Source of the DNA: an uncultured Dehalococcoidales bacterium
GTDB lineage: Bacteria > Chloroflexota > Dehalococcoidia > GIF9 > UBA5629
Reading direction: 5' to 3'
Assembly: GCA_964437795.1 (NCBI GenBank)
Contig: CAYTIC010000008.1
Coordinates: 61,407 to 125,406 of the forward strand
DNA length: 64,000 bases
In this document: positions 1 to 64,000 of the stretch, one piece after another
Layout of the letters: each line of letters begins with the position of its first letter
How positions within the stretch are numbered: position 1 is the stretch's first letter
Notes under the pieces: generated by a model
The model's input: only the letters and a program-made list of their open reading frames with translations
Database searches by the model: none
What the model was told of the DNA's origin: nothing
Translations under genes and position numbers: made by a program

Positions 1-270
1 AAGTTGCACCGGGGCCTGCCGGTGTACCGCAATTGGGGCAGACGGTGGGCAATGGCGTGCCGCACGCGTTGCAGTATTTCTGTCCGGGAGCATTGTTGGT
101 GCCGCATCTGGGGCATCTTATCCATTGCTGCATTTCGTCACTCCGTTACATCTATAACTATCTACAAAGGAAACGTACAATTACCCTGGAATGTTTAACC
201 ATTTTCTTGATTATATACACAGGTATTAAATAAATCAATAAATCTGGACATAAGGCAGTAAAGGATATTC

Positions 271-1179
271 CTACCTGCCGACAAGATAGCTCCTGCGTGA
301 GACCTCTTCACCTGCGGCATTGTAGAGCACGGCCGTATCGGCGATCTCGTTGTTCCAGATATTTCCCTGTCCCCAATTGAAGGAAAAACCGCCTGTCTGG
401 CAGTGAACTTCATCTGTGAAAACCAGCACCGTTTGACCCGGATAGAGGATACATGGGACAGGCAGGCCCTGCTGGCCGCTGGCCGGCTTCATGGGCGTCT
501 GGTCCAGGGGTTCCAGCGGAGTGCAGGAGGACCATGAGATCTCGCTGTTCGGCACATAGGACGGCAGGGGCTGTTGAGAGCCCGTTAAAAACCGGTTGGC
601 CTCGGACTGCGCAGGGTTCTTGGTCACGGTATAATAGCTTCCTTCGATTTTCGATTCCTCGGCCAATAAATCAACCGGCAGATCGTAGGGTACGCATGGA
701 TAGTATGTGGGGAAGAGGAAGGTCGGATACCCCCTGGATATATTCGTCAAGCGCCAGCCGGTGATATCCTGGTCGGTTTTGCTTATGTTCTGGATTACCA
801 CGAACTCATCGCGCTCGTATAGTCCTGCGTTGCAGCAACCGATCCTGGTCAGTGTGCCCCTGTAATGGATCAGTTTTATCTGGACAGGCGGTCCAATCTC
901 AGAAGTGACCGCAGGAACGGGCTTATTTGGCTCTGTCATAATCGCCGGGGCCTGGTCCGCAGGGGTAGACGCCGGAGTTGACCCTGCCGGGGGTTGCGGC
1001 GTGTCGATGCCGGCGGGACCCGGCGAGGGCATGGGTGATGCGCAGGCAGAGGCAGCCGCACCAATAATAATTAAAATGGTTAACAGCAATGCCTGGCCGA
1101 ATTTTCCCGGTTGAAAAGTTAGCATAAGCGTAATTGAATTATATGCACTGACGGAGAGGGATGTCCACAGGACGGGCAC
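271..1179 (-). CDS. Secreted or lipo-anchored lamin-tail-domain (LTD) protein with a Pro-rich linker. The true start is possibly the ATG at 1125 (MLTFQ...).
   Basis: A signal-peptide-like segment (LLLTILIIIGAAASAC) is followed by a Pro/Thr-rich spacer. The motif EFVVIQNISKTDQDITGWRL is typical of lamin-tail-domain (PF00932-like) proteins. Confidence 0.5.
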   Translation of the reverse strand: MPVLWTSLSVSAYNSITLMLTFQPGKFGQALLLTILIIIGAAASACASPMPSPGPAGIDTPQPPAGSTPASTPADQAPAIMTEPNKPVPAVTSEIGPPVQIKLIHYRGTLTRIGCCNAGLYERDEFVVIQNISKTDQDITGWRLTNISRGYPTFLFPTYYPCVPYDLPVDLLAEESKIEGSYYTVTKNPAQSEANRFLTGSQQPLPSYVPNSEISWSSCTPLEPLDQTPMKPASGQQGLPVPCILYPGQTVLVFTDEVHCQTGGFSFNWGQGNIWNNEIADTAVLYNAAGEEVSRRSYLVGR

Positions 1180-1270
1180 GGTCGGCGTTCAAAGGCTGGA
1201 TTTATTACGATTGCAATAGCCTGCTCACCTTGATTTTAAACCTTATTAAAGAATAGAATATAGCGTTAGA

Positions 1271-1343
1271 GGGCGGCTAGCTCAGCGGTTAGAGCACTTG
1301 CTTCACACGCAAGGGGTCACAGGTTCAAATCCTGTGCTGCCCA
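1271..1343 (+). tRNA. tRNA-Val (anticodon CAC)
   Basis: Cloverleaf read by hand: 7-bp acceptor stem, GTTCAAATCC T-loop, anticodon loop TTCACAC. No CCA is encoded. Confidence 0.8.
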
Positions 1344-1345
1344 GG

Positions 1346-1432
1346 GCCGAAGTGGCGGAATGGCAGACGCGCTACGTTCAGGGCGTAGTATCCGTAACGG
1401 ATGTGTGGGTTCAACTCCCACCTTCGGCACCA
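1346..1432 (+). tRNA. tRNA-Leu (anticodon CAG), class II with a long variable arm
   Basis: Starts GCCGAAGTGGCGGAA, has anticodon loop TTCAGGG and a long variable arm, and ends CACCA. Confidence 0.8.
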
Positions 1433-1437
1433 TTTAT

Positions 1438-1514
1438 GCGCCTGTAGCTCAGTGGATTAGAGCGCAGCCCTGCGAAGGCTGAGGCCGTGGGTTCAAGCCC
1501 CACCAGGCGTACCA
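1438..1514 (+). tRNA. tRNA-Arg, with the anticodon read as GCG (unusual)
   Basis: The anticodon stem is CAGCC/GGCTG, the loop CTGCGAA gives anticodon GCG, A20 is in the D-loop, and the T-loop is GGTTCAAGCC. CCA is encoded. Confidence 0.65.
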
Positions 1515-1521
1515 CTCCCCA

Positions 1522-1597
1522 GGGCGATTAGCTCAGCGGTTAGAGCACCTGTCTTACACACAGGGGGTCACTGGTTCAAATCCAGTATCGCCCACCA
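1522..1597 (+). tRNA. tRNA-Val (anticodon TAC). Its 3-prime 45 nt act as the att core that is repeated downstream.
   Basis: Anticodon loop CTTACAC, T-loop GGTTCAAATCC, and CCA encoded. The stretch from the anticodon loop to the 3-prime end recurs at 14761, 16941 and 18648. Confidence 0.85.
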
Positions 1598-1703
1598 TCC
1601 ACAAAAAACCCTGACCGATGCCTTTCTTCCTCACCGCGTTTTGTATATGTAAGTTTCAGCTGGAGCGTCAAGGAAAGCGTCAGAGATATTGGATAATCTA
1701 GTA

Positions 1704-2636
1704 TCATTGCAGTAATCGTGTCACAAGTGCAGCACTCGCCACGATGCCCAACACTGAGCATGCCCCCGGTAGTCCAACTAAGTACGCCAGTCCGTAAGGG
1801 CCCAAATCAACACCAGCAGAACAATTGGCAACTCCCAGCATAGCAAGCGTTCCTAGCAACATAGCGAAGAAAAGGAAACCCACAGTAAAATAGAACCTAG
1901 GAAGAACTAGCTCTCTGAATCTTTTTATGCGTTCTGCCTCGAATATCCACGGGGATTTCTGAATCTCATTGTGTAGCGCGATCAAAGACGAGGATTGGTT
2001 TTCATAAACTGCATCGGTATCAAGTGCATTTACTATCCGATCGATAACACTATCCATTTCCAATATAAGTTTAGATGGCTGAGCAAAATATGTTTCCCAC
2101 GTTTTTATTGCAGCTTCTTTTGTTGTCTTGTCGATATTGTAAAGTGGCTGTGTCTGCCATTTTCTTAAGTAACGAGGAGGATACTTGGAGGTATTATAAT
2201 GCGAGGCAAGCTCCTTAATCGCCCATAGCTTTCCTAACATTATCCTGTTTTCTTTTGCCTGCTTATCTTTCTTTTTCTCTATCTTCTCATTATTTACGAT
2301 TATCAACCATTTATTATAGAAAACATCCAATCGCACTTGATCTAGCCGCTGACTGCTTTCATCAAATCGTCGCATGTAGGCCTCAACTTTATCTAAAACC
2401 AGCGTTTCACGACCTGTAATGTGCTGTAACCTGAATACTGTTCCCGCTATTGAAGCCGCAAAGAATGCTGCCGCAACCTGTGTCTGGGTTCTTAAGAACC
2501 ACACGGCATTGTCTTGGCAGATATCAGGTAGCCACTTAATTGCATACACAACAAAAAAGCTGGTTACTGGGACAACGACAAGCATAATTACAGCTTCAAG
2601 CCAGTCGTTCGTCCTATCTTGCATTTGGTTCCTCAT
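1704..2636 (-). CDS. Hypothetical membrane protein with two N-terminal and two C-terminal TM helices and a coiled-coil middle.
   Basis: 310-aa ORF with hydrophobic helices at both ends. It sits 40 bp downstream of, and co-directional with, the AlpA/excisionase-like gene. Confidence 0.45.
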   Translation of the reverse strand: MRNQMQDRTNDWLEAVIMLVVVPVTSFFVVYAIKWLPDICQDNAVWFLRTQTQVAAAFFAASIAGTVFRLQHITGRETLVLDKVEAYMRRFDESSQRLDQVRLDVFYNKWLIIVNNEKIEKKKDKQAKENRIMLGKLWAIKELASHYNTSKYPPRYLRKWQTQPLYNIDKTTKEAAIKTWETYFAQPSKLILEMDSVIDRIVNALDTDAVYENQSSSLIALHNEIQKSPWIFEAERIKRFRELVLPRFYFTVGFLFFAMLLGTLAMLGVANCSAGVDLGPYGLAYLVGLPGACSVLGIVASAALVTRLLQ

Positions 2637-2678
2637 CTCTTCTTGTATCTAATTCAAGTTCATTTCTTGATCATCTGC

Positions 2679-2903
2679 TCAGTGGCTTTTTATCCATTTA
2701 ACCAGGTCATCCTTTAGAAAGACCCGTTTCTTGCCTATCTTGTGAGACGGTAAGCCAGACTCCATGAGTTTGTATATCGTCTGGTGGCTAACCCCCAGGA
2801 ACTCCTGGGCCTCAGTAAATGTAAAGAATATACGCTCTATCTTTTTATCCGGTTTAGCTCTTTTCATACTTAACCCTTTGAGATGATGGTATAATGCTGC
2901 CAA
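2679..2903 (-). CDS. Excisionase/AlpA-family helix-turn-helix DNA-binding protein (copy 1)
   Basis: RIFFTFTEAQEFLGVSHQTIYKLMESGLPSHKIGKKRVFLKDDLVKWIK matches the excisionase-family DNA-binding domain pattern. It is paralogous to 4037-4228. Confidence 0.6.
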   Translation of the reverse strand: MAALYHHLKGLSMKRAKPDKKIERIFFTFTEAQEFLGVSHQTIYKLMESGLPSHKIGKKRVFLKDDLVKWIKSH

Positions 2904-2975
2904 TCATTAGGCACAAATAGACAATTATAGATGATTATTGACAGTTAATTATAACGAGCTTAGAATTGGTTTTGC

Positions 2976-3329
2976 ATGGCAGCAAGTGCAGCAGGAAACA
3001 AAATGAAGTGCTACAACCATCCCGAGTACGATTCTGTCGCTACCTGTTTAAAGTGCAGTCAACCTATCTGCGAGATATGCTACTTGGGAGCCAGGGATCA
3101 TGCAATCTGCCGGACGTGCTGGGACAAGATCACACTGGAAGATCAACTACAGAGAAATAAAGAAAGGCAGGAGCTATTATCAAAAAGGAAAAGCGAGGAA
3201 CTTAATATCTCGCAGGTTACGGGCACAGCGCTGGCAGTGTTTGCACTGAGCCTGGTTGTTATATGCGCGAACCAAATGCTATCGATTGCGCAGAAGATGT
3301 TGAATGCTCTGAGAGCTAATGACAATTAA
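2976..3329 (+). CDS. B-box/zinc-ribbon-like small protein with a C-terminal TM helix. The start is possibly the ATG at 3003.
   Basis: Cys/His cluster CYNHPEYDSVATCLKCSQPICEICYL...HAICRTCW, followed by a hydrophobic segment. Confidence 0.35.
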   Translation: MAASAAGNKMKCYNHPEYDSVATCLKCSQPICEICYLGARDHAICRTCWDKITLEDQLQRNKERQELLSKRKSEELNISQVTGTALAVFALSLVVICANQMLSIAQKMLNALRANDN

Positions 3330-3393
3330 TGCGGGATTATATTGTTCATATAGGGGTTAGGGGGCTTGAAGCTATTTTTACATATTTAGGTAG

Positions 3394-3663
3394 TTAGCCA
3401 CGTCTTTTTTTTGATAGGGTAGCCAATATTATAAATACGAATGGCAATATAGCCGCGAAACCTACCAGATTCCATCCATCGTTGGCTGTTTGTCCAATAA
3501 CAATTGCCAGGCCCGATATGACCACAGCTCCTACAAGTCCCATTAAGGATAGCCACCCGGTATCCTGCATACTGTTGGCGATAATACGATCCTGTTTTCT
3601 CAGATGTTTCTGGATCGTTTTCAGGGATATTGGCCTACCTTTTTTCTTTTCTTTCATTTTCAT
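3394..3663 (-). CDS. Small membrane protein
   Basis: 89-aa ORF with a Lys-rich N-terminus and two hydrophobic helices. Low confidence. Confidence 0.3.
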   Translation of the reverse strand: MKMKEKKKGRPISLKTIQKHLRKQDRIIANSMQDTGWLSLMGLVGAVVISGLAIVIGQTANDGWNLVGFAAILPFVFIILATLSKKRRG

Positions 3664-4036
3664 CTCCTTGCTATTAGTCTATCTCAAACTTCAAAATAAT
3701 GCAAACATTTGTTCTATTATATAACATGAGGTGATTTTATAAACAATTTAATAGACGAGTTGAACAAAATTTTATAGAAAAAAGCTAAGCAGCCATTGTC
3801 GATGGTAAATTGGAGATGACTATTGATACTTGGACTATGATAATTTCACCACACTTTTTTGTGATGAACGTAATGAACCTAAAGATTAGAGTCGGTTGTC
3901 TTGAAATGCACATAAACAATGATTGTTATTTTGTTCCCGCCACCGCTATCACCCTTGCATCCTATCTCTGATAAAGCATCGTCTGCGGTTCTTACCTCTC
4001 ATGCGTTAGGGCATGTGTCTTGCGCCCATATGCCAA

Positions 4037-4228
4037 TTAATGTCCCTTCTTCCAGTCAGCCACATCCTCCTTCAGGAACACGATCTTCATGCCTATCCTG
4101 TGGTATGGTAGCCCGGACTTCATCAGCTTGCGCAGCATATACCTGCTGACGGACAATTGATCCATCGTCTCATTGAACGTGAAGAAAATCCGCTCTGTAC
4201 GTTTAGACCGTCCCTGTCCGTCCATCAT
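4037..4228 (-). CDS. Excisionase/AlpA-family helix-turn-helix DNA-binding protein (copy 2)
   Basis: RIFFTFNETMDQLSVSRYMLRKLMKSGLPYHRIGMKIVFLKEDVADWKK is paralogous to 2679-2903. Confidence 0.6.
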   Translation of the reverse strand: MMDGQGRSKRTERIFFTFNETMDQLSVSRYMLRKLMKSGLPYHRIGMKIVFLKEDVADWKKGH

Positions 4229-4440
4229 GTCTGACTAAAAATGGTATATGAAACGGGGATAAATGGAAAGCTACGATGAGCAATGAGATGAGGGATAGAA
4301 GCCGGGGTAGGGGTGGCCTGAATCATGGCATTAATTGTTACAAATCATAACTACCCAAATCACAAACACGGACTTGTTCCCTTCGCATATAGGGAGCATC
4401 AAGGGAAGCTTCAGGGGAAAAGGAGCTGATGCGATGAGTC

Positions 4441-4845
4441 TCAGGGACTCTTGCTCTTATGCTTGGCGTTGCCATGTCCCATGTGTTTAGATAATGGCTC
4501 TTCACATTGGTGGACGACATTTCCTGTGACGGGATCGGTTATCACTTCACTATACCAATCATGCTCCCTATCGATCACCCTGCTAAGATGCATCCACTTA
4601 TAAATCTTTCGAAACAGGTCAGCTCCTGAAACTTCTTCTATGAAGGGCTTCTTGTCACCTTGGTGCTTAGCTTTCATGCCTGCCCTAGTTGTTATTCCAA
4701 TACACACATGAGATGTGACTTTAAAATGTCTCGAGGTGGAACCACACACAGGGCAGGGAGTACGCTGACTCGGTTGGATATCGCTTCTTTCCCTCAGTAC
4801 CAAGCTGCATTTACCGCACTTCACGATTGCATTGTCGTCTGTCAC
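4441..4845 (-). CDS. Zinc-ribbon protein. It is co-transcribed downstream of the RM gene and may act as an accessory or controller.
   Basis: A CxxC...CxxC motif (KCGKCS...CPVCGS). There is a 27-bp gap after the RM ORF on the same strand. Confidence 0.4.
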   Translation of the reverse strand: MTDDNAIVKCGKCSLVLRERSDIQPSQRTPCPVCGSTSRHFKVTSHVCIGITTRAGMKAKHQGDKKPFIEEVSGADLFRKIYKWMHLSRVIDREHDWYSEVITDPVTGNVVHQCEEPLSKHMGHGNAKHKSKSP

Positions 4846-4872
4846 CGGCCTCCCATAACCTTCAGCTTCTGA

Positions 4873-7482
4873 CTAGTAGGATTCAAGCAGTTCCTTTACC
4901 TCTTCTGGTAGCGTTGTTAGACCTTCGACTTCGAGGGCTATTGCCGTGGTTCTATTCCGTAGCTGAGCTCTAGTCTGCACGGTCTCTCTTGTTTCTATGG
5001 CTATCCTCTGGCAAACCTGCGCATCTTTCGGAATCGGCAGCAACACTTCGAAAAGGCGTTTGCCCAATGTATCGATGATATCGCGTGTGAACTGCTTTGC
5101 TCTCATTTGCCGGCGGACGATGGGGGCATTCAGAAGGGCAAGCAATAGGTAGGGATCAAGCTCATCCTTTTTATTCACACGAATCTTATAGATGCCGCCG
5201 CAGTATAGTATTTTGACGTCGTGCTCCGTCAGTATGCAGGAGATGCCGACGAGATAAGTACCATCACGGACAACGAAGATGTCTTCTGCTTGCACATCTT
5301 GCTTGAGCCGATAGCTCTCGTAAAGCTCGATGCTGACATTCTGCTTGGGATCGGTCTTGAGTTCCCAATTCGAGATGTCGGAGGTGCGTATGAACGGGAT
5401 TGGCCCCGTGCCATACGCCATCTTTCCTATTTCTATTCCCGTCTTCCATGAGATGACTTTTTGTTGAACGAGGTCGGCCAAAGATATTAATTTATGCGTC
5501 GAAGCCAATGCTTCGAGATCGCTCTCCAGCTTTGGATCGTAATATTTAGGTATAAATATGTTATTTCTGATATCTTTAATGTGGTTGACAAAGCCAAGTC
5601 TATCCCGCTCCGGGTTCTTTCCATATTTGTAAATGTCGTTGAATCGCTCAGCAACGTGTGGGATATCATCCAGCAGCATCTTCCTCCCAAATTTGTCGAT
5701 ACGATATGTTGGATTTGCCCTGGAATCATGTCCACACCACTTGACGTCAGCCATGAAGATATCGTAGTTCTCTCCTCTGGTTGGTGGCGAGTTCTCAAGG
5801 AACATGACGCAGACTTTTGCATGGGTACCACCTTTGCCACTTGTCTTAAAAAGAGCCTCCGGCATGGAGACTATTCCCTTTATTTTTACGTTACGGCAAA
5901 GATAATTGACAACATATTCGTACGTTGGCATTCCAAAGACAGCTTCTGGGAGGACGATACCCATTCTGCCGCCAGGCTTCAAAAGTTGGAGGCACCTCTC
6001 GAGGAAGATGATCTGAGGTGGTTGGTCTTCATGAATTGCAGTGGTCTGGTTTATTTGTCCCGTGTCCCTATTGAGCTTCCATTTATGCCCAAGTTTATAT
6101 TGCGATAGGAGGCATTCTTCCTTCACGACGATTTTCTTCCCCATAGGAGGATTTGTCAGGAGGACATCGAATGCTCCTAATCCGACTCTCTCTTGCATCA
6201 CTGGCGGCCAATCACGCGGCAAGACAAGACTATTCTCACAAAAGACGCCGCCTCGACCATCACCTACTATTGCCATGTATGCTTTTGTCACTTTAGCGAG
6301 AAAGCTATCTTTGTCGATGCCAGTGAAATAACGTGTTGCTACTTCTACTTCCCGTTTAAACAGTTGTCGCTCGCTCCAGCCCTTTTTCTGCGCTTGTGCT
6401 TTAAGTCCAGCCCAAACGTGCTCCAGAGCCACGATCAAGAACCCACCTGATCCGCAGGCAGGATCGGCGATGCTTTCCCCAGCTTGAGGATCAAGGATGT
6501 CTACCATCATCTTTATCACGTTCCGTGGAGTGAAGAACTGCCCTTCGCTGCCTCTCAGAGCTGGTCCAATAAATACCTCAAAGGCATCTCCGACAGCGTC
6601 TCTGTCCGCTTCCATGATAGAGTAGTTCTGTAGTTCTCCGACGACATATAGGAGACTGTCTGCATCTAGTTTGATCTTCTCCTCCGGCGAGAATACATCG
6701 TCGAATGTCGCTATTTTTACCTTCTCAAATAACTCTAGGATTCGTTTTTGCACTGCTGTTGCATTCTCTCCGATCCCTGCGCGGAATTGGACCATATCCT
6801 CTGGGCCGCATGTTTGTTCGTCGAGTATCTTGCAGAACAATATGCTGATTATCTCTTGAGCCAGCGCTTCGTCACGCGTTATGCCAGTAGTCATGCCCGC
6901 GAGATGATTACGGATATCACGGAAAATCACCTTCAGATTTGACGGTTTTGTTAGGTCTTTACGTTTAAAAAGTCCGATGTCTTCTACGCGCTGCCCTTTA
7001 CGCGGAATGTTTGGTAGATCTTTCCACTCGATATGGCCGTCTGTGTGGCGTATCTTGAGTATGTAGGCGTGCTCGTGACCATTGTACCACGCACCTATGG
7101 TCGCTGGGCTCATCTCAAGATACAGCTTCAACTGGGCTATGCCATCTCGTCGATTTTTTTGCTTGCACTCCACGATCGTCGTCAGTTTCGACTCTATATG
7201 GTCAGAAGATTTGAAGACAGCTATATCAACGGGGTAGGATTTCTTTTCATCTGACGGACGCTTGCGGACGTGGAACTGAGGATGAGTCTGGATTTGGTTT
7301 TTATCGTAGCCGTAGTCTTCGACCAACCTCCGGGCGAATATCTGCACTGCTTCGATCTCCTCAGCAGTGGCCTTAGCTTCTATACCTGAGATATAATCGA
7401 TGACGTAGCCGGATTTAGGTTGCGGATCGGATTGACTGGCATCCGGGACAAGTTGGCTGACTATCTTCTTGCTACGACTCAT
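4873..7482 (-). CDS. Single-chain restriction-modification enzyme (Type IIG/IIB-like). It has an N-terminal PD-(D/E)xK nuclease-like domain (HSDR_N-like), a gamma-class N6-adenine DNA methyltransferase and a C-terminal HsdS-like target-recognition domain.
   Basis: Nuclease-like motif VDIAVF...IVECK. MTase motif I FFTPRNVIKMMVDILDPQAGESIADPACGSGGFL and motif IV TNPPMG. The C-terminal about 200 aa resemble a Type I specificity TRD. The internal ATG at 7482 (MSRSKK) is the likely start. No separate hsdR or hsdS gene is nearby. Confidence 0.65.
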   Translation of the reverse strand: MSRSKKIVSQLVPDASQSDPQPKSGYVIDYISGIEAKATAEEIEAVQIFARRLVEDYGYDKNQIQTHPQFHVRKRPSDEKKSYPVDIAVFKSSDHIESKLTTIVECKQKNRRDGIAQLKLYLEMSPATIGAWYNGHEHAYILKIRHTDGHIEWKDLPNIPRKGQRVEDIGLFKRKDLTKPSNLKVIFRDIRNHLAGMTTGITRDEALAQEIISILFCKILDEQTCGPEDMVQFRAGIGENATAVQKRILELFEKVKIATFDDVFSPEEKIKLDADSLLYVVGELQNYSIMEADRDAVGDAFEVFIGPALRGSEGQFFTPRNVIKMMVDILDPQAGESIADPACGSGGFLIVALEHVWAGLKAQAQKKGWSERQLFKREVEVATRYFTGIDKDSFLAKVTKAYMAIVGDGRGGVFCENSLVLPRDWPPVMQERVGLGAFDVLLTNPPMGKKIVVKEECLLSQYKLGHKWKLNRDTGQINQTTAIHEDQPPQIIFLERCLQLLKPGGRMGIVLPEAVFGMPTYEYVVNYLCRNVKIKGIVSMPEALFKTSGKGGTHAKVCVMFLENSPPTRGENYDIFMADVKWCGHDSRANPTYRIDKFGRKMLLDDIPHVAERFNDIYKYGKNPERDRLGFVNHIKDIRNNIFIPKYYDPKLESDLEALASTHKLISLADLVQQKVISWKTGIEIGKMAYGTGPIPFIRTSDISNWELKTDPKQNVSIELYESYRLKQDVQAEDIFVVRDGTYLVGISCILTEHDVKILYCGGIYKIRVNKKDELDPYLLLALLNAPIVRRQMRAKQFTRDIIDTLGKRLFEVLLPIPKDAQVCQRIAIETRETVQTRAQLRNRTTAIALEVEGLTTLPEEVKELLESY

Positions 7483-7871
7483 CTTTGTATATCCTAATGC
7501 CCGTCTGTTGCTACAGTCTTCTATATTTATGCACCAGTTGTCAAGCGCACTATTCCCTACATGGTGCGACAACACTGCCCTCGGTCTTCAAGACAGGGGG
7601 CACGATCAAGGGGCATGTTTGTGACGCTGGTTTGGCGATGAGGAAGTGACGGTCTTCCTGGCAAAAAACCGTCAGTAATTAAATTGGGCTGTTGATGGAC
7701 AGGTATCCTTCCTACCTGGGGTGGCCTCGATCATCGGAGGGTAGTATCTATCGCAACCATAGGCCGAGCACACACCGGGATTGCTTCCTCGAAAAAGGCG
7801 ACATAAACGCGTAGAACCGCTGGATATGCCGGGTTTAAAATGCCGATAAAATGCCGACGAGGTGAAAGATC

Positions 7872-8156
7872 GTGGAAAAAGATATAGTGTTAATCGAATG
7901 GATCGACAGCAGGGGCACGGAGAGGTGGGAATACCTCGACGAGATAGAGCCGATGCTGCCCGGCGAATGCCTTTCGGTGGGGTTCATCATCGAGGGCAAC
8001 AGCGATTATACAACAATAGCAATGGCGGTCACCGATACCCAGGTGCTTGCCCGGATGACAATACCGGCAGGCTGCATCAAAAGCGTAAAGAATCTTGGTA
8101 CTTCATCTGGCAGTAACCGCGATGCGGATAGAAAATGCCCTTATAACCGCAATTGA
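7872..8156 (+). CDS. Hypothetical protein
   Basis: A GAGGTG ribosome-binding site lies 7 nt upstream of a GTG start. No recognisable domain. Confidence 0.35.
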   Translation: MEKDIVLIEWIDSRGTERWEYLDEIEPMLPGECLSVGFIIEGNSDYTTIAMAVTDTQVLARMTIPAGCIKSVKNLGTSSGSNRDADRKCPYNRN

Positions 8157-8172
8157 CAGCAGCTACCGATAA

Positions 8173-8394
8173 TTAGTGGTTGATGTTGATGCCGTCGTTG
8201 CGGATCACGTCCATATGGCTTTCCAGCACAGCTTGCTTTTGCTCAACGGTGGTAATGCGGGCGTTCATGACATAGAAGAGGGCCAGCACCAATATGAGGG
8301 TTATGATCTGTATCACGATGCCTGCTACTCGTAGGGCAGAGAGTGTCTTCTTATCCACAGTAGCCATATTATAACTAATCAACAGCGTAGACAC
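8173..8394 (-). CDS. Small membrane protein
   Basis: 73 aa with one strong TM helix (VAGIVIQIITLILVLALFYV). Confidence 0.3.
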   Translation of the reverse strand: MSTLLISYNMATVDKKTLSALRVAGIVIQIITLILVLALFYVMNARITTVEQKQAVLESHMDVIRNDGININH

Positions 8395-8416
8395 TCAATT
8401 GGTTGTTAGTGTTAGG

Positions 8417-8437
8417 CCGTCTACACTGTCCACAGTG
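8417..8437. repeat. Inverted copy of the 9-bp GTAGACAGT-type repeat (two units)
   Basis: CTACACTGTCCACAGTG is the reverse complement of TGTGGACAGTGTAGACGG. Confidence 0.6.
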
Positions 8438-8690
8438 ACCAGCTCGCCGCAGAACTTAACGCAGTCATGTGGTGATGTCCGACCGCTGCCTTTCATGGTG
8501 GGTTGGTCGGGCCTCAACTTTTTGCGCGGATGGCACCGGTGGTGGCCAAGGCGTGGCCGGGGGCAGGGGTAGGGGTGTGGTCGGTATGGGGCGGAGCGGG
8601 TCAAGACATCCCATGCTTGCAGGGTCTTAACGCAATAACAAAAGTCCCCTTGAACCCGTATTGGAAACAAGGGGACTTTTGTCCGGTGCC

Positions 8691-8846
8691 TTATTGTTTA
8701 TTTACAAATGTCTCGCGATGGTCATCAATGCACACCAGTTACAATTCATGTCCCACCAGGCGCAGCGCTTCTGGATGCACTCTTTGTAACTTTCATCTGC
8801 TTCATCAGGTAACGCCAGTATAGCCGATGCTAATAACGGGCATACC
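8691..8846 (-). CDS. Small Cys-rich protein, 51 aa, not in the ORF track
   Basis: Hand translation gives MVCPLLASAILALPDEADESYKECIQKRCAWWDMNCNWCALMTIARHLYKQ. A GGAGGTG site lies 4 nt upstream of the ATG. Confidence 0.3.
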
Positions 8847-8897
8847 ATGTTTCACCTCCTGTATTTATTTTGTGGTTAGTAACGTATGTATAAACGT

Positions 8898-8920
8898 CGT
8901 AGACAGTGTAGACGGTGTGA
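8898..8920. repeat. Direct copies of the 9-bp GTAGACAGT-type repeat (iteron-like), immediately 3-prime of the primase-helicase gene
   Basis: GTAGACAGTGTAGACGGTGTGA. The same unit is tandemly repeated at 11654-11689. Confidence 0.6.
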
Positions 8921-8966
8921 GCGCCGTGGCGAGTGCCGCATCTTCAGCGTTCACACCACAGTCCAG

Positions 8967-10775
8967 TCAGCTGACGCTGTTTATGCCGTCCATGTTGTCC
9001 ATGTCATCCGTATGCTTTGGTAAGTCCATGATTGTATATTTGTTGTCGTTGTCTTTGTCTAGCAGTCCGGACTTAAGCATACTGGAGATCAGGCTCCTGA
9101 TTGTGCTTGGGTTACGTCCCAATTCGGTAGCTATTTCTTTGGGCGTGATCGGGCCTTTCTCCCGGATGACTTCCAATATGGCCTTTCTTTCATCGCTCAT
9201 GAAGTAGTCTTCAGCGTTACCAAGCACAGTCCACGACGCATCTTTGTTATGTTCGACAGCTATCTCCTGCTCTTCTCTGATATCGCGGCCAGTAATGTAA
9301 AGCTTAGCTAGTCTACCTTTGACTCGCTGAAGTACGAACACGTTGTCGACCCCCGCAGTGAGACCAAACGAGCCGCTGACTGCCTCCAACGGGTCTTCGG
9401 ATTTTTGTTTACGAAGATGGTGGACACCGAGTATTGCGATATTTCTCCTCGAAGCCAACTCCTGAAGGGGCCTCATCGCATCGTAATCTTCGGCATAGAC
9501 CGTTGATCTACCTTTACGTATGATAACCCGTTGCATTACATCGATGACTATCAATTTGGTATCTGGGTGTTCATCGAGGAATAGTTCGATCTGTTCGACG
9601 CAGCCCGTTTCCATGTTCGGCCACCTTATCTCAAAGTACAAGTTATCTGGGTCGGCATAGTTCTCTCCTTCTAAATCCCATGTGCCATCCTCCTGCTTTA
9701 TCAGCTTACCTTTAATTCCGATTTGCGTATTACGTTCCTGCAGCCGCCTTAGATTGTCTTCCAAGGCTAGATACAATACGTCTCCAGAACACGGTAAATT
9801 TGGAGCTATCCCTGCTTTAAACGGCCCGGAGAAACTCAGAAAGTCACGCCCCAGGGCCACACTTCTTGCTATCAATAAGGCTAGCCAGCTTTTGCCAACC
9901 TTGGGCCTGCCAGCTAAGATTGAAAGCCCCACTGGCAGCAAACCTTCGTAAACCCACTGCGTTTCCGGCAGTTCCATCACAGCAAGTTCTGCCGCTGAGA
10001 TGATATTGGGCTGGTAGAAATCCCTGACGACAATACCTGCATATTTCCAAGCACTCTCTACCTTGGCCATTGCTTCAGCCTCGGGGAAAGGCGGGGTACA
10101 TTTCGCTGCTGCTATTAACACAAGATACTCGATCGCAGGACGATCAAGCCCCTTACTTTTGAGGAAGCAAGCATATCGAAAGAGCTTGTCATCCCGTTGC
10201 CCTTCTGGTACGCCATCTAGCACGGTCACAAGGGCTCTATCCTGTGTCTTAGCAGCCTTCATCGGATTGATCAGCTCCTTAGGGAACTCGGCAAGTTCTA
10301 TCTCATTAGGAGCCTTGCCCTCCGCAAAACGATATTTTTTACCGGTTTCCGGATGCACGCTCGGGGGAGCGGCCACGATCCCACCCTCGGCGCGGATATC
10401 AACATGAGGCAAAATATTAGTGCCTGTCTTAACTCCGCTGTCCGGGTAACGATAGTAATAGTGCCAGCCACCACCGCCAGTTTCGACTGTAATAGTGTCC
10501 GGCAAGGTGATTCCCGCCTGCTTGAGGCTTTCCTTTCCTTCTAATCCGTCTACATCAACTACGGCCAATCCGGACACTGGCCCGGTCACTATGCCGATGT
10601 TGGGAGTTCGGCCTGACCCCCACCAGACTTTGTGTTGCGCGGATTCACTACGTTGAGTCTGATACCGCTTCCATCTGCCGCGCGGCCTCTTGCCATCCAG
10701 TGGTATCACGCACCATTTAAGCCACCTATACTGGTTAACAACGTGAGGAAGAATACTGCTATCCCAATTAGCCAT
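8967..10775 (-). CDS. Plasmid/phage-type replication protein: an N-terminal bifunctional primase-polymerase (prim-pol) domain, a RecA-fold AAA_25/RepA-like helicase domain and a C-terminal winged-helix region.
   Basis: AVVDVDG and GGGGWHYYYRY prim-pol motifs. Walker A GRPKVGKSWLALLIA. A C-terminal DNA-binding-like region. Confidence 0.75.
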   Translation of the reverse strand: MANWDSSILPHVVNQYRWLKWCVIPLDGKRPRGRWKRYQTQRSESAQHKVWWGSGRTPNIGIVTGPVSGLAVVDVDGLEGKESLKQAGITLPDTITVETGGGGWHYYYRYPDSGVKTGTNILPHVDIRAEGGIVAAPPSVHPETGKKYRFAEGKAPNEIELAEFPKELINPMKAAKTQDRALVTVLDGVPEGQRDDKLFRYACFLKSKGLDRPAIEYLVLIAAAKCTPPFPEAEAMAKVESAWKYAGIVVRDFYQPNIISAAELAVMELPETQWVYEGLLPVGLSILAGRPKVGKSWLALLIARSVALGRDFLSFSGPFKAGIAPNLPCSGDVLYLALEDNLRRLQERNTQIGIKGKLIKQEDGTWDLEGENYADPDNLYFEIRWPNMETGCVEQIELFLDEHPDTKLIVIDVMQRVIIRKGRSTVYAEDYDAMRPLQELASRRNIAILGVHHLRKQKSEDPLEAVSGSFGLTAGVDNVFVLQRVKGRLAKLYITGRDIREEQEIAVEHNKDASWTVLGNAEDYFMSDERKAILEVIREKGPITPKEIATELGRNPSTIRSLISSMLKSGLLDKDNDNKYTIMDLPKHTDDMDNMDGINSVS

Positions 10776-10794
10776 TGTATGAATCTCCTTTTTA

Positions 10795-11001
10795 TTAATT
10801 CTTAGCCATTAGATTTGTCTTGTACCAAATAAGCCGATCTGTATCTTCAGCCATTTCAAGTATAGATTCGATTGTGATAGATATCTGACCGCCCGAGCGC
10901 ACAAAGTCCAGTAGTCCCAATGTCGCCATCAGAGCAACCTGGGCAGCAGACACATTGAGCACCCGAGCCGTTGCTTCGACATCTATGCAGTATATTTCGC
11001 T
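10795..11001 (-). CDS. Small hypothetical protein, probably starting at a GTG with an AAGGAGG site, immediately upstream of the primase gene
   Basis: AAGGAGG-6nt-GTG. A 20-bp gap to the primase start on the same strand. Confidence 0.35.
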   Translation of the reverse strand, partial: SEIYCIDVEATARVLNVSAAQVALMATLGLLDFVRSGGQISITIESILEMAEDTDRLIWYKTNLMAKN

Positions 11002-11209
11002 CACAATAAACCTCCTTAATAACTCGTGTTTTGATTTCAATCGACCTTTAATATTCTTAAGGCATTGACAGCACCTGCGCAGGGTGTTATGCTTGAGACA
11101 TGACGATAATACGCTATCATTGTTTATTTCTATACAACTCTCTAATAATAATTATACAGGAAGATAAATCGCGTGTCAAGAGCGAATATGAACGTGAAGT
11201 AGGAGTTTT

Positions 11210-11641
11210 ATGAAAAAAGTCATATATAGCGATGAAATGAAGTACTTTGCTCTAAGTAAGCGAAGGGAAGGATTAGGTTGGTGGGATATTAGGAGGGCGG
11301 TGCAAGATAAGTTCAAGTTAGAGCCGATTCCAACCATCCGTGCGATGCAGCGATGGGAGGAGGTTCTTAATATCGATGAGCTAAGCGAGTCTGTAGCGAA
11401 GAACCTGGATATCAAGGCTCAGGCATCAGCAAGCACTGGGATGGTTGATTTAGCTGAGACTCTGTTGCATAGCTTATGGGGGACTCGGCATTTGGGCGAA
11501 CAAGTGGAGTATGATGGATGGAAGCATTTTCTATCGACTTTAGAACGCATCTGGGGCACCGAGAAGCTACGCGGATATGTCGGGAAATATCTGGCAGAGC
11601 GTGAAGGGCAGCCTGATTATTCACCCTCGTTGCTTGAATGA
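11210..11641 (+). CDS. Hypothetical protein (island gene)
   Basis: An AGGAG site upstream of the ATG. 143 aa with no recognised domain. Confidence 0.4.
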   Translation: MKKVIYSDEMKYFALSKRREGLGWWDIRRAVQDKFKLEPIPTIRAMQRWEEVLNIDELSESVAKNLDIKAQASASTGMVDLAETLLHSLWGTRHLGEQVEYDGWKHFLSTLERIWGTEKLRGYVGKYLAEREGQPDYSPSLLE

Positions 11642-11653
11642 TATACAAACCCT

Positions 11654-11689
11654 GTAGACAGTGTAGACAGTGTAGACAGTGTGAATGAC
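11654..11689. repeat. Tandem 9-bp repeat (TGTAGACAG x3 plus a partial unit) upstream of the integrase gene. It is either iterons or recombinase arm-type sites.
   Basis: TGTAGACAGTGTAGACAGTGTAGACAGTGTGAATGA. There are additional single units at 11725-11738 and an inverted partial at 11761-11770. Confidence 0.7.
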
Positions 11690-11887
11690 ATAATGCGCCC
11701 ACGATGGAGTAACTGCCCATCTATGGTGTAGACAGCCATTTTCTGTGTGTGTGTCCATGCTGTCTATAGTGTTTATACGTCCTGCTTTCTCATCCACCAA
11801 ACCGGCTGCCCTTCGAATGCTATTTCTAAACCTTCCGCCTCGAAGTACAATGTTTTTCAAGTACGGAAAGACGCTGGAGGTTATACA

Positions 11888-13021
11888 ATGCGAGGCTATA
11901 TCAGAAAACGAGGCAAAAACTACCAGCTGACCATATGGGTAGGTAAAAAGCCCGACGGGCGACCGTCGAGGCATTTCGAAACAATACGAGGAAGCAAAGC
12001 CGATGCACAGAGGAGACTCAGGGAGCTTCTCAGCGAGATCGACCGGAACACCTACACTGCTCCCAGCCATATGACGCTTGCACAGCTTCTCGACCAGTGG
12101 CTGGATGGATATTGCCGGACCAAGTGCTCTATGCGTACACAGGACAGCTATGAGTACCTTGTCCGGTGCCACCTGGTTCCGGCTATGGGGCATATCAAGC
12201 TTGATGAGCTGCAACCGCGCATTATCCAGAACTACTATGGCAAAGCATGTGAAAATGTGTCCAATCGCACGGTCTTACATACTCATAGAGTTCTGAGTCA
12301 GGCATTGAAGTGGGCTGTGAGACAAGGGTATGCAGGCAAGAACCCCGCTGAGCTAACTGACCCGCCCACACCACTGTATAGGAACATGACCACTTTATCG
12401 TCTGCTGAGGTTAGCCTCCTGCTGGAACATGCACAGGGTAATGACTATTATCCGGTCATCTATACGGCTATCTCCACCGGGCTGAGACGAAACGAGATAC
12501 TTGGCCTACGCTGGCGAGACGTTGATCTCCTCATGGCAAGCATATCGGTCAGCCAGGTTCTGTATAAAGGCAGGGGTAGAATCGAGTTCAAAGAGCCGAA
12601 GACTGAGCACAGCAGGCGCAGGGTAGCTATGACACCCAAGCTTGCCATCTATCTGAGGGAGCATAAAGAACGGCAAGAACAGTCAATGAGGAGGCCGCTC
12701 ACTCTTGATGACCTCGTATTCAGCCACCCCGATGGCACTCCTCTTGATCCCAGCACGGTAAGCCACAGCTTCAACAAGATCGTGAAAGCAGCGGGGCTTA
12801 AGGTCAGGTTTCATGACCTCCGGCATTCCTGTGCAAGCCTAATGCTGAGAGAGGGAATCCATCCCAAGATTGTCAGTGAGATGCTGGGTCATTCGAGCGT
12901 TGCGATCACGCTAGATATATACAGCCACGTTACCCCTGGACTTCAGGAAGCCGCTGCAAAAAGCCTAAACGAAGTGCTACCTGCTGGCGTAGCGGATGCG
13001 ATGCAAAACAGCGTCAAGTAG
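11888..13021 (+). CDS. int: Tyrosine-type site-specific integrase
   Basis: GGAGG site upstream of the ATG at 11888. A core-binding/SAM-like N-terminal region. The catalytic region has HDLRHSCASLML (H-x-x-R) and the tyrosine in LDIYSHV. Confidence 0.9.
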   Translation: MRGYIRKRGKNYQLTIWVGKKPDGRPSRHFETIRGSKADAQRRLRELLSEIDRNTYTAPSHMTLAQLLDQWLDGYCRTKCSMRTQDSYEYLVRCHLVPAMGHIKLDELQPRIIQNYYGKACENVSNRTVLHTHRVLSQALKWAVRQGYAGKNPAELTDPPTPLYRNMTTLSSAEVSLLLEHAQGNDYYPVIYTAISTGLRRNEILGLRWRDVDLLMASISVSQVLYKGRGRIEFKEPKTEHSRRRVAMTPKLAIYLREHKERQEQSMRRPLTLDDLVFSHPDGTPLDPSTVSHSFNKIVKAAGLKVRFHDLRHSCASLMLREGIHPKIVSEMLGHSSVAITLDIYSHVTPGLQEAAAKSLNEVLPAGVADAMQNSVK

Positions 13022-13054
13022 CAGACACAGATAATGACATCGACCCTTAAACGG

Positions 13055-13987
13055 TTACCTTGTATCTACAGGTGTCCCTAGCATCTGTTGGCTGTTGGCT
13101 GCAAATGACGCGTACTGGCATTCATGCTGGAGAAACAGGCCCAACTGGATCAATGATATATGGTGGTTCCGCATGTCATTGGCAGTGATCACTATGGTCA
13201 GCTTGTCTGCAAACGTCTTTTCGGAGCAGGCGGCAATGAACGATTTGATCATTTCATGTATTACCTCCTCTCTGGTTTGCTTTAGGCGTCCGAAACCTGT
13301 CCCAAGCACGGGCGCAACGAGGGACTCTTTCAAACCTCGTTGCCCAACAAACACCCACAGAGAGGCAAGGGCCTGTTGCAGGTCGTCGAATGTCACTGAC
13401 GCTACTCCATATTGGTTTATGTGCGCTATTGCGACGAAATAACCTGTACGATCTTTGGGATTAAGTCGAACGCAAGTCCCTATAGGGTATCTTCTCGATT
13501 TTCCTATACGTGTTCCAGCAAGGTCTCCGCCTACCAGTCCGCTCAGACAAGCGGACAATTCGGCATCAAGCTGGGTTTCATCACCATAGAAACGTCTTGT
13601 GAAAATTCCTTGGACACTTGCCTCAGCTATCATTTCCCTCGATATCCGTGTGTCAAAAGTAGTGTTCGAACCAACGATGAAGGCCCCCGAGAATCCAAGA
13701 AGATCACCGATAGCGATCTCGATAGTTGTATCGCGGCCATTGAGCTTGTGGGATACTGTCAACTGAGGTCTCCGCATAAGTCCCGCGATAATCAAGCCAA
13801 TGAGTCCAAAGTATATCCACTGACTACGAAGCCAGTCCGGGAGCTTTGTATTAGCAAAGAAAAACGTCGTGATCTCAACGAGAAGCCACAGCGCTCCGAA
13901 GGAACTGAGTATGGCTATCAGCGTTTTCCAGGAAATGATGTTCCTAAGCCATGTGATTATCCAGTACCAGGTTCTATTAATTATCAT
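13055..13987 (-). CDS. 2TM plus macro-like-domain protein, similar to ThsA of Thoeris type II
   Basis: Two N-terminal TM helices, then a domain carrying FIVGSNTTFDT and APVLGTGFGRL segments that resemble macro-domain motifs. It overlaps the upstream TIR gene by 4 bp. Confidence 0.45.
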   Translation of the reverse strand: MIINRTWYWIITWLRNIISWKTLIAILSSFGALWLLVEITTFFFANTKLPDWLRSQWIYFGLIGLIIAGLMRRPQLTVSHKLNGRDTTIEIAIGDLLGFSGAFIVGSNTTFDTRISREMIAEASVQGIFTRRFYGDETQLDAELSACLSGLVGGDLAGTRIGKSRRYPIGTCVRLNPKDRTGYFVAIAHINQYGVASVTFDDLQQALASLWVFVGQRGLKESLVAPVLGTGFGRLKQTREEVIHEMIKSFIAACSEKTFADKLTIVITANDMRNHHISLIQLGLFLQHECQYASFAANSQQMLGTPVDTR

Positions 13988-14487
13988 AGTCCCAAACGTG
14001 TGTATACTTCAGGTTTATAGTAGAATGGCCCGGTTTTACCTTCCTTACGGTAGGTTTCGTCACTGCTTGGCCAATTATCAAGAGCATATTGCATGATTGC
14101 TGCATTAAATGGTATATGAACCGCTAAAGCTTCTTTTGCCAAGGTCGGGCAACGTTCCTCATCCATTGCACGTTGCCCGTTAAGGTTCACTACTATTATG
14201 GGTAGAGTCCTAGATATGGCCTGTTCTATCTCCCATCTTACAAATTTCATGAGGTAACGAGTCCGCTCACCTGCTAATAAAATAAAGATTTTGGAATTCC
14301 GCATTCGCTCGGCCAATTGAGCTTTTACGGATGCTTCCTGACTCGAGTCTCTAGCTGTGTTAAGGTCGTGAGCATTATAGAAATTGAAGTCTATGCCGTC
14401 ATTTTGTTTCCATGCTTGCATAAGCCGATAATATGCCATGTCTATATCACCGTCGAACGAGACAAAAGTTTTATTACGGTACGGCAT
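13984..14487 (-). CDS. TIR-like (DUF1863/MTH538-type) domain protein, similar to ThsB
   Basis: An AGGAGG site 7 nt upstream of the ATG at 14487. KTFVSFDGDIDMAYYRLMQAW...FNFYNAHD...IFILLAGERT...FVRWEIEQA...LPIIVVNL fits the TIR-like fold with a conserved Glu. Confidence 0.6.
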   Translation of the reverse strand: MPYRNKTFVSFDGDIDMAYYRLMQAWKQNDGIDFNFYNAHDLNTARDSSQEASVKAQLAERMRNSKIFILLAGERTRYLMKFVRWEIEQAISRTLPIIVVNLNGQRAMDEERCPTLAKEALAVHIPFNAAIMQYALDNWPSSDETYRKEGKTGPFYYKPEVYTRLGL

Positions 14488-14691
14488 TATAATTGACCTC
14501 CTGAAGGATTTTGGTTGCGCTATCAAAGAAGTAATAGAAACATATAAATTTTGCTAATGCAGTCAGTGGGTTAAACCCATGCGCCCGCCAATTTGTCATG
14601 CCTCCAATGAAGTGCATGCGATTATTATAATACAGAATTATGTCGCATAGATAGCTCGCCAGAGTATTTGTATCTATTTGAAGCTCAAGCG

Positions 14692-14807
14692 TCAAACGAG
14701 CGCCAACCGGAAGTAGCCTCATATTGAGGTGCATGTAAGTGTATAGAAGTCGCTGATCTCTTACACACAGGGGGTCGCTGGTTCAAATCCAGCATCGCCC
14801 ACCATCC
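14692..14807 (+). repeat. 116-bp direct repeat whose 3-prime 45 nt are a copy of the tRNA-Val(TAC) 3-prime end (att-like site, copy 2)
   Basis: TCTTACACACAGGGGGTCGCTGGTTCAAATCCAGCATCGCCCACCATCC differs from tRNA-Val 1553-1600 at two positions. The upstream 70 nt are shared with copy 3. Confidence 0.8.
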
Positions 14808-14930
14808 CTGTTCTCCGATCGTGCCCAGAAAAGTCGTTACTTGATGGGTGAGGTATATGCAGGTGTTATGAAGAGCGTCATGGAAAGCGGCAGGGGAAAA
14901 GAATGGCAAGGCAGTTGGTAATGATGAAAA

Positions 14931-15608
14931 TTATCCGCGGAAGTCGGTTGATAGGAAACGTTCTATTCCATCGATCATATCTATGACCACTTCTTTGGTG
15001 TATTCGTCGAATTTTCCATGAGCTGCTGAATTACCGATATCTAGCCATGCTTGAATAAAACGCCACTGCGGTTGAGGGTACTTGTCTAGTTTTTTCAACT
15101 CATCATTTAGTGCTGATGCTTTTTGTTCAGCATCAATGTTTTCGCTTCGTGCTAACCGTTTGAGCGTATCTTCCAGTACAGTTCTAGCAAGAACAGCAGC
15201 AGGGTCTTTATATCCGTTTTGAGCCAGGTGCTTTGCTTGCTCCAAGATGGAATCAAAAAGGTCTCCAGCTATGATAAACTCCTGCCCGAGCAAATACCCA
15301 TTTTCTAGATCTGATAAAGCACCCTGTAATAAACCAACGAATTCGTAGACCTGGGAAGCAACTTCGATGCTTTTGGCCCCATCTTTTGGTATCAACTCTT
15401 CAAGATGATGGAATTGGGGGCTTTGTCTCCCAAATACCAGCTCAATAATATTTCGCGTACTGGCTAACCAACCGTGAAGTCTGACTTTGTCTTCACCTTG
15501 TATGTAACGAAAACCGTCAGATGTCTTTTCAAGTTTTGCTATAGTCTTGCCCTCAATGACCAACTCATTAAGCCGATCTGCATATCTCCGGTTTTTCATA
15601 CTAAGCAT
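14931..15608 (-). CDS. DUF4145-like domain protein (tentative), a candidate defence-associated protein
   Basis: The C-terminal region ...LARTVLEDTLKRL...WLDIGNSAAHGKFDE... resembles DUF4145, a domain seen fused to restriction enzymes. Confidence 0.4.
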   Translation of the reverse strand: MLSMKNRRYADRLNELVIEGKTIAKLEKTSDGFRYIQGEDKVRLHGWLASTRNIIELVFGRQSPQFHHLEELIPKDGAKSIEVASQVYEFVGLLQGALSDLENGYLLGQEFIIAGDLFDSILEQAKHLAQNGYKDPAAVLARTVLEDTLKRLARSENIDAEQKASALNDELKKLDKYPQPQWRFIQAWLDIGNSAAHGKFDEYTKEVVIDMIDGIERFLSTDFRG

Positions 15609-15748
15609 TTATTCTCCCCAGCTGATCTCCATTTCCAGGATAGGCATGATTTCAAAGCCTATGCACGGCTAGTGTTCTTTGATCCATTTTATCAGGTTTT
15701 CTTTCAGAAAAACTCGTTTTTTCAAAGGAAAAAATCTTCAAGGTGTTC

Positions 15749-16864
15749 CTATTGTATCTTCATTTTTCGCCCCTTCAAATGGTGCCAGTCTTGGTTAAGA
15801 AGCGCTCCGTATGCCAAAGGATTATGCTGAAATTGTAAGCGATTTTTCCTGCGGTAAATAGAGCGTGAGATAGCTGCTGGGATAGATGCAACGCCAACCC
15901 CCATAGTAATTGGTTCATTAGCTTGAATTCCCACCATCAATGAACCGCTACCTATTATAATTGGGAAGATATCTAAGAGTATTATGTCATGCCATGTTTC
16001 TTTCATATGAGTCGAAATATACTCAATTTCCTGATTCAATTCTTGAATAGTTAATTCTCTTTTTTCGTCACGATCCTTTCGATCAATTAGATTAGCCAGA
16101 TCAATAGATAATCCTTCAATATGGTCACGAAACCGGGCAAGTTCAGCATGATGTTTCCCCTTGAATTTTAAAATCTTACTTAGGCTCAGTTCATCCTTGG
16201 GAAAGGGCATTATGTATTTCAGTATTTCATTTCTCTGGTCAGTACGTTCCCCAACTGATTTTCTATTTCCACCTAGCAGACGAAAACAGGTTTTATTATT
16301 GGTGACAGGAGCACTATCGACTTCAGGAAGGCTACCGATATAAGTAGCAAGATATGTCATGAAAGCATCGGCTACCCATCTATCCATTTCATACCATGGG
16401 TAATCGGTGCTGACCGCTAAATTCATACGTACCAGTTCATCGGCAACAGAACTAAGCTTCTCGGCATGCACAGGGAACCTTTGAGATGCATTCTCTGTGA
16501 TCGGATTTCTTCGACTTTTAATTCTTCTCCTAATGAATTCTATAAAAGGTTTGCCAAACTCATCAGCATTATCAATGAGTTTATGAGGCTCTATGAAGTC
16601 AACTAGTCCTTCCTTCTTGAGTGTGGACATGTGTGGTAGCAGTCTCCGGCGATCATAAGCACACTCAGAAGGTACTATAGAACTTAACCGGTCCCAGTAT
16701 AATAGCATTAGATATAACCAGTCATTATCTGGAAGATTAATATACGGAAAATACAAAGCCTTAGTTCTCATCTCGTTACTGCCTCCGTAGATTAGCCGTT
16801 GCTTAGAAAATATTCTATCTGTTAATTCTTCGTATAGGGTAGTTCCATGTTTCACTATTGTCAA
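15749..16864 (-). CDS. Hypothetical 371-aa protein with no recognisable domain, upstream partner of the DUF4145-like gene
   Basis: Long ORF on the same strand, 140 bp upstream of 14931-15608, lying between att-like repeats 2 and 3. Confidence 0.4.
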   Translation of the reverse strand: MTIVKHGTTLYEELTDRIFSKQRLIYGGSNEMRTKALYFPYINLPDNDWLYLMLLYWDRLSSIVPSECAYDRRRLLPHMSTLKKEGLVDFIEPHKLIDNADEFGKPFIEFIRRRIKSRRNPITENASQRFPVHAEKLSSVADELVRMNLAVSTDYPWYEMDRWVADAFMTYLATYIGSLPEVDSAPVTNNKTCFRLLGGNRKSVGERTDQRNEILKYIMPFPKDELSLSKILKFKGKHHAELARFRDHIEGLSIDLANLIDRKDRDEKRELTIQELNQEIEYISTHMKETWHDIILLDIFPIIIGSGSLMVGIQANEPITMGVGVASIPAAISRSIYRRKNRLQFQHNPLAYGALLNQDWHHLKGRKMKIQ

Positions 16865-16876
16865 CTGCCTCCAAAA

Positions 16877-16991
16877 TCAAACGAGCGCCAACCGGAAGTT
16901 GCCTCATATAAAGGTGTAAGCAGCTACATAGTAGTCGCTGATCTCTTACACACAGGGTGTCACTGGTTCAAATCCAGTATCGCCCACCATC
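16877..16991 (+). repeat. Copy 3 of the 115-bp direct repeat ending in the tRNA-Val(TAC) 3-prime end (att-like)
   Basis: About 88% identical to 14692-14807. It ends ...GTCACTGGTTCAAATCCAGTATCGCCCACCATC. Confidence 0.8.
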
Positions 16992-17170
16992 TAAAAACAA
17001 AATGTCTCAAGTGAATCCTTCCTGTATGCGCTGTGTACATCATCGTTTTACCGGGGGCTTAAGAGGAAATAGTCATGTTGGTAATATCTGATACCAATGT
17101 AAATAATAGATAGCTCCCCAGCTCAACGATGAATAACCGGGGAGCTATTTACCGGATGTTCTTTGACAAA

Positions 17171-18283
17171 CTATAAATGGTTCTTGGGGCTATGCTTGAG
17201 CTCTTTTACTAACTTGGCTACCTTTTTCCATCTGAGTTTTTCATACTGACGCGTGCTGTGCTCCTCCCTTGATGCAAGGTAGCTTACCTCCTTTTGTAAT
17301 TTCCTGTAGCTTTCCAATCTGGATGGGTCAAAATCACCTTGATCGATAGCTGCTTTTACAGCGCAGCCGGATTCGAGGTTGTGGCTGCAATCGCTGAAGC
17401 GGCATCTTTTAGCCAGTGTCTCGATGTCGTGAAAGGCAGCTTGCAGATCTTCTTCTCCTGCCCACATCTGGATCTCTCTCATACCCGGTGTATCGATTAC
17501 CATGCCACCGCCGGGAAGAATGATGAGTTCGCGTTTGGTCGTAGTATGTCGCCCCATGCGGTCATCTTCGCGAACTTCTCCAATCTGCTGTTTCTCTATA
17601 CCAAGCAGGGCATTGATGAGCGCCGACTTCCCAACTCCGGAAGATCCCAGAAAAGCGGCTGTTTTCCCTCTGTTCAGGTAATTTTTAAGGGCATCTAACC
17701 CGATACGTTCCTTGGCGCTGACAGGATGAACTGATATACCAGGAGCAATAGTTTCAATGCTATGGGTATAGATATCAATATCCGTACACAGGTCCACCTT
17801 ATTGAGGACGATTACCGGAGTGGCTCCACTATTCCATGCAAGCGTAAGATACCGCTCAATCCTGCGAAGATTGAAATTTCTGCCGCCGTCCAGACCACTG
17901 ACAATGAAAACTGTGTCTATATTAGCTGAGACGATCTGTTCTTCGGTACGTGCGCCAGCGACTTTTCTGGAAAATTTACTCTTTCTGGGTAGCAAGGCAT
18001 GAATTGTGCATTTCTGTTCATTGATTAATGGTTTAATTACAACCCAATCACCGACAGCCGGATATTGTTTTTCAGCCTTGGCAAGGTGTCGCATTTTGCC
18101 CGTAACCCCAGCAGTTAATTCCCCATATTGACTGTATACCTGAAAAGCACCCTTAAATTCAGAAATGACTCTGGCAGGTACCGAATCGGGGATTTTCAAG
18201 GCGTGGAAGTTTTTCTGAAAAAACGAATCCCATCCAATATCCTGGAGGCTTATTGGCCGGGCATAATTTGAATTTATACTCAA
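17171..18283 (-). CDS. rsgA: Ribosome small-subunit-dependent GTPase A (YjeQ)
   Basis: OB-fold N-terminus, circularly permuted GTPase motifs (LNKVDL, GSSGVGKSALINAL, DTPG) and a C-terminal zinc finger CRFSDCSHNLESGC. Confidence 0.8.
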   Translation of the reverse strand: MSINSNYARPISLQDIGWDSFFQKNFHALKIPDSVPARVISEFKGAFQVYSQYGELTAGVTGKMRHLAKAEKQYPAVGDWVVIKPLINEQKCTIHALLPRKSKFSRKVAGARTEEQIVSANIDTVFIVSGLDGGRNFNLRRIERYLTLAWNSGATPVIVLNKVDLCTDIDIYTHSIETIAPGISVHPVSAKERIGLDALKNYLNRGKTAAFLGSSGVGKSALINALLGIEKQQIGEVREDDRMGRHTTTKRELIILPGGGMVIDTPGMREIQMWAGEEDLQAAFHDIETLAKRCRFSDCSHNLESGCAVKAAIDQGDFDPSRLESYRKLQKEVSYLASREEHSTRQYEKLRWKKVAKLVKELKHSPKNHL

Positions 18284-18586
18284 TTCTTTCTCCTTTTCGA
18301 AAGTAAGGTAATCAAGACTTTATCAGGCGATAAAGAAGCAACGGATTAACACCCCGCGGCTAACCTTGTCTTACTTCCTAATCAAGAGAAAAACAAAAAA
18401 GCCGTTCCCTTTGGAACAGCTAATAGTTCACTCATTCAAAACAGGAATATGGTATTTAGCTGGAAACCCGCAGGGGTGCGATATCCGCAGTTATTACGAT
18501 GGCAAGCATCAACAATCCTCCTTTATATTTATTCTATTGAAAATACTATCATTACTGTCCCGCGAATTCAAACTAATATTGATTGG

Positions 18587-18632
18587 AAATGTAAAGAATA
18601 TACGCTCGATCTTTTTATCCGGTCCAGCTCCC
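18587..18632 (-). pseudogene. Fragment of an excisionase/AlpA-like gene covering the 5-prime end only. It is a remnant of a further integrated element.
   Basis: AAATGTAAAGAATATACGCTCGATCTTTTTATCCGGT is about 90% identical to the 5-prime end of the gene at 2816-2860. No intact ORF. Confidence 0.5.
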
Positions 18633-18647
18633 TATTGTAATGATAGC

Positions 18648-18677
18648 CTGGTTCAAATCCAGTATCGCCCACCATCC
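18648..18677 (+). repeat. Copy 4: the last 30 nt of tRNA-Val(TAC) (att-like fragment)
   Basis: CTGGTTCAAATCCAGTATCGCCCACCATCC is identical to 1571-1600. Confidence 0.75.
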
Positions 18678-18900
18678 AAGGTAAAATTATTCTATTACTA
18701 TATATTCGGTTTTACCAAAACGAATAAATTAATCATTTTTCAACCGTAGTTTTGGTAATGTTATTACCTGCATAACTTGTCTATTTGCATAACAAAGAAC
18801 TGATATGTAATATATTGGATGGGACTTCTGGTTTTTACAAGTGGTGCGAAGGTGATGGACGACTTAAATTCATATATAATTTCTGGCGGGCAATAAGATC

Positions 18901-19239
18901 GTGAGTAAACTATCGTCAGAACGATGGCCTGCATATTTAATTGGCATAGGATTAGTTATCGCGATTACCTGTATTGGACTATTACTAAACTACTTGCCCA
19001 TTTTTGAACCTACCAATGTTGATATTCTATATCTTCTTATCGTTGCTATTTCGGCTGCTTATCTGGGAGTTGGACCGTCAATACTAATAAGTTTTCTTAG
19101 CGTATTTGCCTGTGATCTCTTCTTTATTAACCCTCTTTATTCAGTCACTGTTGCGAATGAAAAGGACAGTTTTAATCTACTCATTTTATTTATAGTTGCA
19201 ATGGCAATAAGCTTACTATCTCCTAAACTTCGCAGATAA
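18901..19239 (+). CDS. Stand-alone DUF4118-like membrane protein (the KdpD-type membrane domain)
   Basis: Three TM helices with a conserved pattern resembling the DUF4118 domain of sensor kinases. Confidence 0.45.
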   Translation: MSKLSSERWPAYLIGIGLVIAITCIGLLLNYLPIFEPTNVDILYLLIVAISAAYLGVGPSILISFLSVFACDLFFINPLYSVTVANEKDSFNLLILFIVAMAISLLSPKLRR

Positions 19240-19399
19240 ATACTATTATATATAACTCAATCGAGGAAGTGTCTGCCTAGGTCTGTCATATTATCCTTCT
19301 ATGAGTAGTTGTTGAAGAAATGGAATCAACTTTTTGCTCTCAAATAGGAGTTCAGGAACTGTCCATAATGCTCCACCATTTATGCTCCTTAGTGCTCTT

Positions 19400-19714
19400 T
19401 CAGGGCTTTTCTACGAAAAATATAAGCGCCTTATCTGATAGGACCCTGACTCTATGCTTATGTTCGGGGTTGTCGGGAATAAAAATGCCGTCGCCTTTGT
19501 GATAGGTTACGCTGCCCTTTTCGAATTCAAGTTCTACAATTCCTTCAATGACAAAGCCGGTATGCCCGTTCGTACACCAGTCCAGTGGGATCTCTTTTGA
19601 AAACTCGGCAAGGCGCAGGCAAACATTGTTTTGGATAAGGCATTTTTGCCGCAGGCCTTTTAACGGGTGTTCCCAATCCAGCTTATTAAAATCCGCCTTA
19701 TATTGAATTGCCAT
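19400..19714 (-). CDS. Cupin-domain protein
   Basis: 104 aa with a GHTGFVIEGIVELEF...YHKGDGIFIP beta-barrel cupin-like pattern. Confidence 0.55.
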   Translation of the reverse strand: MAIQYKADFNKLDWEHPLKGLRQKCLIQNNVCLRLAEFSKEIPLDWCTNGHTGFVIEGIVELEFEKGSVTYHKGDGIFIPDNPEHKHRVRVLSDKALIFFVEKP

Positions 19715-19897
19715 TATGTTCCCGTTACCTCCTTTTTCTTAATGAGAGCCTATTTTAAGGTTAGCTTAAACGTTATGGCTCTGCCTATTGTACGCTATCA
19801 CTCACCCTGTATAATATTGGAGGTTAGATGAAACATATCGGTAATGTTTTATTCACCGGGTGATTGGGATGATGAGGCAACAGATTAAAGGAGTTTA

Positions 19898-20287
19898 ATG
19901 GTGATGAGGAAATTATTAGTTATGGTAGGTGGCTCATTAACTATTTTATGGGGGATTGCTCATTTGATTCCCACCGGTTCTGTTGTCGAAGGGTTTGGCG
20001 ATATCTCAATTGACAACAAAAGAATAATCCTGATGGAATGGATAAATGAGGGATTGATATTAATATTCCTGGGAATACTGGTTATATCGGTTACAGCGCT
20101 CAGTTATAAAAATCTAAAATCCAGGAGAATCGTATTTATCTCAACATCGACCATGCTCATTGCCATGTCGGTGCTGTCGCTGTTTACCGGTTTCCAGATC
20201 GATTTCATTCCATATAAGCTATGCCCCGTCATTTTCTTGCTTTCGAGCCTATTGATATTGCAGGGTGCTTTTGACAGGGCAAATTAA
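19898..20287 (+). CDS. Hypothetical membrane protein with four TM helices
   Basis: Hydrophobic helices throughout. It lies upstream of the STAS-domain protein on the same strand. Confidence 0.4.
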   Translation: MVMRKLLVMVGGSLTILWGIAHLIPTGSVVEGFGDISIDNKRIILMEWINEGLILIFLGILVISVTALSYKNLKSRRIVFISTSTMLIAMSVLSLFTGFQIDFIPYKLCPVIFLLSSLLILQGAFDRAN

Positions 20288-20319
20288 TTAAACTGATTTA
20301 TAGTTAATGGGGCGTATCT

Positions 20320-21624
20320 TTGAATATAAAATCAGAACGTATAAACGGCATCCTGGTAGTGGCCCTGGAAGGCAGGCTGGATGCCTTTGAAGCCGCCAAT
20401 CTGGGCAAGGAGCTTGAGACTCTCTTAAAGGAAGATGACCATTACCTGGTCCTCGATATGGCCGGATCGCAATACTTAAGCAGCGGCGGCATCAGGGTCC
20501 TTTTGTCCACACAGAAAAAATTGGCGAATAAAAAAGGGCATGTCTCTCTTTCTGGCCTCACGGAATACCCGGCTCAGGTGTTGAAAATGGCCGGTATGGA
20601 CAGTATGTTCCCTACCTACAATACCGTTGATGAAGCCGTTAATCATAGCTCGCTGCTGAAGAATATGAAACGATCTGAAAAAGATTGGCAACAGCTGCCC
20701 TGTTACACAAGAAACAATACCAGCTTCCATGTCTACCATGTTACCGATAGCGCAGCAACGCTAAAAACTGTGGGCAATCTGACGAAAGTAATTAATGCCA
20801 CTCTGGAACCGGACGATATCCGTCAGCGGTTCTTTTCCGAAGCCGAATATTCCATCGGTCTGGGCGCTCTCGGTGGCAGCCTCGAAGACTGCCTGCCGTT
20901 GCTGGGCGAAATGATGACCAGCGGAGGCATCATGGTCTGGTTGCCCACCGATGGTAATGACACGCCGGATTTTTTCATACCCCAAAAGGATACGGGTGAG
21001 GTTGTGATTCATACCGGCCTTAATTTAGCTTTACACGGGGAATTTAACGATATTATGCTGGTGGGTAATGACGCCGGGAGCACCCCTATCACTTTCAGTG
21101 GCCTGTATGAGGCTATCTTCGACATTGCCAGAGAGCGGAAGACGGCTAACTGCAGCCTGGTCAGCGTGGCCATGATAGCTGACCTTGATGTGCTTTACAG
21201 CTCGGGGATCAAGATTTCCCCGATTAAAAAACATGCCCCGGCTAACAATGGTTTGATCACGGATCCGGAGAACATCGCTCAGTGGATGGACGTCAATACG
21301 GAGCCAAAATCACCCGGCCGCACCATGGTAACCTTCGGCTTGGGTTTGGACCTGACATCCGACCTGTCCGGGCTTTCGAAAGCAGCCCTGGATAACGCGT
21401 TTTATATGCATCCGGCCAATACGGGCGACAAGAAAATGCTGCTGCATAACCACGGTGTGGTTTTTGAATGCATGGAGTGGCAGAATGTCTTTAACCTGGA
21501 CAGCGAGATCAGGAGGATAGCGCGACAGGGCGAGTTTGTGGATATGCGCCATCTGCTGGATACAACCCGCATAACACGGGCAATTGCCGGTGTTTCGTAC
21601 ATTTCTGATATCACACCCGAGTAA
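20320..21624 (+). CDS. STAS-domain protein (anti-sigma-factor-antagonist fold) with a roughly 320-aa C-terminal extension of unknown function
   Basis: The N-terminal segment INGILVVALEGRLDAFEAANLGKELETLL...YLVLDMAGSQYLSSGGIRVL is typical of SpoIIAA/STAS. The remainder is unassigned. Confidence 0.55.
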   Translation: MNIKSERINGILVVALEGRLDAFEAANLGKELETLLKEDDHYLVLDMAGSQYLSSGGIRVLLSTQKKLANKKGHVSLSGLTEYPAQVLKMAGMDSMFPTYNTVDEAVNHSSLLKNMKRSEKDWQQLPCYTRNNTSFHVYHVTDSAATLKTVGNLTKVINATLEPDDIRQRFFSEAEYSIGLGALGGSLEDCLPLLGEMMTSGGIMVWLPTDGNDTPDFFIPQKDTGEVVIHTGLNLALHGEFNDIMLVGNDAGSTPITFSGLYEAIFDIARERKTANCSLVSVAMIADLDVLYSSGIKISPIKKHAPANNGLITDPENIAQWMDVNTEPKSPGRTMVTFGLGLDLTSDLSGLSKAALDNAFYMHPANTGDKKMLLHNHGVVFECMEWQNVFNLDSEIRRIARQGEFVDMRHLLDTTRITRAIAGVSYISDITPE

Positions 21625-21738
21625 GATAGGCGCACGAAGTACTGATTTGGGATTGACTGGTAGCCGGGCAACAATTGCATAGGGATAATGCGTGATCTCC
21701 TGCATTTCGCTACATACTAACGATACTGCATCGAGCTA

Positions 21739-21765
21739 TTGAAAACGCCGAAACTGATGTATAAT
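21739..21765 (+). promoter_or_regulatory. Candidate sigma70-type promoter (TTGAAA-15nt-TATAAT) upstream of the substrate-binding protein gene
   Basis: Hexamers read directly from the sequence. The spacer is short (15 nt), so this is weak. Confidence 0.3.
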
Positions 21766-21795
21766 CTTGTTAAAAAAATGCCGAGGTAATTAAAT

Positions 21796-22497
21796 ATGAA
21801 GAGACTATGCTTTGTCCTTATCTCTGCGATACTGCTTATCACAGCGTGTACCGCTCCCGTGGCGACCGGAAAGCTGCGGATTATGGCGGAGGAATATCCG
21901 CCCTATAACTACACCGATGCCGGAGGTAACCTGGTAGGGTCCTCGACCGAGGTAGTTAAAGGCATTATCAATAAACTTGGAGAGAATATCACGATCGAAG
22001 TAATGCCCTGGACACAGGCGTACGAGATAGTGACGACGATACCCGATACGGCACTTTATTCCGTGGCCAGGACACCCGAAAGAGAAAACCTTTTCATGTG
22101 GGTAGGCCCCATCGGCTCTTACGAGAACTGGCTGTATGCCAAAAAAGGTTCGAGTATACGGGTGAGCAATATTGATGATGCTAAAATGGTCAAAGGTATT
22201 GCCGTGGTGAAAGATGAGGCCGGGCAGCAGAATCTGGCGCAGCAGGGATGCATCAACTTCGTTTTTGCCGATTCGACCGCCGACGGCCTGAAGAAGTTGG
22301 TGGCGGGAGAGGCGGACCTCTGGCTGGGTACTGGAGCCGAGGTGGAACTTGTGGCGAAGAAAGCGGGCATCGACCCGGCCGCCATCGAGGCGGTAGCCTT
22401 TGTAAACAAGTATGATCTGTACATCGGCTTCAACAAAAATACTCCCTACGCAACGGTTTCGGCCTGGCAGAAGGCGCTTGATTCGCTGAAAAAGTAA
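21796..22497 (+). CDS. Solute-binding lipoprotein of the extracellular solute-binding family 3 (amino-acid-binding type). It is an orphan: no permease or ATPase is adjacent.
   Basis: A lipoprotein signal (LITACTAP) and a bilobal SBP-like sequence. Confidence 0.55.
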   Translation: MKRLCFVLISAILLITACTAPVATGKLRIMAEEYPPYNYTDAGGNLVGSSTEVVKGIINKLGENITIEVMPWTQAYEIVTTIPDTALYSVARTPERENLFMWVGPIGSYENWLYAKKGSSIRVSNIDDAKMVKGIAVVKDEAGQQNLAQQGCINFVFADSTADGLKKLVAGEADLWLGTGAEVELVAKKAGIDPAAIEAVAFVNKYDLYIGFNKNTPYATVSAWQKALDSLKK

Positions 22498-22534
22498 ACA
22501 TCCCAACTGAATATAAAGGGGAGGTACTAAGGAA

Positions 22535-23212
22535 GTGAAGAAATACTGGGCAGAGCTGATCGGGACCTTTGCACTGGTGCTGGTGGGCTGCGGCAGCGCT
22601 GTTATAGCCGGTAAATACATCGGATTTATGGGTATTTCCTTTGCCTTCGGATTAACGGTGCTTGCCATGGTTTATGCAATCGGCAACATATCCGGCTGCC
22701 ACATCAATCCGGCCATATCATTATCCATGCTCGTGGCCGGCAGACTCGGGTGGAAAGACACCATCTTCTATGTGATTTTTCAGTGTGTAGGCGCTGTGCT
22801 GGCAGCACTGTTACTGTGGCTGGTGGCCAGCGGCATGCCTGATTACTCCCTGGCAGTCAACGGCCTGGGCCAGAACGGGTACGGGGCATTATCTCCCGGT
22901 AAGTTCGACCTGTTGTCGTGCTTCGTGGCGGAAGTAGTGCTGACCGCCCTTTTCCTGTTCGTTATATTCGGCTCTATCAGCAAGAACGCGCCGGCCGGCT
23001 TTGCCGGGCTTGCCATAGGCCTTTCGCTGGTACTGATCCACCTCGTCGGGATACCTATCACCGGGACCTCGGTCAACCCGGCGCGCAGCTTTGGCCCTGC
23101 GCTGGTGGTAGGTGGAGCGGCGCTCTCGCAGCTCTGGCTCTTCTGGGTGGCGCCCATCATCGGCGGTATCCTGGCGGCAGTCATCTGGCGCTGGGGTTTC
23201 AAGAACCAATAA
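22535..23212 (+). CDS. aqpZ: Aquaporin Z / MIP-family water channel
   Basis: Two NPA motifs (HINPAIS, SVNPARS), six TM helices and an aromatic/Arg filter region. Confidence 0.85.
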   Translation: MKKYWAELIGTFALVLVGCGSAVIAGKYIGFMGISFAFGLTVLAMVYAIGNISGCHINPAISLSMLVAGRLGWKDTIFYVIFQCVGAVLAALLLWLVASGMPDYSLAVNGLGQNGYGALSPGKFDLLSCFVAEVVLTALFLFVIFGSISKNAPAGFAGLAIGLSLVLIHLVGIPITGTSVNPARSFGPALVVGGAALSQLWLFWVAPIIGGILAAVIWRWGFKNQ

Positions 23213-23225
23213 ATTAGTATTACTT

Positions 23226-23257
23226 GATACATGCCTTCTTTTAAGAAGGCATGTATC
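23226..23257. terminator. Rho-independent terminator-like perfect palindrome downstream of aqpZ
   Basis: GATACATGCCTTCTTTTAAGAAGGCATGTATC followed by TTTAAG. Confidence 0.5.
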
Positions 23258-23391
23258 TTTAAGTCGGCCTTACTTTTTCTTATACGGGTAAACCCCGCAA
23301 TATGGCCTGTTACGTATCACTCTTCAGCCGCGGGTCACTTTCTCATTGCAACCTTTTTGCATCCTTAACGTTATGAGTTAAACTGTGGTAC

Positions 23392-23985
23392 ATGCCTGGT
23401 CAAATGAACCCTGATTCTTTAATTTCTACCGATCAGCTGAGAGCGGAAGAGGAACTGGTAAAGCGCGCCCAGCATTCCCCGGAAGCCTTCGGTGAACTGT
23501 ACGAAATATATTACCAGCGTATCTTCAATTATGCTGTGAAACGCACAGCCAATGTCCAGCTTTCACTTGACATAACATCAACCACCTTTCTCAAGGCATT
23601 CTCCCAGATCAAGAAATACCGCTGGCGGGACGTGCCCTTTGCGGCCTGGCTGTACCGCATTGCCAGCAATGAGATCAACGACCATTACCGCAGGCAGGGG
23701 GGACGGCGAATGTCCAGCATAGAGACTATTGTTGAGCTGGCGGACACCAGCGACTATGCCGACGAGATAAACGAGGCGGAGGATGAGCTGAATAAGCACG
23801 AGGAATTTATCCTGCTGCACAAGAAGATCTCCGAACTCCCCTTTATTTACCAGGAGGTTATAGCCCTAAAGTTTTTTGAAAAGAAGAAGATACGTGAGAT
23901 GGTGAAGATACTGGGCAAGAAAGAGGGGACCATCAAGTCATTGCTGCACAGGGGAGTAGAAAAACTAAGGGAAAAAATGCAGTGA
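23392..23985 (+). CDS. ECF-family RNA polymerase sigma factor (sigma-24/sigma-E-like)
   Basis: Region 2 (ELYEIYYQRIFNYAVKRT) and region 4 (EVIALKFFEKKKIREMVKILG) signatures. Confidence 0.8.
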   Translation: MPGQMNPDSLISTDQLRAEEELVKRAQHSPEAFGELYEIYYQRIFNYAVKRTANVQLSLDITSTTFLKAFSQIKKYRWRDVPFAAWLYRIASNEINDHYRRQGGRRMSSIETIVELADTSDYADEINEAEDELNKHEEFILLHKKISELPFIYQEVIALKFFEKKKIREMVKILGKKEGTIKSLLHRGVEKLREKMQ

Positions 23986-24037
23986 TGCAACTTTTTTTAA
24001 TGAAGGGCATTATATTATTGGACGGAAACACCATACT

Positions 24038-24850
24038 ATGAAAAAGGAAGCGCTCATCAGGAAGCTGGAAAAGACAGATCTGCCGGAACTGTTGATAGCA
24101 GGCCACAGGGATTGCCTCAAGAAGGTGCTGATTGAGGGCGCTTATGCCGGCGATATTGCCTGGAGCAAACCGGCGGGCGTTCCTGCGAGGAACATATTTG
24201 AGAAATGGCTGGATTGGCTGAGGGCGCCGGCCTGGAGGATGGCCGCCGCCAGCGGCCTGGCGCTCATTATTGTGGCGGCTGTTTTGTCACTCACATTTTA
24301 CCTGGCTGCTCCTTCACCTTCGGTCATAGCTGCCGACGTGGTAAAAAAGGACCCGGGCATACAGCAGAGACTCAACGGGACAGGGGAGATCATCATAATC
24401 CGCGTGGATGTGAGGGATGGTATGGCCAGCGTGGTCTGCGGGCGCTGCATGGGTGATTTTATTGAAGCCGACGTTGACATGAATGTGAAAGCGGTCGTGA
24501 GCACGCGACGCTACGAAGGGATTTTCGTGCCTGAGCTTGCACCAAACATACGCGAACAGGCCGTTAATATAGCCGTTTCTGACCCGAGGGTAAAAAGCGT
24601 CATGGACAGGGGTGGAATTGTAGGCAGGGTGTTCCCCATTTTTTCCTCGGTCTCCAAGATATCAGTTATAGGCGATTCCATTATTAAAGTGACGCCCGAC
24701 GCTTCCCAGGCCATCGTGCCGGTACAACTCGATGGGAAAACCTGGCTGGTGCAGGTCAACCTCGAGGAAAACCGAGCCGAGCGCATCATAGAACCTGAGG
24801 CGGGCAGCACATATTATTACGAGATATTCTATAAGGCACAGAACCTTTAA
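24038..24850 (+). CDS. Putative anti-sigma factor, a single-pass membrane protein with an extracytoplasmic domain
   Basis: It sits directly downstream of the ECF sigma gene, has one TM helix (LALIIVAAVLSLTFYLAA) and its function is inferred from context. Confidence 0.4.
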   Translation: MKKEALIRKLEKTDLPELLIAGHRDCLKKVLIEGAYAGDIAWSKPAGVPARNIFEKWLDWLRAPAWRMAAASGLALIIVAAVLSLTFYLAAPSPSVIAADVVKKDPGIQQRLNGTGEIIIIRVDVRDGMASVVCGRCMGDFIEADVDMNVKAVVSTRRYEGIFVPELAPNIREQAVNIAVSDPRVKSVMDRGGIVGRVFPIFSSVSKISVIGDSIIKVTPDASQAIVPVQLDGKTWLVQVNLEENRAERIIEPEAGSTYYYEIFYKAQNL

Positions 24851-24886
24851 TCTAGATTATTCCTACAAATATCAGGAGGCTTTCAG

Positions 24887-26161
24887 ATGTTATTATCTAA
24901 AATATTTAGCGGATGGCGCCATAAAATAAGTGCACCGGCAGCAGCTTTAATCATTGCCGTGCTGCTGGTAACCGGCTGCAGCGCAGCCGCCCCGGCAAAT
25001 CCGTCCATCCAAAAGTCCTTGAACCTGCCGTCTTCGTCTGCGACGGTGCAGGTAGCGCCGCTCTACGATGAGACTACTACCATTTCGCTTTACGAAAGGT
25101 GCATACCGGCTGTGGTTCAGGTGGAGTCCGTGACCACCCTCACCCCCAAGATTTTCGGCCCCTTCGGGCTGGAGATCCCCAAGCTGAGGGGACAGGGGTC
25201 GGGTTTCATCATCGATGGGGAGGGCCACATCCTCACCAACAATCATGTTGTAGATAAGGCCTCCACCGTTAAAGTCACACTGAGCGACGGTACTCAGCTG
25301 GATGGAAAAGTCATCGGCTCAGACCGTAACAATGACGTGGCCTTATTACAGGTTGATGCTTCCAAAATATCGGCTATGACATACCTGGTGATGGCCGATT
25401 CCAGCCTGGTCAAGCCCGGCCAGATGGCCCTGGCACTGGGTTCACCCTTCGGACTGCAGGGCTCCATAACCATCGGCATCATCAGCGGCACTGGCAGGTC
25501 TATACCCAGTTCCACGTACCGTAACATAACGGACATCATACAGACGGACGCTGCGATCAATCCGGGCAACTCAGGCGGGCCTCTGCTCAATTCCAGGGGC
25601 GAGGTGATAGGCATCAACACGGCTATAGAAGCAGCGGCCAACGGGGTGGGCTTTGCCATTCCCATCAATACCGCTAAAAAGGTGCTGCCCGAACTACTCA
25701 AGGGCGGCATGATCAAGACTCCCTGGCTCGGCATCGAGGGCATGCCGGTCAACCAGGAACTGGCGGAAAAACTCAACCTCAAAATCACCAGGGGCGTATA
25801 TATTGTCGGTGTCCTGACCGGCAGCCCCGCGGAGAAGGCCGGCCTGGTACAGGGAGGCAGGGACAAACAGGACGAGCCCTCGGCAGGAGGTGACATCATC
25901 ACATTGGTTGACGACGTTTCTGTAACCAGGGTTGATGATATCCTCTCATATTTCAACGGCAAGAAGCCGGGCGACAAAGTATCGCTGTCAGTGCAGAGGG
26001 GTGATCAGAAGATCTCCGTCCCGGTAGAGTTGGGCGAATGGCCCGACAGGCTCCCTGGCTATTATGAGTTTAACCAGGGCGACGGCCAGGAACCTGCACC
26101 CGCGCCCGACCAGAATCAGAAAGAGTTCAATGTAGGGCCTTTCCAATTCCGTACGAATTAG
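24887..26161 (+). CDS. htrA: HtrA/DegP-family serine protease with a PDZ domain
   Basis: Trypsin-like catalytic motifs (HILTNNHVV, DVALLQV, GNSGGPLLN) plus a C-terminal PDZ domain and a signal-anchor. Confidence 0.8.
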   Translation: MLLSKIFSGWRHKISAPAAALIIAVLLVTGCSAAAPANPSIQKSLNLPSSSATVQVAPLYDETTTISLYERCIPAVVQVESVTTLTPKIFGPFGLEIPKLRGQGSGFIIDGEGHILTNNHVVDKASTVKVTLSDGTQLDGKVIGSDRNNDVALLQVDASKISAMTYLVMADSSLVKPGQMALALGSPFGLQGSITIGIISGTGRSIPSSTYRNITDIIQTDAAINPGNSGGPLLNSRGEVIGINTAIEAAANGVGFAIPINTAKKVLPELLKGGMIKTPWLGIEGMPVNQELAEKLNLKITRGVYIVGVLTGSPAEKAGLVQGGRDKQDEPSAGGDIITLVDDVSVTRVDDILSYFNGKKPGDKVSLSVQRGDQKISVPVELGEWPDRLPGYYEFNQGDGQEPAPAPDQNQKEFNVGPFQFRTN

Positions 26162-26174
26162 TCCAATTTATTCG

Positions 26175-26268
26175 TCCCGTCATTGCGAGTGGAGCGAAGC
26201 AATCTTGTGATTGAAGCTGCGGTACCAGCAGATTGCCGCGTCGCCTGCGGCTCCTCGCAATGACGGGA
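26175..26268. repeat. Long imperfect hairpin between convergent genes. The 14-bp perfect arms are CCCGTCATTGCGAG / CTCGCAATGACGGG, with inner arms GCAATCT / AGATTGC.
   Basis: Read directly from the sequence. Possible bidirectional terminator or small REP/MITE-like element. Confidence 0.5.
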
Positions 26269-26324
26269 TTAAAGACGTTGCTCACAATGACATTATTGAT
26301 GCGGGCGCACCTGAAGGAACGCCC

Positions 26325-26834
26325 CTACAGCTCAAGGGATTTCTGCATCCAGATGACGTCGAAATCCCTGCCGAACTTCCGCCCTATGCGTTCGAAGCGG
26401 CCGCACTCTCTGAATCCGTGCTTGATATGAAAATCGAGGCTCACCTGGTTGAGAGATGATATATTGGCCAACAGGGTTTCTACCCCGGCCGCCCTGGCAT
26501 CCTCTAAAATGGTCTCCATAAAACGTGTGCCCAGTCCCCGGCGCCCATGTGAGGGAAGAATAAAATACGTGATCTCCCCGGCCCGCTTAAACGCCTCGGC
26601 AATCTGGTGATGTCTCAGCAGGGCGAAGCCTATCACCTCTCCACCTGGCGACTCCGCCACGTAGAAGGCGCCTCCCCTGCTCATATTTTTTAGCAGGACG
26701 AAGATCTCGGGCCCAACCTTTTTATCAGGATAAGCGGCGAAACTGTTCTCAACGAAATAGTTGAAGACGCCGGCGATCGCGCCCTTGTCCTCATCCTTCA
26801 CACGCCTTATCTTGTAGTCCGGCATTTGCTTCAA
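26325..26834 (-). CDS. GNAT-family N-acetyltransferase
   Basis: Acetyl-CoA binding motif HHQIAEAFKRAGEITYFILPSHGRRGLGTRFM (Q/RxxGxG/A). Confidence 0.7.
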   Translation of the reverse strand: MKQMPDYKIRRVKDEDKGAIAGVFNYFVENSFAAYPDKKVGPEIFVLLKNMSRGGAFYVAESPGGEVIGFALLRHHQIAEAFKRAGEITYFILPSHGRRGLGTRFMETILEDARAAGVETLLANISSLNQVSLDFHIKHGFRECGRFERIGRKFGRDFDVIWMQKSLEL

Positions 26835-26853
26835 TCCTCGCTATAAGGATACG

Positions 26854-28320
26854 TTAAATCGGTATCGGCGGTGTGCGCTCACCTGCTGCTACGCTCTTTT
26901 CTTCTTTTGCCAGCCATGAGAGGACCAGGGCGGCCACACACATGGCGGCGCCTACAAAGCAGGCGGCGCTGAAACCTATCAATAGCGTGTTGACCGGCAC
27001 GCCGGCAACTGCCTGTTCAGTACTGAAATCTGCAGACGGGATGAAAGCCGAAAATACGGTTTCATAGATGGCCACCCCCAGTACCATACCCAGGTTCTGC
27101 ATAGCCCTCGAGGCTGCCGACGCCTCGCCCTGGTTGTCAGCCGGTATGGCGCTCAGCATAGTGCTGTTGTTGGGGGAGACAAAGGTGCCCATGGAGAGGC
27201 CTATCCAGGCGAGATAGACCACCATAGGAATGAGGGAGGGCAGGCCCAGCGACAGGGCCAGGAAAACAAGCGCCCCCGTAGCTGAGACCATGCCGGCGCA
27301 GCACAGCAGGCGCCTGCCGATACGGTCGGACAGCCGTCCCATATAGAGGCTGGTGATGATATAAACTATAGAGCCGACAAGGAAGATGGAGCCGATTAGG
27401 CTGGCTGAAAGACCCTGGACCATCGTGAGGTAGAAGGGGAAAAGGAAGTTACCGCCGGAATACATGCTCCAGGCAGCCAACGCGGCGAATGAACCGTAGC
27501 TGAAACTGGCATATTTGTACAGCGCCAGGTCCAGCAGAGGGTCGCGGCACCTCTTCTCCCACTGTATGAACAATATAAATAGTACAGCTGAAAGGATAAA
27601 TGAGCCCCAGATTCCCCAGTGCTCCCAGCCTAATTGCTGGCCGCGGTTAATCGCAAGCACCAGCAGTGACAGGGCCAGAAAACTCAATATGGCGCCGGCA
27701 AAATCGAAGGGTGTGCGCTTGCTGCCCGCTCCAATATGAATTCGGTCGTTGGGCATTACCTTCAGTGCTACGATGATGGCAGCTATGCCGACAGGTACGT
27801 TGAACCAGAATATCCAGTGCCAGTCCAGGTATTGCGTGATGAAGCCTCCCATGGGCGCCCCTATTATCACGCCGAGGCCGGCCCCGGTTGACGTTATGCC
27901 GAAAGCCCAGCCACGTTTTTCCGGTGGAATGTACCTGATTATCATGGCCATCCCCACCGCGTAAAGCATGGCGGCGCCCAGCCCCTGTATGCTGCGCGAG
28001 CCCGAAAGCAGGTATATAGTGGGGGCCAACCCGCTCAGGAAGGAACCTAATGCGAAGAAGGCGAATCCCGTGACAAAGACGATTTTAAACCCCGTTCTCT
28101 CTCCGATCTTTCCGAAGATGAGCAGGGTGCTGGTGATGACCAGCAGGTAGACAAGTGTGATGAGGGCTGCGTCGGTAGGGCTGGCGTTGAAGTCCGCCGC
28201 AATTGTGGGCAGGGCCACGTTGACTATGTAGGTGTCCAGCGCAGCCATGAATGCTGCGAATGCTACGCTGATGACTATCCAGAGCTGGCGCCGCTTGTCC
28301 TGCACTATAAAATCACTCAT
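26854..28320 (-). CDS. MFS transporter, DHA2 (EmrB/QacA) family with 14 TMS
   Basis: 488 aa, 14 predicted helices and MFS signatures (GKIGERTGFK; GxLaDrxGrR-like LSDRIGRRL). Confidence 0.8.
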   Translation of the reverse strand: MSDFIVQDKRRQLWIVISVAFAAFMAALDTYIVNVALPTIAADFNASPTDAALITLVYLLVITSTLLIFGKIGERTGFKIVFVTGFAFFALGSFLSGLAPTIYLLSGSRSIQGLGAAMLYAVGMAMIIRYIPPEKRGWAFGITSTGAGLGVIIGAPMGGFITQYLDWHWIFWFNVPVGIAAIIVALKVMPNDRIHIGAGSKRTPFDFAGAILSFLALSLLVLAINRGQQLGWEHWGIWGSFILSAVLFILFIQWEKRCRDPLLDLALYKYASFSYGSFAALAAWSMYSGGNFLFPFYLTMVQGLSASLIGSIFLVGSIVYIITSLYMGRLSDRIGRRLLCCAGMVSATGALVFLALSLGLPSLIPMVVYLAWIGLSMGTFVSPNNSTMLSAIPADNQGEASAASRAMQNLGMVLGVAIYETVFSAFIPSADFSTEQAVAGVPVNTLLIGFSAACFVGAAMCVAALVLSWLAKEEKSVAAGERTPPIPI

Positions 28321-28369
28321 TTACACCCTCTGAAAAGCCTGCCGGCGCTTTTGTCACAGATTATAACAG

Positions 28370-28400
28370 AAGGGCATCACACAGGTGATGCCCTTCTGTT
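28370..28400 (-). terminator. Hairpin terminator downstream of the SDR gene
   Basis: GAAGGGCATCAC-acag-GTGATGCCCTTC with a T-rich tail on the minus strand. Confidence 0.4.
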
Positions 28401-28420
28401 CATTTCATAGCAGGTCCTGT

Positions 28421-29365
28421 TTATTTGGCCGGTTTTGCCGGCATTGGATTTACCCAGTTGTTGGTAAGCTCTTTTGGCGTGATGGCTACCAGTTCATCAA
28501 CGGTCCAGAAACCCTCGGCCTTGGTGATCTTCTGCGTCACCGCCGGTTCTGCATAGATGCCGATATCGTTGCTGCTGATGAAGAAGGTGGCGCCGTTGAC
28601 GTTGGCCGCTTCTTCAGTGGCCAGCCAGACCACCACCGGTGCGATGTGCTCAGGCTTGGAGGACAGCACCATCTTGTCGATCATCTCTTTGAACACTTTC
28701 TCATCGGTGCCTCCGGCGTCCACGAACTGCTTTTTCCAGGCAGCCAGTAGCTCGTCGGTCACGGTCATCCTGGTGGCCGCATTGGGGCGGAGGGCGTTGC
28801 AGGTCACGCCGTATTTGCCCATGTCCCTGGCAACCGTGCGCGTGAAACCAACGATGCCTTCCTTGGCCGCTGAGTAGTTGGCCTGGCCCATATTGCCCAG
28901 GCCGGCGATGGACGAGGTGTTGATGATGCGTCCCGACCTCTGCTGGCGCATATAGGGGGTCGCTGCCCTGGTGCAGTAAAAATGCCCGTAGAGGTGGATC
29001 TTGATGATGATGTCCCACTCCTCTTCAGTCATATTGAAGACCATTTTATCGCGCAGGATGCCCGCGTTGTTGACCAGGATATCTATGCGGCCGAAATTGT
29101 CGATGGCGGTCTTGACAATGTTCTCACCGCCTGCCCAGGTGGCCACGGAGTCAAAATTGGGTACGGCTTCGCCGCCCAGCTTCTTGATCTCCTGGCAAAC
29201 TTCCTCCGCCGGGCTGGCCGATTTTCCAGAACCATCCGAAGCTGCGCCGAGGTCGTTTATAACAACCTTGGCGCCCTCTGCCGCCAAAGCCATGGCCTCT
29301 GCACGGCCGATACCGCGCCCGGAGCCTGTAACGATTGCTACCTTGCCCTTTAGCCTGTTACCCAT
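28421..29365 (-). CDS. SDR-family oxidoreductase (short-chain dehydrogenase) with a C-terminal extension
   Basis: TGSGRGIGRA Rossmann motif and a YxxxK active site (YSAAK). Confidence 0.75.
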   Translation of the reverse strand: MGNRLKGKVAIVTGSGRGIGRAEAMALAAEGAKVVINDLGAASDGSGKSASPAEEVCQEIKKLGGEAVPNFDSVATWAGGENIVKTAIDNFGRIDILVNNAGILRDKMVFNMTEEEWDIIIKIHLYGHFYCTRAATPYMRQQRSGRIINTSSIAGLGNMGQANYSAAKEGIVGFTRTVARDMGKYGVTCNALRPNAATRMTVTDELLAAWKKQFVDAGGTDEKVFKEMIDKMVLSSKPEHIAPVVVWLATEEAANVNGATFFISSNDIGIYAEPAVTQKITKAEGFWTVDELVAITPKELTNNWVNPMPAKPAK

Positions 29366-29473
29366 ATTGAATCACTCTCCTTATTTTATTATTTGCGAGC
29401 AAAACCCTGCATATTGTACAACAACAGGACGGTGGCTGCACGTTGATTGATTCATCGGTCAAAGCCGGTGAAG

Positions 29474-30205
29474 CTATTTAGGATGCTGCCTGAGTGAAGA
29501 GGCTATCTCCTGGGCGGACAGTTTTTTAAAACTTCCTTCCGCCAGCTCCCCCAATCTCAGGTTCCCCATCCGGACACGTTTCAAAGCGGTGACCGTATAT
29601 CCAAGGTGTGCGAACATACGCCTGACCTCGCGGTTGCGGCCTTCGTGGATGGTGATGCTGTAATTGTAGGGCGGATCATAGCTGACCTCCGTCACCTTTG
29701 CCGGAGCCGTGATACCGTCGTCCAGGAGTACGCCTTTCTCCAACAGATCCCTTTCCTGTTGATTGAGCGTGCCTTCTATATGTACAAGGTACTCCTTGCC
29801 CAGCTCGAAACGAGGGTGTGTCAGGCGGTAGGTGAGGTTGCCGTCGTTGGTCAGCAGCAGCAGCCCGGTCGTATCGTGGTCCAGCCTGCCCACAGGATAG
29901 AGGCCCAGCCCACGGTATTCGGCGGGAAGGATATCCAGTACGGTCCGCCTGCCACGGTCGTCGCTGGTGGTGGTCAGCAGGTTTAAAGGCTTGTTCAGCA
30001 TGAGTACTATTCGGGCCCTGGTATGAAAGGAAACAGGTTTACCATCGAAAGTGATCTTGTCCGCCTGCGGGTAGACCGGCATCGTATAGCTCTCAGCCTG
30101 CCTGCCGTTGACGGCAACGCGTCCAACCTTTATGGCGGCCACAACCTGCCGCCTGGCGCCCAGGCCGGCTTCCACGAGGTACCTGAGGAGGGGAATGGAT
30201 TCCAC
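29474..30205 (-). CDS. RNA pseudouridine synthase (RsuA/RluB family) with an N-terminal S4 domain
   Basis: S4 RNA-binding motif (RYLVEAGLG...RVAVNG) and catalytic motif GRLDHDTTGLLLLTNDG. Confidence 0.8.
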   Translation of the reverse strand: MESIPLLRYLVEAGLGARRQVVAAIKVGRVAVNGRQAESYTMPVYPQADKITFDGKPVSFHTRARIVLMLNKPLNLLTTTSDDRGRRTVLDILPAEYRGLGLYPVGRLDHDTTGLLLLTNDGNLTYRLTHPRFELGKEYLVHIEGTLNQQERDLLEKGVLLDDGITAPAKVTEVSYDPPYNYSITIHEGRNREVRRMFAHLGYTVTALKRVRMGNLRLGELAEGSFKKLSAQEIASSLRQHPK

Positions 30206-30295
30206 GGTTGAAATAATAGCATAGAGCGTTTTTAAATGTAGGGGCGTACCTTCAGGTGCCTGCTACAACAGGATATGCTGATGCCGGGGTGAGGA

Positions 30296-31588
30296 CTATT
30301 TGTTGACGACGGCATTGACGACCAGGTCGGCAAGGCCTGTCACCTTGATGCCCAGGTTGTAATGATCATTGAGCTCGCCAAGTTGTATCCGGCAGTTGTC
30401 ACAGGAAGCCACGACAATTTTGGCGCCGGTGGCCTGGATCTGCTTTGCTTTGGGCATCCCCGCCTGCATGCGCCGTTCTTCCCATTCCTCAACGGCCACC
30501 ATACCGCTCCCCCCTCCGCAGCAGTAAGCTTCCTCCTTATTGGGATACATCTCACGGAAGTCCTTGACCGCAGCCCGTAATACTATACGTGGTTCTTCCA
30601 GCAGGCCGCCGTTCCGGCCGAGGTTGCATGAATCGTGATATGTGACCGGCTCGGGGTTGGCGTCTGGATTGAGCGTGAGGCGCCCGTTCTGTACCCACTC
30701 AGCCAGGACTTCTATCAGGCTACGCACACGAAACGGCAACGCTTCCTTGAACCATTTGGGAGCTTCCCAGCGCAGTACCGTATATGCATGGCCGCACTCA
30801 CCTATCACAACCTCTTTTACGCCCAGTTCCCTGGCTTCGTCGATAATGCGTTGAGCTATTTTTTTTGATCTTTCGATATCTGCCAGAAACGAGCCGTAGT
30901 TCGAAGCTTCAAACAGGCTGAATGTCCAGTTCGCCCTGGCATAATGGAATAGAATAGCCGGCGGCACAATGCTGTGCTCGCCCGAAAGGCCTACGAACAG
31001 CATGTCGGCGCCTTTCTTGCCTACGGGTATTGAAAATGTAGGGTCGTTGATCTTCTTGCGAGTCTCGGTTTCAAGGTCTTTTAACTGCTCCAGCAGCAGG
31101 TCACGGCAGAGCTCGATATTCTCACCGCGGCTGATGGCCGAGTCAGCCAGTTGGACCAGTATCTCCGGGGCTTTGCCTGTGGCAGAGGCGATGGAACGTG
31201 CGGTACGCATCAGGGAAGCTGTGTCGATTCCCAGCGGACAATTAACCGTGCAGCGGCGACACAGAGTACATGTGCCGAACGCCATATCCGCTAAAGAATC
31301 AAGCGAACGTTCATCACCGGATTTTGCTTTTTCAGATTTTCGGAAGAGCCGGTTCGCCAGGCCTGTGTTTCCCCGGTAAAGCTTGCGTACGGCTTCGCCC
31401 CGATAGACCGGCATATTCTGTAATTGCGGTTGGGCAATGTAGTTATGACATGACTCGGCACAGAGGCCGCAGCGGACGCAACCCTCCAGGGCTGCAACAG
31501 TTTCCCTGGTAAGCTGCTTATCAAGGATCTCCCGTGTCAGCAATGCGGGGCTCTCCGTCGCCAAAACTGTTGAATTATCTTCACTCAT
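30296..31588 (-). CDS. Iron-sulfur CCG-domain protein (HdrD/DsrK/GlpC-like)
   Basis: Two ferredoxin-like Cys clusters (CVRCGLCAESC, CTLCRRCTVNCP) plus two Cys-rich CCG-type regions (CGHAY..., CCGGGSGM). Confidence 0.65.
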   Translation of the reverse strand: MSEDNSTVLATESPALLTREILDKQLTRETVAALEGCVRCGLCAESCHNYIAQPQLQNMPVYRGEAVRKLYRGNTGLANRLFRKSEKAKSGDERSLDSLADMAFGTCTLCRRCTVNCPLGIDTASLMRTARSIASATGKAPEILVQLADSAISRGENIELCRDLLLEQLKDLETETRKKINDPTFSIPVGKKGADMLFVGLSGEHSIVPPAILFHYARANWTFSLFEASNYGSFLADIERSKKIAQRIIDEARELGVKEVVIGECGHAYTVLRWEAPKWFKEALPFRVRSLIEVLAEWVQNGRLTLNPDANPEPVTYHDSCNLGRNGGLLEEPRIVLRAAVKDFREMYPNKEEAYCCGGGSGMVAVEEWEERRMQAGMPKAKQIQATGAKIVVASCDNCRIQLGELNDHYNLGIKVTGLADLVVNAVVNK

Positions 31589-32229
31589 GTTGTTGGCTTC
31601 CTCGAATGTTCGCCTGGTGTCGTCAACAGGCCTCTATGTCCCATCATGGCGCCTATCTTACCGCGCGAGAAAAAGAAATAGACGCAATGTCGCACCTTGC
31701 TCCAGGGAAGATACAGGCACAGGACACTGGTCGGTATATAGAAATATATAGTGCTGAGTAAACCAGCGGTAGACAGGGCTCCCGTCAGCATGAAAAGGGT
31801 GATCAGTGCCGGCGCGACGTAATCATCGGGCATGCTGATCCGCCTTAGATTGGGATCAACCGCGCGAGACACAATTGCAGCCAGGCCAGAAATGACGCCG
31901 ATCCACAGCAAGATGCTGATCACCAGGCTAACTATATCGGGGCTGGTTACGTTAAAGATACGCAATATTAAGGCCAGGATGCCAGCGAAGATCCCGGCGT
32001 GAAAGAATATCCCCCTTAAATACACCAGCCGGTGAAGCGTTGCACTTTCCTTCTTCCACGGCAGCATACCAAGTGTGAATGCATAAAGCACCCCCAGTTT
32101 ATCGGAACCTTTGCCCGGTGATGGATCGCAGACGCTGTCCCTGGAGAGAATCTGGAATATCCAGATCCCAACTCCCACAAGGGCAACGGCCAACGAGAAT
32201 AACAGAATAATCAACGCTATGTCGGGCAT
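31585..32229 (-). CDS. Membrane-bound NarI/DsrM/HdrE-like cytochrome b-type subunit, the partner of the CCG protein. The start is likely the ATG at 32229.
   Basis: Five TM helices with conserved His positions. It overlaps the downstream CCG-domain gene by 4 bp. Confidence 0.45.
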   Translation of the reverse strand: MPDIALIILLFSLAVALVGVGIWIFQILSRDSVCDPSPGKGSDKLGVLYAFTLGMLPWKKESATLHRLVYLRGIFFHAGIFAGILALILRIFNVTSPDIVSLVISILLWIGVISGLAAIVSRAVDPNLRRISMPDDYVAPALITLFMLTGALSTAGLLSTIYFYIPTSVLCLYLPWSKVRHCVYFFFSRGKIGAMMGHRGLLTTPGEHSRKPTT

Positions 32230-32239
32230 GGTAAGTCCA

Positions 32240-32482
32240 TTATTTAAGTTTTCGTACCAGGAATTTGACCAGCTTGCCTTCCCGTTCAATCTTGATGACC
32301 TCGTTGCCGGTGGTGCGAGCCCAGGCAGGGATGTCGGCCAGTACGCCGGGATCCGTGGCAGTTGCTTCGAGCACTCCCCCGATGGGGAGGTCCTTTATTG
32401 CTTTGGCGACTTTGACCACAGGGATCGGGCATAGAAGCCCTTCCAGGTTCAGTTTCACAGTGACTTCGTTTTCTATTGACAT
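32240..32482 (-). CDS. TusA-family sulfurtransferase
   Basis: The CPxP motif (GLLCPIP) near the N-terminus. An AAGGAG site 7 nt upstream of the ATG at 32482. Confidence 0.7.
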   Translation of the reverse strand: MSIENEVTVKLNLEGLLCPIPVVKVAKAIKDLPIGGVLEATATDPGVLADIPAWARTTGNEVIKIEREGKLVKFLVRKLK

Positions 32483-32492
32483 CGTTTTCTCC

Positions 32493-32972
32493 TTAAATGA
32501 AGAGAGTTGCCTTGGAGCGGTAGGCCATTTCGAGCATGGTCGCCACGCCGCAGGACGGCTGTGCCTCATCAATCAAATCTTCTTTTTTGATTTCCATTAC
32601 TTCCATGCTCATCTGGCAGGGCAGGAGCTTCACTCCCAGGTCGATGGCGGTCTGGCGCAGCTCGGCTATGGGTGTGATCTTGTGCATTTTCATCATCTGG
32701 TTGAACATCCACCTGCCAATTCCCCAAAAATTGAAGCGGGAAGGGCCGATGCGATCGATGCCGCCACGATTCATAATCCCCATCATTTTGCCGAAAAAGC
32801 TGTTACCCGTCAGGTTGCCCTTCTGGATGGCCTTTAATCCCCAGAAGGTGAAGAACATATTGGCTTCTTTGCCTGATGCTGCAGCGCCTATGGCAATGTT
32901 CAACGCCGCCATGACCTTGTCCATATCGCCGCTGCAAACTATTAAAGTCACTCCGTCTGTAGAGTTTTCCAT
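32493..32972 (-). CDS. DsrE/DsrF-like (DsrE2-type) sulfur-relay protein
   Basis: About 160 aa with a conserved Cys in a DsrE-like fold (LIVCSGDMDKVMAALNIA...). Confidence 0.6.
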   Translation of the reverse strand: MENSTDGVTLIVCSGDMDKVMAALNIAIGAAASGKEANMFFTFWGLKAIQKGNLTGNSFFGKMMGIMNRGGIDRIGPSRFNFWGIGRWMFNQMMKMHKITPIAELRQTAIDLGVKLLPCQMSMEVMEIKKEDLIDEAQPSCGVATMLEMAYRSKATLFI

Positions 32973-33046
32973 TTCGAATTTCCTCCTTTCCGCTTTTATC
33001 TTTGTTGTCGTTTATGCCAAACAGCCGGCATCTCGATTAATGCATT

Positions 33047-33385
33047 TCAACGGCTGTTCTGTGAGAGTTTGTGTCTCCTGGCGACCTGGTCAGCCTGTAC
33101 GTGTATTAACAGTTCAATCGCCTGAAAAATCCTGGGGTCCGATAGCGAATAGTAGATGGATGCGCCGTCACGCCGTGTTACCACTAACCCGCGTTCCCTC
33201 ATCAAGGCCAGGTGCTTCGAAACGTTCGATTGGTGCAGTCCCAAACTATTTGCCAGGTCACTCACCGACTTCTCGCCCATCACCAGCTCTGCAATTATCA
33301 GCAGGCGGTTGGCATCTGCCAGGGTCTTGCAGAATTGGGCATGAAACTCATATAGCGTGACCTTGTCCAATTTCAGTTCAGTCAT
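33047..33385 (-). CDS. ArsR/SmtB-family transcriptional regulator
   Basis: Winged HTH: LADANRLLIIAEL...SVSDLANSLGLHQSNVSKHLALMRERGLV. Confidence 0.75.
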   Translation of the reverse strand: MTELKLDKVTLYEFHAQFCKTLADANRLLIIAELVMGEKSVSDLANSLGLHQSNVSKHLALMRERGLVVTRRDGASIYYSLSDPRIFQAIELLIHVQADQVARRHKLSQNSR

Positions 33386-33539
33386 AAAGTTACTCCATGA
33401 TTATATTACCATATACTCATATTACTATATATTATATTGCCCTGGAGGTGGACTGTCAACAGGAAAGTGATAATCGTCTTGTAATTCATATTGTGCTGCT
33501 GTGCTAAAATATACGAAATATAATCGTTGCAGGATATAT

Positions 33540-35018
33540 ATGAACAGAAGATGTTTTAACATATTAGCACTGGCAATTATCACTGCCTCGCTGCTTTCGC
33601 CCTCGGTTGCTTGCCAGGCGCAAAACACTGACTCGGGGAACGCAATTCAACAGGCTTACAACGGGGCCCGCGAATGGTTTATCATGCAGGGCGCCGGCGA
33701 CCGCATAGAGAAAGTGCGAAAGGGAGATGGCAGCGTACTTGTGCTGGACGAAAATAACGTCCCGGTACGGGGAGCTCGTGTATATTACGAACAGCAGAGC
33801 CATGACTTCCTTTTCGGCACCAACCTGGCCCTGCTGGCCAAGAATGGTCCCACTGCGGTCAACCAGGAGTGGGCGGAAGCCTGCGGCGCACTTTTCAACT
33901 ACGGCACAGCGCCGTTTTTCTGGGATAGCTACGAGGCTGCCCAGGGGAAGACTTCGGCCACGATGCTCAAGATGATAGCCGATTGGGCCGAAAAAAAGGG
34001 TATTACAGTAAAAGGTCATCCTCTTATATGGGCGGAATCGGTCCCGGCCTGGGCTCCCCTTCCCGCCGAAGATATGCAGAAAGCGCAGGAAAAGCGAGTC
34101 AAGGAAACTGTAGCTGAATTCTGCGGTAAGATCGACTACTGGGATGTTGTGAACGAGCCTACCATGGGCGCGCGTGTTAATAATCCGCTGGGCAACTGGA
34201 TGGCCTCGCGCACAGCCGTAGTGGTTTGCGCAGATGCACTGGCGTGGGCCAGGTCGGAATGCCCGACTTCAACACTCATAATCAACGATTTCCGCACCGA
34301 CCAGGATTACCGCGACCTGCTGCAGGGCATCATACGGCAGAAAGGTAAATTCGATGCCATCGGCATACAGTCGCACATGCACCGCGGCAACTGGCCGCTA
34401 TACCAGGTATGGGACATCTGCGAACGTTTCAAGTATTTTGACGTGCCCATACATTTCAGCGAGGTTACGGTGCTGAGCGGCAGCCCCAAAACAGGCATAT
34501 CCGCCGAACAGCCGTCCGAATGGCCTTCCACGCCGGCCGGCGAGATTGAGCAGGCGGATTACGTGGAGAAGTTCTACACATTGCTATTCAGCCATCCCTC
34601 GGTGCAGGCCATAACCTGGTGGGACCTTTCAGACTATGGCGCCTGGCAGGGGGCTCCCGCCGGACTGCTGCGCCAGGATATGTCCAGGAAGCCGGCCTAC
34701 AAGCGCCTCCTCGATCTTATACACAATAAATGGTGGTCGCGCGGCGATACATACACGGGGGATGACGGGATCGCAAGGATGCGCGGTTTTTACGGCACGT
34801 ACAAGATAATAGTTGAGAAAGAAGGCAAGAGGACTGAGTCCACTTTCCATATTGCCAACGGCCTGGAAAACAGGCTCAAGGTGAATTTGCCGGGTTACAG
34901 GCAGCCGCCGCCCACACCCCTTTACGAGATGATCTGGCCTTATGTGCTGGCGGTAGTTCTAATTACATTGATCGTATTGATAGGCCGCTGGGTCGCCAGG
35001 ATCAGGCGGCGTATCTAA
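33540..35018 (+). CDS. Glycoside hydrolase, clan GH-A (GH10-like), with a signal peptide and a C-terminal TM anchor
   Basis: WDVVNEPT (acid/base Glu) and IHFSEVTV (nucleophile Glu) motifs. A C-terminal hydrophobic helix followed by RIRRRI. Confidence 0.5.
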   Translation: MNRRCFNILALAIITASLLSPSVACQAQNTDSGNAIQQAYNGAREWFIMQGAGDRIEKVRKGDGSVLVLDENNVPVRGARVYYEQQSHDFLFGTNLALLAKNGPTAVNQEWAEACGALFNYGTAPFFWDSYEAAQGKTSATMLKMIADWAEKKGITVKGHPLIWAESVPAWAPLPAEDMQKAQEKRVKETVAEFCGKIDYWDVVNEPTMGARVNNPLGNWMASRTAVVVCADALAWARSECPTSTLIINDFRTDQDYRDLLQGIIRQKGKFDAIGIQSHMHRGNWPLYQVWDICERFKYFDVPIHFSEVTVLSGSPKTGISAEQPSEWPSTPAGEIEQADYVEKFYTLLFSHPSVQAITWWDLSDYGAWQGAPAGLLRQDMSRKPAYKRLLDLIHNKWWSRGDTYTGDDGIARMRGFYGTYKIIVEKEGKRTESTFHIANGLENRLKVNLPGYRQPPPTPLYEMIWPYVLAVVLITLIVLIGRWVARIRRRI

Positions 35019-35042
35019 ATCCCGCAGGAACGAGGTGAAGCG

Positions 35043-35600
35043 ATGGATACCATTGAAGCAATCATGACGCGCCGCAGTATAAGAAAGTATACGGATAACC
35101 GCGTGCCCGCAGACGTTATTGAGCAGGTATTGCGGGCAGGGATGGCCGCGCCGTCGGCAGCCAACGAGCAGCCGTGGCATTTCGTAGTCATCACCGAGCG
35201 CAAGACTCTAGCCCAGGTGCCGACCTTTCACCCGCACTCACACATGCTTAAGGAAGCAGCGTTGGCCATACTGGTTTGCAACGACAGCGGCCTTGAGCTG
35301 ACTAAAGGCAGGGGTATACTGGACTGCTCGGCGGCCACACAAAACATACTTTTAGCTGCACATGACCAGGGCCTGGGGGCGGTCTGGGTAGGCATTTACC
35401 CGGTTGAGGAGAGGATGAACGGGATGAGGAAGCTGCTCAATATGCCGACCAGGATCCTGCCTATCGCGCTTGTTTCTATCGGCTATCCGGACGAGAGGCC
35501 GCGCATGGATGACAGGTTCAAGCCCGAGCGCGTTCACTACGAGCGCTGGATGGGCCCGGCCGATACCAAACCAGCCAAAGCGACCAAGGGCAAGAAGTAG
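35043..35600 (+). CDS. Nitroreductase-family (NAD(P)H-flavin oxidoreductase-like) protein
   Basis: IMTRRSIRKY...RAGMAAPSAANEQPWHFVVI is the classic nitroreductase N-terminus. Confidence 0.75.
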   Translation: MDTIEAIMTRRSIRKYTDNRVPADVIEQVLRAGMAAPSAANEQPWHFVVITERKTLAQVPTFHPHSHMLKEAALAILVCNDSGLELTKGRGILDCSAATQNILLAAHDQGLGAVWVGIYPVEERMNGMRKLLNMPTRILPIALVSIGYPDERPRMDDRFKPERVHYERWMGPADTKPAKATKGKK

Positions 35601-35661
35601 GTGTCACAGGGCGCCTGTGCTTAGCAAACTGAAACAGATTTAGTATAATATATGGTCTTGC

Positions 35662-35737
35662 GGGCCTGTAGCTCAATTGGGAGAGCGCCTGATTTGCATT
35701 CAGGAGGTCGGGAGTTCGAATCTCCCCAGGTCCACCA
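35662..35737 (+). tRNA. tRNA-Ala (anticodon TGC)
   Basis: G3:U70 identity pair, anticodon loop TTTGCAT and CCA encoded. Confidence 0.85.
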
Positions 35738-35777
35738 AAGATCGATTAGCCGATCACTCAGATATGAACCAGGAGGT

Positions 35778-36236
35778 ATGATGAGGGAGCAGATTAAATC
35801 CTCAATAGTCATAGCTTTAATCTCACTGTTATCCATCGCGCTGCTATCCTGCAGCGCACCGGCGCCTGTGACTACGCCATCGGCCCCGGCTACATCATCC
35901 GGGCCAATCCAGACGGCACCTTTGGCTATGGGGAAGGCAGTTCACCAGGTAGTACAATTAACCGGCAAGCAGGCCGACGGATACATTATTCCGATTAAAA
36001 AGGCGAACATAGTCTGCGTAATTACGGATGTCGGCATGGCAGGCTGCGGTGCTTTTGATGTGATGGTCCTGGACTCTTTTGATTACCCCGCGGTTAAAAT
36101 GAAATCCTCGACAACAAATCCCATTGCCACGGTCGATGACCTGCTGGCAGGAACAGTCAAAGAGGTAAATAATACAGCAGCCAAACTCGGCATCAAAGTC
36201 GGCATGACGGGCCGGGAAGCGCTTGACCTGCTGTGA
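35778..36236 (+). CDS. Hypothetical lipoprotein (lipobox LLSC). The upstream part of the tracked ORF overlaps tRNA-Ala and is not coding.
   Basis: An AGGAGG site immediately upstream of ATGATG at 35778/35781. Signal plus lipobox. Confidence 0.4.
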   Translation: MMREQIKSSIVIALISLLSIALLSCSAPAPVTTPSAPATSSGPIQTAPLAMGKAVHQVVQLTGKQADGYIIPIKKANIVCVITDVGMAGCGAFDVMVLDSFDYPAVKMKSSTTNPIATVDDLLAGTVKEVNNTAAKLGIKVGMTGREALDLL

Positions 36237-36269
36237 ATTTGCACAGATAAGGTAATCGGCCGGACTGCA

Positions 36270-37174
36270 TTAAAGCGTCTGTACCATTAAGTCTAAACCG
36301 CACTGCCCGGCGTACTCTTTAATAGTATCGATTATCTGTGACGGGGGAAGCATGATATTGACACTGCCTTCCGGGTTTTGCTCCGACCGCAACCCGGAAA
36401 GCCACGAGACATACTCCTGTTGAGGAAGTTTGCCGAGCACGGTTTTAATCTTATCAACACCTACTACTTGGATTTGTACCAATCCAGCTTCGGAGATAAG
36501 GCCCTCTTTAGAAATTATTTCCTCCAGCGTTTTATTGCGATTGGTACCTGTGATCAGGGTGAAGTGCCACCGGCCGTCTTCCAGCCAGGAATAGAGCTCG
36601 TATCCTTTCATAGAATGGGGTAACTGATCTACCGTCTCTATCGACAGCCTGGTTATCAGCTTGCCGGACTGCTCCAGAGATTTCATCACGTCTGCGTTAT
36701 TCCGGGGATCTTCACCACCGTAGAAAGATGAGGAGGGATAACCCAGCTCGAGTGTGACGACGTGCGGCTCACGTGAGATCAGAGGCTTCCAGATGGTGAC
36801 GCCGTCGTAAGACATGGACGAGATCGGGGTCCAGAAGGCGCCCGAGTAGATGGGGTTCCTGTCGACGCACACAACAAACGACCTGCCCCTCACCGGAACA
36901 TCCAGCTTGGAGATACGCTCAAAAGCACTATCGCTAAGCTTCAGCTCATGTATTTGAGCATTATACGTGATGATGTCTTCCATCGATATGATGGGCGTTT
37001 CTGCGATGTCGACATGGCTCAAGATCGGCATCTGCGCAGGAGGGATGTCTCCCTTGGTCAGGTAAATGGCAAACCCCTCATGGCTAGGGTCTGAATAAGC
37101 ACACGACACGAACAGCGAACATGCTGTGACAACAGCGAGTACTGCATGAGTATGGTTGAATATACTTTTCATTG
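36270..37174 (-). CDS. Hypothetical lipoprotein, starting at MKSIFN with lipobox FVSC
   Basis: Signal peptide plus Cys. No known domain. Confidence 0.4.
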
Positions 37175-37243
37175 GACCCGCCTTTACCATTGAGTAGTAT
37201 AATAGGCTTCGGATGCTGGATTTATTATAGCAAGGAAGAGAAA

Positions 37244-37693
37244 ATGAATACGAAGAGCGAGAGTGCGGTAGCCAAGTTTTCTCAGGGCTACAACTGTGCG
37301 CAGGCAATTATCTATGCCTTCAGCGACGATCTAGGCATAGATAAAGAAACCGCTTTAAAGATCGCCACCGGGTTCGGGGCGGGCATGGGAAGGAAACAGG
37401 AAGTTTGCGGCGCGGTTAGCGGGGGAATCATGGTCATCGGCCTGAAATTCGGCAGGGGTGAAAAGGATGAACGCAAGGTTATGGACCAGGCCTACGTAAA
37501 GGTACGGACGCTGATGGACCGCTTCTCGGAAAAACACGGCACGTTTATCTGTCGTAAACTGGTTGGCGAGTGCGAGCTGACCACTGATGAAGGGCAAAAA
37601 GAGTACAGGGAAAAGTCCCTGTTTCAGAATGTATGCAAGCCGTGTGTGGCGACTGTTGCCGGGATACTTGAGGACATTATTTTGCATGGGTGA
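37244..37693 (+). CDS. C_GCAxxG_C_C-family (putative redox-active) protein
   Basis: NCAQAI..., CGAVSGG, CRKLVGEC and CKPC spacing is typical of the family. Confidence 0.5.
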   Translation: MNTKSESAVAKFSQGYNCAQAIIYAFSDDLGIDKETALKIATGFGAGMGRKQEVCGAVSGGIMVIGLKFGRGEKDERKVMDQAYVKVRTLMDRFSEKHGTFICRKLVGECELTTDEGQKEYREKSLFQNVCKPCVATVAGILEDIILHG

Positions 37694-37995
37694 TAAAAAT
37701 GATTATTGTCATCGGAAGGGTCCTCGCCAGATCAAACAATTTGGAGAATCTGCTCGAACTCTGCATTGAACATTCACAACGCTCCCGCAAAGAGCCTGGA
37801 TGCCTGTCACACGCAGTGCACCAGGATGCGGAGAATCCGCTGAGGCTGGTGTTCGTCGAGCAGTGGGAGGACCGTGCCTCCCTGGACCGGCATTTCGGTG
37901 TCCAGGCATCGAGAGATTTTGTCAGGGCTGCGCGTGTGCTGGCTGCCGAGCTGCCCGTGATGAATGTCTTCGATGCAAACCTGTTGCAGCTTTAG
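37690..37995 (+). CDS. Antibiotic-biosynthesis-monooxygenase (ABM) domain protein
   Basis: About 100-aa ferredoxin-like ABM pattern (EPGCLSHAVHQD...LVFVEQWED). Confidence 0.55.
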   Translation: MIKMIIVIGRVLARSNNLENLLELCIEHSQRSRKEPGCLSHAVHQDAENPLRLVFVEQWEDRASLDRHFGVQASRDFVRAARVLAAELPVMNVFDANLLQL

Positions 37996-38873
37996 GCGTT
38001 TTGCGCCGTACCCCAGGTGGATTTCAGGCTGACAACGAGCATGGCTATAACGATGCAGATCCCGCCTGATACGGCCCTGAACGTCATCTGTTCCCCGCCT
38101 ATGACCACAGCAAACAGGCCGGCAAATACCGGTTCCATTGTCATCACGATGGCGGCCCTTACCGGTGAAACGAGCGATTGTGCCCATGTTTGCACTATAA
38201 AGGCAAGGGCGGTTGCGAATACCGCCGTGATGCCGATGGTTATCCACACTTCGACATTGGGCGGCTGGGTGATGCCTCCGGGCATGGCGGCAATGATGGA
38301 TATTATGGCGACAGTGGCAATCTGAAGAAATGCAAAAGTGTACGGATCGTAATCAGGGGACCATTCGCCCAGGCCGACTATGTGTACGGCAAAAAGTATG
38401 GCGCAAGCCAGGGTGAGAAGTTCGCCGATGCCGATAGACCAACCGTTGAGGCTCAGCAAGGCGACGCCAACGGTGGCCAATCCCACCATGAACCAGGTAT
38501 GTATGTCGGTTTTGTGGTGAAGAATGATCCAGGCCACGACGGGCGTAAGCACGACAAACATGCCGGTTATAAAGCCGGAAACAGCCGCTGAGGCGTAGAG
38601 CAGGCCGTACGTCTGGGCGATGTAGCCCAGTCCAAGGACGAGGCCCAGCCCGCAGCCGCGCAGCAATTCGAGACGCGTAATGTCGCGGATACACCCGGGG
38701 CGCAGCGCAAGCATAACAAGCGCGGCGGCGGCGAAGCGCCAGGCCATAAAGTCCATGACCGGCATTACTGCGACTGCCGACTTAACGATGAGAAAGGTGT
38801 AGCCCCAGACCGCAGTGATCCCGACCAGCGCAGCCAGCGACAGGGAAGGCGATGATTTCCAGTTTGCCAGCAT
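37992..38873 (-). CDS. EamA/DMT-superfamily transporter with 10 TMS
   Basis: Two EamA-like repeats of five helices each. Confidence 0.75.
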   Translation of the reverse strand: MLANWKSSPSLSLAALVGITAVWGYTFLIVKSAVAVMPVMDFMAWRFAAAALVMLALRPGCIRDITRLELLRGCGLGLVLGLGYIAQTYGLLYASAAVSGFITGMFVVLTPVVAWIILHHKTDIHTWFMVGLATVGVALLSLNGWSIGIGELLTLACAILFAVHIVGLGEWSPDYDPYTFAFLQIATVAIISIIAAMPGGITQPPNVEVWITIGITAVFATALAFIVQTWAQSLVSPVRAAIVMTMEPVFAGLFAVVIGGEQMTFRAVSGGICIVIAMLVVSLKSTWGTAQNA

Positions 38874-38996
38874 ATTATTCCCTGTATTTTATAGTATTGG
38901 CCGTTTTATATCAGTTCTGCTCTGGAATTGCACTATCATAAAGAATTAAAATCTGCCATAATAGTACGTTGATTCATCCGGCAAGGAGGAGGCAAT

Positions 38997-39281
38997 ATGT
39001 GCTGTTTTGTCACGCTGTTTCTTTTGATCGGTCCACGCTTTGCGCTGGTGTGCATGTGGCTGTTCTCTGATATGGTTACCAGGGCCTTCGGCCCCAACTT
39101 CATCATCCCGCTGCTGGGTGTTATCTTCCTGCCCTACACAGCCATATTCTATGTCATCGTGTATCAATACATGGGCATGGCCAATCCCTTCGCCTGGGCC
39201 CTGGTTATACTGGGGTTCATCATCGATATCTCCACTTATGGCGGAGGATGGTGGGGCAACCGCAACCGACTGCGCAGATAA
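38997..39281 (+). CDS. Small membrane protein
   Basis: A strong AAGGAGGAGG site upstream of the ATG. Three TM helices. Confidence 0.45.
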   Translation: MCCFVTLFLLIGPRFALVCMWLFSDMVTRAFGPNFIIPLLGVIFLPYTAIFYVIVYQYMGMANPFAWALVILGFIIDISTYGGGWWGNRNRLRR

Positions 39282-39330
39282 TACTGCCGCCTGCATGGCA
39301 GCAAATGACATCCGGATACCGCGCCGGTAT

Positions 39331-39507
39331 TTAGGCCTGTTGCTTGCCGCTCTGCGCTGTTCCCTTAAGGTTCTTTAGCTCTATCAGTATCTCGCGCAGC
39401 AGCAGAAGCTCCAAACGGCGGTAGGTGATATCGCTTGCCAGTTTGCCCCATTTCTTGGGGTCGTCTGACAGGAATTCTTCGGTTATCTCCATCGCGCTTC
39501 TGGCCAT
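39331..39507 (-). CDS. Small 58-aa protein, not in the ORF track, 15 bp downstream of the DUF2284 gene
   Basis: Hand translation gives MARSAMEITEEFLSDDPKKWGKLASDITYRRLELLLLREILIELKNLKGTAQSGKQQA. An AAGGAGA site 5 nt upstream. Confidence 0.35.
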   Translation of the reverse strand: MARSAMEITEEFLSDDPKKWGKLASDITYRRLELLLLREILIELKNLKGTAQSGKQQA

Positions 39508-39522
39508 GTCATTCTCCTTATC

Positions 39523-40185
39523 TCAGTCGATCAATACCAGCCCCACGGACGTGGCACACGGGATCTCGCTGACCTCGCCCAGCAGTGGGTAGGCGTTCCA
39601 TCCGACCTTGCCGATGATATCCATCACATCGATGCCCAGCGCCTCCATGGCCGGCCTGGCTTTCAGGGGGAAGCGGCACCTGCCGCTGTCCTTGAACTGG
39701 CAGACCAGCCCATGGCAGAGGTAATCCTTGCAGGACCCTCCTCCCAGCCCCATGGCCAGCGAGTAACCGTGCTGGTAGGCCAGGCGCTCGATCTCGTTAA
39801 CGATTTTTGCTGTCTTCTGGTGAAAGAGCAGGCTGCGGTCGGTGCCTCCATTGTCCTTGGAACCTCCCGGCGCGTAGTCTTCCATGGGCTCCACCAGGGT
39901 TTTGATCAATATGCCGAAGGAGTACCTTGCGAAGGCCTTCCTCACCAGGTCAAGGTCGGGCGTGTTGGGCGGGCAGTTAGGCGTCTCCCCGGCCCGCAGG
40001 CAACGCGGTATCGAACATTTCAGCCTTACGCGCTCGTCCACTACGAGCTGGTCGGCCCTGATGATCTCGGCGCCTGCAGCTCCCAGCTCCAGTGCCTTGC
40101 TGCGGAACAACTCAAGGTCTGCCTTCAGCTTTTTTGCCTTTATCTTGTGGGTCAACGGAATGGCTTCAGCCTTCTTTTTCTGCAT
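39523..40185 (-). CDS. DUF2284-like predicted metal-binding protein
   Basis: Cys pattern CSIPRC...C...C, CHGLVCQF...C and CATSVG, typical of the family. Confidence 0.45.
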   Translation of the reverse strand: MQKKKAEAIPLTHKIKAKKLKADLELFRSKALELGAAGAEIIRADQLVVDERVRLKCSIPRCLRAGETPNCPPNTPDLDLVRKAFARYSFGILIKTLVEPMEDYAPGGSKDNGGTDRSLLFHQKTAKIVNEIERLAYQHGYSLAMGLGGGSCKDYLCHGLVCQFKDSGRCRFPLKARPAMEALGIDVMDIIGKVGWNAYPLLGEVSEIPCATSVGLVLID

Positions 40186-40286
40186 AAATCCGGCGCTCCT
40201 TAAACAGATTTTAACACGGCTTACCCGCACGATTATAGCCCGAAGGGCGTAGTTGCGCTAAACTTTAAGCCGGATGGTGGAGATAT

Positions 40287-41300
40287 ATGCCGAAATGGCC
40301 TGACCTGGCAGCGGGCTTTAAGCTGCTGCGCGAGGTGGACCTCAATGCCATCCGCCGGCAGGCCGAGTCGCCCTTTCACCTTGCGGTGCTGGGCGGAGAG
40401 GGCACAGGCAAGTCAACGCTGATCAGCCGGCTGCTCACGGGCCCCCGTTCGCAGGAACCGGGATTCGTGCCGCCGCTGCGGGAGTACGGCCTGGATGGCG
40501 AAACGCCTGTGGGGACCTGCACGCTTGCCATCCTTATGATCGGCGCATCCGGTGATGATTGCGCGCGTTCAGAGGAGATATTCAGGCACCTGTTGCGAGA
40601 TAAAATCCCTGTTATTGTCTGTTATAACCGGTATAGCCCGGTTCAGGGAAGTCAGATCGTTCCCGCGGGTGGACAGGGATGGCAGGGCGCACAAACGGTG
40701 GCCGTGGACCCTCGCGACCGCGAAGAACTGGTGCGTGTACTGGCGCCGGCCATGCTGCGAGCCTGTCCCGGGAAGGAAGTTCAGCTTGCGCGTAACCTTC
40801 CCATGCTGCGCGAAATCGTCTCACGCAAGTTGATCGACGACGCATGCATGGTCAACAGCACCTACAGCCTTGCTACAGGCCTGGCCGAGATCAACGTGTT
40901 CCTCGACCTGCCGCTTAACATGGCTGACATAGTGGTACTGACCAAGAACCAGGCCCTTATGGCATATAAGATATCGCTGGCTATGGGTATGACGGGCGAT
41001 TGGAAGGAGACCATCCCCAAGATGACCGCCGTGATCGGCGGCGCCTTCCTGTGGAGGCAGGTGGCCAGGCTCCTGGTCGGTCTGATACCGGCGTACGGCG
41101 TTGTTCCCAAGATCGCCGTGGCCTATGCCGGGACTTTTACGGTAGGACAGGCCATCTACCAGTGGTGCGCCAGAGGCGAGAAGCTCAGGACGGAAAACCT
41201 CAAGTCGATGTATCTGTCTGCACTGAAGCGCGGCCGTGAAACGGCACAGGCTATTATTATCAGGCGCAAAGCATTGAGACATCCGCAGCCGGGATCGTAG
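40287..41300 (+). CDS. P-loop GTPase-domain protein with a hydrophobic C-terminal region (DUF697/YcjF-like, tentative)
   Basis: Walker A GGEGTGKST. The C-terminal amphipathic/hydrophobic helices are as in DUF697. Confidence 0.45.
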   Translation: MPKWPDLAAGFKLLREVDLNAIRRQAESPFHLAVLGGEGTGKSTLISRLLTGPRSQEPGFVPPLREYGLDGETPVGTCTLAILMIGASGDDCARSEEIFRHLLRDKIPVIVCYNRYSPVQGSQIVPAGGQGWQGAQTVAVDPRDREELVRVLAPAMLRACPGKEVQLARNLPMLREIVSRKLIDDACMVNSTYSLATGLAEINVFLDLPLNMADIVVLTKNQALMAYKISLAMGMTGDWKETIPKMTAVIGGAFLWRQVARLLVGLIPAYGVVPKIAVAYAGTFTVGQAIYQWCARGEKLRTENLKSMYLSALKRGRETAQAIIIRRKALRHPQPGS

Positions 41301-41337
41301 CGGAATAAATTAAGTCGTATCGGTGGAAGCGGCGGCC

Positions 41338-43980
41338 CTAAATGCGCCTGCGCGATATCGAGGTCGCGATCAATACGATGATCAGAACGATGACCAGGAA
41401 CGCCACCACTGCGCATATCCACAGGTAGATGTCGTTGGCAAAAAGCGAGGCCAGGGTCGGTGTCCCGTTATCTGAGGGTACGGATGACGCCGGCGTATTC
41501 GGCGCCTGCGACGGCGCCGACGGTACTGGTGGCGCCTGTATGTTTTCAGAGGGACCGGGCGTGATGGGCCCAGGGACTTCAGGCTGTTGCGCAGTGGGTT
41601 TTGGGACCGGGGGAGTCGAAGGCGGTTGTGGAGAAACCTCTCTATAAGAGGGAGCCGGAGGGGGTAATGTGTACTGGGGAGTGGGGGACAGGCAGTCGCA
41701 GAATGTCCACAGCCTTCCGACGTCCGCAGTGTAATTATATGGCCTGTCGTCTATGGCCCACAGGTTGATGCCTCCTGATAGCTTGAGCGAAAGGGGCTCC
41801 CGCGTGAAGGCCACTCCAGCCGGTAATCCCATGCTGAGCGAATCCCATTCAATCGCCGGAGGGCCCAGCAACTCCGGATACAGTGTCCTGTCGACGGTGG
41901 AGCTGGCCGGGCCGGCGGCGGCGCCGTAGAGCGTTCCCATCTGGGCAAGTCCCCAGAATCGTGAAGAGGGCGCTCCCATAATGTCCCAGGCGGGGCTGGC
42001 GCCGATAAACCAGTAGTAGATATCGCTGCCTGCACTGTCGCTGGCGGCGTAGATCAGCACGCCGTTTCTGAACCTGTAATCTGCGATAGCGTGGATGCGG
42101 CCGGTGGAAGGTAAAGGCGCCGTTGCCATAAATTGCCCGCCGTCCGGCGAGAATGCCACTCTGCTGTCGGCGATATCCCCTCCCACAACCACGACGCCGT
42201 TGGGCGCGGCAAAAACAGTATGCCCGGCGTTAAGCGTGGTGGCCACCTTTTGCGACCAGTGAGGTACCAGCGATGAGACGTTTGCCTTTCGTACGGCGGT
42301 ACCGGAAAGTGCGTATAGGTAGCGGATGCTGTTGACGGTGGTCACCGAGAAGTCGGTTACGGTCATACCGGGAAGCTGCTCCTTCCATGTCTGGCCCCCG
42401 TCTTGCGACTGGCGCAGGTCGTCCGTGCCCCGGGAAGCCATAAAGACAGCCCCGTCGTTTCCGTAGTTGCTCATGCGCAGTATGATATCGTTGCTGGCCG
42501 AAGGCAGGCAGAGCATGCGCTCCCAGAACTGGTCCGCAGTCGTCCCTCCCGAACGCCAGATGCTGTCAAGGCCGGCCCCTGATTTGTTTATCGATGCCAG
42601 GTAGATCACGCTCGAATCTGCTGTAACGACCACGTCGGAGAGGAGGCTGATCTGGGTATCTATCAGGCTGTACTGGTTCCAGGTCTTGCCATTGTCCTGG
42701 CTCATTGAGAAAGCCGATTCATCCAGGGGCACGCTGTTGAGATAGCCTGCCGGCCAGGACGCCGGTCCGCTGAGCTGGGCGGAGCCGGTGCCGCAATAGG
42801 CGCGGCTGCCGTCGGGAGACCAGATAATAATGGCATTCCCGTAGCCGGAGACGCCGGCGCCCGTGGGTGATTTTTCGGTCTGGTACCAGCACGTGGTGGG
42901 ACAGGTCATCGGGGCGTCGGTAAACCAGGTCAACACAGTGCCGCGGACGGCGTCGCCGGTGACCGATCCTGCCAGCAGCTTTCCGCTGGCATAGGTGCCG
43001 AAATAAGCGATACTCGAAACGCGCCGGTTGGGCTGCGAATTCATAAGCTGGTAGACCACGGCGTTATCCAACCTGAACACACCGGCATTGCCGGCGGGGG
43101 CATCGATGCTCAGGTAGGCCCGGCACATAGCCGGCGCCTGCCCTGAGTAGTCGGCAGTGAGTTGAAGGCACCCGTTGACAATCTGATTGGCCTTTGGCGA
43201 GCTTCCCGGTCCACCTGTTGTTATCTCCGGTGGGCTGCCGCTGTAAATCAATCCCCAGTTGGTGGTATTTGCGTTGAGATCGTGGATACCTGCGTTGAAA
43301 TAGGTGCCCGTTGCCGTGCAGTACAGGACGGCTATCGAAGGGTCGGACCTGTAAGACGGGGGAAAACATATGGAGAGCACGTCGCCGGCCAATCCCTGCG
43401 CGGTCCAGGCGCCTCCTGTCCCTCCCGCTTTATATATGTAGATATCGCCGGCCCCGCCGGAACGGGTGCCCGCCGCTATATCGCAAACCCCGTAGAGAGG
43501 GGAGATCGCCAGCGCGCTGATGTCGGATGAGGCGGGAAAGGCAGTGTCGTTCCAGGTCTGCCCGCCATCCAGCGAAACATAAACCTGCCGCGGCCGATTG
43601 CCCGAACTGGTGACCGCCGCGATGAACCTGGGGTCATCCGGGGCGATAGCTATGTTCCAGGCCGGCATCTGCGCCCCGGCCGAAATCAAATTGTTGCCGA
43701 TCTCCAGCCAGCTCGCGCCTGCGTCTTCCGAGCGGTATAGCCTGCTGCGGGAGGTATCCGAAGCGTAAAAAGTCCGTCCGTCCCTGGACATGGCCAGGAA
43801 GTCGATCTCGCACGGGCTGGCCAGGGTATTGAACTGGCTGCCGGGTGTATCCACCGTGCTCCATATCATGCGGCCGGCCTGCGCGGGACGGGGCGCAAGG
43901 CAGACGGCCAGCACTACAGCCAGCGTCAGAGCTGCGAGCGACGTCCATCGGATTCTTTTTCGGATACAAAACGGCGACAT
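41338..43980 (-). CDS. Large cell-surface BNR/Asp-box repeat protein (beta-propeller; sialidase/Ycf48-like) with a C-terminal Pro-rich stalk and TM anchor
   Basis: Several S-x-D-x-G-x-T-W motifs (SLDGGQTWND, SQDGGQTWKE, SQDNGKTWNQ, EDAGASWLE). A PPxP-rich segment then AVVAFLVIVLIIVLIA. Confidence 0.6.
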   Translation of the reverse strand: MSPFCIRKRIRWTSLAALTLAVVLAVCLAPRPAQAGRMIWSTVDTPGSQFNTLASPCEIDFLAMSRDGRTFYASDTSRSRLYRSEDAGASWLEIGNNLISAGAQMPAWNIAIAPDDPRFIAAVTSSGNRPRQVYVSLDGGQTWNDTAFPASSDISALAISPLYGVCDIAAGTRSGGAGDIYIYKAGGTGGAWTAQGLAGDVLSICFPPSYRSDPSIAVLYCTATGTYFNAGIHDLNANTTNWGLIYSGSPPEITTGGPGSSPKANQIVNGCLQLTADYSGQAPAMCRAYLSIDAPAGNAGVFRLDNAVVYQLMNSQPNRRVSSIAYFGTYASGKLLAGSVTGDAVRGTVLTWFTDAPMTCPTTCWYQTEKSPTGAGVSGYGNAIIIWSPDGSRAYCGTGSAQLSGPASWPAGYLNSVPLDESAFSMSQDNGKTWNQYSLIDTQISLLSDVVVTADSSVIYLASINKSGAGLDSIWRSGGTTADQFWERMLCLPSASNDIILRMSNYGNDGAVFMASRGTDDLRQSQDGGQTWKEQLPGMTVTDFSVTTVNSIRYLYALSGTAVRKANVSSLVPHWSQKVATTLNAGHTVFAAPNGVVVVGGDIADSRVAFSPDGGQFMATAPLPSTGRIHAIADYRFRNGVLIYAASDSAGSDIYYWFIGASPAWDIMGAPSSRFWGLAQMGTLYGAAAGPASSTVDRTLYPELLGPPAIEWDSLSMGLPAGVAFTREPLSLKLSGGINLWAIDDRPYNYTADVGRLWTFCDCLSPTPQYTLPPPAPSYREVSPQPPSTPPVPKPTAQQPEVPGPITPGPSENIQAPPVPSAPSQAPNTPASSVPSDNGTPTLASLFANDIYLWICAVVAFLVIVLIIVLIATSISRRRI

Positions 43981-44027
43981 AGTGATGATTATAGAACGTT
44001 TTATTCCGCCGAGCAGTTTATGCCCGC

Positions 44028-46199
44028 TCAGGCCGGCAACTGGTCGGGGGGTATGATCTGTGAAGCCGGTATATCGATTTCGGGCATACCGTCGGTATAG
44101 TGCGGGGCCGGGGGTTTCAGCGGCTGCTTGGGCCCGTAGTTGCGGTCCTCGTTGATCGTATCGAGAACGCTGTAGACGATCTCGGTGGCGCCCTTGTGTG
44201 TGCCCTTATGCCCCAGCGGAAGCTTGCAGATGTGCAGCTCCCATTCGTTGTAAGACTCGCGTGTCCAGGTGACCGTTCGTCCTCCCGCAAGCGCTGCGCT
44301 CTTTTTATCGCCGGGAGTCACCACGATCGGTTTGATGGCCGTGTTCTTCCATTGTGTTACCACAGTGCGCAACAGCTTTTTGGAGGTTGAGCCGCATTCC
44401 TCTGCAGGCTGAGATCTCTCCGAGGTGGAGTCCACGGCGCTGCTGTAATCGGGCGCGGGCAACTCCTTCTTCTCGATCAAAGTGGCCATCTCCGGAAGTT
44501 CCGGGGTTGACGGCAACTCACGGCCCTGGGACAGTTCCTCCTCGTATTTCTGAAGCAGCTCTCCGAATTTCTCCATGAGTTGCTCGCGCGTGTTCGGCGG
44601 ACCCTTCCTGAGTCCCTCGCCGATCATGACCACTGTGGTTTGCGGGGGCATAACAGCAGGCGCGGGCGGTGGCTGTGGTGGGGGAATCGGAGGGTAAGGA
44701 GGGTAATAGATAGGAGGAGGCGGTGGTGGGGGCGGGGGCTGGAACTGCGTTGCGTAGGGATTGGCCGGCTGGGGCACGCGGCCGCGCCGGGTCAGGGCAT
44801 AGATGCCGTATATAAGTCCGGCGATCACCAGCACGGTGATCGGTATGGTAACTGCAGGTGTCGAGTAGTCGGGGTCCCACTGAACGGAAACGGTCTTTGG
44901 CCCCTCCACCAGTTCGGATCCCGAAGTAAGCAGCGCCCTGAATTTTCCCCCGAAAAATCCGGCGATGCCGGGCATGGCCACCTCTTCCGGGGCCACGCTC
45001 CATTTGGCGATGGTTCCAACCTTCTGCCAGCCTCCTCCAGTGGTGTTGCCGTATTTTGAATCCACGGTCAGCCGGTAATACAGGTCGTAGGTTGCGATAT
45101 ACTTGCCTGCTGCTGATATTACCGTGTTGAGCGTGGGCGAGCTGATCTTGGCGCCCGTCGGCGTCAGCCAGTAAGCGAATTTATATTGCGATTCGGCGTC
45201 CTTTGCCACTTCCTGGGGTGCGCTGATATTGAGCGGCCTGTCCTCGCGGTACCAGCCGGTGCCTGTTACCGATGTTATGCCGCCGGGATCGCTGGTGATC
45301 TGGATATCGTATTCGGGGTAGTAGGTGAACTGCACCTGGTTGATGCCCGCGCTGACGGTGGATGAGTTGGCTTCAGCCTTATAGCGGATATCCGTCCGTC
45401 CGCTCGGTGTCACGATATTGTCCACCGACACTGTTGATGAGGTGTCGGGATCGAGCTGTGTAATCCTGTATGATTCGCCTCCTCTCAAAGTGGCGCGGGG
45501 TATATTGTCCACGTAGACACGTGTCTGCCCCTCGGCCAGCCCCGAGGATATGGTCACGTTCACATCGTAGCTGCCCTTGTCCACGGTCATGGAGAAGCTC
45601 TGCTGCGTCGAGGTCGTTCCCGCTGTTGCTGTGATTGTGAAAGAATAATTGCCGGCCGTGCCGCGCGCCGGTGTGCCGGATATCTGACCGTTGTTAAAGG
45701 ATAGCCCGGAAGGCAACGCGCCGTTGCTCAGGGAGTAGCTTATGGTGCCTACGCCTCCCGTGGCAGAGATGCTGGCCGAATAGCCCTGGCCCACCGTGGC
45801 CATGGGTATGCTGGCAGAAGAGAAAACCAGTGCGGGAGTGGTGATGATGATGATAAACGTGGCGGAGGAGCTGCCCCATGTGGCGTCGGTGACGCTAACG
45901 TCTATGGGGAAGGTACCCTGTATTGAGGGCGTTCCCGTGATTGTCCTTCCGGAGGCTATCAATCCGGGAGGTGTACCGGATATGGACCAGACGGTCGAAG
46001 AGCAGGCTGTGCCGTTGCAGGTGGCCGAGAAGCTGGTATTGTAGGGCATGCCCACCTGCCCGCTGGGCGGTGAGCCCGAGATGATGGGTGGAGCCGCATC
46101 CGCCCTGCCGTAAAATATACCTGTTATAAGGCAGGCCAAAATAAGGGATGCTGCCGTCCACCTGAGAGTGGCGGTAAGTGATTGCCTGTAGTTATTCAC
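44028..46199 (-). CDS. Large cell-surface protein with N-terminal putative-Ig (dystroglycan/cadherin-like) repeats, a central TM helix, a Pro-rich segment and a cytoplasmic tail
   Basis: Repeats of the form SG.PP.G.VG.PY...ATGG; TM helix ITVLVIAGLIYGIYALT; a poly-Pro run. Confidence 0.55.
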   Translation of the reverse strand: MNNYRQSLTATLRWTAASLILACLITGIFYGRADAAPPIISGSPPSGQVGMPYNTSFSATCNGTACSSTVWSISGTPPGLIASGRTITGTPSIQGTFPIDVSVTDATWGSSSATFIIIITTPALVFSSASIPMATVGQGYSASISATGGVGTISYSLSNGALPSGLSFNNGQISGTPARGTAGNYSFTITATAGTTSTQQSFSMTVDKGSYDVNVTISSGLAEGQTRVYVDNIPRATLRGGESYRITQLDPDTSSTVSVDNIVTPSGRTDIRYKAEANSSTVSAGINQVQFTYYPEYDIQITSDPGGITSVTGTGWYREDRPLNISAPQEVAKDAESQYKFAYWLTPTGAKISSPTLNTVISAAGKYIATYDLYYRLTVDSKYGNTTGGGWQKVGTIAKWSVAPEEVAMPGIAGFFGGKFRALLTSGSELVEGPKTVSVQWDPDYSTPAVTIPITVLVIAGLIYGIYALTRRGRVPQPANPYATQFQPPPPPPPPPIYYPPYPPIPPPQPPPAPAVMPPQTTVVMIGEGLRKGPPNTREQLMEKFGELLQKYEEELSQGRELPSTPELPEMATLIEKKELPAPDYSSAVDSTSERSQPAEECGSTSKKLLRTVVTQWKNTAIKPIVVTPGDKKSAALAGGRTVTWTRESYNEWELHICKLPLGHKGTHKGATEIVYSVLDTINEDRNYGPKQPLKPPAPHYTDGMPEIDIPASQIIPPDQLPA

Positions 46200-46349
46200 T
46201 TGATCTTAATCCGCATAGCCGGGTACGTTTCTACCTGTATTATAATGACAATTCAAATACTTGTCGATTTCATCGTGTACGCTGCAGGCAAAGCTGCAGT
46301 TACAATTGATTATGGATGACAATTGTTAAGAGAATATTAAGAGAGGATA

Positions 46350-46895
46350 TTATTTCAGCTTCAACGGCAGGCCTGCTGTCAGGAGGACGACATCGTCGGA
46401 AGCCATAGCCAGCCGCTGGTTGGCCCTGCCCAGGGCGTCACGGTATACCCTGGCTAACCTGTTATCCGGTACGATCCCGCTGCCTACTTCGTTAGACACC
46501 AGTATGAAGCTGCAGGCCGACCCGCGCATCAGGTCGATGAGCGCGTCCGCCTCGGCGTCAACTGCTTTTTCGGCTGCCGTGGAATCAATAGTCTCACCCA
46601 TACAGTTGGCGGCCAGCAGCGTCATGCAGTCTATGATGACCGTATCGTATTTGTCGGTTTTATCTGCGAGCGCCGCTGCCAGGCCGTCTTTGATTTCCAG
46701 CGTGTCCCAGGCGGAAGGGCGCGACTGCCTGTGTGCGCGAATCCGCTCGCGCATCTCCTCATCCAGCGGTTGGGCTGTTGCGCAGAAGAGCACCCTGCCA
46801 CCCCTGTCCGCCGCCGTCTGCTGGGCGTAGGTGCTCTTGCCGCTCCGTGCCCCACCCAGGACCAATATAATTCTTTTGTCGGTGCCCATACTCAA
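46350..46895 (-). CDS. cobU: Adenosylcobinamide kinase / adenosylcobinamide-phosphate guanylyltransferase
   Basis: P-loop GGARSGKS and the CobU/CobP family pattern. Confidence 0.85.
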   Translation of the reverse strand: MSMGTDKRIILVLGGARSGKSTYAQQTAADRGGRVLFCATAQPLDEEMRERIRAHRQSRPSAWDTLEIKDGLAAALADKTDKYDTVIIDCMTLLAANCMGETIDSTAAEKAVDAEADALIDLMRGSACSFILVSNEVGSGIVPDNRLARVYRDALGRANQRLAMASDDVVLLTAGLPLKLK

Positions 46896-47789
46896 TCAAA
46901 ATGGAAGGGAGATTTTGAACAGGTTGAAGTCGGAGATATAGGGTAGCAGGCGCAGCGTTGCTACGATTAAGACCAGCGTGATCACCTCGCCCGCTTCGAT
47001 GAGCGCGCCGCAGCAATCACCCGTCAGCCCGCCGAAGATGCGGCTGAAGAGCAAACCCAGGCAATAAAGCAGGACGAAAAGCCCGGCCATGATCAACGGT
47101 CCGACGATCAGCCCGTTCATCACAATAGCCAGGGCGAGTGCAATGGCTGTGGCGCCGGCAAAGCCGCCCCATTCGGCATTTCTCTTGAGTGTGAAGAAGG
47201 AGCCGCTCTCTTTGGCGGCCGGGAAGATCAGGACCAGTCCGGTAATGGCCCAGCGGCTGAGAAGAGCAAAGGTCAGCAGCGCAGAAATGCTGATAGCCGC
47301 TGTAAGGCAAACGTACTTGGCCAGCAGCAACAGGCAGGCGGCGGTGATGCCGAAGGACCCTATCCTGGTGTCAGCCATGATCTCCAGCCGCTGGCTCCTG
47401 GTCTTGCCTGCAACCAGGGCGTCGCAGGTATCCATCAAACCGTCGATATGATGTGCCCCCGTGAGGACGGCCAGGGCAATCACCAGCAGGATGCCCGTGA
47501 CCGCGGTAGGTAAAAAGGCCCTGAATAAGATGTAAAGCAGCGCGAGCAGCAGCCCGATCACCAGCCCCACCAGGGGGAAATATACCGTGGAACGTCCGGT
47601 CAAACTGATCTCTTCATCAGGGGTGGACTCAGCGGGCATGAACAGCACGGTCTTCATCTCGGCCGATGCGTATTCCGTGCGCTGCTCTGTGGTCGGGTTG
47701 GACAGGCGGGTACGGCCCCCGGATTCGGCGATTTTTGATTTCGGCGACGGAAGTATGGTCAGGAACCGCAGGACGGCCCAGAAGCTCAT
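46896..47789 (-). CDS. cobS: Adenosylcobinamide-GDP ribazoletransferase (cobalamin synthase)
   Basis: Multi-TM CobS family. The start ATG at 47789 overlaps the cobT stop by 4 bp (ATGA). Confidence 0.8.
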   Translation of the reverse strand: MSFWAVLRFLTILPSPKSKIAESGGRTRLSNPTTEQRTEYASAEMKTVLFMPAESTPDEEISLTGRSTVYFPLVGLVIGLLLALLYILFRAFLPTAVTGILLVIALAVLTGAHHIDGLMDTCDALVAGKTRSQRLEIMADTRIGSFGITAACLLLLAKYVCLTAAISISALLTFALLSRWAITGLVLIFPAAKESGSFFTLKRNAEWGGFAGATAIALALAIVMNGLIVGPLIMAGLFVLLYCLGLLFSRIFGGLTGDCCGALIEAGEVITLVLIVATLRLLPYISDFNLFKISLPF

Positions 47790-48877
47790 GATATGGCCTC
47801 CCCCGGGATATCGGACACGCCGGCTCCTTCGAAGGTAGCCATGTCCCGCATGAGGTTGATCGAACACTCCGCTAAAAATATGCCCAGCGCCGCCCCGGTG
47901 CCCTCGCCCAGGCGCAGGTCAAGCTCCAGCAGCGGCCTCAGTCCCAGGTGTTTCAGACAGGCGGTATGTCCCTTCTCCGCCGATAGGTGGGCCGCTATCA
48001 GGTAATTTTTAATCTGCGGGCAGATGCCCGCCGCTATAAGGGCCGCTGCGCCCGAGATAAAGCCGTCGATTACCACCGGTATGCGGTTGGCTGCCCCGGC
48101 TATCATGGCCCCGGCCAGGCCCCCTATCTCGAAGCCGCCCACTTTCTCCAGTACTCCCAGGGCATCGGCGGGATCGGGCCTGTTGACCGACAGGGCCTGC
48201 TCGATGATCTTGATCTTGTGCTCCAGCTGTTCATCCCCGATGCCTGTGCCGCGTCCCGTCACCTCCCGCACCGTTTTACCGGTCATAGCCGCCGTGATGG
48301 CGCTGGCTGACGTCGTGTTGCCGATGCCCATATCACCGGTACCGAGTATATCCAGGCCTGCTTTCAACTCGTTCTCAACTATCTCCCGGCCCGCCAGCAG
48401 ACTATTTATTGCCTGGGCCCGGCTCATAGCCGGACCGGCGCTCATATCGCCGGTGCCGAAATCAATCATTTTACAAACTATGCCTTCGTACGACGGAAGG
48501 CCGCCTATCACTCCCATATCCACGATGATCACGCGTGCCCCGGCCATCCGCGCCAGGACGTTGATGGCGGCGCCCCCCGCGGCAAAGTTGAGAGCCATCT
48601 GGCTGGTGACCTCCTGCGGGTAGAGGCTGACGCCGCGGGCAGCTACTCCGTGATCGGCGGCCATGGTGATGATGACCTTGTCTTTCATACGCGGGATGAC
48701 CTCACCGCGTATGCCGGCGATTTGCGACGCCAGGTCCTCCAGCGTGCCGAGGCTGCCGCGCGGCTTGGTCAGGCTGTTCAGCCTGCGAAAGGCAGCTTCC
48801 CGGAAGGCCTCGTCGGGAGGGCTAACCCGGCTGACCAGGTCCTGCAACTTCCGTACGGCGTCTATTTCAGCGCTCAA
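47786..48877 (-). CDS. cobT: Nicotinate-nucleotide--dimethylbenzimidazole phosphoribosyltransferase
   Basis: SLGTLEDLASQIAGI N-terminus, and the full-length family pattern. Confidence 0.85.
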   Translation of the reverse strand: MSAEIDAVRKLQDLVSRVSPPDEAFREAAFRRLNSLTKPRGSLGTLEDLASQIAGIRGEVIPRMKDKVIITMAADHGVAARGVSLYPQEVTSQMALNFAAGGAAINVLARMAGARVIIVDMGVIGGLPSYEGIVCKMIDFGTGDMSAGPAMSRAQAINSLLAGREIVENELKAGLDILGTGDMGIGNTTSASAITAAMTGKTVREVTGRGTGIGDEQLEHKIKIIEQALSVNRPDPADALGVLEKVGGFEIGGLAGAMIAGAANRIPVVIDGFISGAAALIAAGICPQIKNYLIAAHLSAEKGHTACLKHLGLRPLLELDLRLGEGTGAALGIFLAECSINLMRDMATFEGAGVSDIPGEAIS

Positions 48878-49398
48878 TACTCAATCCCTCTGCGCTGGTG
48901 TATCCCTTCTGAAAAGGGGTGCTTGATCATGAGCATCTCGGTAACAAGGTCGGCGCGCCTGACTATTTCCTGCGGGGCCTTGCGCCCCGTAAGTATCAGC
49001 TCGACGTTGGCCGGTTTCATTTTTAACAGGTCCAGTATCTGGGGCAGGCTGACCAGGCCCCGCCAGTGGGCGATGAAAATCTCATCCAGCACCACGACAT
49101 CGTATTTCCCTCCGCTGAGCGCGCTCACGGCGAAATCGTAGGCCTGCCGTGTTTCCCGCTGCAATTCCTCTTCGCTCTTCTTGAAAAGGTCGCCCTTGCC
49201 GAACTGGATGATCTCGAAGGGTTTGTACTTATCCGCGAAGATATGCTCTCCCCCCGGCTGGGTCTTGAGGAACTGGATGAAGATGACTTTTAAACCCTGC
49301 GCGGAAGCCCGCAGGGCCTGTCCCAGCGCGGCGGTGGTCTTGCCCTTGCCGTCGCCGGTATAAACCTGTACCAGCCCTTTAAAATCCTGTTCAGCCAT
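48874..49398 (-). CDS. cobO: Cob(I)yrinic acid a,c-diamide (corrinoid) adenosyltransferase
   Basis: VQVYTGDGKGKTTAALGQALRA P-loop of the CobA/CobO/BtuR family. Confidence 0.8.
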   Translation of the reverse strand: MAEQDFKGLVQVYTGDGKGKTTAALGQALRASAQGLKVIFIQFLKTQPGGEHIFADKYKPFEIIQFGKGDLFKKSEEELQRETRQAYDFAVSALSGGKYDVVVLDEIFIAHWRGLVSLPQILDLLKMKPANVELILTGRKAPQEIVRRADLVTEMLMIKHPFSEGIHQRRGIEY

Positions 49399-49434
49399 AT
49401 GACCCTCCGTAAGTAATATTGTACAACATGGACG

Positions 49435-50517
49435 TCAGCCCGCTTTCCCGGCCATCATTGAAATAGCCTTAACCAGCTTCTGACAGTCCCCCATCCGGCG
49501 CGGCGAAATACGCACGTAGGCCGGCAGGCCGAAGGACGAGCAGTCCCGCACCAGGAACCCTTTATCCAGCAGGCGGCTTTTAAAATCGGCGGCGTTTCCG
49601 ACCTGCATGAGGAAGAAATGGGTATCCGTAGAGATTATTTTGTATCCCAGAGCGGCCAATCTGCGCGCCAGGTAGGCGCTGCATTTCTGTATCCTGGCAT
49701 TGCTCTGCCGCATATATCCGTCAACCCCGACGGCTGCTATGCCCGCCTGCTGGGCAGGGGAGCTTACGTTCCACGGCGGCCGCACCTTTTCCAGGTTGCC
49801 TATGATGTCCCGGCAGGCCAGGCCATAACCCAGGCGCAGGCCGGCCAGAGCGAAGTCCTTGGTCATAGACCGGACGACTAAAACGTTAGGCTGGCCTATC
49901 AGTGCAGCGGCGCCGGTACTTTCCTGTGTGAACGCCAGGTAGGCTTCGTCAAGGATTACCAGTGTGTCCGGCGATGCCTTCACCAGCCTGTGCACGTCCT
50001 CCCCGGAGAGCAGTTGTCCCGTGGGATTATTGGGATTGCACAGGAAGACGGCCTTCGGGTTGTGTCCTCGAATGAATTCAGCAAACCCGCCCGCGTCCAG
50101 TTGGAAGTCACGGTCCTCGAGCAGGTGATATTTAATGATCTCGGCCCCGGCAATACGGCCGGACAGTTCGTATTCTCCGTAAGTCGGCGATGGGACGACA
50201 ACCCTGTCACCCGCCGCCAGGTAGGCCAGGGCGGCCAGCCTTATGATCTCTGTCGAGCCGTTGCCTGCTACGATGTTTTCAGGAGCCACGTCCAGGTTTT
50301 TCGAGAGGGCTTCAACCAGTTCGCTTGAATGGGTATCCGGGTAGGACTCGATATCCGCGTTACGCAGGGCGAGGCGGACCCCGGGAGGCGGTCCGTAGGG
50401 ATTGCAGCAGGTGCTGAAGTCCATAACCCCGCCGGCGCCTTTCAGCCCGGCATGGCCCGCTCCGCCGTGTTCAACGGGGCATAGGCTTTTGATATGGGAA
50501 TTAGCGTGCAAGGCCAA
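49435..50517 (-). CDS. cobD: L-threonine-O-3-phosphate decarboxylase (aminotransferase class I/II fold)
   Basis: PLP-dependent class I/II pattern. The CobD assignment is supported by its operon context with cbiB. Confidence 0.7.
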   Translation of the reverse strand: MALHANSHIKSLCPVEHGGAGHAGLKGAGGVMDFSTCCNPYGPPPGVRLALRNADIESYPDTHSSELVEALSKNLDVAPENIVAGNGSTEIIRLAALAYLAAGDRVVVPSPTYGEYELSGRIAGAEIIKYHLLEDRDFQLDAGGFAEFIRGHNPKAVFLCNPNNPTGQLLSGEDVHRLVKASPDTLVILDEAYLAFTQESTGAAALIGQPNVLVVRSMTKDFALAGLRLGYGLACRDIIGNLEKVRPPWNVSSPAQQAGIAAVGVDGYMRQSNARIQKCSAYLARRLAALGYKIISTDTHFFLMQVGNAADFKSRLLDKGFLVRDCSSFGLPAYVRISPRRMGDCQKLVKAISMMAGKAG

Positions 50518-51436
50518 TAAACACCTCTATAGCGGCGACAATGATCGCCCATATACCCGCTGATGTCAGCATCACGGTCTGCGATTGCGTGACTGCGCCG
50601 ATGCAAAGTCTGGCGTTGCCGCCGGTCAGTGTATACTCGCCGCTTTTTTTCAGTTCGATGCCCAGCGAGCCGGCCATGGAGCACATGGTCCAACCCGCGT
50701 TGGGGCTTGGTGTCCTTGCATGCTGCGCCAGCATGGTACGCCAGCTCCCGCCGGCATCAGCGCGGCAAAGGGCCGACGCGGCTACGATCAGCAGCGCGCT
50801 CAGCCTGGATGGGATGAAGTTGAGCAAGTCGTCCAGACGTGCGGTGAATTTCCCCGTATATTCCCAGCGGCCCCGGTACCCGATCATGCCGTCGAAGGTA
50901 TTTACAACGCGGTATATGATGGCCCCCGGCAAACCCAGGACGGCGAAATAGAAAAGCGGCGCGATGAAGCTGTCGCAAAGGTTCTCTGCGCAGGACTCGA
51001 CAGCCGCCGAAATGAGCTGCTCGTTTGTTAAATCTGAGGTGTCGCGGCTGACCAGCGCCCGTGCCTTCAACCTGGCTTCCGCCGGGTCGCTGAGGGGCAG
51101 GCACAGCTTTACGTCTTCCACCGCCTGCCAGAGCCCTCTCAGTGCGAATGTATTTTTCAGCAGGTATGCAGACAGCACTATATAGATTATCTGGTTGAGA
51201 CCGAGCAGGTATTCGAGGCCGAGGTAGAGCGGGACGGTTACTATGGCGCAGGTAAAAATGACCATGGCTGCGCCGTAAATGAATTGCCTTCGCGGACCTG
51301 ATAACGGCTCGAATTTAAGCTGTAGGGAGATGAGGTTGCCCAGCCAGGCCACGGGATGCCAGGAGTTGGGAGCCTCGCCCATCAGCGCATCCAGCAGCAG
51401 CGCTCCGCACAGTATATACAGCCCCGAAAGTTCCAC
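50501..51436 (-). CDS. cbiB: Adenosylcobinamide-phosphate synthase (membrane)
   Basis: CobD/CbiB membrane-protein family pattern. It overlaps the neighbouring genes, consistent with an operon. Confidence 0.8.
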   Translation of the reverse strand: MELSGLYILCGALLLDALMGEAPNSWHPVAWLGNLISLQLKFEPLSGPRRQFIYGAAMVIFTCAIVTVPLYLGLEYLLGLNQIIYIVLSAYLLKNTFALRGLWQAVEDVKLCLPLSDPAEARLKARALVSRDTSDLTNEQLISAAVESCAENLCDSFIAPLFYFAVLGLPGAIIYRVVNTFDGMIGYRGRWEYTGKFTARLDDLLNFIPSRLSALLIVAASALCRADAGGSWRTMLAQHARTPSPNAGWTMCSMAGSLGIELKKSGEYTLTGGNARLCIGAVTQSQTVMLTSAGIWAIIVAAIEVFIGLAR

Positions 51437-52233
51437 TATGCGCGCTCCACTTTTTTTACCGATGTGACCAGCGCTGTGGGCAATCCGTTGACGGGGTGCG
51501 AAAAGATGGTCACGTCGAGGCCGAAAGCCTCTCTGAGGGTGGGTGAGTCTATGACTTCCTGCGGCCTGCCCTCTTTATATATGGCGCCGTCCTTGAGCAC
51601 AATAATCCTGTCGCCGTATTGCGAGGCCAGGTTGATATCGTGAAGCGCTGCCACAATAGTCAGCCCCTTTTCCAGGCAGAGCTTTTTAAGGAAATCCAAT
51701 ATACCGGCCTGGTAATTTATATCCAGGTTGGCCGTGGGCTCGTCCAGCAGCAGAATGCCTGCCTCCTGTGCCAGCGAGCGGGCGATGAGCACACGTTGAC
51801 GCTCGCCGCCGGACAGCTGGTTGACGCGCCGCCCGGCCAGCCGGCCGGTCTCCGTAGCCTCCATGGCGTTTGCTGCGGCCAGGATGTCGCTGCTGCCCTC
51901 GTAGCGGAGCAGTCCCAGGTGAGGAGTGCGTCCCATCAGCACGATCTCCATGGCCGTGAAAAGCTCGGGCAGGAAGGCGCCCTGCGGCATCAGGGCTATG
52001 TTGAGGGCGATATGTGTGCGGCTGCAGCTGCCCAGGGACCGGCCGTCCAGCAGTACAGCGCCGCTGTATGGCCGCAGCAGTCTGCACATCCCTTTCAAAA
52101 GAGTGCTCTTGCCGGACCCGTTGGGGCCTATCACCGTTAGAAATTCACCGGGTCGCGTATTCAGAGTGATGTCGTGAAGCACAGCCCGCTCGCCGTATCT
52201 GAAACATGCTTTCTCAAGAGATATGACAGCCAT
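51436..52233 (-). CDS. btuD: ABC transporter ATP-binding protein, corrinoid/iron-siderophore type
   Basis: Walker A GPNGSGKST, signature LSGGERQRV and Walker B LLLDEP. Confidence 0.75.
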   Translation of the reverse strand: MAVISLEKACFRYGERAVLHDITLNTRPGEFLTVIGPNGSGKSTLLKGMCRLLRPYSGAVLLDGRSLGSCSRTHIALNIALMPQGAFLPELFTAMEIVLMGRTPHLGLLRYEGSSDILAAANAMEATETGRLAGRRVNQLSGGERQRVLIARSLAQEAGILLLDEPTANLDINYQAGILDFLKKLCLEKGLTIVAALHDINLASQYGDRIIVLKDGAIYKEGRPQEVIDSPTLREAFGLDVTIFSHPVNGLPTALVTSVKKVERA

Positions 52234-53294
52234 CAGAACACCGCCTTTTTCTTCTGATTGAGCAGGTAAAGGAAAAAGGGAGCGCCTATGATGGCGGTGA
52301 TGATACCTACCGGTATCTCGGCGGGCGCCATGATGGTCCGGGCGGCTGTGTCAGCCAGTATCAGGAAGGCTGCCCCGCCCAGCAGGGACAGTGGCAGCAG
52401 CAGGCGGTAGTCCGGTCCGCAGATCATCCTCACGGCGTGGGGTATGATGATACCTACAAAACCGATGGCGCCGCAGAAGCACACGGCCGCGGCCGTAGCC
52501 AGTGTGGCCGCTATTAATATAATTATCTTGGTACGCTCGACATTTATGCCCAGTTGTTCGGCCTGATCTTCATCCAGTTGCATCACATTGAGCGGGCGCG
52601 CCGCGAGCAGCAGCACTATCGCGCCTGCCAGTATATAGGGTGTCATCACAGCCACACGCCACCAGTCCGCCAGAGCGAAAGTGCCCAGCAGCCAGAACAC
52701 GATACCATGTACCTTGTCGTTCGAGATAATGAGGAGGTAGGAAGTGATCGATGCTAAAAATGCCCCGATAGCTACGCCGCCTAATATGAGTGTAGTGACG
52801 GGCAGCGTGCGGCCGGTCCTGGCGATGGAGTAGACCGCTGCCACGCTGAATATGGCGCCCAGGAAGGCCAGTACCGGTATCAGGGCGGCCGGCACGGCAG
52901 CCGGAAGCAGGAATCCGGCGACTGCTCCCAGGGCTGCACCCTGAGAAACGCCGGTAAGATAGGGATCGGCCAATGGATTGCGGAACATGCCCTGGTAGGC
53001 CGCGCCGGCCACCGCCAGCGCAGCGCCTGTGAGGCCGGCCATCAAAATGCGCGGCAGGCGGATATCCCAGATAATCGTATTTAACACGGAGGGGTCGGCT
53101 CCTGTATTAGCCGGGTCAAACAGCCTGGCCTGTAAAACAGCCAGGATATCCTGCAGGGGAATGGCAGTGCTTCCGGTCGTGACTGCCCATAAAGCCACGG
53201 CAGCAAGCACCATGATGGCCAGGATTATGGCCAGCCGGCCGCGGCGCACCCTGGTACGATGCAGGTCAAGTTCGCTTTTAAGTGCAGTTTCCAT
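52233..53294 (-). CDS. btuC: FecCD-family ABC permease (corrinoid). The likely start is METALK at 53294.
   Basis: Ten TM helices in the FecCD family pattern. Confidence 0.75.
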   Translation of the reverse strand: METALKSELDLHRTRVRRGRLAIILAIMVLAAVALWAVTTGSTAIPLQDILAVLQARLFDPANTGADPSVLNTIIWDIRLPRILMAGLTGAALAVAGAAYQGMFRNPLADPYLTGVSQGAALGAVAGFLLPAAVPAALIPVLAFLGAIFSVAAVYSIARTGRTLPVTTLILGGVAIGAFLASITSYLLIISNDKVHGIVFWLLGTFALADWWRVAVMTPYILAGAIVLLLAARPLNVMQLDEDQAEQLGINVERTKIIILIAATLATAAAVCFCGAIGFVGIIIPHAVRMICGPDYRLLLPLSLLGGAAFLILADTAARTIMAPAEIPVGIITAIIGAPFFLYLLNQKKKAVF

Positions 53295-53319
53295 CGTTAG
53301 ATTGATTTTCAGCAGTTGC

Positions 53320-54246
53320 TCATTGCTCAGGTTTATTGAAAAGATCGGGGTGCAGGAACGATGCAGTTTGTTCCAGGGCCGATACACAGCGCGGGCTGTG
53401 CCGGTATATCAGGTCACCGTTGATCTTATATACCCGGCCGTTTTTAACGGCGGACGTGTTGCTCATACGTGGGTCGGTCGTAACGAATTTCCACAATGGA
53501 TCGCCTGAGTTATCCATGCTGGTCGGCACGATGATGACCTGTGGATCCGCGCTGATTATAGATTCAAAGCTCATGGAGCTGTGGCCGTTGATGGCCGAGG
53601 CGACATTAGTACCTCCTGCCACGCGGATGATGTCATCGATCAGTGTGGAGTTGCCGGCCACCATCATGGGATCGTTCCAGATCATCAGTAATGTACGAGG
53701 GCGTTGACCGGGTGTCAGGCCGGCGGTTACCGCCGATACCGCGTCAATGCGTTTCTGCAATAACGCGGTGAGTGTCGCGGCAGCTTTGTCGGCGCCGGCA
53801 AGGCTGCCGGTCAGCGTGATGTCGCGTATTACGCCTTCCACCGTTTTGGGATAGATTGAAACCACGCGGAAGCCCATTTTCTGCAGCTGCGGCGCTACGC
53901 TCTTATTGTGTATCTCGGAGGCGAGCACCAGGTCGGGCCTGAGCGCCACCGTCTTCTCGATGTCTACCGTGCTGAATCCTCCCACCCGGGCCTTGTTTTT
54001 AGCTGCCGGCGGATAGTTACAGTATTCCGTCACGCCCACCAGCCTGTCTTCCAGCCCCAGCGCGTAGACTATCTCGGTGTTGGCCGGCGCCAGGGATATT
54101 ATGCGCTCAGCGGGAGGCGCCGGTGCTATGGTACTGCCCGAGTCGTCGATCAGGTCCGCCGGTGCGGCGGGAACGGAGCATGCGCAAACGCAGAACAGAG
54201 CGGTCAGCACCAGGTAGCCGAAGGATTTGCCCCAGGTATTTTTCAT
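53320..54246 (-). CDS. btuF: Periplasmic corrinoid-binding protein (class III SBP) with a lipoprotein signal
   Basis: ISLAPANTEIVYALGL...LRPDLVL class III SBP signature. It is the first gene after the riboswitch. Confidence 0.7.
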   Translation of the reverse strand: MKNTWGKSFGYLVLTALFCVCACSVPAAPADLIDDSGSTIAPAPPAERIISLAPANTEIVYALGLEDRLVGVTEYCNYPPAAKNKARVGGFSTVDIEKTVALRPDLVLASEIHNKSVAPQLQKMGFRVVSIYPKTVEGVIRDITLTGSLAGADKAAATLTALLQKRIDAVSAVTAGLTPGQRPRTLLMIWNDPMMVAGNSTLIDDIIRVAGGTNVASAINGHSSMSFESIISADPQVIIVPTSMDNSGDPLWKFVTTDPRMSNTSAVKNGRVYKINGDLIYRHSPRCVSALEQTASFLHPDLFNKPEQ

Positions 54247-54262
54247 TTCTCACCCCTGCAAT

Positions 54263-54450
54263 TAATAAAAAACCCCTGCTCCGGGAGCAGGGGGATCGTT
54301 AATAAATAACAAATCCCGCCTCCTTACTCCGCGGAGGCAGCTTTTCAGCAGGGTGGCGTTCTGACTTTCACAGTAGGCGGGACTGTACCGGTATTGCGCC
54401 GGTTTGCACTCCTTTTAAGCCTGCGGTCACCCGCGGGCGCCCTGCTTCAA
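54263..54450 (-). ncRNA. Cobalamin (B12) riboswitch with an intrinsic-terminator expression platform
   Basis: The minus strand reads ...AGUGCAAACCGG...CAGUCCCGCCUACUGUGAAAGUCAGAACGCCACCC. This matches the conserved GGUGnAAnUCC / CCCGCcACUGU / B12-box AGUCAGgAgaCCkGCC elements. The hairpin CCCCUGCUCC-cgg-GGAGCAGGGG followed by UUUUUAUU at 54295-54263 precedes the btuF start. Confidence 0.6.
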
Positions 54451-54519
54451 ATATTCAATTGGCCTAAAGCATATAGTTTTGGCCGCCCGATGTCAAAATA
54501 TTCCCGTACGGCATATTCG

Positions 54520-54549
54520 TTGCTATTGCGGGAACCTTAACGCTATAAT
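54520..54549 (+). promoter_or_regulatory. Candidate sigma70-type promoter (TTGCTA-18nt-TATAAT) for the glycosylation locus
   Basis: Hexamers read directly. A GAGG site and the ATG at 54569 follow closely. Confidence 0.35.
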
Positions 54550-54568
54550 CTATCGCGAGGTCAGATAT

Positions 54569-57500
54569 ATGGCGTTAAAAAAGATACCGTCCTGGGTCAT
54601 CGTCCTGTTATTGCTCATAGTAATCGTGTCTCTGGCGCTTTGGCTGAGGGTCGTGCTCCCGTACAACCAGGTGTTTGTCGGGGACTGGGTAAAGATGACG
54701 GGTGTGGACGCGTATTATTACATGCGGCTGGTCGATAATCTGATGAAGCACTTCCCGCATGTAACACAGTTCGATCCGTATTTGCAGTTTCCGGGTGGTT
54801 GGAATACAGGCGGGTCCCCCGATTTCTTCGCCTATTTCATGGGGGGTATTATCTGGCTGGTCAGCCTGGGACAGGCTAACCAGCATACTGTGGATGTAAT
54901 ATCGGTATATATACCTCCTTTGCTGGCGGTACTGACCATACTGGCCGTATTTGTTATCGGGGTACTGCTGGGCAGCAAGTGGCTGGGGTTGATGTCTGCA
55001 GGGTTGCTGGCCATCATCCCGGGGGAGTTTCTCAACAGGTCGCTCCTCGGCTATACCGACCATCACATCGCCGAGGTATTGTTCTCCACCTGCATCATGC
55101 TTTTTGTGTTCCTGGCGATAAGGGCTGGACGGGGAAGGCGGTTTGAGGATTCGATCAAGGGTGGCTGGCAGGGTATAGGGAAACCTGTCCTGTTCGGCAT
55201 ACTGGCCGGGTTATTTATGGGCGTTTATATGCTGACCTGGGCCGGTGCGCTGATGTTCGCCCTGATCATATTTATATTTATCGTGGTTCAGGCCGTTATC
55301 GACCATCTGAATGACCGTCCGTCCGATTATCTGGGTATTCTGGGCTTTTGCATGTTCGGGACGGCCCTGGCACTGTACCTGCCGTGGGCGCGCGGTACGA
55401 TGACTATACTGGCCCTTGTTGCCGGTCTACTAGTTTCCGTGCTTCTGCCTTTTCTCTCAAGGTTGATGAACGGCAGGCGACTGAAGACGTTTTACTATCC
55501 TGTTGCGATCGTGGGGCTGGCTGTACTGGGCACATTTCTGGTGGCGCTGATAAGCCCGTCGCTATTACAGGATATGCTGGGCAGCCTGGCCAGCATTTTT
55601 GTCTGGCCGTTCGGGACAACCGTGATGGAGATGCAGCCCCTGCTTATACAGCAGGGCGATTTCACCTTTGCCGTAGCCCTCGGCAACTATATGCTGGCCT
55701 TTTTCGTCAGCCTTGTGTGCATAGGCGTGTTGTTTTACCAGGTGATAAAACAGGGGCAGCCGGATAAGGCGCTGCTCTTGATCTGGAGCATAATAATACT
55801 CTTGTCGGCGCTGTCCATGAGGCGCTATGCCTATTATTTTGCGGTGAACGTGGCATTGCTTACGGGCTATCTCTGCTGGATCCCGCTTAACGCCCTGATC
55901 AAGAAAAGAGAAGCCTCATCCGCGGCGGTGGCAGCTGTTAAAGCTTCTTCCAGAGGGAAAAAGGCCTCGGCAAAGCGGGCCCGGCAGGCGAAGCCTGCAA
56001 AGCAGGGCAACTACGCCATTGTAATACTGCTGGCCGCCATTCTGCTGCTGGTTTATTACCCTAACATCGGGCCGATGCCCGACGGCCAGAAGCCTGCTAT
56101 CGACCTCGCCACGCGGCCGTTATTCGCTCCCTCAAATGCCTGGTGTGAAGCTGTGGACTGGCTGCGGACAAGTACCCCCGAGCCTTTCGGCAAGTCGGAT
56201 GCTTACTATGGATTATATAAGCCCGTCAAAGCGCAGGGAGGCTTTGAATACCCCGCCGGCGCCTACGGGACCCTGGCGTGGTGGGATTACGGCTACTGGA
56301 TAGCCCGCATCGGCCAGCGTCCTCCTTTGACGAATCCCGGGACCGGCGACATCGGGGCCGCATACTTTTTTACCGCCCAGGATGGGCCTTCGGCTGCGCG
56401 GTCAATAAACAATTTTGGTACACGTTACGTTGTCGTTGACAACGAGATAGCCGCCTATGAAGGCAAATTCTATGCGCTGGCAGCGCTGAGCGGTTCAAGC
56501 TACACCAGGTATTACGACTTATTCATAAAGAAACAGAATAATCAGTATGTATCGTCCATGCTTTTCTACCCGGAATATTACCGCACTACAGTTGCACGGC
56601 TGTATAACTTCGACGGCAAGGCCGTGGCACCGGACAGCGTAAGTGTTATCGAGTTCAGGATGGTCACAGGGCAGGACGGCGCCAGGTATAAGGAGATAAT
56701 CGATGAGAAGGAATTCGGCTCCCTGGAAGCCGCTCAAAAGTTCATCAGCGAGAACAAAAACAAGAATTATATTATAGCGGGGAAAGATGTCAACGTAAGT
56801 CCTGTGCCGCTGGACGAGCTAAAGGACTTCAGCCTCGTGTACAGCTCGAACAGGAAGGTGTCCACAGGTTCAAAAACTCAGCCCAATATCAAGATATTTG
56901 AGTATAAGAGAGATGCAGTTCCGCTTACGGGCGATTGGAACGGTGATAAAAAGGCGGAGCTCGGCCTCTGGCAGTCCGATGGCTATTTCAAGCTGGATAA
57001 AAATGGCGATGGAAGTCCGGTGAAAGTCGGTCCGTTCGGATATTCGACCGATGTCCCGCTTGTGGGAGACTGGAATGGGGATGGCAGGGATGAGATCGGA
57101 GTTTACCGTCCATCCGATTTGTGTTTTTACCTGGATTACAACGGAAACGGCGCCTGGGATGGGGAAAACGGGGATAAAAAGTTAGGGCCCTTCGGCTTCG
57201 CTTTTACTGACATCCCGGTAGCGGGTGACTGGAATGGGGACGGCACATGCGAAATCGGGGTATGGCATCATGCGCAGGGTGAAACGGACTGCTATTTTTA
57301 TCTCGATGTCAACGGAGACGGGAAATGGGATCCCGCAAACAAAGACGTTAAAATCGGCAAGCTGGGAAAGGCAGGTGACGTGCCGATTGCCGGCGATTGG
57401 AACGGGGACAGCCGGGATGAAGTGGGTGTCTGGGAACCGTCGAGCCGGTATTTCTACCTTGAGAAAGATGGGAAAGGCGTTTCGGACGCTGCCGGGGAAA

Positions 57501-57688
57501 ATCTAAAGCTCGGGCCGTACGGTGAGAGCTACGATACGCCTGTAAGGGGCAACTGGGACGGCGGCAATAAGGACCTGGTAGGTATGTGGGACCCGTATAC
57601 GAGGCTTTTCCATTTGAATATAGGCGGGGATGGAAAATGGGAAGATAACCGGAGCAATGTCCTGGCGAATTCATTGAGTGGTCAATAG
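54569..57688 (+). CDS. STT3/AglB/PglB-type oligosaccharyltransferase with a C-terminal FG-GAP-like repeat (beta-propeller) domain
   Basis: A 13-TM N-terminal domain with a DxD-like loop (GVDAYYYMRLVD) and the diagnostic WWDYGYWI motif. The C-terminal roughly 260 aa contain five or more tandem G-D-W-N-G-D-G-x-x-E-x-G-V-W / D-x-N-G-D-G repeats. Confidence 0.7.
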   Translation: MALKKIPSWVIVLLLLIVIVSLALWLRVVLPYNQVFVGDWVKMTGVDAYYYMRLVDNLMKHFPHVTQFDPYLQFPGGWNTGGSPDFFAYFMGGIIWLVSLGQANQHTVDVISVYIPPLLAVLTILAVFVIGVLLGSKWLGLMSAGLLAIIPGEFLNRSLLGYTDHHIAEVLFSTCIMLFVFLAIRAGRGRRFEDSIKGGWQGIGKPVLFGILAGLFMGVYMLTWAGALMFALIIFIFIVVQAVIDHLNDRPSDYLGILGFCMFGTALALYLPWARGTMTILALVAGLLVSVLLPFLSRLMNGRRLKTFYYPVAIVGLAVLGTFLVALISPSLLQDMLGSLASIFVWPFGTTVMEMQPLLIQQGDFTFAVALGNYMLAFFVSLVCIGVLFYQVIKQGQPDKALLLIWSIIILLSALSMRRYAYYFAVNVALLTGYLCWIPLNALIKKREASSAAVAAVKASSRGKKASAKRARQAKPAKQGNYAIVILLAAILLLVYYPNIGPMPDGQKPAIDLATRPLFAPSNAWCEAVDWLRTSTPEPFGKSDAYYGLYKPVKAQGGFEYPAGAYGTLAWWDYGYWIARIGQRPPLTNPGTGDIGAAYFFTAQDGPSAARSINNFGTRYVVVDNEIAAYEGKFYALAALSGSSYTRYYDLFIKKQNNQYVSSMLFYPEYYRTTVARLYNFDGKAVAPDSVSVIEFRMVTGQDGARYKEIIDEKEFGSLEAAQKFISENKNKNYIIAGKDVNVSPVPLDELKDFSLVYSSNRKVSTGSKTQPNIKIFEYKRDAVPLTGDWNGDKKAELGLWQSDGYFKLDKNGDGSPVKVGPFGYSTDVPLVGDWNGDGRDEIGVYRPSDLCFYLDYNGNGAWDGENGDKKLGPFGFAFTDIPVAGDWNGDGTCEIGVWHHAQGETDCYFYLDVNGDGKWDPANKDVKIGKLGKAGDVPIAGDWNGDSRDEVGVWEPSSRYFYLEKDGKGVSDAAGENLKLGPYGESYDTPVRGNWDGGNKDLVGMWDPYTRLFHLNIGGDGKWEDNRSNVLANSLSGQ

Positions 57689-57737
57689 TCCCGGTGAAGC
57701 GGGAGGATGGATTAATATCCGGTGGGTTTTCTGTCAT

Positions 57738-59225
57738 ATGAGCAATCGACCGATAACGGATCCTCAAAAATTTGCCGGCGATATCTTTTGGGTCGCCGCT
57801 TCAAATTTTGCCGTGCCCCTGGTTGGATTAATTACGCTCCCCGCCATGACGAAGAACTACGCAGATGAAGTATATGCCGTGTGGATGCAGTCTATTTTGG
57901 CGGTCGGGCTCCTGGCATTTATCGTAAGTTTATACCTGGGATACTCTGTAGTAAGGTTCCTGGCTGCTGAGGATGATAAAGCAGTGCGGAGGCGCGCACT
58001 GGGAGCAATATTGTGGCCCACTCTTGCAGTCTCATCCCTGTCCATCGTTATTTCGATATTGCTCCGGCAGTGTTTCTCTCAAATTCTGTTCGGCAATTCT
58101 GATTATGCTTACCTCGTCCCGTTAGTTTTTATCTGGTCCGCGGCTGAGGCCGTATTTTCAATTTTAGTCGCCTATTTGCTGGCAAGGCGCAGGATCAAGG
58201 CCATGTCCATTATCCAGATAGGCCTGGCAGTGTATAGAATGGCTGTTATAGTCATACTGGCAACATTGGGATACGGGCTGGCGTGGATTATCGGATTTGT
58301 CATAGCTGGCATAATACTTGCCGTCATAGTCATTTTTTGGATGATCGTGAAGGAGGTAGGCTGTCCTCTGCCTGCCATAAAAGGATTAAATGGCTATCTG
58401 GCCCTCAGCATTCCGTTGATACCAAGCGGGATCTTTTTCTGGGTTATCAGTGCCAGCGACCGTTTTTTTATCACAAATATCCTCAGCTTGAGCCAGACCG
58501 CCATTTACGCCGCGTCTTTTGCCATAGGTAGTTTGATATTCTTTTTTTATTATCCCATCCAGTTGGTGCTGTTACCTGTTTTATCCAGGCTGTGGGAGCA
58601 AAAGGAGTCTGCAAAGGTCAGGAACTACCTGGAATATTCGAACAAGTTATTTGTGACAGTGGCCATCCCGTCAGCCGCGGGTCTCTTCGTTCTTTCACAG
58701 CCGATACTGGCAATTCTCACCACACCTGACTATTTAGCCGGGGGCGGCCTGGTTCTGTTGATCGCCCTGGCAACCATACTGAACGGTTTATATCAAATTA
58801 ACTGTTCAGTAATCTTTCTGGTCAAGCAGACCAGATGGCTGATGCCTATTATAGCTACAGCCGCAATTGCCAATGTCGGTCTTAACCTGGCTTTGATTCC
58901 ACTTCTCGGCGTAACGGGAGCCGCAATTGCCGCCGTTATAGCTTATTTGATTCTGTCGGTCACCATAACGGTTTGGGCGAGAAAGGTAACCGGCTTCACC
59001 GTAAGTATTAAATTTATGGTCAAGGTTGTCGTGGGCGCGTTGTTGATGGCCGGGATAGTCAGTTTCATTCAAATAGGCGGTATATTGGGTATAATCGCTG
59101 TAGCTGCTGCCGGCGTGATCATATTCGCATTATGGATGTGGCTGACAAGGGCTTTTGTACCGGAGGATATCAAGCTCATCAGGGAGATTGCTGCCGGGTT
59201 AAGGCAGGGCACACTGCTGAGATGA
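57738..59225 (+). CDS. Wzx-type oligosaccharide flippase (polysaccharide biosynthesis protein; MOP superfamily)
   Basis: About 14 TM helices with the MATE-like/Wzx pattern. The start ATG at 57738 (MSNRPI) sits in a CATATG context. Confidence 0.65.
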   Translation: MSNRPITDPQKFAGDIFWVAASNFAVPLVGLITLPAMTKNYADEVYAVWMQSILAVGLLAFIVSLYLGYSVVRFLAAEDDKAVRRRALGAILWPTLAVSSLSIVISILLRQCFSQILFGNSDYAYLVPLVFIWSAAEAVFSILVAYLLARRRIKAMSIIQIGLAVYRMAVIVILATLGYGLAWIIGFVIAGIILAVIVIFWMIVKEVGCPLPAIKGLNGYLALSIPLIPSGIFFWVISASDRFFITNILSLSQTAIYAASFAIGSLIFFFYYPIQLVLLPVLSRLWEQKESAKVRNYLEYSNKLFVTVAIPSAAGLFVLSQPILAILTTPDYLAGGGLVLLIALATILNGLYQINCSVIFLVKQTRWLMPIIATAAIANVGLNLALIPLLGVTGAAIAAVIAYLILSVTITVWARKVTGFTVSIKFMVKVVVGALLMAGIVSFIQIGGILGIIAVAAAGVIIFALWMWLTRAFVPEDIKLIREIAAGLRQGTLLR

Positions 59226-59261
59226 TTAAATGTGGAAGCGATAATGCTGTTTGAGAAATAA

Positions 59262-60536
59262 ATGCCCAAGTTAGCCATTATTGATCAATACGTTAGCGCC
59301 GGTGGGGTGGAACGTTTCATCCACGGCCTTGTTGGGGGAATTCTGGAGCAGTCCGAATTCCAGGACTGGGACGTTACAATAATTTTGAATAGATTTAACA
59401 CTGCCGGAAATGACGTAAGGTGGCCGGAACACCTGGCCGGTTCAAATTTACAACTACGTTATTTGTTCGACGGTAAATGGGGAAAATATATTAGAAGGAT
59501 TGTCGAACCGGGAAGGATATGGGGTATACCGGGGACAGGGATTATCAGATCAGGTTTATTTTTATTGGTTGCCCGGTTGTGGATTGAATCGGAATGCCGG
59601 CGGCAGAGATATGATGTAATCTATTTTCCGGGCCCCTATCTAATCGGTTGCCCGAATATTCCCATGCCCCTAGTGACGACCATGCATGATTTCAACTGGA
59701 AGCACAAGGATCTGCATTCGGTATCTTTCCTGGGCAGCCAATTGTTGGAACTGCAAATACCCGGATGGCTTCGCAAATGCTTTCGGGCCGTTGTGTCCAG
59801 CGAATTTATTGCCGGCGAATTAAAACATTTTTATCCATCATTCGGCAGTAAGGTTCGAACGGTGCGGGTTGGGACACCTTCGGCGAATCTTATTCCCACA
59901 GATGGACAATTGCAGGCTTATAAGGTAAATGCGGAGCTGCCGCCCCAATTTCTTTTGACGGTTGGCTGGATCATGCCTCATAAAAACCAGAAGGTGCTGC
60001 TCGAGGCTTTGCATGAACTGAGAAATAGAGGTATTAAAATCCCTATTATTTTCACGGGACCTAACAGTGCGAACCTCCGACCCGGCGTTAAAGAACCGAA
60101 TCCGAAATATATGGAAGAGACAATTCAATTGGCGGATCGCCTCGGTTTAAAGTACGGTCAGGATTATTTTGGCCTGGGCTATGTGAGTGACTTCGATCTG
60201 GATTGTCTCTACAGGTTGTCCAGGGCGCTAATAGCCCCTGCACTGTATGAGGCAGGCAGTTTTCCTATTCTCGAGGCCATACGGGCGCGCTGTCCGGTAC
60301 TCTGTTCAAGAATTCCTCCTTACATGGAGCAGGATAATCTGCTGGGCAACAATTTTTGGGTATTTAATCCAAATGATGCCTCTTCAATTGCTGAAAATAT
60401 TGCGCAGGTATTGTCCAACCCTGAGCTTGCCGGTGACAGGGCAGCGAAGGCCGCGGAAATGCTCCGGGAGAACTATAATTGGTCCAGAGCCGCTGCCGGA
60501 TACTTAGACATATTCCGAAGCGCACTCGAGAAATAA
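59262..60536 (+). CDS. Glycosyltransferase family 4 (GT-B, retaining)
   Basis: The C-terminal GT1/GT4 motif EAGSFPILEAIRARCPVLCSRIPP (E-x7-E-like). Confidence 0.7.
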   Translation: MPKLAIIDQYVSAGGVERFIHGLVGGILEQSEFQDWDVTIILNRFNTAGNDVRWPEHLAGSNLQLRYLFDGKWGKYIRRIVEPGRIWGIPGTGIIRSGLFLLVARLWIESECRRQRYDVIYFPGPYLIGCPNIPMPLVTTMHDFNWKHKDLHSVSFLGSQLLELQIPGWLRKCFRAVVSSEFIAGELKHFYPSFGSKVRTVRVGTPSANLIPTDGQLQAYKVNAELPPQFLLTVGWIMPHKNQKVLLEALHELRNRGIKIPIIFTGPNSANLRPGVKEPNPKYMEETIQLADRLGLKYGQDYFGLGYVSDFDLDCLYRLSRALIAPALYEAGSFPILEAIRARCPVLCSRIPPYMEQDNLLGNNFWVFNPNDASSIAENIAQVLSNPELAGDRAAKAAEMLRENYNWSRAAAGYLDIFRSALEK

Positions 60537-60566
60537 TAGTGATTTATAGAAGTCAGGGATAAATTA

Positions 60567-61913
60567 ATGGTTGAACATCCATTGAACATTGTCGTAGCAG
60601 CGGAGACCATCCCGGCGCTAAACTGCGGCCTGGGATATTTCCTGTTTAACGGAATCACAAAATTGGCTGCTGCAAAACCGTCCTGGCAATTCACAGTGGT
60701 TGCCCCATCGAGTTTTAAGGAACTATCCGATATCCATCAGCCCAATATTAAAATTTTATATTGGGACCTTGGTTTTCTCAGGAGAACAGTCATATCGGTT
60801 CTAAAGACTCTAATGCCGTCGACCAGGCCCGATATAACAGAACAATTCAGCTTTGCGGTGAGCCTTTTATCCCGTCGCATGCCGTTCCGCCGGATGCGGG
60901 CCAGTATGGGTGATCTCAAGTCCATTTACGGATCATTCAAAAATGTGGACCTGGTATGGATGCCGCACTATTCGATCATTCAGCCGGACCAGTTCGCGGC
61001 GTCAGAAAACCTGAGCACCGTAGCATGTCCAATACTGCTGACAATGCATGATATTCACCCTGTATTTTTCCCGGATAGTTGGAGCCGGGAGAGTATGCAT
61101 AGTTTCTGGAACTCATTTGTACCCTTCGCGCGTAACTGTAAAAGAATAATGACTCACTCCGAGTTCCAGAAGGAAATGATGGTTAAACATCTCGGGATTA
61201 ATCCTGAAGTAATTAAAGTTGTATCGATCCCATCGCTGATCGATTTTGAAATAGTAAATGGGAAATCCAGCAGTAGTGAGATAAAGGAGGTTTTGGAACG
61301 GTTCGGCATTACTGCTCCTTTCGTCTTTTATCCCGGGGCGGGCGGGCACATACACAAGAACCACATGCGTTTGTTTATGGCATGGGCTGAGCTGTATAAA
61401 ACATTGGGTAGCACCTGCCCGACACTTGTTTGTACAACAAAGGGCCATCTCTGGCCGGCTCTCAAGGAACAGATAAATGCGCTGGGAATATCGGATAAAG
61501 TGATATTCACAGATACGGTAGACACGGATACGCTGATTAAACTATACGCCGGCTGTGCCTTTGTAATCGTGCCGACCCTCTTCGAAGGAGGTGGCAGCGG
61601 CCCCGTGGTGGAGGCGTTGCTGGCCGGGAAGCCCGTTGCCTGTTCGAATATTGCGCCTATCCTGGAGCAACTGCGTGCTTTAAACCTGGATTTAGCCGAG
61701 CGTTACCTTGAGTTCTTCGATCCTTTGTCAGTGGATTCAATCGTTCGCACAACGTTGTCGGTGATTAACAGGCTGCCTGAGCTTGAAAGCAGGGAGCCTG
61801 TAGATGGCAGGCGGGTGTTGATCAGGATGGAATCATTGTGGGGCGAATGGACATCTGCGTATACGGAGCAAATGATGGAGCTTACTGCGAAAGAATCTGA
61901 AAGGCGGTTATAA
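60567..61913 (+). CDS. Glycosyltransferase (GT4-like)
   Basis: A GT-B C-terminal domain pattern (FEGGGSGPVVEALLAGKPVACSNIAP). Confidence 0.6.
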   Translation: MVEHPLNIVVAAETIPALNCGLGYFLFNGITKLAAAKPSWQFTVVAPSSFKELSDIHQPNIKILYWDLGFLRRTVISVLKTLMPSTRPDITEQFSFAVSLLSRRMPFRRMRASMGDLKSIYGSFKNVDLVWMPHYSIIQPDQFAASENLSTVACPILLTMHDIHPVFFPDSWSRESMHSFWNSFVPFARNCKRIMTHSEFQKEMMVKHLGINPEVIKVVSIPSLIDFEIVNGKSSSSEIKEVLERFGITAPFVFYPGAGGHIHKNHMRLFMAWAELYKTLGSTCPTLVCTTKGHLWPALKEQINALGISDKVIFTDTVDTDTLIKLYAGCAFVIVPTLFEGGGSGPVVEALLAGKPVACSNIAPILEQLRALNLDLAERYLEFFDPLSVDSIVRTTLSVINRLPELESREPVDGRRVLIRMESLWGEWTSAYTEQMMELTAKESERRL

Positions 61914-61918
61914 ATAGT

Positions 61919-62596
61919 ATGAGCGGATCACATCAAGGTATATCGGTAAAATCCCGTAATATCCTGATACTGGGCGCCGGCGGCATGGCACGGGAAGTCG
62001 GCTGGCTGATCAACGATATAAACAGGGCAGGCCGGGAATCGTGGAATCTTGTCGGGTATATGGAGCATGGGGGCGCGCGGAAAGGATTATTAATGAATGG
62101 GATACCCATCGTCGGACCTGATGAAATTCGTCAGTATCTTCCTGATCTATATGCGGTTATTGCTATTGGTGATCCTAAAATTAAAGAACGGGTTGTCACG
62201 GAGGCGGAGGTATTGGGCTGCAAATTTGCCACGCTGATACATCCAAGCGTGAGATATGATCCGTCGACTGTTGTGATTGCTCCAGGGTCTATAATTTGTG
62301 TTGGCAGCATTATTACAGTAAACGTAACTATAGGTATGCATGTTATTGTTAATAACGATTGCACTGTAGCTCATGATTGTATAATAGAAGACTATGTTAC
62401 CCTTTCCCCCGGTTGTCATGTTTCGGGACATAATATCTTGCGCCGGAGTTCATTTTTGGGGACGGGATCCGTAACAGCGGAAAAATGCGAAATAGGCGAT
62501 CATGCAATTATCGGCGCGGGGGCAGTGGTGGTGTGTAATATACCCGGCAATGTCACCGCGGTAGGGGTGCCTGCAAAACCTGTAAATAATAAATAG
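61919..62596 (+). CDS. Sugar N/O-acetyltransferase of the PglD/NeuD hexapeptide-repeat family
   Basis: The N-terminal Rossmann-like ILILGAGGMAREV followed by left-handed beta-helix hexapeptide repeats. Confidence 0.7.
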   Translation: MSGSHQGISVKSRNILILGAGGMAREVGWLINDINRAGRESWNLVGYMEHGGARKGLLMNGIPIVGPDEIRQYLPDLYAVIAIGDPKIKERVVTEAEVLGCKFATLIHPSVRYDPSTVVIAPGSIICVGSIITVNVTIGMHVIVNNDCTVAHDCIIEDYVTLSPGCHVSGHNILRRSSFLGTGSVTAEKCEIGDHAIIGAGAVVVCNIPGNVTAVGVPAKPVNNK

Positions 62597-62689
62597 CAAC
62601 TGATTGTTTCATGTAATATTATTGCGAAAAGTGCTAAGGTGGGCCTTCATTGGGAGGCGTGAAATGATTGTCTCAACAGGGTATTAGAT

Positions 62690-63808
62690 ATGCGAAAAAA
62701 GATTTCAGTGGCAAGTCCGTCATTTGCCGGAAATGAAAAAAAATATGTGAAGGACTGTATGGATACCGGCTGGATATCCTCCGCCGGCAAATATGTGGGG
62801 GAATTCGAGACAAAGTTCGCTGATTTTTGTAACGTTAAAAATGCATTGACCTGCTCAAATGGCACAGTTGCGCTGCATCTTGCGCTCAGGGCATACGATA
62901 TTGGCCCTGCTGATGAAGTTATTGTTCCGACGTTAACATATGTTGCCACGGCAAACGCTGTGACATATTGCGGGGCCGTTCCCGTGTTCGTGGATATCGA
63001 TCCGGACACCTGGAACATCGATGCGGGGAAAATCGAGGAAAAAATCACCCCGAAGACCAAAGGTATAATTGTTGTTCATATTTATGGACATCCGGTGGAT
63101 ATGGACCCGATATTAAAAATAGCGGAAAAACATAATCTTTTTGTTATTGAGGACGCAGCAGAGGCACATGGAGCTCTCTACAAAAATCGAGTCGCCGGCG
63201 GTATTGGGGATATCGGGACCTTCAGCTTTTTCGGCAACAAGCTGATCACAACAGGCGAGGGCGGGATGATAACAACCGATAATGACGAATTGGCTGCCAA
63301 GATGCGGTTGTTGAAAGGGCAGGGCGTTGATCCCGATCGTAGATACTGGTTTCCCGTAGTCGGCTATAACTACAGGATGACAAACATACAGGCAGCTATC
63401 GGATTGGCCCAATTAGAGAAAATAGAGTGGCACATTAAGAGGAGAAGGCAGGTCGCCGATTTATACTACAAGCATTTGGGCGGCCTTGCCGATTTTATAA
63501 TTCTGCCAGTGGAAAAAGAATGGGCCAGGAATTCATTCTGGATGTTCACCATAATCCTGAAAGATACCGTTAAGATGTCCCGGGACGGGTTCATGGATGA
63601 GCTGCAAAAGCTCGGGATTGAAACGAGGCCTGTTTTCCATCCCATGCATGTCTTGCCGCCGTACAGGGAGCTTCAGAAAGGTGACCATTTCCCTGTTGCG
63701 GATAAGGTTAGCAGCCGGGGTTTAAATATACCCACTCACGCCAACCTCAGTGCAGCGGATATTGAATATGTGTGTGACGCTGTCAGGAAGCTTCTGTCCG
63801 GCAGTTAA
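62690..63808 (+). CDS. DegT/DnrJ/EryC1/StrS-family PLP-dependent sugar aminotransferase (PglE-like)
   Basis: TLTYVATANAV, DAAEAHGA and the lysine motif FSFFGNKLITTGEGGM. Confidence 0.85.
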   Translation: MRKKISVASPSFAGNEKKYVKDCMDTGWISSAGKYVGEFETKFADFCNVKNALTCSNGTVALHLALRAYDIGPADEVIVPTLTYVATANAVTYCGAVPVFVDIDPDTWNIDAGKIEEKITPKTKGIIVVHIYGHPVDMDPILKIAEKHNLFVIEDAAEAHGALYKNRVAGGIGDIGTFSFFGNKLITTGEGGMITTDNDELAAKMRLLKGQGVDPDRRYWFPVVGYNYRMTNIQAAIGLAQLEKIEWHIKRRRQVADLYYKHLGGLADFIILPVEKEWARNSFWMFTIILKDTVKMSRDGFMDELQKLGIETRPVFHPMHVLPPYRELQKGDHFPVADKVSSRGLNIPTHANLSAADIEYVCDAVRKLLSGS

Positions 63809-63840
63809 GCAGGAGAACAAGAGAAGTAGTAATAGTCACC

Positions 63841-64000
63841 ATGCATATTGTAGTGGATGCCCTTCCCGTTAACGCCAGGCCGTGGACCGGCATATCTCTC
63901 TACATTCTCAATTTGCTGAAGTCCCTGGCCGAATTTGATAAAAAAAATGAATACACTGTTTATTGCATGAGATATAACCTCCGTGATTTTGGTATTGAAA
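63841..64000 (+). CDS. Glycosyltransferase (GT4 N-terminal domain), truncated by the window end
   Basis: MHIVVDALPVNARPWTGISLYILNLLKSL is typical of a GT4 N-terminus. Partial. Confidence 0.45.
   Translation, partial: MHIVVDALPVNARPWTGISLYILNLLKSLAEFDKKNEYTVYCMRYNLRDFGIE

Follow-up and report, generated by a model that had tools for sequence, protein, structure and literature searches.

A run of same-strand genes at the right-hand end of the window (the whole 64,000-nt stretch of DNA analysed) probably constitutes an N-linked protein glycosylation locus of a Dehalococcoidia bacterium, anchored on an oligosaccharyltransferase (OST) of the archaeal AglB type. From these genes we infer a pathway in which GT4 enzymes would build an oligosaccharide on polyprenyl phosphate at the cytoplasmic face of the membrane, one donor being GDP-N-acetylperosamine, made from GDP-4-keto-6-deoxymannose by the perosamine synthase Per and a PglD-family acetyltransferase; a Wzx-like protein would flip the lipid-linked glycan; and AglB, its active site outside the membrane, would transfer the glycan en bloc to the asparagine of N-X-S/T sequons in exported and surface proteins.

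Layout of the locus, its boundary and its relatives

Six complete open reading frames, each with strong family matches, lie on the plus strand in the order and place originally predicted, with the OST gene, aglB, at the head of a glycan-assembly cluster (Table 1). The arrangement is operon-like, with intergenic gaps of -11 to 93 nt, and the flippase gene begins no more than 50 nt from the aglB stop. The flippase matches Polysacc_synt_3 (41.2 bits, E 1.5e-10) and Polysacc_synt (31.4 bits) of Pfam above their cutoffs, and MurJ below cutoff. The predicted list of seven genes finds no support at its last member, said to be another GT4 enzyme: the frame in that place (63841-63999) is of 53 codons up to the window end, has no Pfam match and has no homologue among 88 fetched loci. 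The window ends at 64000, inside the locus, and contains no priming transferase, 4,6-dehydratase or nucleotide-sugar pyrophosphorylase.

Table 1. Features of the locus and its left boundary, in window coordinates.
Feature	Position	Strand	Details
Terminator-like hairpin	54293-54273	-	
AdoCbl-II (B12) riboswitch	54346..54426	-	Rfam RF01689, 38.1 bits (gathering score 36.5)
Promoter-like site TTGCTA-18-TATAAT	54520..54549	+	consensus scan and sequence reading; a consensus match alone
STT3-family oligosaccharyltransferase, AglB-type	54569..57688	+	1039 aa; ORF 54479-57688
WWDYG catalytic and sequon-binding motif	56279..56293	+	OST residues 571-575
Five FG-GAP/VCBS-like "GDWNGD" repeats	56930..57685	+	OST residues 788-1039
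Predicted MOP-superfamily Wzx/AglR-like lipid-linked oligosaccharide flippase	57678..59225 (alternative start ATG 57738)	+	Pfam
GT4 glycosyltransferase GT4a	59262..60536	+	Glycos_transf_1 E 2.2e-20
GT4 glycosyltransferase GT4b	60567..61913	+	E 2.8e-10 to 3.9e-11; Glyco_trans_1_4 E 3.9e-11
PglD/NeuD/VioB-family N-acetyltransferase, predicted for 4-amino-4,6-dideoxyhexose	61919..62596	+	TIGR03570, PglD_N and Hexapep
DegT-family aminotransferase, predicted GDP-perosamine synthase (Per)	62690..63808	+	E 1.2e-132
Further ORF, cut by window end	63841 to window end (64000)	+	53 codons; start only

On its left the locus is bounded by the AdoCbl-II riboswitch, which serves not the glycosylation genes but the divergent cobalamin operon btuFCD-cbiB-cobD-btuR-cobT-cobS-cobU (genes identified by Pfam); it lies on the minus strand, facing btuF and the cob genes, as expected from the predicted divergence of the locus from a B12 riboswitch region. 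The promoter-like site is 20 nt 5' of the aglB ATG at 54569, with a GAGG Shine-Dalgarno sequence in between. This ATG is the probable start, and a database twin of the protein (P0001) is also 1039 aa long. The host is bacterial and Dehalococcoidia-like, with an ECF sigma factor, STAS and the B12 riboswitch as bacterial markers in the window; its description as a Chloroflexi-like genome is upheld (Chloroflexota, Dehalococcoidia).

The same left edge is found in relatives. In all five that carry Pfam annotation (53-77% identity) aglB diverges from the same B12/cobalamin operon, and the glycosyltransferase, flippase and sugar-modifying genes behind it differ in each of the five; one has two tandem aglB copies at the head of its cassette. 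GC is 0.47-0.48 in the cassette and 0.59 in the flank. We propose that aglB has a fixed place beside the cobalamin salvage operon and that the lower-GC glycan genes behind it can be exchanged as a cassette. More distant bacterial AglB loci were compared by BLAST, at low sensitivity: 28 of 53 have at least one glycan gene within 10 kb, and about half have none detectable nearby.

An oligosaccharyltransferase of the AglB family

The original prediction of an STT3-type OST with a WWDYG motif stands, its description as pgl-like does not. The protein scores 571.8 bits against NCBIfam TIGR04154 (cutoff 450; E 2.8e-171), and also exceeds the cutoffs of Pfam STT3 (PF02516; 62.3 bits against 24.5, E 8e-17) and AglB_core-like (PF22627; 59.8 against 27, E 3.9e-16). 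Its best sequence match in the PDB is Archaeoglobus fulgidus AglB-L (3WAJ, E 3.1e-51, residues 41-671, an alignment of about 630 residues), with whose WWDYG, DK, DxH and TIXE motifs its own align; eukaryotic STT3 comes next, and the same search returned no PglB chain at E<=1. The motifs read D47 for the first acidic motif, D164-x-H166/E169, T351-V-M-E354 for TIXE in EL5, W571WDYG575, and D624...K633 for DK. Loss of the DxD or WWDYG residues had been named as what would overturn the assignment, and they are in place: nearly all motif residues are invariant among 67 homologues, W571, Y574 and D624 being conserved in at least 90%, and in a 17-sequence alignment they are likewise invariant or at least 90% conserved.

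Predicted structure gave the same ranking. The AlphaFold2 model (pLDDT 85.3, pTM 0.81) has a GT-C fold, a multi-pass membrane domain with a periplasmic core, nearest to solved AglB by Foldseek, whose best matches are AglB structures 7E9S, 3WAK and 5GMY (E 8e-32 to 3e-29; 7E9S 7.9e-32), followed by eukaryotic STT3 (about 1e-18 to 1e-17) and then by PglB (8e-12 to 6e-10), at ranks 16 to 19. By sequence match and by model, then, the OST is of archaeal AglB type and not PglB type. The peripheral domain AglB_L1 (PF18079), which marks the AglB-L subtype only and not AglB as a whole, is missing here, as in each of the 120 Dehalococcoidia-type homologues listed, and is present in nearly all Archaeoglobi homologues among the matches listed.

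Behind the core, the C-terminal repeats match FG-GAP_3 of Pfam below cutoff (E 6.8e-4), their region of the model has a pLDDT mostly of 85-94, and Foldseek matched the model to the PVL lectin 4UP4 (E 1.6e-3). The region is predicted to be all-beta, resembling an integrin-like beta-propeller lectin. Judged by length classes, about one-sixth of the listed homologues carry the repeats, forms of about 780 aa lacking them.

The sugar genes and the product of the cassette

The aminotransferase, taken in the original prediction for a PglE-like enzyme of bacillosamine synthesis, is much closer to the GDP-perosamine synthase of Caulobacter (3BN1; 58% identity, 489 bits, E 7.5e-146) than to PglE (200 bits) or PseC (150 bits). 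Orthologues of it occur in two of the fetched loci, L087 and L088, and in both a GDP-mannose 4,6-dehydratase gene (PF16363, GDP_Man_Dehyd) follows directly; the window ends 190 nt past per, so that it is in these orthologues that the pairing is visible. L087 has orthologues of four cassette genes at 51-68% identity (GT4a 53%, GT4b 51%, acetyltransferase 68%, Per 64%) and L088 of GT4b (47%) and Per (59%); in both, the GT4b orthologue adjoins acetyltransferase, DegT and GDP-mannose dehydratase genes. Given this identity to the Caulobacter synthase, and the pairing of the orthologues with GDP-mannose 4,6-dehydratase, the sugar is probably N-acetylperosamine rather than bacillosamine. The acetyltransferase does belong to the predicted PglD-like family (180.5 bits on TIGR03570, cutoff 160.8; domains PglD_N and Hexapep), PglD itself being a distant match: in the PDB it scores 64 bits, against 111 each for VioB and the acetyltransferase domain of Neisseria PglB, and 67.5 for PerB. 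Its predicted role is that of perosamine N-acetyltransferase; since its best matches are VioB and Neisseria PglB, and not PerB, its acceptor sugar is not certain.

The downstream genes might instead make a perosamine surface polysaccharide, O-antigen- or capsule-like, or a Caulobacter-like S-layer anchor, independently of AglB; aglB would then be a conserved gene that only borders the polysaccharide island, and its enzyme would take its glycan from genes elsewhere. In Caulobacter, Brucella, V. cholerae O1 and E. coli O157 perosamine synthesis classically serves the O-antigen, and lower GC and variable cassettes are what O-antigen and capsule loci typically show. Moreover, in L087/L088 the orthologues of GT4a, GT4b, acetyltransferase and Per keep company with a Wzm/Wzt ABC exporter, with no OST in the fetched stretch, a context in which the product of this four-gene module reads as a free polysaccharide. 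Here, however, a Wzx-like flippase close behind aglB replaces the ABC exporter; no Wzy, chain-length regulator (Wzz) or ligase is present among the window ORFs scanned, in which only the Wzx-like gene was found; and aglB directly adjoins the glycan cassette in five of five close relatives, including the one with the tandem pair. On this balance we regard an AglB-independent polysaccharide as unlikely.

A system of the Campylobacter pgl kind, with a PglB-type OST transferring a di-N-acetylbacillosamine glycan made by PglF, PglE and PglD homologues, would account for the WWDYG motif, the DegT aminotransferase and the PglD_N domain of the acetyltransferase with its 64-bit match to PglD. For the OST this reading is largely refuted by the TIGR04154 score, the lack of PglB matches at E<=1 and the place of PglB below AglB and STT3 by fold; the preference of the aminotransferase for Per over PglE and the GDP-mannose dehydratase beside its orthologues count against it too, as does the absence of any homologue of the dehydratase PglF, of the priming enzyme PglC or of PglK among the window ORFs scanned, and we give it very little credence. 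Slighter still is the chance that this AglB homologue was recruited to a non-protein acceptor, a lipid or cell-surface polymer, or is a non-functional relic, as its weaker fold matches to the GT-C enzymes ArnT and PMT and the missing archaeal context in a bacterial host might suggest, given that WWDYG, DK and the metal-binding and catalytic acidic residues are so conserved in the 67 homologues, and that the family is large and kept across hundreds of metagenome-assembled genomes. The conservation of the motifs despite a mean column identity of just 44% across the same alignment argues for selection on peptide-asparagine glycosylation.

Two proteins encoded in the vicinity are candidate acceptors for AglB-dependent glycosylation, one of 880 aa and BNR/sortilin-like, the other a He_PIG protein of 723 aa; each has a signal peptide, a membrane anchor and 6-7 sequons. 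Neither is enriched in sequons (z 0.0 and 1.6). TIGR04154 owes its name to the occurrence of its members together with archaeosortase A and PGF-CTERM proteins; no obvious PGF motif is seen at the ends of the two proteins, where the membrane anchor lies.

Wider reading and comparison with known systems

All bacterial N-oligosaccharyltransferases characterised by experiment are, to our knowledge, of PglB type (Campylobacterota, some Desulfobacterota). AglB homologues number in the hundreds in Dehalococcoidia MAGs, and the locus belongs, as judged by sequence, to a large second lineage of bacterial OSTs, AglB-type and concentrated in this class. We found no study of AglB in Dehalococcoidia, in keeping with the original remark that such systems are little described in Chloroflexi; machine annotation of such N-glycosylation exists.

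Dehalococcoidia have no peptidoglycan and an S-layer envelope, and some members possess a horizontally acquired archaellum, the reported donor of whose genes is a euryarchaeon of the Archaeoglobi/Methanotecta kind. On a tentative reading, possible rather than probable, Dehalococcoidia have a general archaeal-style N-glycosylation acquired from such a euryarchaeon. AglB would decorate the S-layer, among other surface proteins, with glycans that differ between strains as cassettes are swapped behind a fixed aglB, and the carrier might be linked through a monophosphate, as it is in Euryarchaeota. In the long isoform, the FG-GAP propeller would represent a lectin-like accessory domain new to OSTs; and with related genes of AglB type in Planctomycetota and Acidobacteriota, the whole would amount to a widespread, overlooked second lineage of bacterial N-glycosylation. 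Organohalide respirers of environmental importance and subsurface bacteria belong to the class, and the system, if active, would explain how they build and vary a glycoprotein surface. It would also be a further case of a whole envelope function passing from archaea to bacteria, and a source of new OSTs for glycoengineering, possibly with other donor or sequon specificity, a natural OST-lectin fusion among them.

Of known systems, euryarchaeal AglB (A. fulgidus AglB-L; 3WAJ, 5GMY, 7E9S) shares the TIGR04154 family, motifs and fold, and in archaeal agl islands a MOP-family flippase-like gene and variable glycosyltransferase and sugar genes are likewise clustered with the OST. Unlike it, the present enzyme has a bacterial host, is 26-28% identical to Archaeoglobi AglB-L over conserved columns, lacks PF18079 and bears five extra FG-GAP-like repeats; its lipid carrier is presumably undecaprenyl phosphate, where archaea use dolichyl phosphate. 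The pgl system of Campylobacter jejuni and C. lari (PglB; 3RCE, 5OGL) is also a bacterial locus in which an STT3-family OST accompanies GT4 enzymes, a DegT aminotransferase and a PglD-family acetyltransferase, and it shares the logic, predicted here, of lipid-linked assembly, flipping and en bloc transfer. It differs in the branch of its OST, in its flippase (the ABC transporter PglK, here a Wzx-like protein), in its aminotransferase (PglE, here a Per-like enzyme that implies a GDP-sugar), and in having PglC and PglF, neither seen in the window. Nearest in sugar genes are the N-acyl-perosamine O-polysaccharide clusters of Caulobacter crescentus (Per 3BN1, PerB 4EA7) and of the Brucella and V. 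cholerae O1 types with Wzm/Wzt: Per is 58% identical to that of Caulobacter, and the module GT4-GT4-acetyltransferase-Per, there with GDP-mannose dehydratase behind it, is kept in L087/L088 alongside Wzm/Wzt. Unlike in those clusters, AglB and a Wzx-like flippase accompany the module here in place of an ABC exporter, and no GDP-mannose dehydratase lies within the window.

The gene array and its surroundings

From 54.5 kb to the end of the window the plus strand carries a tight head-to-tail array of seven ORFs, all complete but the last, with intergenic gaps of -11 to 93 nt. Family matches place an oligosaccharyltransferase (OST), a flippase, two GT4 glycosyltransferases, an acetyltransferase and a DegT aminotransferase in just the order originally predicted; the seventh gene, then read as another GT4, is a fragment that has neither a family match nor a homologue in any fetched locus, and for want of a family match we do not call it GT4. 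The locus is real and its left limit correct, and its right side is truncated by the window. Sequence context makes ATG 54569, which follows a GAGG and a TATAAT-like box, the most likely start of the OST; it agrees with the 1039-aa length of the protein's database twin, P0001.

Divergent from the OST gene, aglB, lies a complete operon for the salvage and uptake of cobalamin (btuF-btuC-btuD-cbiB-cobD-btuR-cobT-cobS-cobU, its cobD being of the cobD-type aminotransferase kind), whose gene order is kept in relatives with 53-74% identical AglB. It is headed by an AdoCbl-II riboswitch that a terminator-like hairpin accompanies as expression platform. Control of the glycosylation genes by this B12 riboswitch was considered and rejected, because the riboswitch is on the opposite strand.

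The remainder of the window is bacterial in character, encoding an ECF sigma factor, a STAS protein, HtrA and an EmrB-type pump. Its low-GC stretch (0.39-0.49), beside a tRNA cluster, has the look of a mobile element that has integrated there with a load of defence genes. A minus-strand iron-sulfur protein, adjoined by an ORF with no family match, is probably a heterodisulfide-reductase-like electron-transfer subunit, to judge by its family scores. The true start of the DUF1805 gene is probably downstream of the ORF's 5' end; mechanical ORF calling produced the artefactual overlap of that end with tRNA-Ala.

Features of the window and of related loci, with the motif residues of the OST (numbered from ATG 54569)
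Feature	Position	Strand	Remark
Low-GC island	1271-20000
tRNA cluster Val, Leu, Arg, Val	1271-1597
MADS2-like DNA methyltransferase	4873-7575		370 bits, below 720 cutoff
PrimPol/AAA_25 replicase-like gene	8967-10775		low-GC island
Tyrosine integrase	11747-13021		low-GC island
ThsA-Macro	13055-13987		Thoeris pair, low-GC island
ThsB-TIR	13984-14526		Thoeris pair, low-GC island
DsrK/HmcF/TmcB-like iron-sulfur protein	30296-31588	-	DsrK model 270 bits, below 400 cutoff
Adjoining ORF	31585-32289
DUF1805 ORF	35652-36236
tRNA-Ala	35662-35737
Two large predicted surface proteins	41338-46199	-	candidate acceptors
Cobalamin operon	46350-54426	-	includes riboswitch
Terminator-like hairpin	54293-54273	-
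AdoCbl-II riboswitch	54346-54426	-	5' of cobalamin operon
OST ORF (aglB)	54479-57688	+	STT3 family by Pfam and NCBIfam
MOP/Wzx-like flippase	57678 or 57738 to 59225	+	Pfam
GT4 glycosyltransferase (GT4a)	59262-60536	+	Pfam
GT4 glycosyltransferase (GT4b)	60567-61913	+	Pfam
PglD_N + hexapeptide acetyltransferase	61919-62596	+	exceeds TIGR03570 cutoff
DegT aminotransferase	62690-63808	+	E 1.2e-132
Cut ORF	63841-63999	+	53-codon fragment at window edge
OST first acidic motif	D47 in GVDAYY
OST second motif	D164-H-H166 with E169
OST TIXE motif	T351-V-M-E354		external loop 5
OST WWDYG	W571-W-D-Y-G575
OST DK motif	D624...K633
Tandem aglB paralogues, L083	10001-15501		GCA_028716085.1, JAQUQM010000002.1
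Wbp-like set, L085	4952-9027
GT87, L080	13228-14556	opposite to aglB
GT87, L082	13141-14418	opposite to aglB
GT87, L084	13080-14366	opposite to aglB

A bacterial OST of the AglB family

The OST belongs to TIGR04154 ([quoted passage not shown]), scoring 571.8 bits (E 2.8e-171) against a cutoff of 450. With the OST as query, a search of all PDB sequences returned Archaeoglobus fulgidus AglB-L (3WAJ/5GMY) first (E 3e-51, residues 41-671), human STT3B second (E 5e-4) and no PglB chain at E<=1. Structure comparison gives the same first place: an AlphaFold2 model from 67 homologues (mean pLDDT 85.3, pTM 0.81) was matched by Foldseek to AfAglB-L (E 8e-32 to 6e-28), then to yeast and human STT3 (9e-18 to 5e-13) and last to PglB (8e-12 to 6e-10). 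The enzyme is thus not PglB-like, although the locus had originally been named pgl-like. Loss of the DxD or WWDYG residues had been proposed as evidence against that prediction; alignment finds the motifs in place, and with them the full set tied to catalysis or sequon binding in solved AglB, PglB and STT3 structures. The motif residues are nearly all invariant in the 67 homologues, with W571, Y574 and D624 conserved in at least 90%, in an alignment whose mean column identity is only 44%. Since these motifs are present and conserved, the enzyme looks active, and that it should be inactive or serve a non-protein role is very improbable.

Unlike the Archaeoglobi enzymes, nearly all of whose listed homologues carry the AglB_L1 peripheral domain PF18079, the window OST and all 120 of its listed relatives lack this domain, and the window OST has some 250 extra C-terminal residues made up of five "GDWNGD" FG-GAP/VCBS-like repeats. 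These are confidently modelled as beta structure, similar to that of PVL, a lectin with an integrin-like beta-propeller (4UP4, Foldseek E 1.6e-3). By length the relatives form two classes, of about 780 and about 1040 aa. The window OST shares 74% identity with a protein of 789 aa, and one genome has long and short copies in tandem; the repeat domain is therefore readily gained and lost. The tandem pair, in locus L083, consists of a 1051-aa paralogue with the C-terminal repeat extension and a 778-aa one; because the two branch near one another in a neighbour-joining (NJ) tree, they suggest a duplication within this lineage, after which their specificities may have divided.

A protein search found 406 homologues at E<=1e-10; those named belong to MAGs of Dehalococcoidia or Chloroflexi and bear the PGAP name of TIGR04154. 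A pattern scan confirmed 343 stretches, at one genome per GTDB species, the best 68 of which are all bacterial and mostly from Dehalococcoidia or Dehalococcoidales. Remoter AglB-like copies (25-37% identity) occur in Phycisphaerae/Planctomycetota, in Bryobacterales, Solibacteraceae, Vicinamibacteria and other Acidobacteriota, and in one Chlorobiaceae MAG (loci L038, L040, L041, L043, L047, L054, L057, L060, L061, L064 and L067), with few BLAST-detectable glycan genes around them. In a rough NJ tree of 44 sequences over 669 columns, built without Halobacteria, Methanomicrobia and PglB and from which we therefore claim no specific donor lineage, all bacterial sequences, these remote ones included, form a single clade (bipartition in 100/100 bootstraps). 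Nearest among the archaea are the sampled Archaeoglobi AglB-L, 26-28% identical to the window OST; TACK, DPANN and Asgard AglBs (18-21%) lie beyond a 100/100 split. This picture agrees with that of Lombard 2016 (PMC4973528), which noted a small number of bacterial Stt3/AglB homologues branching among Euryarchaeota and inferred that transfer from archaea to bacteria took place at least twice. It also parallels the origin of the Chloroflexota archaellum clusters, traced to Methanotecta in a 2025 preprint that leaves AglB unmentioned (10.1101/2025.02.02.636118). Public records already carry the family as a machine annotation, and one phylogenetic study has drawn attention to AglB homologues in bacteria; a full-text literature search found no paper that treats this enzyme in Dehalococcoidia or Chloroflexota, its matches being coincidences within reference lists, and no functional or comparative study of this bacterial family. 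What the literature on Dehalococcoidia does stress is a peptidoglycan-free envelope of S-layer and glycoprotein.

The predicted glycan and its proposed destination

The DegT aminotransferase is 58% identical (212/365; 489 bits, E 7.5e-146) to GDP-perosamine synthase (Per) of Caulobacter crescentus, 3BN1, as against 200 bits for PglE (1O61), 198 for WbpE and 150 for PseC; its best NCBIfam model, the GDP-sugar LegC family, scores below cutoff. The acetyltransferase is a member of the PglD/NeuD/VioB family, with PDB matches to VioB and the Neisseria PglB acetyltransferase domain (111 bits each), PerB (67.5) and PglD (64); GT4a and GT4b have no PDB sequence match. The nearest GT4b homologues led to two metagenomic clusters. 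One, L087, has orthologues of GT4a (53%), GT4b (51%), the acetyltransferase (68%) and Per (64%); the other, L088, has clear orthologues of GT4b (47%) and Per (59%), a distant match to GT4a (28%) and a GNAT acetyltransferase where the PglD-family enzyme would stand. Both have a PF16363 GDP-mannose 4,6-dehydratase gene immediately 3' of the aminotransferase, and both a Wzm/Wzt-type ABC exporter. The best reading of these matches is a predicted route from GDP-mannose through GDP-4-keto-6-deoxymannose and GDP-perosamine to GDP-N-acetylperosamine, the dehydratase being expected just past the window end.

We infer that the GT4 enzymes would build an oligosaccharide containing N-acetylperosamine on polyprenyl phosphate, that the Wzx-like protein would flip it, and that AglB would move the glycan onto Asn of N-X-S/T in exported proteins. 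Neither the window nor five annotated relatives showed a gene of PglC or WecA type; two relatives have GT2 genes beside aglB, which, we speculate, would accord with the monophosphate route of Euryarchaeota. Two proteins that may be S-layer or glycoprotein substrates are encoded 8-13 kb upstream: an 880-aa BNR/sortilin-like protein with signal peptide, Pro/Ser/Thr-rich stalk, C-terminal membrane anchor and 6 sequons, and a 723-aa He_PIG (Ig-like) protein with membrane anchor, proline-rich tail and 7 sequons, which has a He_PIG counterpart at the equivalent position in relatives L080 and L084. Sequon enrichment over shuffles is not significant in either.

A rival reading, in which the cassette serves to make perosamine polysaccharide in free form and AglB is merely a neighbour, gains something from the coupling of the same module to Wzm/Wzt elsewhere, but is unlikely: here Wzx takes the ABC exporter's place directly 3' of aglB, Wzy and Wzz genes are absent from the scanned ORFs of the window, and the junction of aglB and cassette recurs in relatives. 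A pgl/bacillosamine system with a PglE-like aminotransferase, as originally proposed, is distinctly improbable in view of the preference for 3BN1 over PglE and of orthologues paired with GDP-mannose 4,6-dehydratase. The locus is best described as an agl-like N-glycosylation locus of a Dehalococcoidia bacterium, with an archaeal-type AglB and a predicted N-acetylperosamine cassette.

A fixed OST and exchangeable glycan genes

Synteny was compared in five relatives with AglB 53-77% identical and Pfam-annotated neighbourhoods (loci L080-L085). Wherever it is on the contig, the left flank of aglB is identical in type, the cobalamin salvage operon with the He_PIG surface protein before it; the right flank holds a different glycan-biosynthesis set in each: GT87, Wzx, GT2, epimerase, DegT, GT4 and UDP-sugar dehydrogenase; GT2, GT87, methyltransferases and dTDP-sugar genes; a second aglB with GT4, methyltransferases, radical SAM and Wzx; or a WbpA/B/D/E-like set. 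Close orthologues of the window's Wzx, GT4s and acetyltransferase adjoin AglB in none of 79 loci, and DegT matches near AglB are distant only (8/79), from which the view of a variable cassette follows. By a low-sensitivity BLAST panel, 28 of 53 remoter loci have one or more glycan genes within 10 kb of aglB, and 12 have three or more. GC changes along the window from 0.59 in the cob operon to 0.53 in aglB and 0.47-0.48 in the cassette.

The Wbp-like set (UDP-sugar dehydrogenase, GFO/IDH/MocA oxidoreductase, hexapeptide acetyltransferase and DegT) recurs beside aglB in L085 and in the Dehalococcoidia loci L002, L018, L025 and L059; the WbpA/B/D/E route leads to 2,3-diacetamido-2,3-dideoxy-uronic acids, known in Methanococcus N-glycans and Pseudomonas O-antigen. 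GT87 (PF09594), a GT-C enzyme dependent on polyprenyl-phosphate-sugar, stands directly 3' of aglB in three close relatives and is absent from the window; it may act like AglS of Haloferax, which adds a sugar at the outer face.

The pattern is that of a conserved OST followed by glycan genes exchanged as a cassette, and it resembles both the aglB-anchored islands of archaea and the O-antigen loci of bacteria.

Follow-up and report, generated by a model that had tools for sequence, protein, structure and literature searches.

The closest described counterpart of the enzyme considered here is AglB-L of A. fulgidus (3WAJ, 3WAK, 5GMY, 7E9S), the reference archaeal single-subunit oligosaccharyltransferase (OST). 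Single-subunit OSTs serve as glyco-engineering tools and as models for how the eukaryotic OST gained accessory substrate-binding subunits. AfAglB-L joins a GT-C transmembrane domain to a C-terminal soluble domain and lacks a propeller, its end being formed by small peripheral beta units. The Dehalococcoidia OST, encoded within a 64-kb window (the whole 64,000-nucleotide stretch of DNA that was analysed), shares this architecture and conserves the first acidic, D-H-H, TIXE-type, WWDYG and DK-type motifs, but comes from a bacterial rather than an archaeal lineage and carries an additional ~255 aa predicted to form a five-bladed beta-propeller. Its MAG homologues are named by NCBI after TIGR04154, 'oligosaccharyl transferase, archaeosortase A system-associated'; only positions 2-741 of the 831 in that model are matched, the propeller standing in place of the model's tail. 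Dehalococcoidia are reported to have envelopes resembling those of archaea and archaeal surface machinery gained by horizontal transfer (bioRxiv 10.1101/2025.02.02.636118). The host of the present gene appears to be a bacterium with an archaeal-type OST, a point that the earlier note had missed. Literature searches that combined AglB or OST with Dehalococcoidia, propeller or FG-GAP returned nothing relevant and no paper on the fusion. The fusion is real and rare, and it seems to be undescribed, well known though both of its parts are.

The gene (54569..57688, + strand) was assigned to the AglB type (archaeo_STT3) from TIGR04154 and from its likeness to A. fulgidus AglB-L by sequence and Foldseek. 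It lies in a single open reading frame (54479..57688, +), unbroken by stop or frameshift, which begins mechanically at TTG 54479; the likely true start is ATG 54569, where homologue N-termini line up, and the resulting 1039-aa protein is 100% identical to an NCBI protein. TIGR04154 scored 571.8 bits (cut-off 450), Pfam STT3 62.3 (24.5) and AglB_core-like 59.8 (27), while the sequence match to 3WAJ reached E = 2e-51 over aa 11-641. The full-length AF2 model (pLDDT 89.8) places a multi-helix membrane domain before an external mixed alpha/beta domain, and its best Foldseek match in the PDB was AfAglB (7e9s_A, E = 1.2e-31, TMt 0.67), followed by STT3 and then PglB.

The transmembrane, multi-helix GT-C domain (54569..56068, +; aa 1-500 in ATG numbering), delimited by AF2 helices, the 3WAJ alignment and invariant columns, holds GVD47AYYY, TD164HH166 and the loop motif TVME354M, as well as a low-confidence Lys/Ala-rich loop at aa 446-485. 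The extracytoplasmic AglB soluble domain (56069..56911, +; aa 501-781), recognised by the AglB_core-like model and by the point at which short orthologues end, holds W571WDYG575 (nt 56279-56293; aa 601 in TTG numbering) and the DK-type motif D624...K633, and has IKIFEY as its last strand. These motifs align with those of AfAglB-L, and their columns are invariant or at least 90% conserved among 113 homologues; we take their residues to have the catalytic and substrate-binding roles assigned in the AfAglB work. The enzyme is a complete AglB-type OST and apparently a catalytically competent one. Within the 64-kb window we found no second AglB paralogue, no archaeosortase gene, no PGF-like C-terminal tail on any ORF and no other protein with the FG-GAP-like repeat of the OST tail. 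One related MAG carries long and short AglB copies in tandem.

The repeats behind the soluble domain had been placed at 56900-57688 by the earlier note, which was right to within about 12 nt and which counted five or more of them. Five holds and more does not: alignment resolves exactly five diverged units of 45-56 aa at nt 56912-57685 (aa 812-856, 857-909, 910-965, 966-1017 and 1018-1069 in TTG numbering), with G[DN]W[ND]G motifs at aa 818, 863, 916, 972 and 1024. The tandem-repeat detection that had been suggested bears the repeats out at the protein level, since unit-versus-unit local alignments scored 112.8 on average against 24.5 +/- 1.7 in 300 shuffles (z = 51), at pairwise identities of 29-58%. 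No similarity to the units was found in the upstream 780 aa. Tandem Repeats Finder detected no DNA-level repeat at 56500-57800, so that these are old protein repeats rather than a recent duplication.

Each unit corresponds to one predicted blade on the + strand, as bounded by repeat alignment together with a motif scan (blades 2 to 5) and the AF2 model (blades 1, 2 and 5). Blade 1 (DAVPLTGDWNGDKKAE...VKVGPFGYS) spans 56912..57046. Both loops of blade 2 (57047..57205) match D-x-[DN]-x-[DN]-G-x-x-[DE] (DWNGDGRDE, DYNGNGAWD), and both loops of blade 3 (57206..57373) are likewise of calcium type, with a variable B-C insertion, HHAQGETD. The loop motifs of blade 4 (57374..57529) are degenerate (DWNGDSRDE, EKDGKGVSD), and blade 5 (57530..57685), which precedes the stop codon at 57686-57688, is the most diverged (NWDGGNKDL, NIGGDGKWE). 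The strict motif occurs in four of the ten loops (aa 834, 856, 887 and 913 in ATG numbering), the other six being degenerate, and nowhere in the 775-aa core. The calcium-binding FG-GAP pattern first noticed in these letters is thus present, in its strict form in only those four loops, and we infer binding from the motif alone.

Structure prediction, also suggested earlier, returned a confident model of the tail as a closed propeller of five blades and 20 strands (AF2, pLDDT 91.6, pTM 0.90), and its best matches by sequence and structure are FG-GAP-type lectin propellers. We are confident, from this model, that the ~255-aa tail is a closed five-bladed FG-GAP-like beta-propeller. The comparison with integrin alpha needs correcting in blade number, five being predicted instead of seven. 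Whether further degenerate blades could be hidden, making up an integrin-type propeller of seven, was also considered and set aside: the five repeats take up all 20 predicted strands, and the short forms stop right at the junction. Pfam FG-GAP_3 scored 20.6 bits on the whole protein and 23.7 on the isolated tail, both below the gathering cut-off of 26.9; it was matched by 65 of the 121 closest relatives of the tail (E <= 1e-3; best 2.3e-11). Of solved structures, the UmbA4/UmbA lectin propellers are closest, the fungal lectins PVL and PAL come next, and generic five-bladed propellers follow. As a module the propeller is very common, joined to many other extracellular proteins.

The earlier note left open whether the OST C-terminus had been replaced or extended. 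It has been extended and not replaced, as the AglB core, the soluble domain and the catalytic motifs are complete and the short orthologues, of ~780 aa, stop exactly at the start of blade 1. The linker that joins the propeller to the soluble domain is only 4-5 residues long. The proposed survey of related genomes found the OST-FG-GAP fusion in ~25 homologues (41-77% identity), all apparently Dehalococcoidia, in line with the suggestion that it is lineage-specific. In these homologues the propeller diverges in step with the catalytic core, and its conservation equals that of the core across 40-80% divergence; within it, conservation is highest in the calcium-type loops and the core strands and not in the surface loops. 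A stub of blade 1 survives in several of the short orthologues, a sign of repeated loss, and a search of 80 related loci for propeller remnants behind the short-form genes found none; the losses are clean. Aligned with a short-form genome, the DNA is homologous only up to nt 56922, which lies at the edge of a variable island of glycan genes. The fusion is old and was inherited with the enzyme, and several sister lineages have lost it cleanly, at the border of that island. Elsewhere in this OST family the position of the propeller is taken by unrelated fn3-like beta modules.

Upstream, cobalamin salvage genes and a BtuFCD-like ABC transporter (46590..54246, -) form a conserved anchor, syntenic in relatives with the long and with the short AglB form. 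Downstream (all +) lie a Wzx/MurJ-like polysaccharide flippase (57678..59225; Pfam Polysacc_synt_3, Polysacc_synt) and, annotated by domain, the glycan-synthesis genes of 59262..63808: two GT4 glycosyltransferases (59262-60536, 60567-61913), a PglD-like acetyltransferase (61919-62596) and a DegT/PglE-like aminotransferase (62690-63808). The mechanical GTG start of the flippase overlaps the OST stop; its likely start is an ATG near 57738, and by blastn the alignment to L083 sets in at 57731. Genomes with the long form do not have the same glycan genes downstream, and their loci share no neighbour gene that co-varies.

The acceptor- or glycan-recognition role suggested for the propeller by the earlier note is plausible, and its glycan side is supported by the fact that the closest relatives of the tail are lectins. 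Our preferred reading, held tentatively and at slightly less than an even chance, is that the propeller is an accessory extracytoplasmic binding module, stabilised by calcium and most likely a lectin for a conserved carbohydrate feature. It would be held outside the membrane beside the catalytic domain, with the D-x-N-x-D-G loops probably stabilising it through calcium. The conserved sugar it would bind may be the proximal part of the lipid-linked glycan, glycans that acceptor or S-layer proteins already bear, or an envelope glycopolymer. Bound in this way, the enzyme would stay at its donor, its product or a site in the envelope, raising local substrate concentration or site occupancy. The module is presumably dispensable for basic catalysis, because propeller-less orthologues persist at the same locus. 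A reader of the variable outer glycan is disfavoured, given a propeller conserved like the core at loci whose downstream genes differ. Several points count against the lectin proposal: FG-GAP propellers also bind proteins, the tail falls below the FG-GAP_3 threshold, and only four of its ten loops are strictly of calcium type.

The combination of a conserved propeller with variable downstream glycan genes fits a protein partner as well as a conserved sugar. The propeller could accordingly be a protein-binding module, in the manner of integrin-alpha or ITFG2, docking the OST onto acceptors such as S-layer or surface proteins or onto a component of the envelope or secretion machinery. Foldseek ranks integrin propellers and ITFG2 (of KICSTOR) among the best matches of the tail, and large secreted proteins are encoded nearby (41338-46199); the core-like conservation of the propeller beside changing glycan genes would suit a partner that is itself conserved. 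However, the lectins UmbA4, UmbA, PVL and PAL are closest both by sequence and by structure, and neither an identifiable partner nor a neighbour gene co-varying across the long-form loci emerged. We consider protein docking unlikely, though well worth keeping in mind.

Somewhat more doubtful is a purely structural role, in which a calcium-stabilised rigid body would position, anchor or protect the enzyme under the S-layer, as a spacer or envelope tether with no part in substrate choice. Conservation that peaks in calcium-type loops and core strands instead of surface loops would be expected of such a body, as would its repeated loss without loss of the gene and the unrelated fn3-like modules that take its position elsewhere in the family. 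Against this, conservation at the level of the core across such divergence exceeds what a passive spacer would need, and the same module occurs on toxins and cell-wall enzymes, where a targeting role is expected. Were the propeller merely a structural add-on, the fusion would be a case of ordinary domain accretion. The artefact reading, in which a frameshift, sequencing error or chimeric assembly would have run two genes together, has practically no chance of being right and was rejected, nothing speaking for it: the reading frame around 56850-56950, where the earlier note had proposed to look for a break, is continuous into the tail, an identical 1039-aa protein stands at NCBI, the same junction, IKIFEYK(K/R)D(V/A)(I/V)P(L)xGDWNG, recurs in the ~25 independent homologues from different assemblies, a junction-spanning search returns the fusion as single alignments, and the full-length model is confident across the junction.

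Returning to the preferred reading, that of a lectin-like accessory module, an AglB with a propeller and sister orthologues without one at the same locus offer a ready comparison for donor use, acceptor use and site occupancy. The fusion also brings into view an archaeal-type N-glycosylation locus of Dehalococcoidia that has hardly been studied. In the eukaryotic OST, efficiency is modulated by lumenal accessories that bind glycan or acceptor polypeptide, such as Ost3/Ost6 (TUSC3/MagT1) and ribophorin-associated malectin; they are separate subunits whose folds are unrelated to the propeller, so that the likeness is functional and no homology is claimed. We offer, as a speculation with the odds clearly against it, that the propeller is a comparable but built-in device with which the enzyme reads the S-layer or the glycan of its own donor or product, making a single-subunit bacterial AglB processive or coupling it to envelope assembly. 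In that case the repeated clean loss of the propeller, bordering on the variable glycan island, would mark a switchable specificity module in an archaeal-type N-glycosylation system acquired by Dehalococcoidia.

Among propellers of known structure, tachylectin-2 (1TL2), the GH43 and GH32 catalytic domains and the olfactomedin domain share the five blades of the OST tail, but their identity to it is only 5-10% and they have no repeat motif in common with it; the tail lacks the catalytic residues of GH43 and GH32. The propellers of PVL, PAL (Psathyrella) and integrin-alpha have seven blades. With the tail they share the FG-GAP-type repeat and the D-x-[DN]-x-D-G calcium-type loops, and Foldseek matched them at E = 6e-5 to 3.5e-4, with TM-scores of only 0.43-0.48; unlike them, the tail carries a pair of calcium-type loops, A-B and C-D, in each blade and scores below the FG-GAP_3 cut-off. 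PVL and PAL are GlcNAc binders according to their PDB entry titles. The closest lectin propellers, UmbA4 and UmbA of the Streptomyces umbrella toxin particles (PDB 9OEE, 8W20), are only ~21% identical to the tail in sequence. UmbA4 has more blades than the five of the tail, with a binding site between blades 5 and 6 according to its paper. It is part of a secreted toxin particle in which the pocket residues diversify, whereas the OST propeller is borne by a membrane enzyme and is conserved among its orthologues.

The C-terminus of the AglB-type oligosaccharyltransferase (OST) carries a five-bladed beta-propeller appended to an intact enzyme. The gene is a single unbroken ORF (54479..57688, + strand) of 1069 aa from a mechanical TTG start. 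In all likelihood translation begins instead at the ATG at 54569, as the resulting 1039-aa product is 100% identical to an NCBI protein and homologue N-termini (M-x-x-K-x-IPSW) line up there. Downstream of WWDYG (aa 601, TTG numbering), the protein's tail is made up of exactly five repeat units, each with G(D/N)W(N/D)G, at aa 812-856, 857-909, 910-965, 966-1017 and 1018-1069 (TTG numbering; together nt 56912-57685, + strand). Pairwise identity among these 45-56-aa units is 29-58%, and their mean local pairwise score is 112.8, versus 24.5 +/- 1.7 when the residues were shuffled 300 times (z = 51); no likeness to the upstream 780 aa of the OST was found. Since Tandem Repeats Finder detected no DNA-level repeat in the tail, the repeats are old, diverged and protein-level.

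The best 120 homologues form two length classes, of ~780 aa and ~1000-1075 aa. In alignment, the shorter proteins terminate at or just past the strand IKIFEY, precisely where blade 1 of the propeller begins in the long forms, and in the model KRDA alone separates the final core strand (aa 774-779, ATG numbering) from the initial propeller strand (aa 784-788). The canonical soluble domain is therefore fully kept and the propeller is an addition. The earlier note had described a C-terminus replaced or extended by five or more FG-GAP-like repeats at 56900-57688; the repeats are indeed there, though their number is five and "extended" is the half of the alternative that stands.

Its suggestion of a beta-propeller is likewise borne out. 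The tail (aa 808-1069, TTG numbering), predicted from a 121-sequence alignment, gave a confident all-beta model (pLDDT 91.6, pTM 0.90) whose 20 strands make five four-stranded blades, one per repeat. Foldseek returned FG-GAP-type top matches, with UmbA4 first (E = 8.7e-9), followed by ITFG2 and then the GlcNAc lectins PVL and PAL. UmbA4 was also the sole match in a sequence search of the PDB (E = 4e-4), through GD(F/W)NGDGRD(D/E) repeats. Pfam FG-GAP_3 scores 20.6-23.7 bits, under its cut-off of 26.9; 65 of the 121 closest relatives match it. Two D-x-N-G-D-G-type loops, A-B and C-D, occur per blade; of these ten, four fit the integrin-type motif in its strict form, D-x-[DN]-x-[DN]-G-x-x-[DE], which was not found in the OST core. 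Calcium binding by these loops is thus suggested at the level of the motif.

While the architecture, fold, conservation and loss pattern of the propeller can be demonstrated, its function we infer. AglB topology places the C-terminal domain outside the membrane, which should put the propeller on the extracytoplasmic side, held close to the catalytic soluble domain. Among proteins whose function is known, lectins are the closest to it: UmbA4 uses pockets on its propeller blades as well as between them to bind a polymer resembling teichuronic acid, its calcium-type loops being conserved while its pocket residues diverge (PMC13274773), and PVL and PAL bind GlcNAc (PDB entry titles). The same module also occurs on toxins and on cell-wall enzymes, for which it would be expected to serve in targeting. 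On these grounds we tentatively favour a glycan-binding accessory module: stabilised by calcium and lying next to the soluble domain, the propeller would bind glycan and so hold the OST on donor, product or envelope. As the propeller is conserved while neighbouring glycan genes vary, one would expect any ligand to be a feature that is likewise conserved, as opposed to the outer sugars, which vary. The propeller might instead dock proteins, which we consider improbable beside its lectin relatives, or act as a structural spacer or tether, which is less probable again.

That the fusion is an artefact has next to no probability and is excluded by the evidence of this analysis. Among 24 homologues of the fusion clade, propeller identity (42-75%) diverges in step with that of the core (40-81%), and mean column conservation is near-equal (0.69 and 0.72, respectively), which indicates a fusion that is old, vertically co-inherited and under purifying selection. 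Several observations suggest that the propeller has been lost cleanly, and more than once. Firstly, a neighbour-joining tree built on the core intermingles long forms with short ones. Secondly, several short forms of the window's own clade end ...KKDVIPLT, ...IPAIGD or ...TPPAGD; in each, a stop codon comes after the opening strand of blade 1. Thirdly, the short form P0018 occupies precisely the locus at which the long forms lie; its genome (L085) is collinear with the window at ~77% DNA identity from 46590 to 56922, stopping 10 nt into blade 1, whereas long-form loci remain collinear to about 57645. The loss breakpoint lies at a recombination border between a conserved anchor and a variable glycan-gene island. 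One related Dehalococcoidia MAG (L001; GCA_028716085.1, JAQUQM010000002.1, 10001-15501) carries a long AglB with propeller (1051 aa) followed after 8 nt by a short AglB (778 aa); no second AglB copy was found in the window.

Close relatives of the OST are labelled Dehalococcoidia, Dehalococcoidales or Chloroflexi MAGs, and distant members come from Phycisphaerae, Planctomycetes, Bryobacterales and Vicinamibacteria. Contigs of such MAGs are syntenic with the window (cobalamin salvage, btuFCD, aglB) and 75-81% identical to it in DNA, so a Dehalococcoidia bacterium is very probably the source of the window. The enzyme (54569-57688) is archaeal-type (TIGR04154), yet its entire close family (loci L003-L082) lies in bacterial MAGs, mostly Dehalococcoidia; the literature searched yielded no paper on this, and according to one preprint, the same classes of bacteria acquired archaellum genes from Methanotecta archaea. 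Fusions do occur in related genomes, as the earlier note had raised: ~25 homologues bear the propeller at 41-77% identity. It is present at one of 80 species-representative loci, and otherwise, among all loci compared by that stage, only at L001 and L002, which duplicate a single MAG locus. When 1.84 billion cluster representatives were searched exhaustively with a query that covers the core-propeller junction, only four of the best 150 matches cross the junction, two of them fragments, while 23,015 matches reached E <= 1e-3, drawn in part by the propeller module. Elsewhere the module stands alone or is fused to PKD, fn3, GEVED, RHS, CHAP, Kelch and other extracellular domains. The module is thus common and promiscuous, and its fusion to an OST rare. 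Family members P0084, P0090, P0110 and P0087 carry other additions at the propeller position (fn3-like domains or fn3_2 with FG-GAP-like repeats), making this C-terminus a hot spot for accretion of extracellular beta modules.

Downstream of the OST lie a Wzx-like flippase, two GT4 glycosyltransferases and, at 61919-63808, a PglD-like acetyltransferase and a DegT/PglE-like aminotransferase, plausibly forming with it a protein-glycosylation cluster. The last two genes, adjoining an archaeal-type OST, suggest a glycan containing a bacillosamine-like di-N-acetylated sugar. Divergent btuFCD-like and cobalamin salvage genes lie upstream. Candidate surface glycoproteins are a secreted 880-aa BNR/sortilin-like protein (41338-43980, - strand) with signal peptide, Pro-rich stalk and C-terminal membrane anchor, and a secreted 723-aa protein with a He_PIG Ig domain (44028-46199, - strand); no PGF-CTERM-like tail was found anywhere in the window. 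Positions 33501-35018 (+ strand) code for a 505-aa member of glycoside hydrolase family 10 (xylanase-type). Positions 1-20000 (GC 0.39-0.50 versus 0.52-0.60 further on) are probably an integrated mobile element; they encode a 900-aa protein with N6-methyltransferase and restriction-enzyme N-terminal domains (4873-7575, - strand) and a Prim-Pol, AAA_25 and winged-helix protein (8967-10775, - strand).

AglB-type OSTs and propellers are both familiar, and annotation pipelines already call this gene an OST; within the literature searched, we came across no publication dealing with Dehalococcoidia AglB or with a propeller fused to an OST. The main value of the fusion is a natural with/without comparison for the effect of an appended binding domain on a single-subunit OST. 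A Lys/Ala/Ser-rich basic low-complexity loop (KKREASSAAVAAVKASSRGKKASAKRARQAKPAKQ; window ~55905-56025, ATG aa ~446-485) lies between the last transmembrane helices at pLDDT 50-59, and is much longer than its counterpart in Archaeoglobus fulgidus AglB-L. That protein is the top solved relative by sequence (E = 2e-51, ATG aa 11-641), and the full-length AlphaFold2 model (pLDDT 89.8, pTM 0.86) matches AfAglB first (E = 1.2e-31), then eukaryotic STT3 and PglB. NCBIfam TIGR04154 (archaeo_STT3) spans aa 44-810 and scores 571.8 bits (cut-off 450), and Pfam STT3 and AglB_core-like both exceed threshold. The motifs GVD47AYYY, TD164HH166, TVME354M, W571WDYG and D624...K633 align with those of A. fulgidus AglB-L, at positions invariant or at least 90% conserved among 113 sequences. 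Taken with the family scores and the AfAglB match, they mark the enzyme as a complete OST of the AglB type, to all appearances capable of catalysis.
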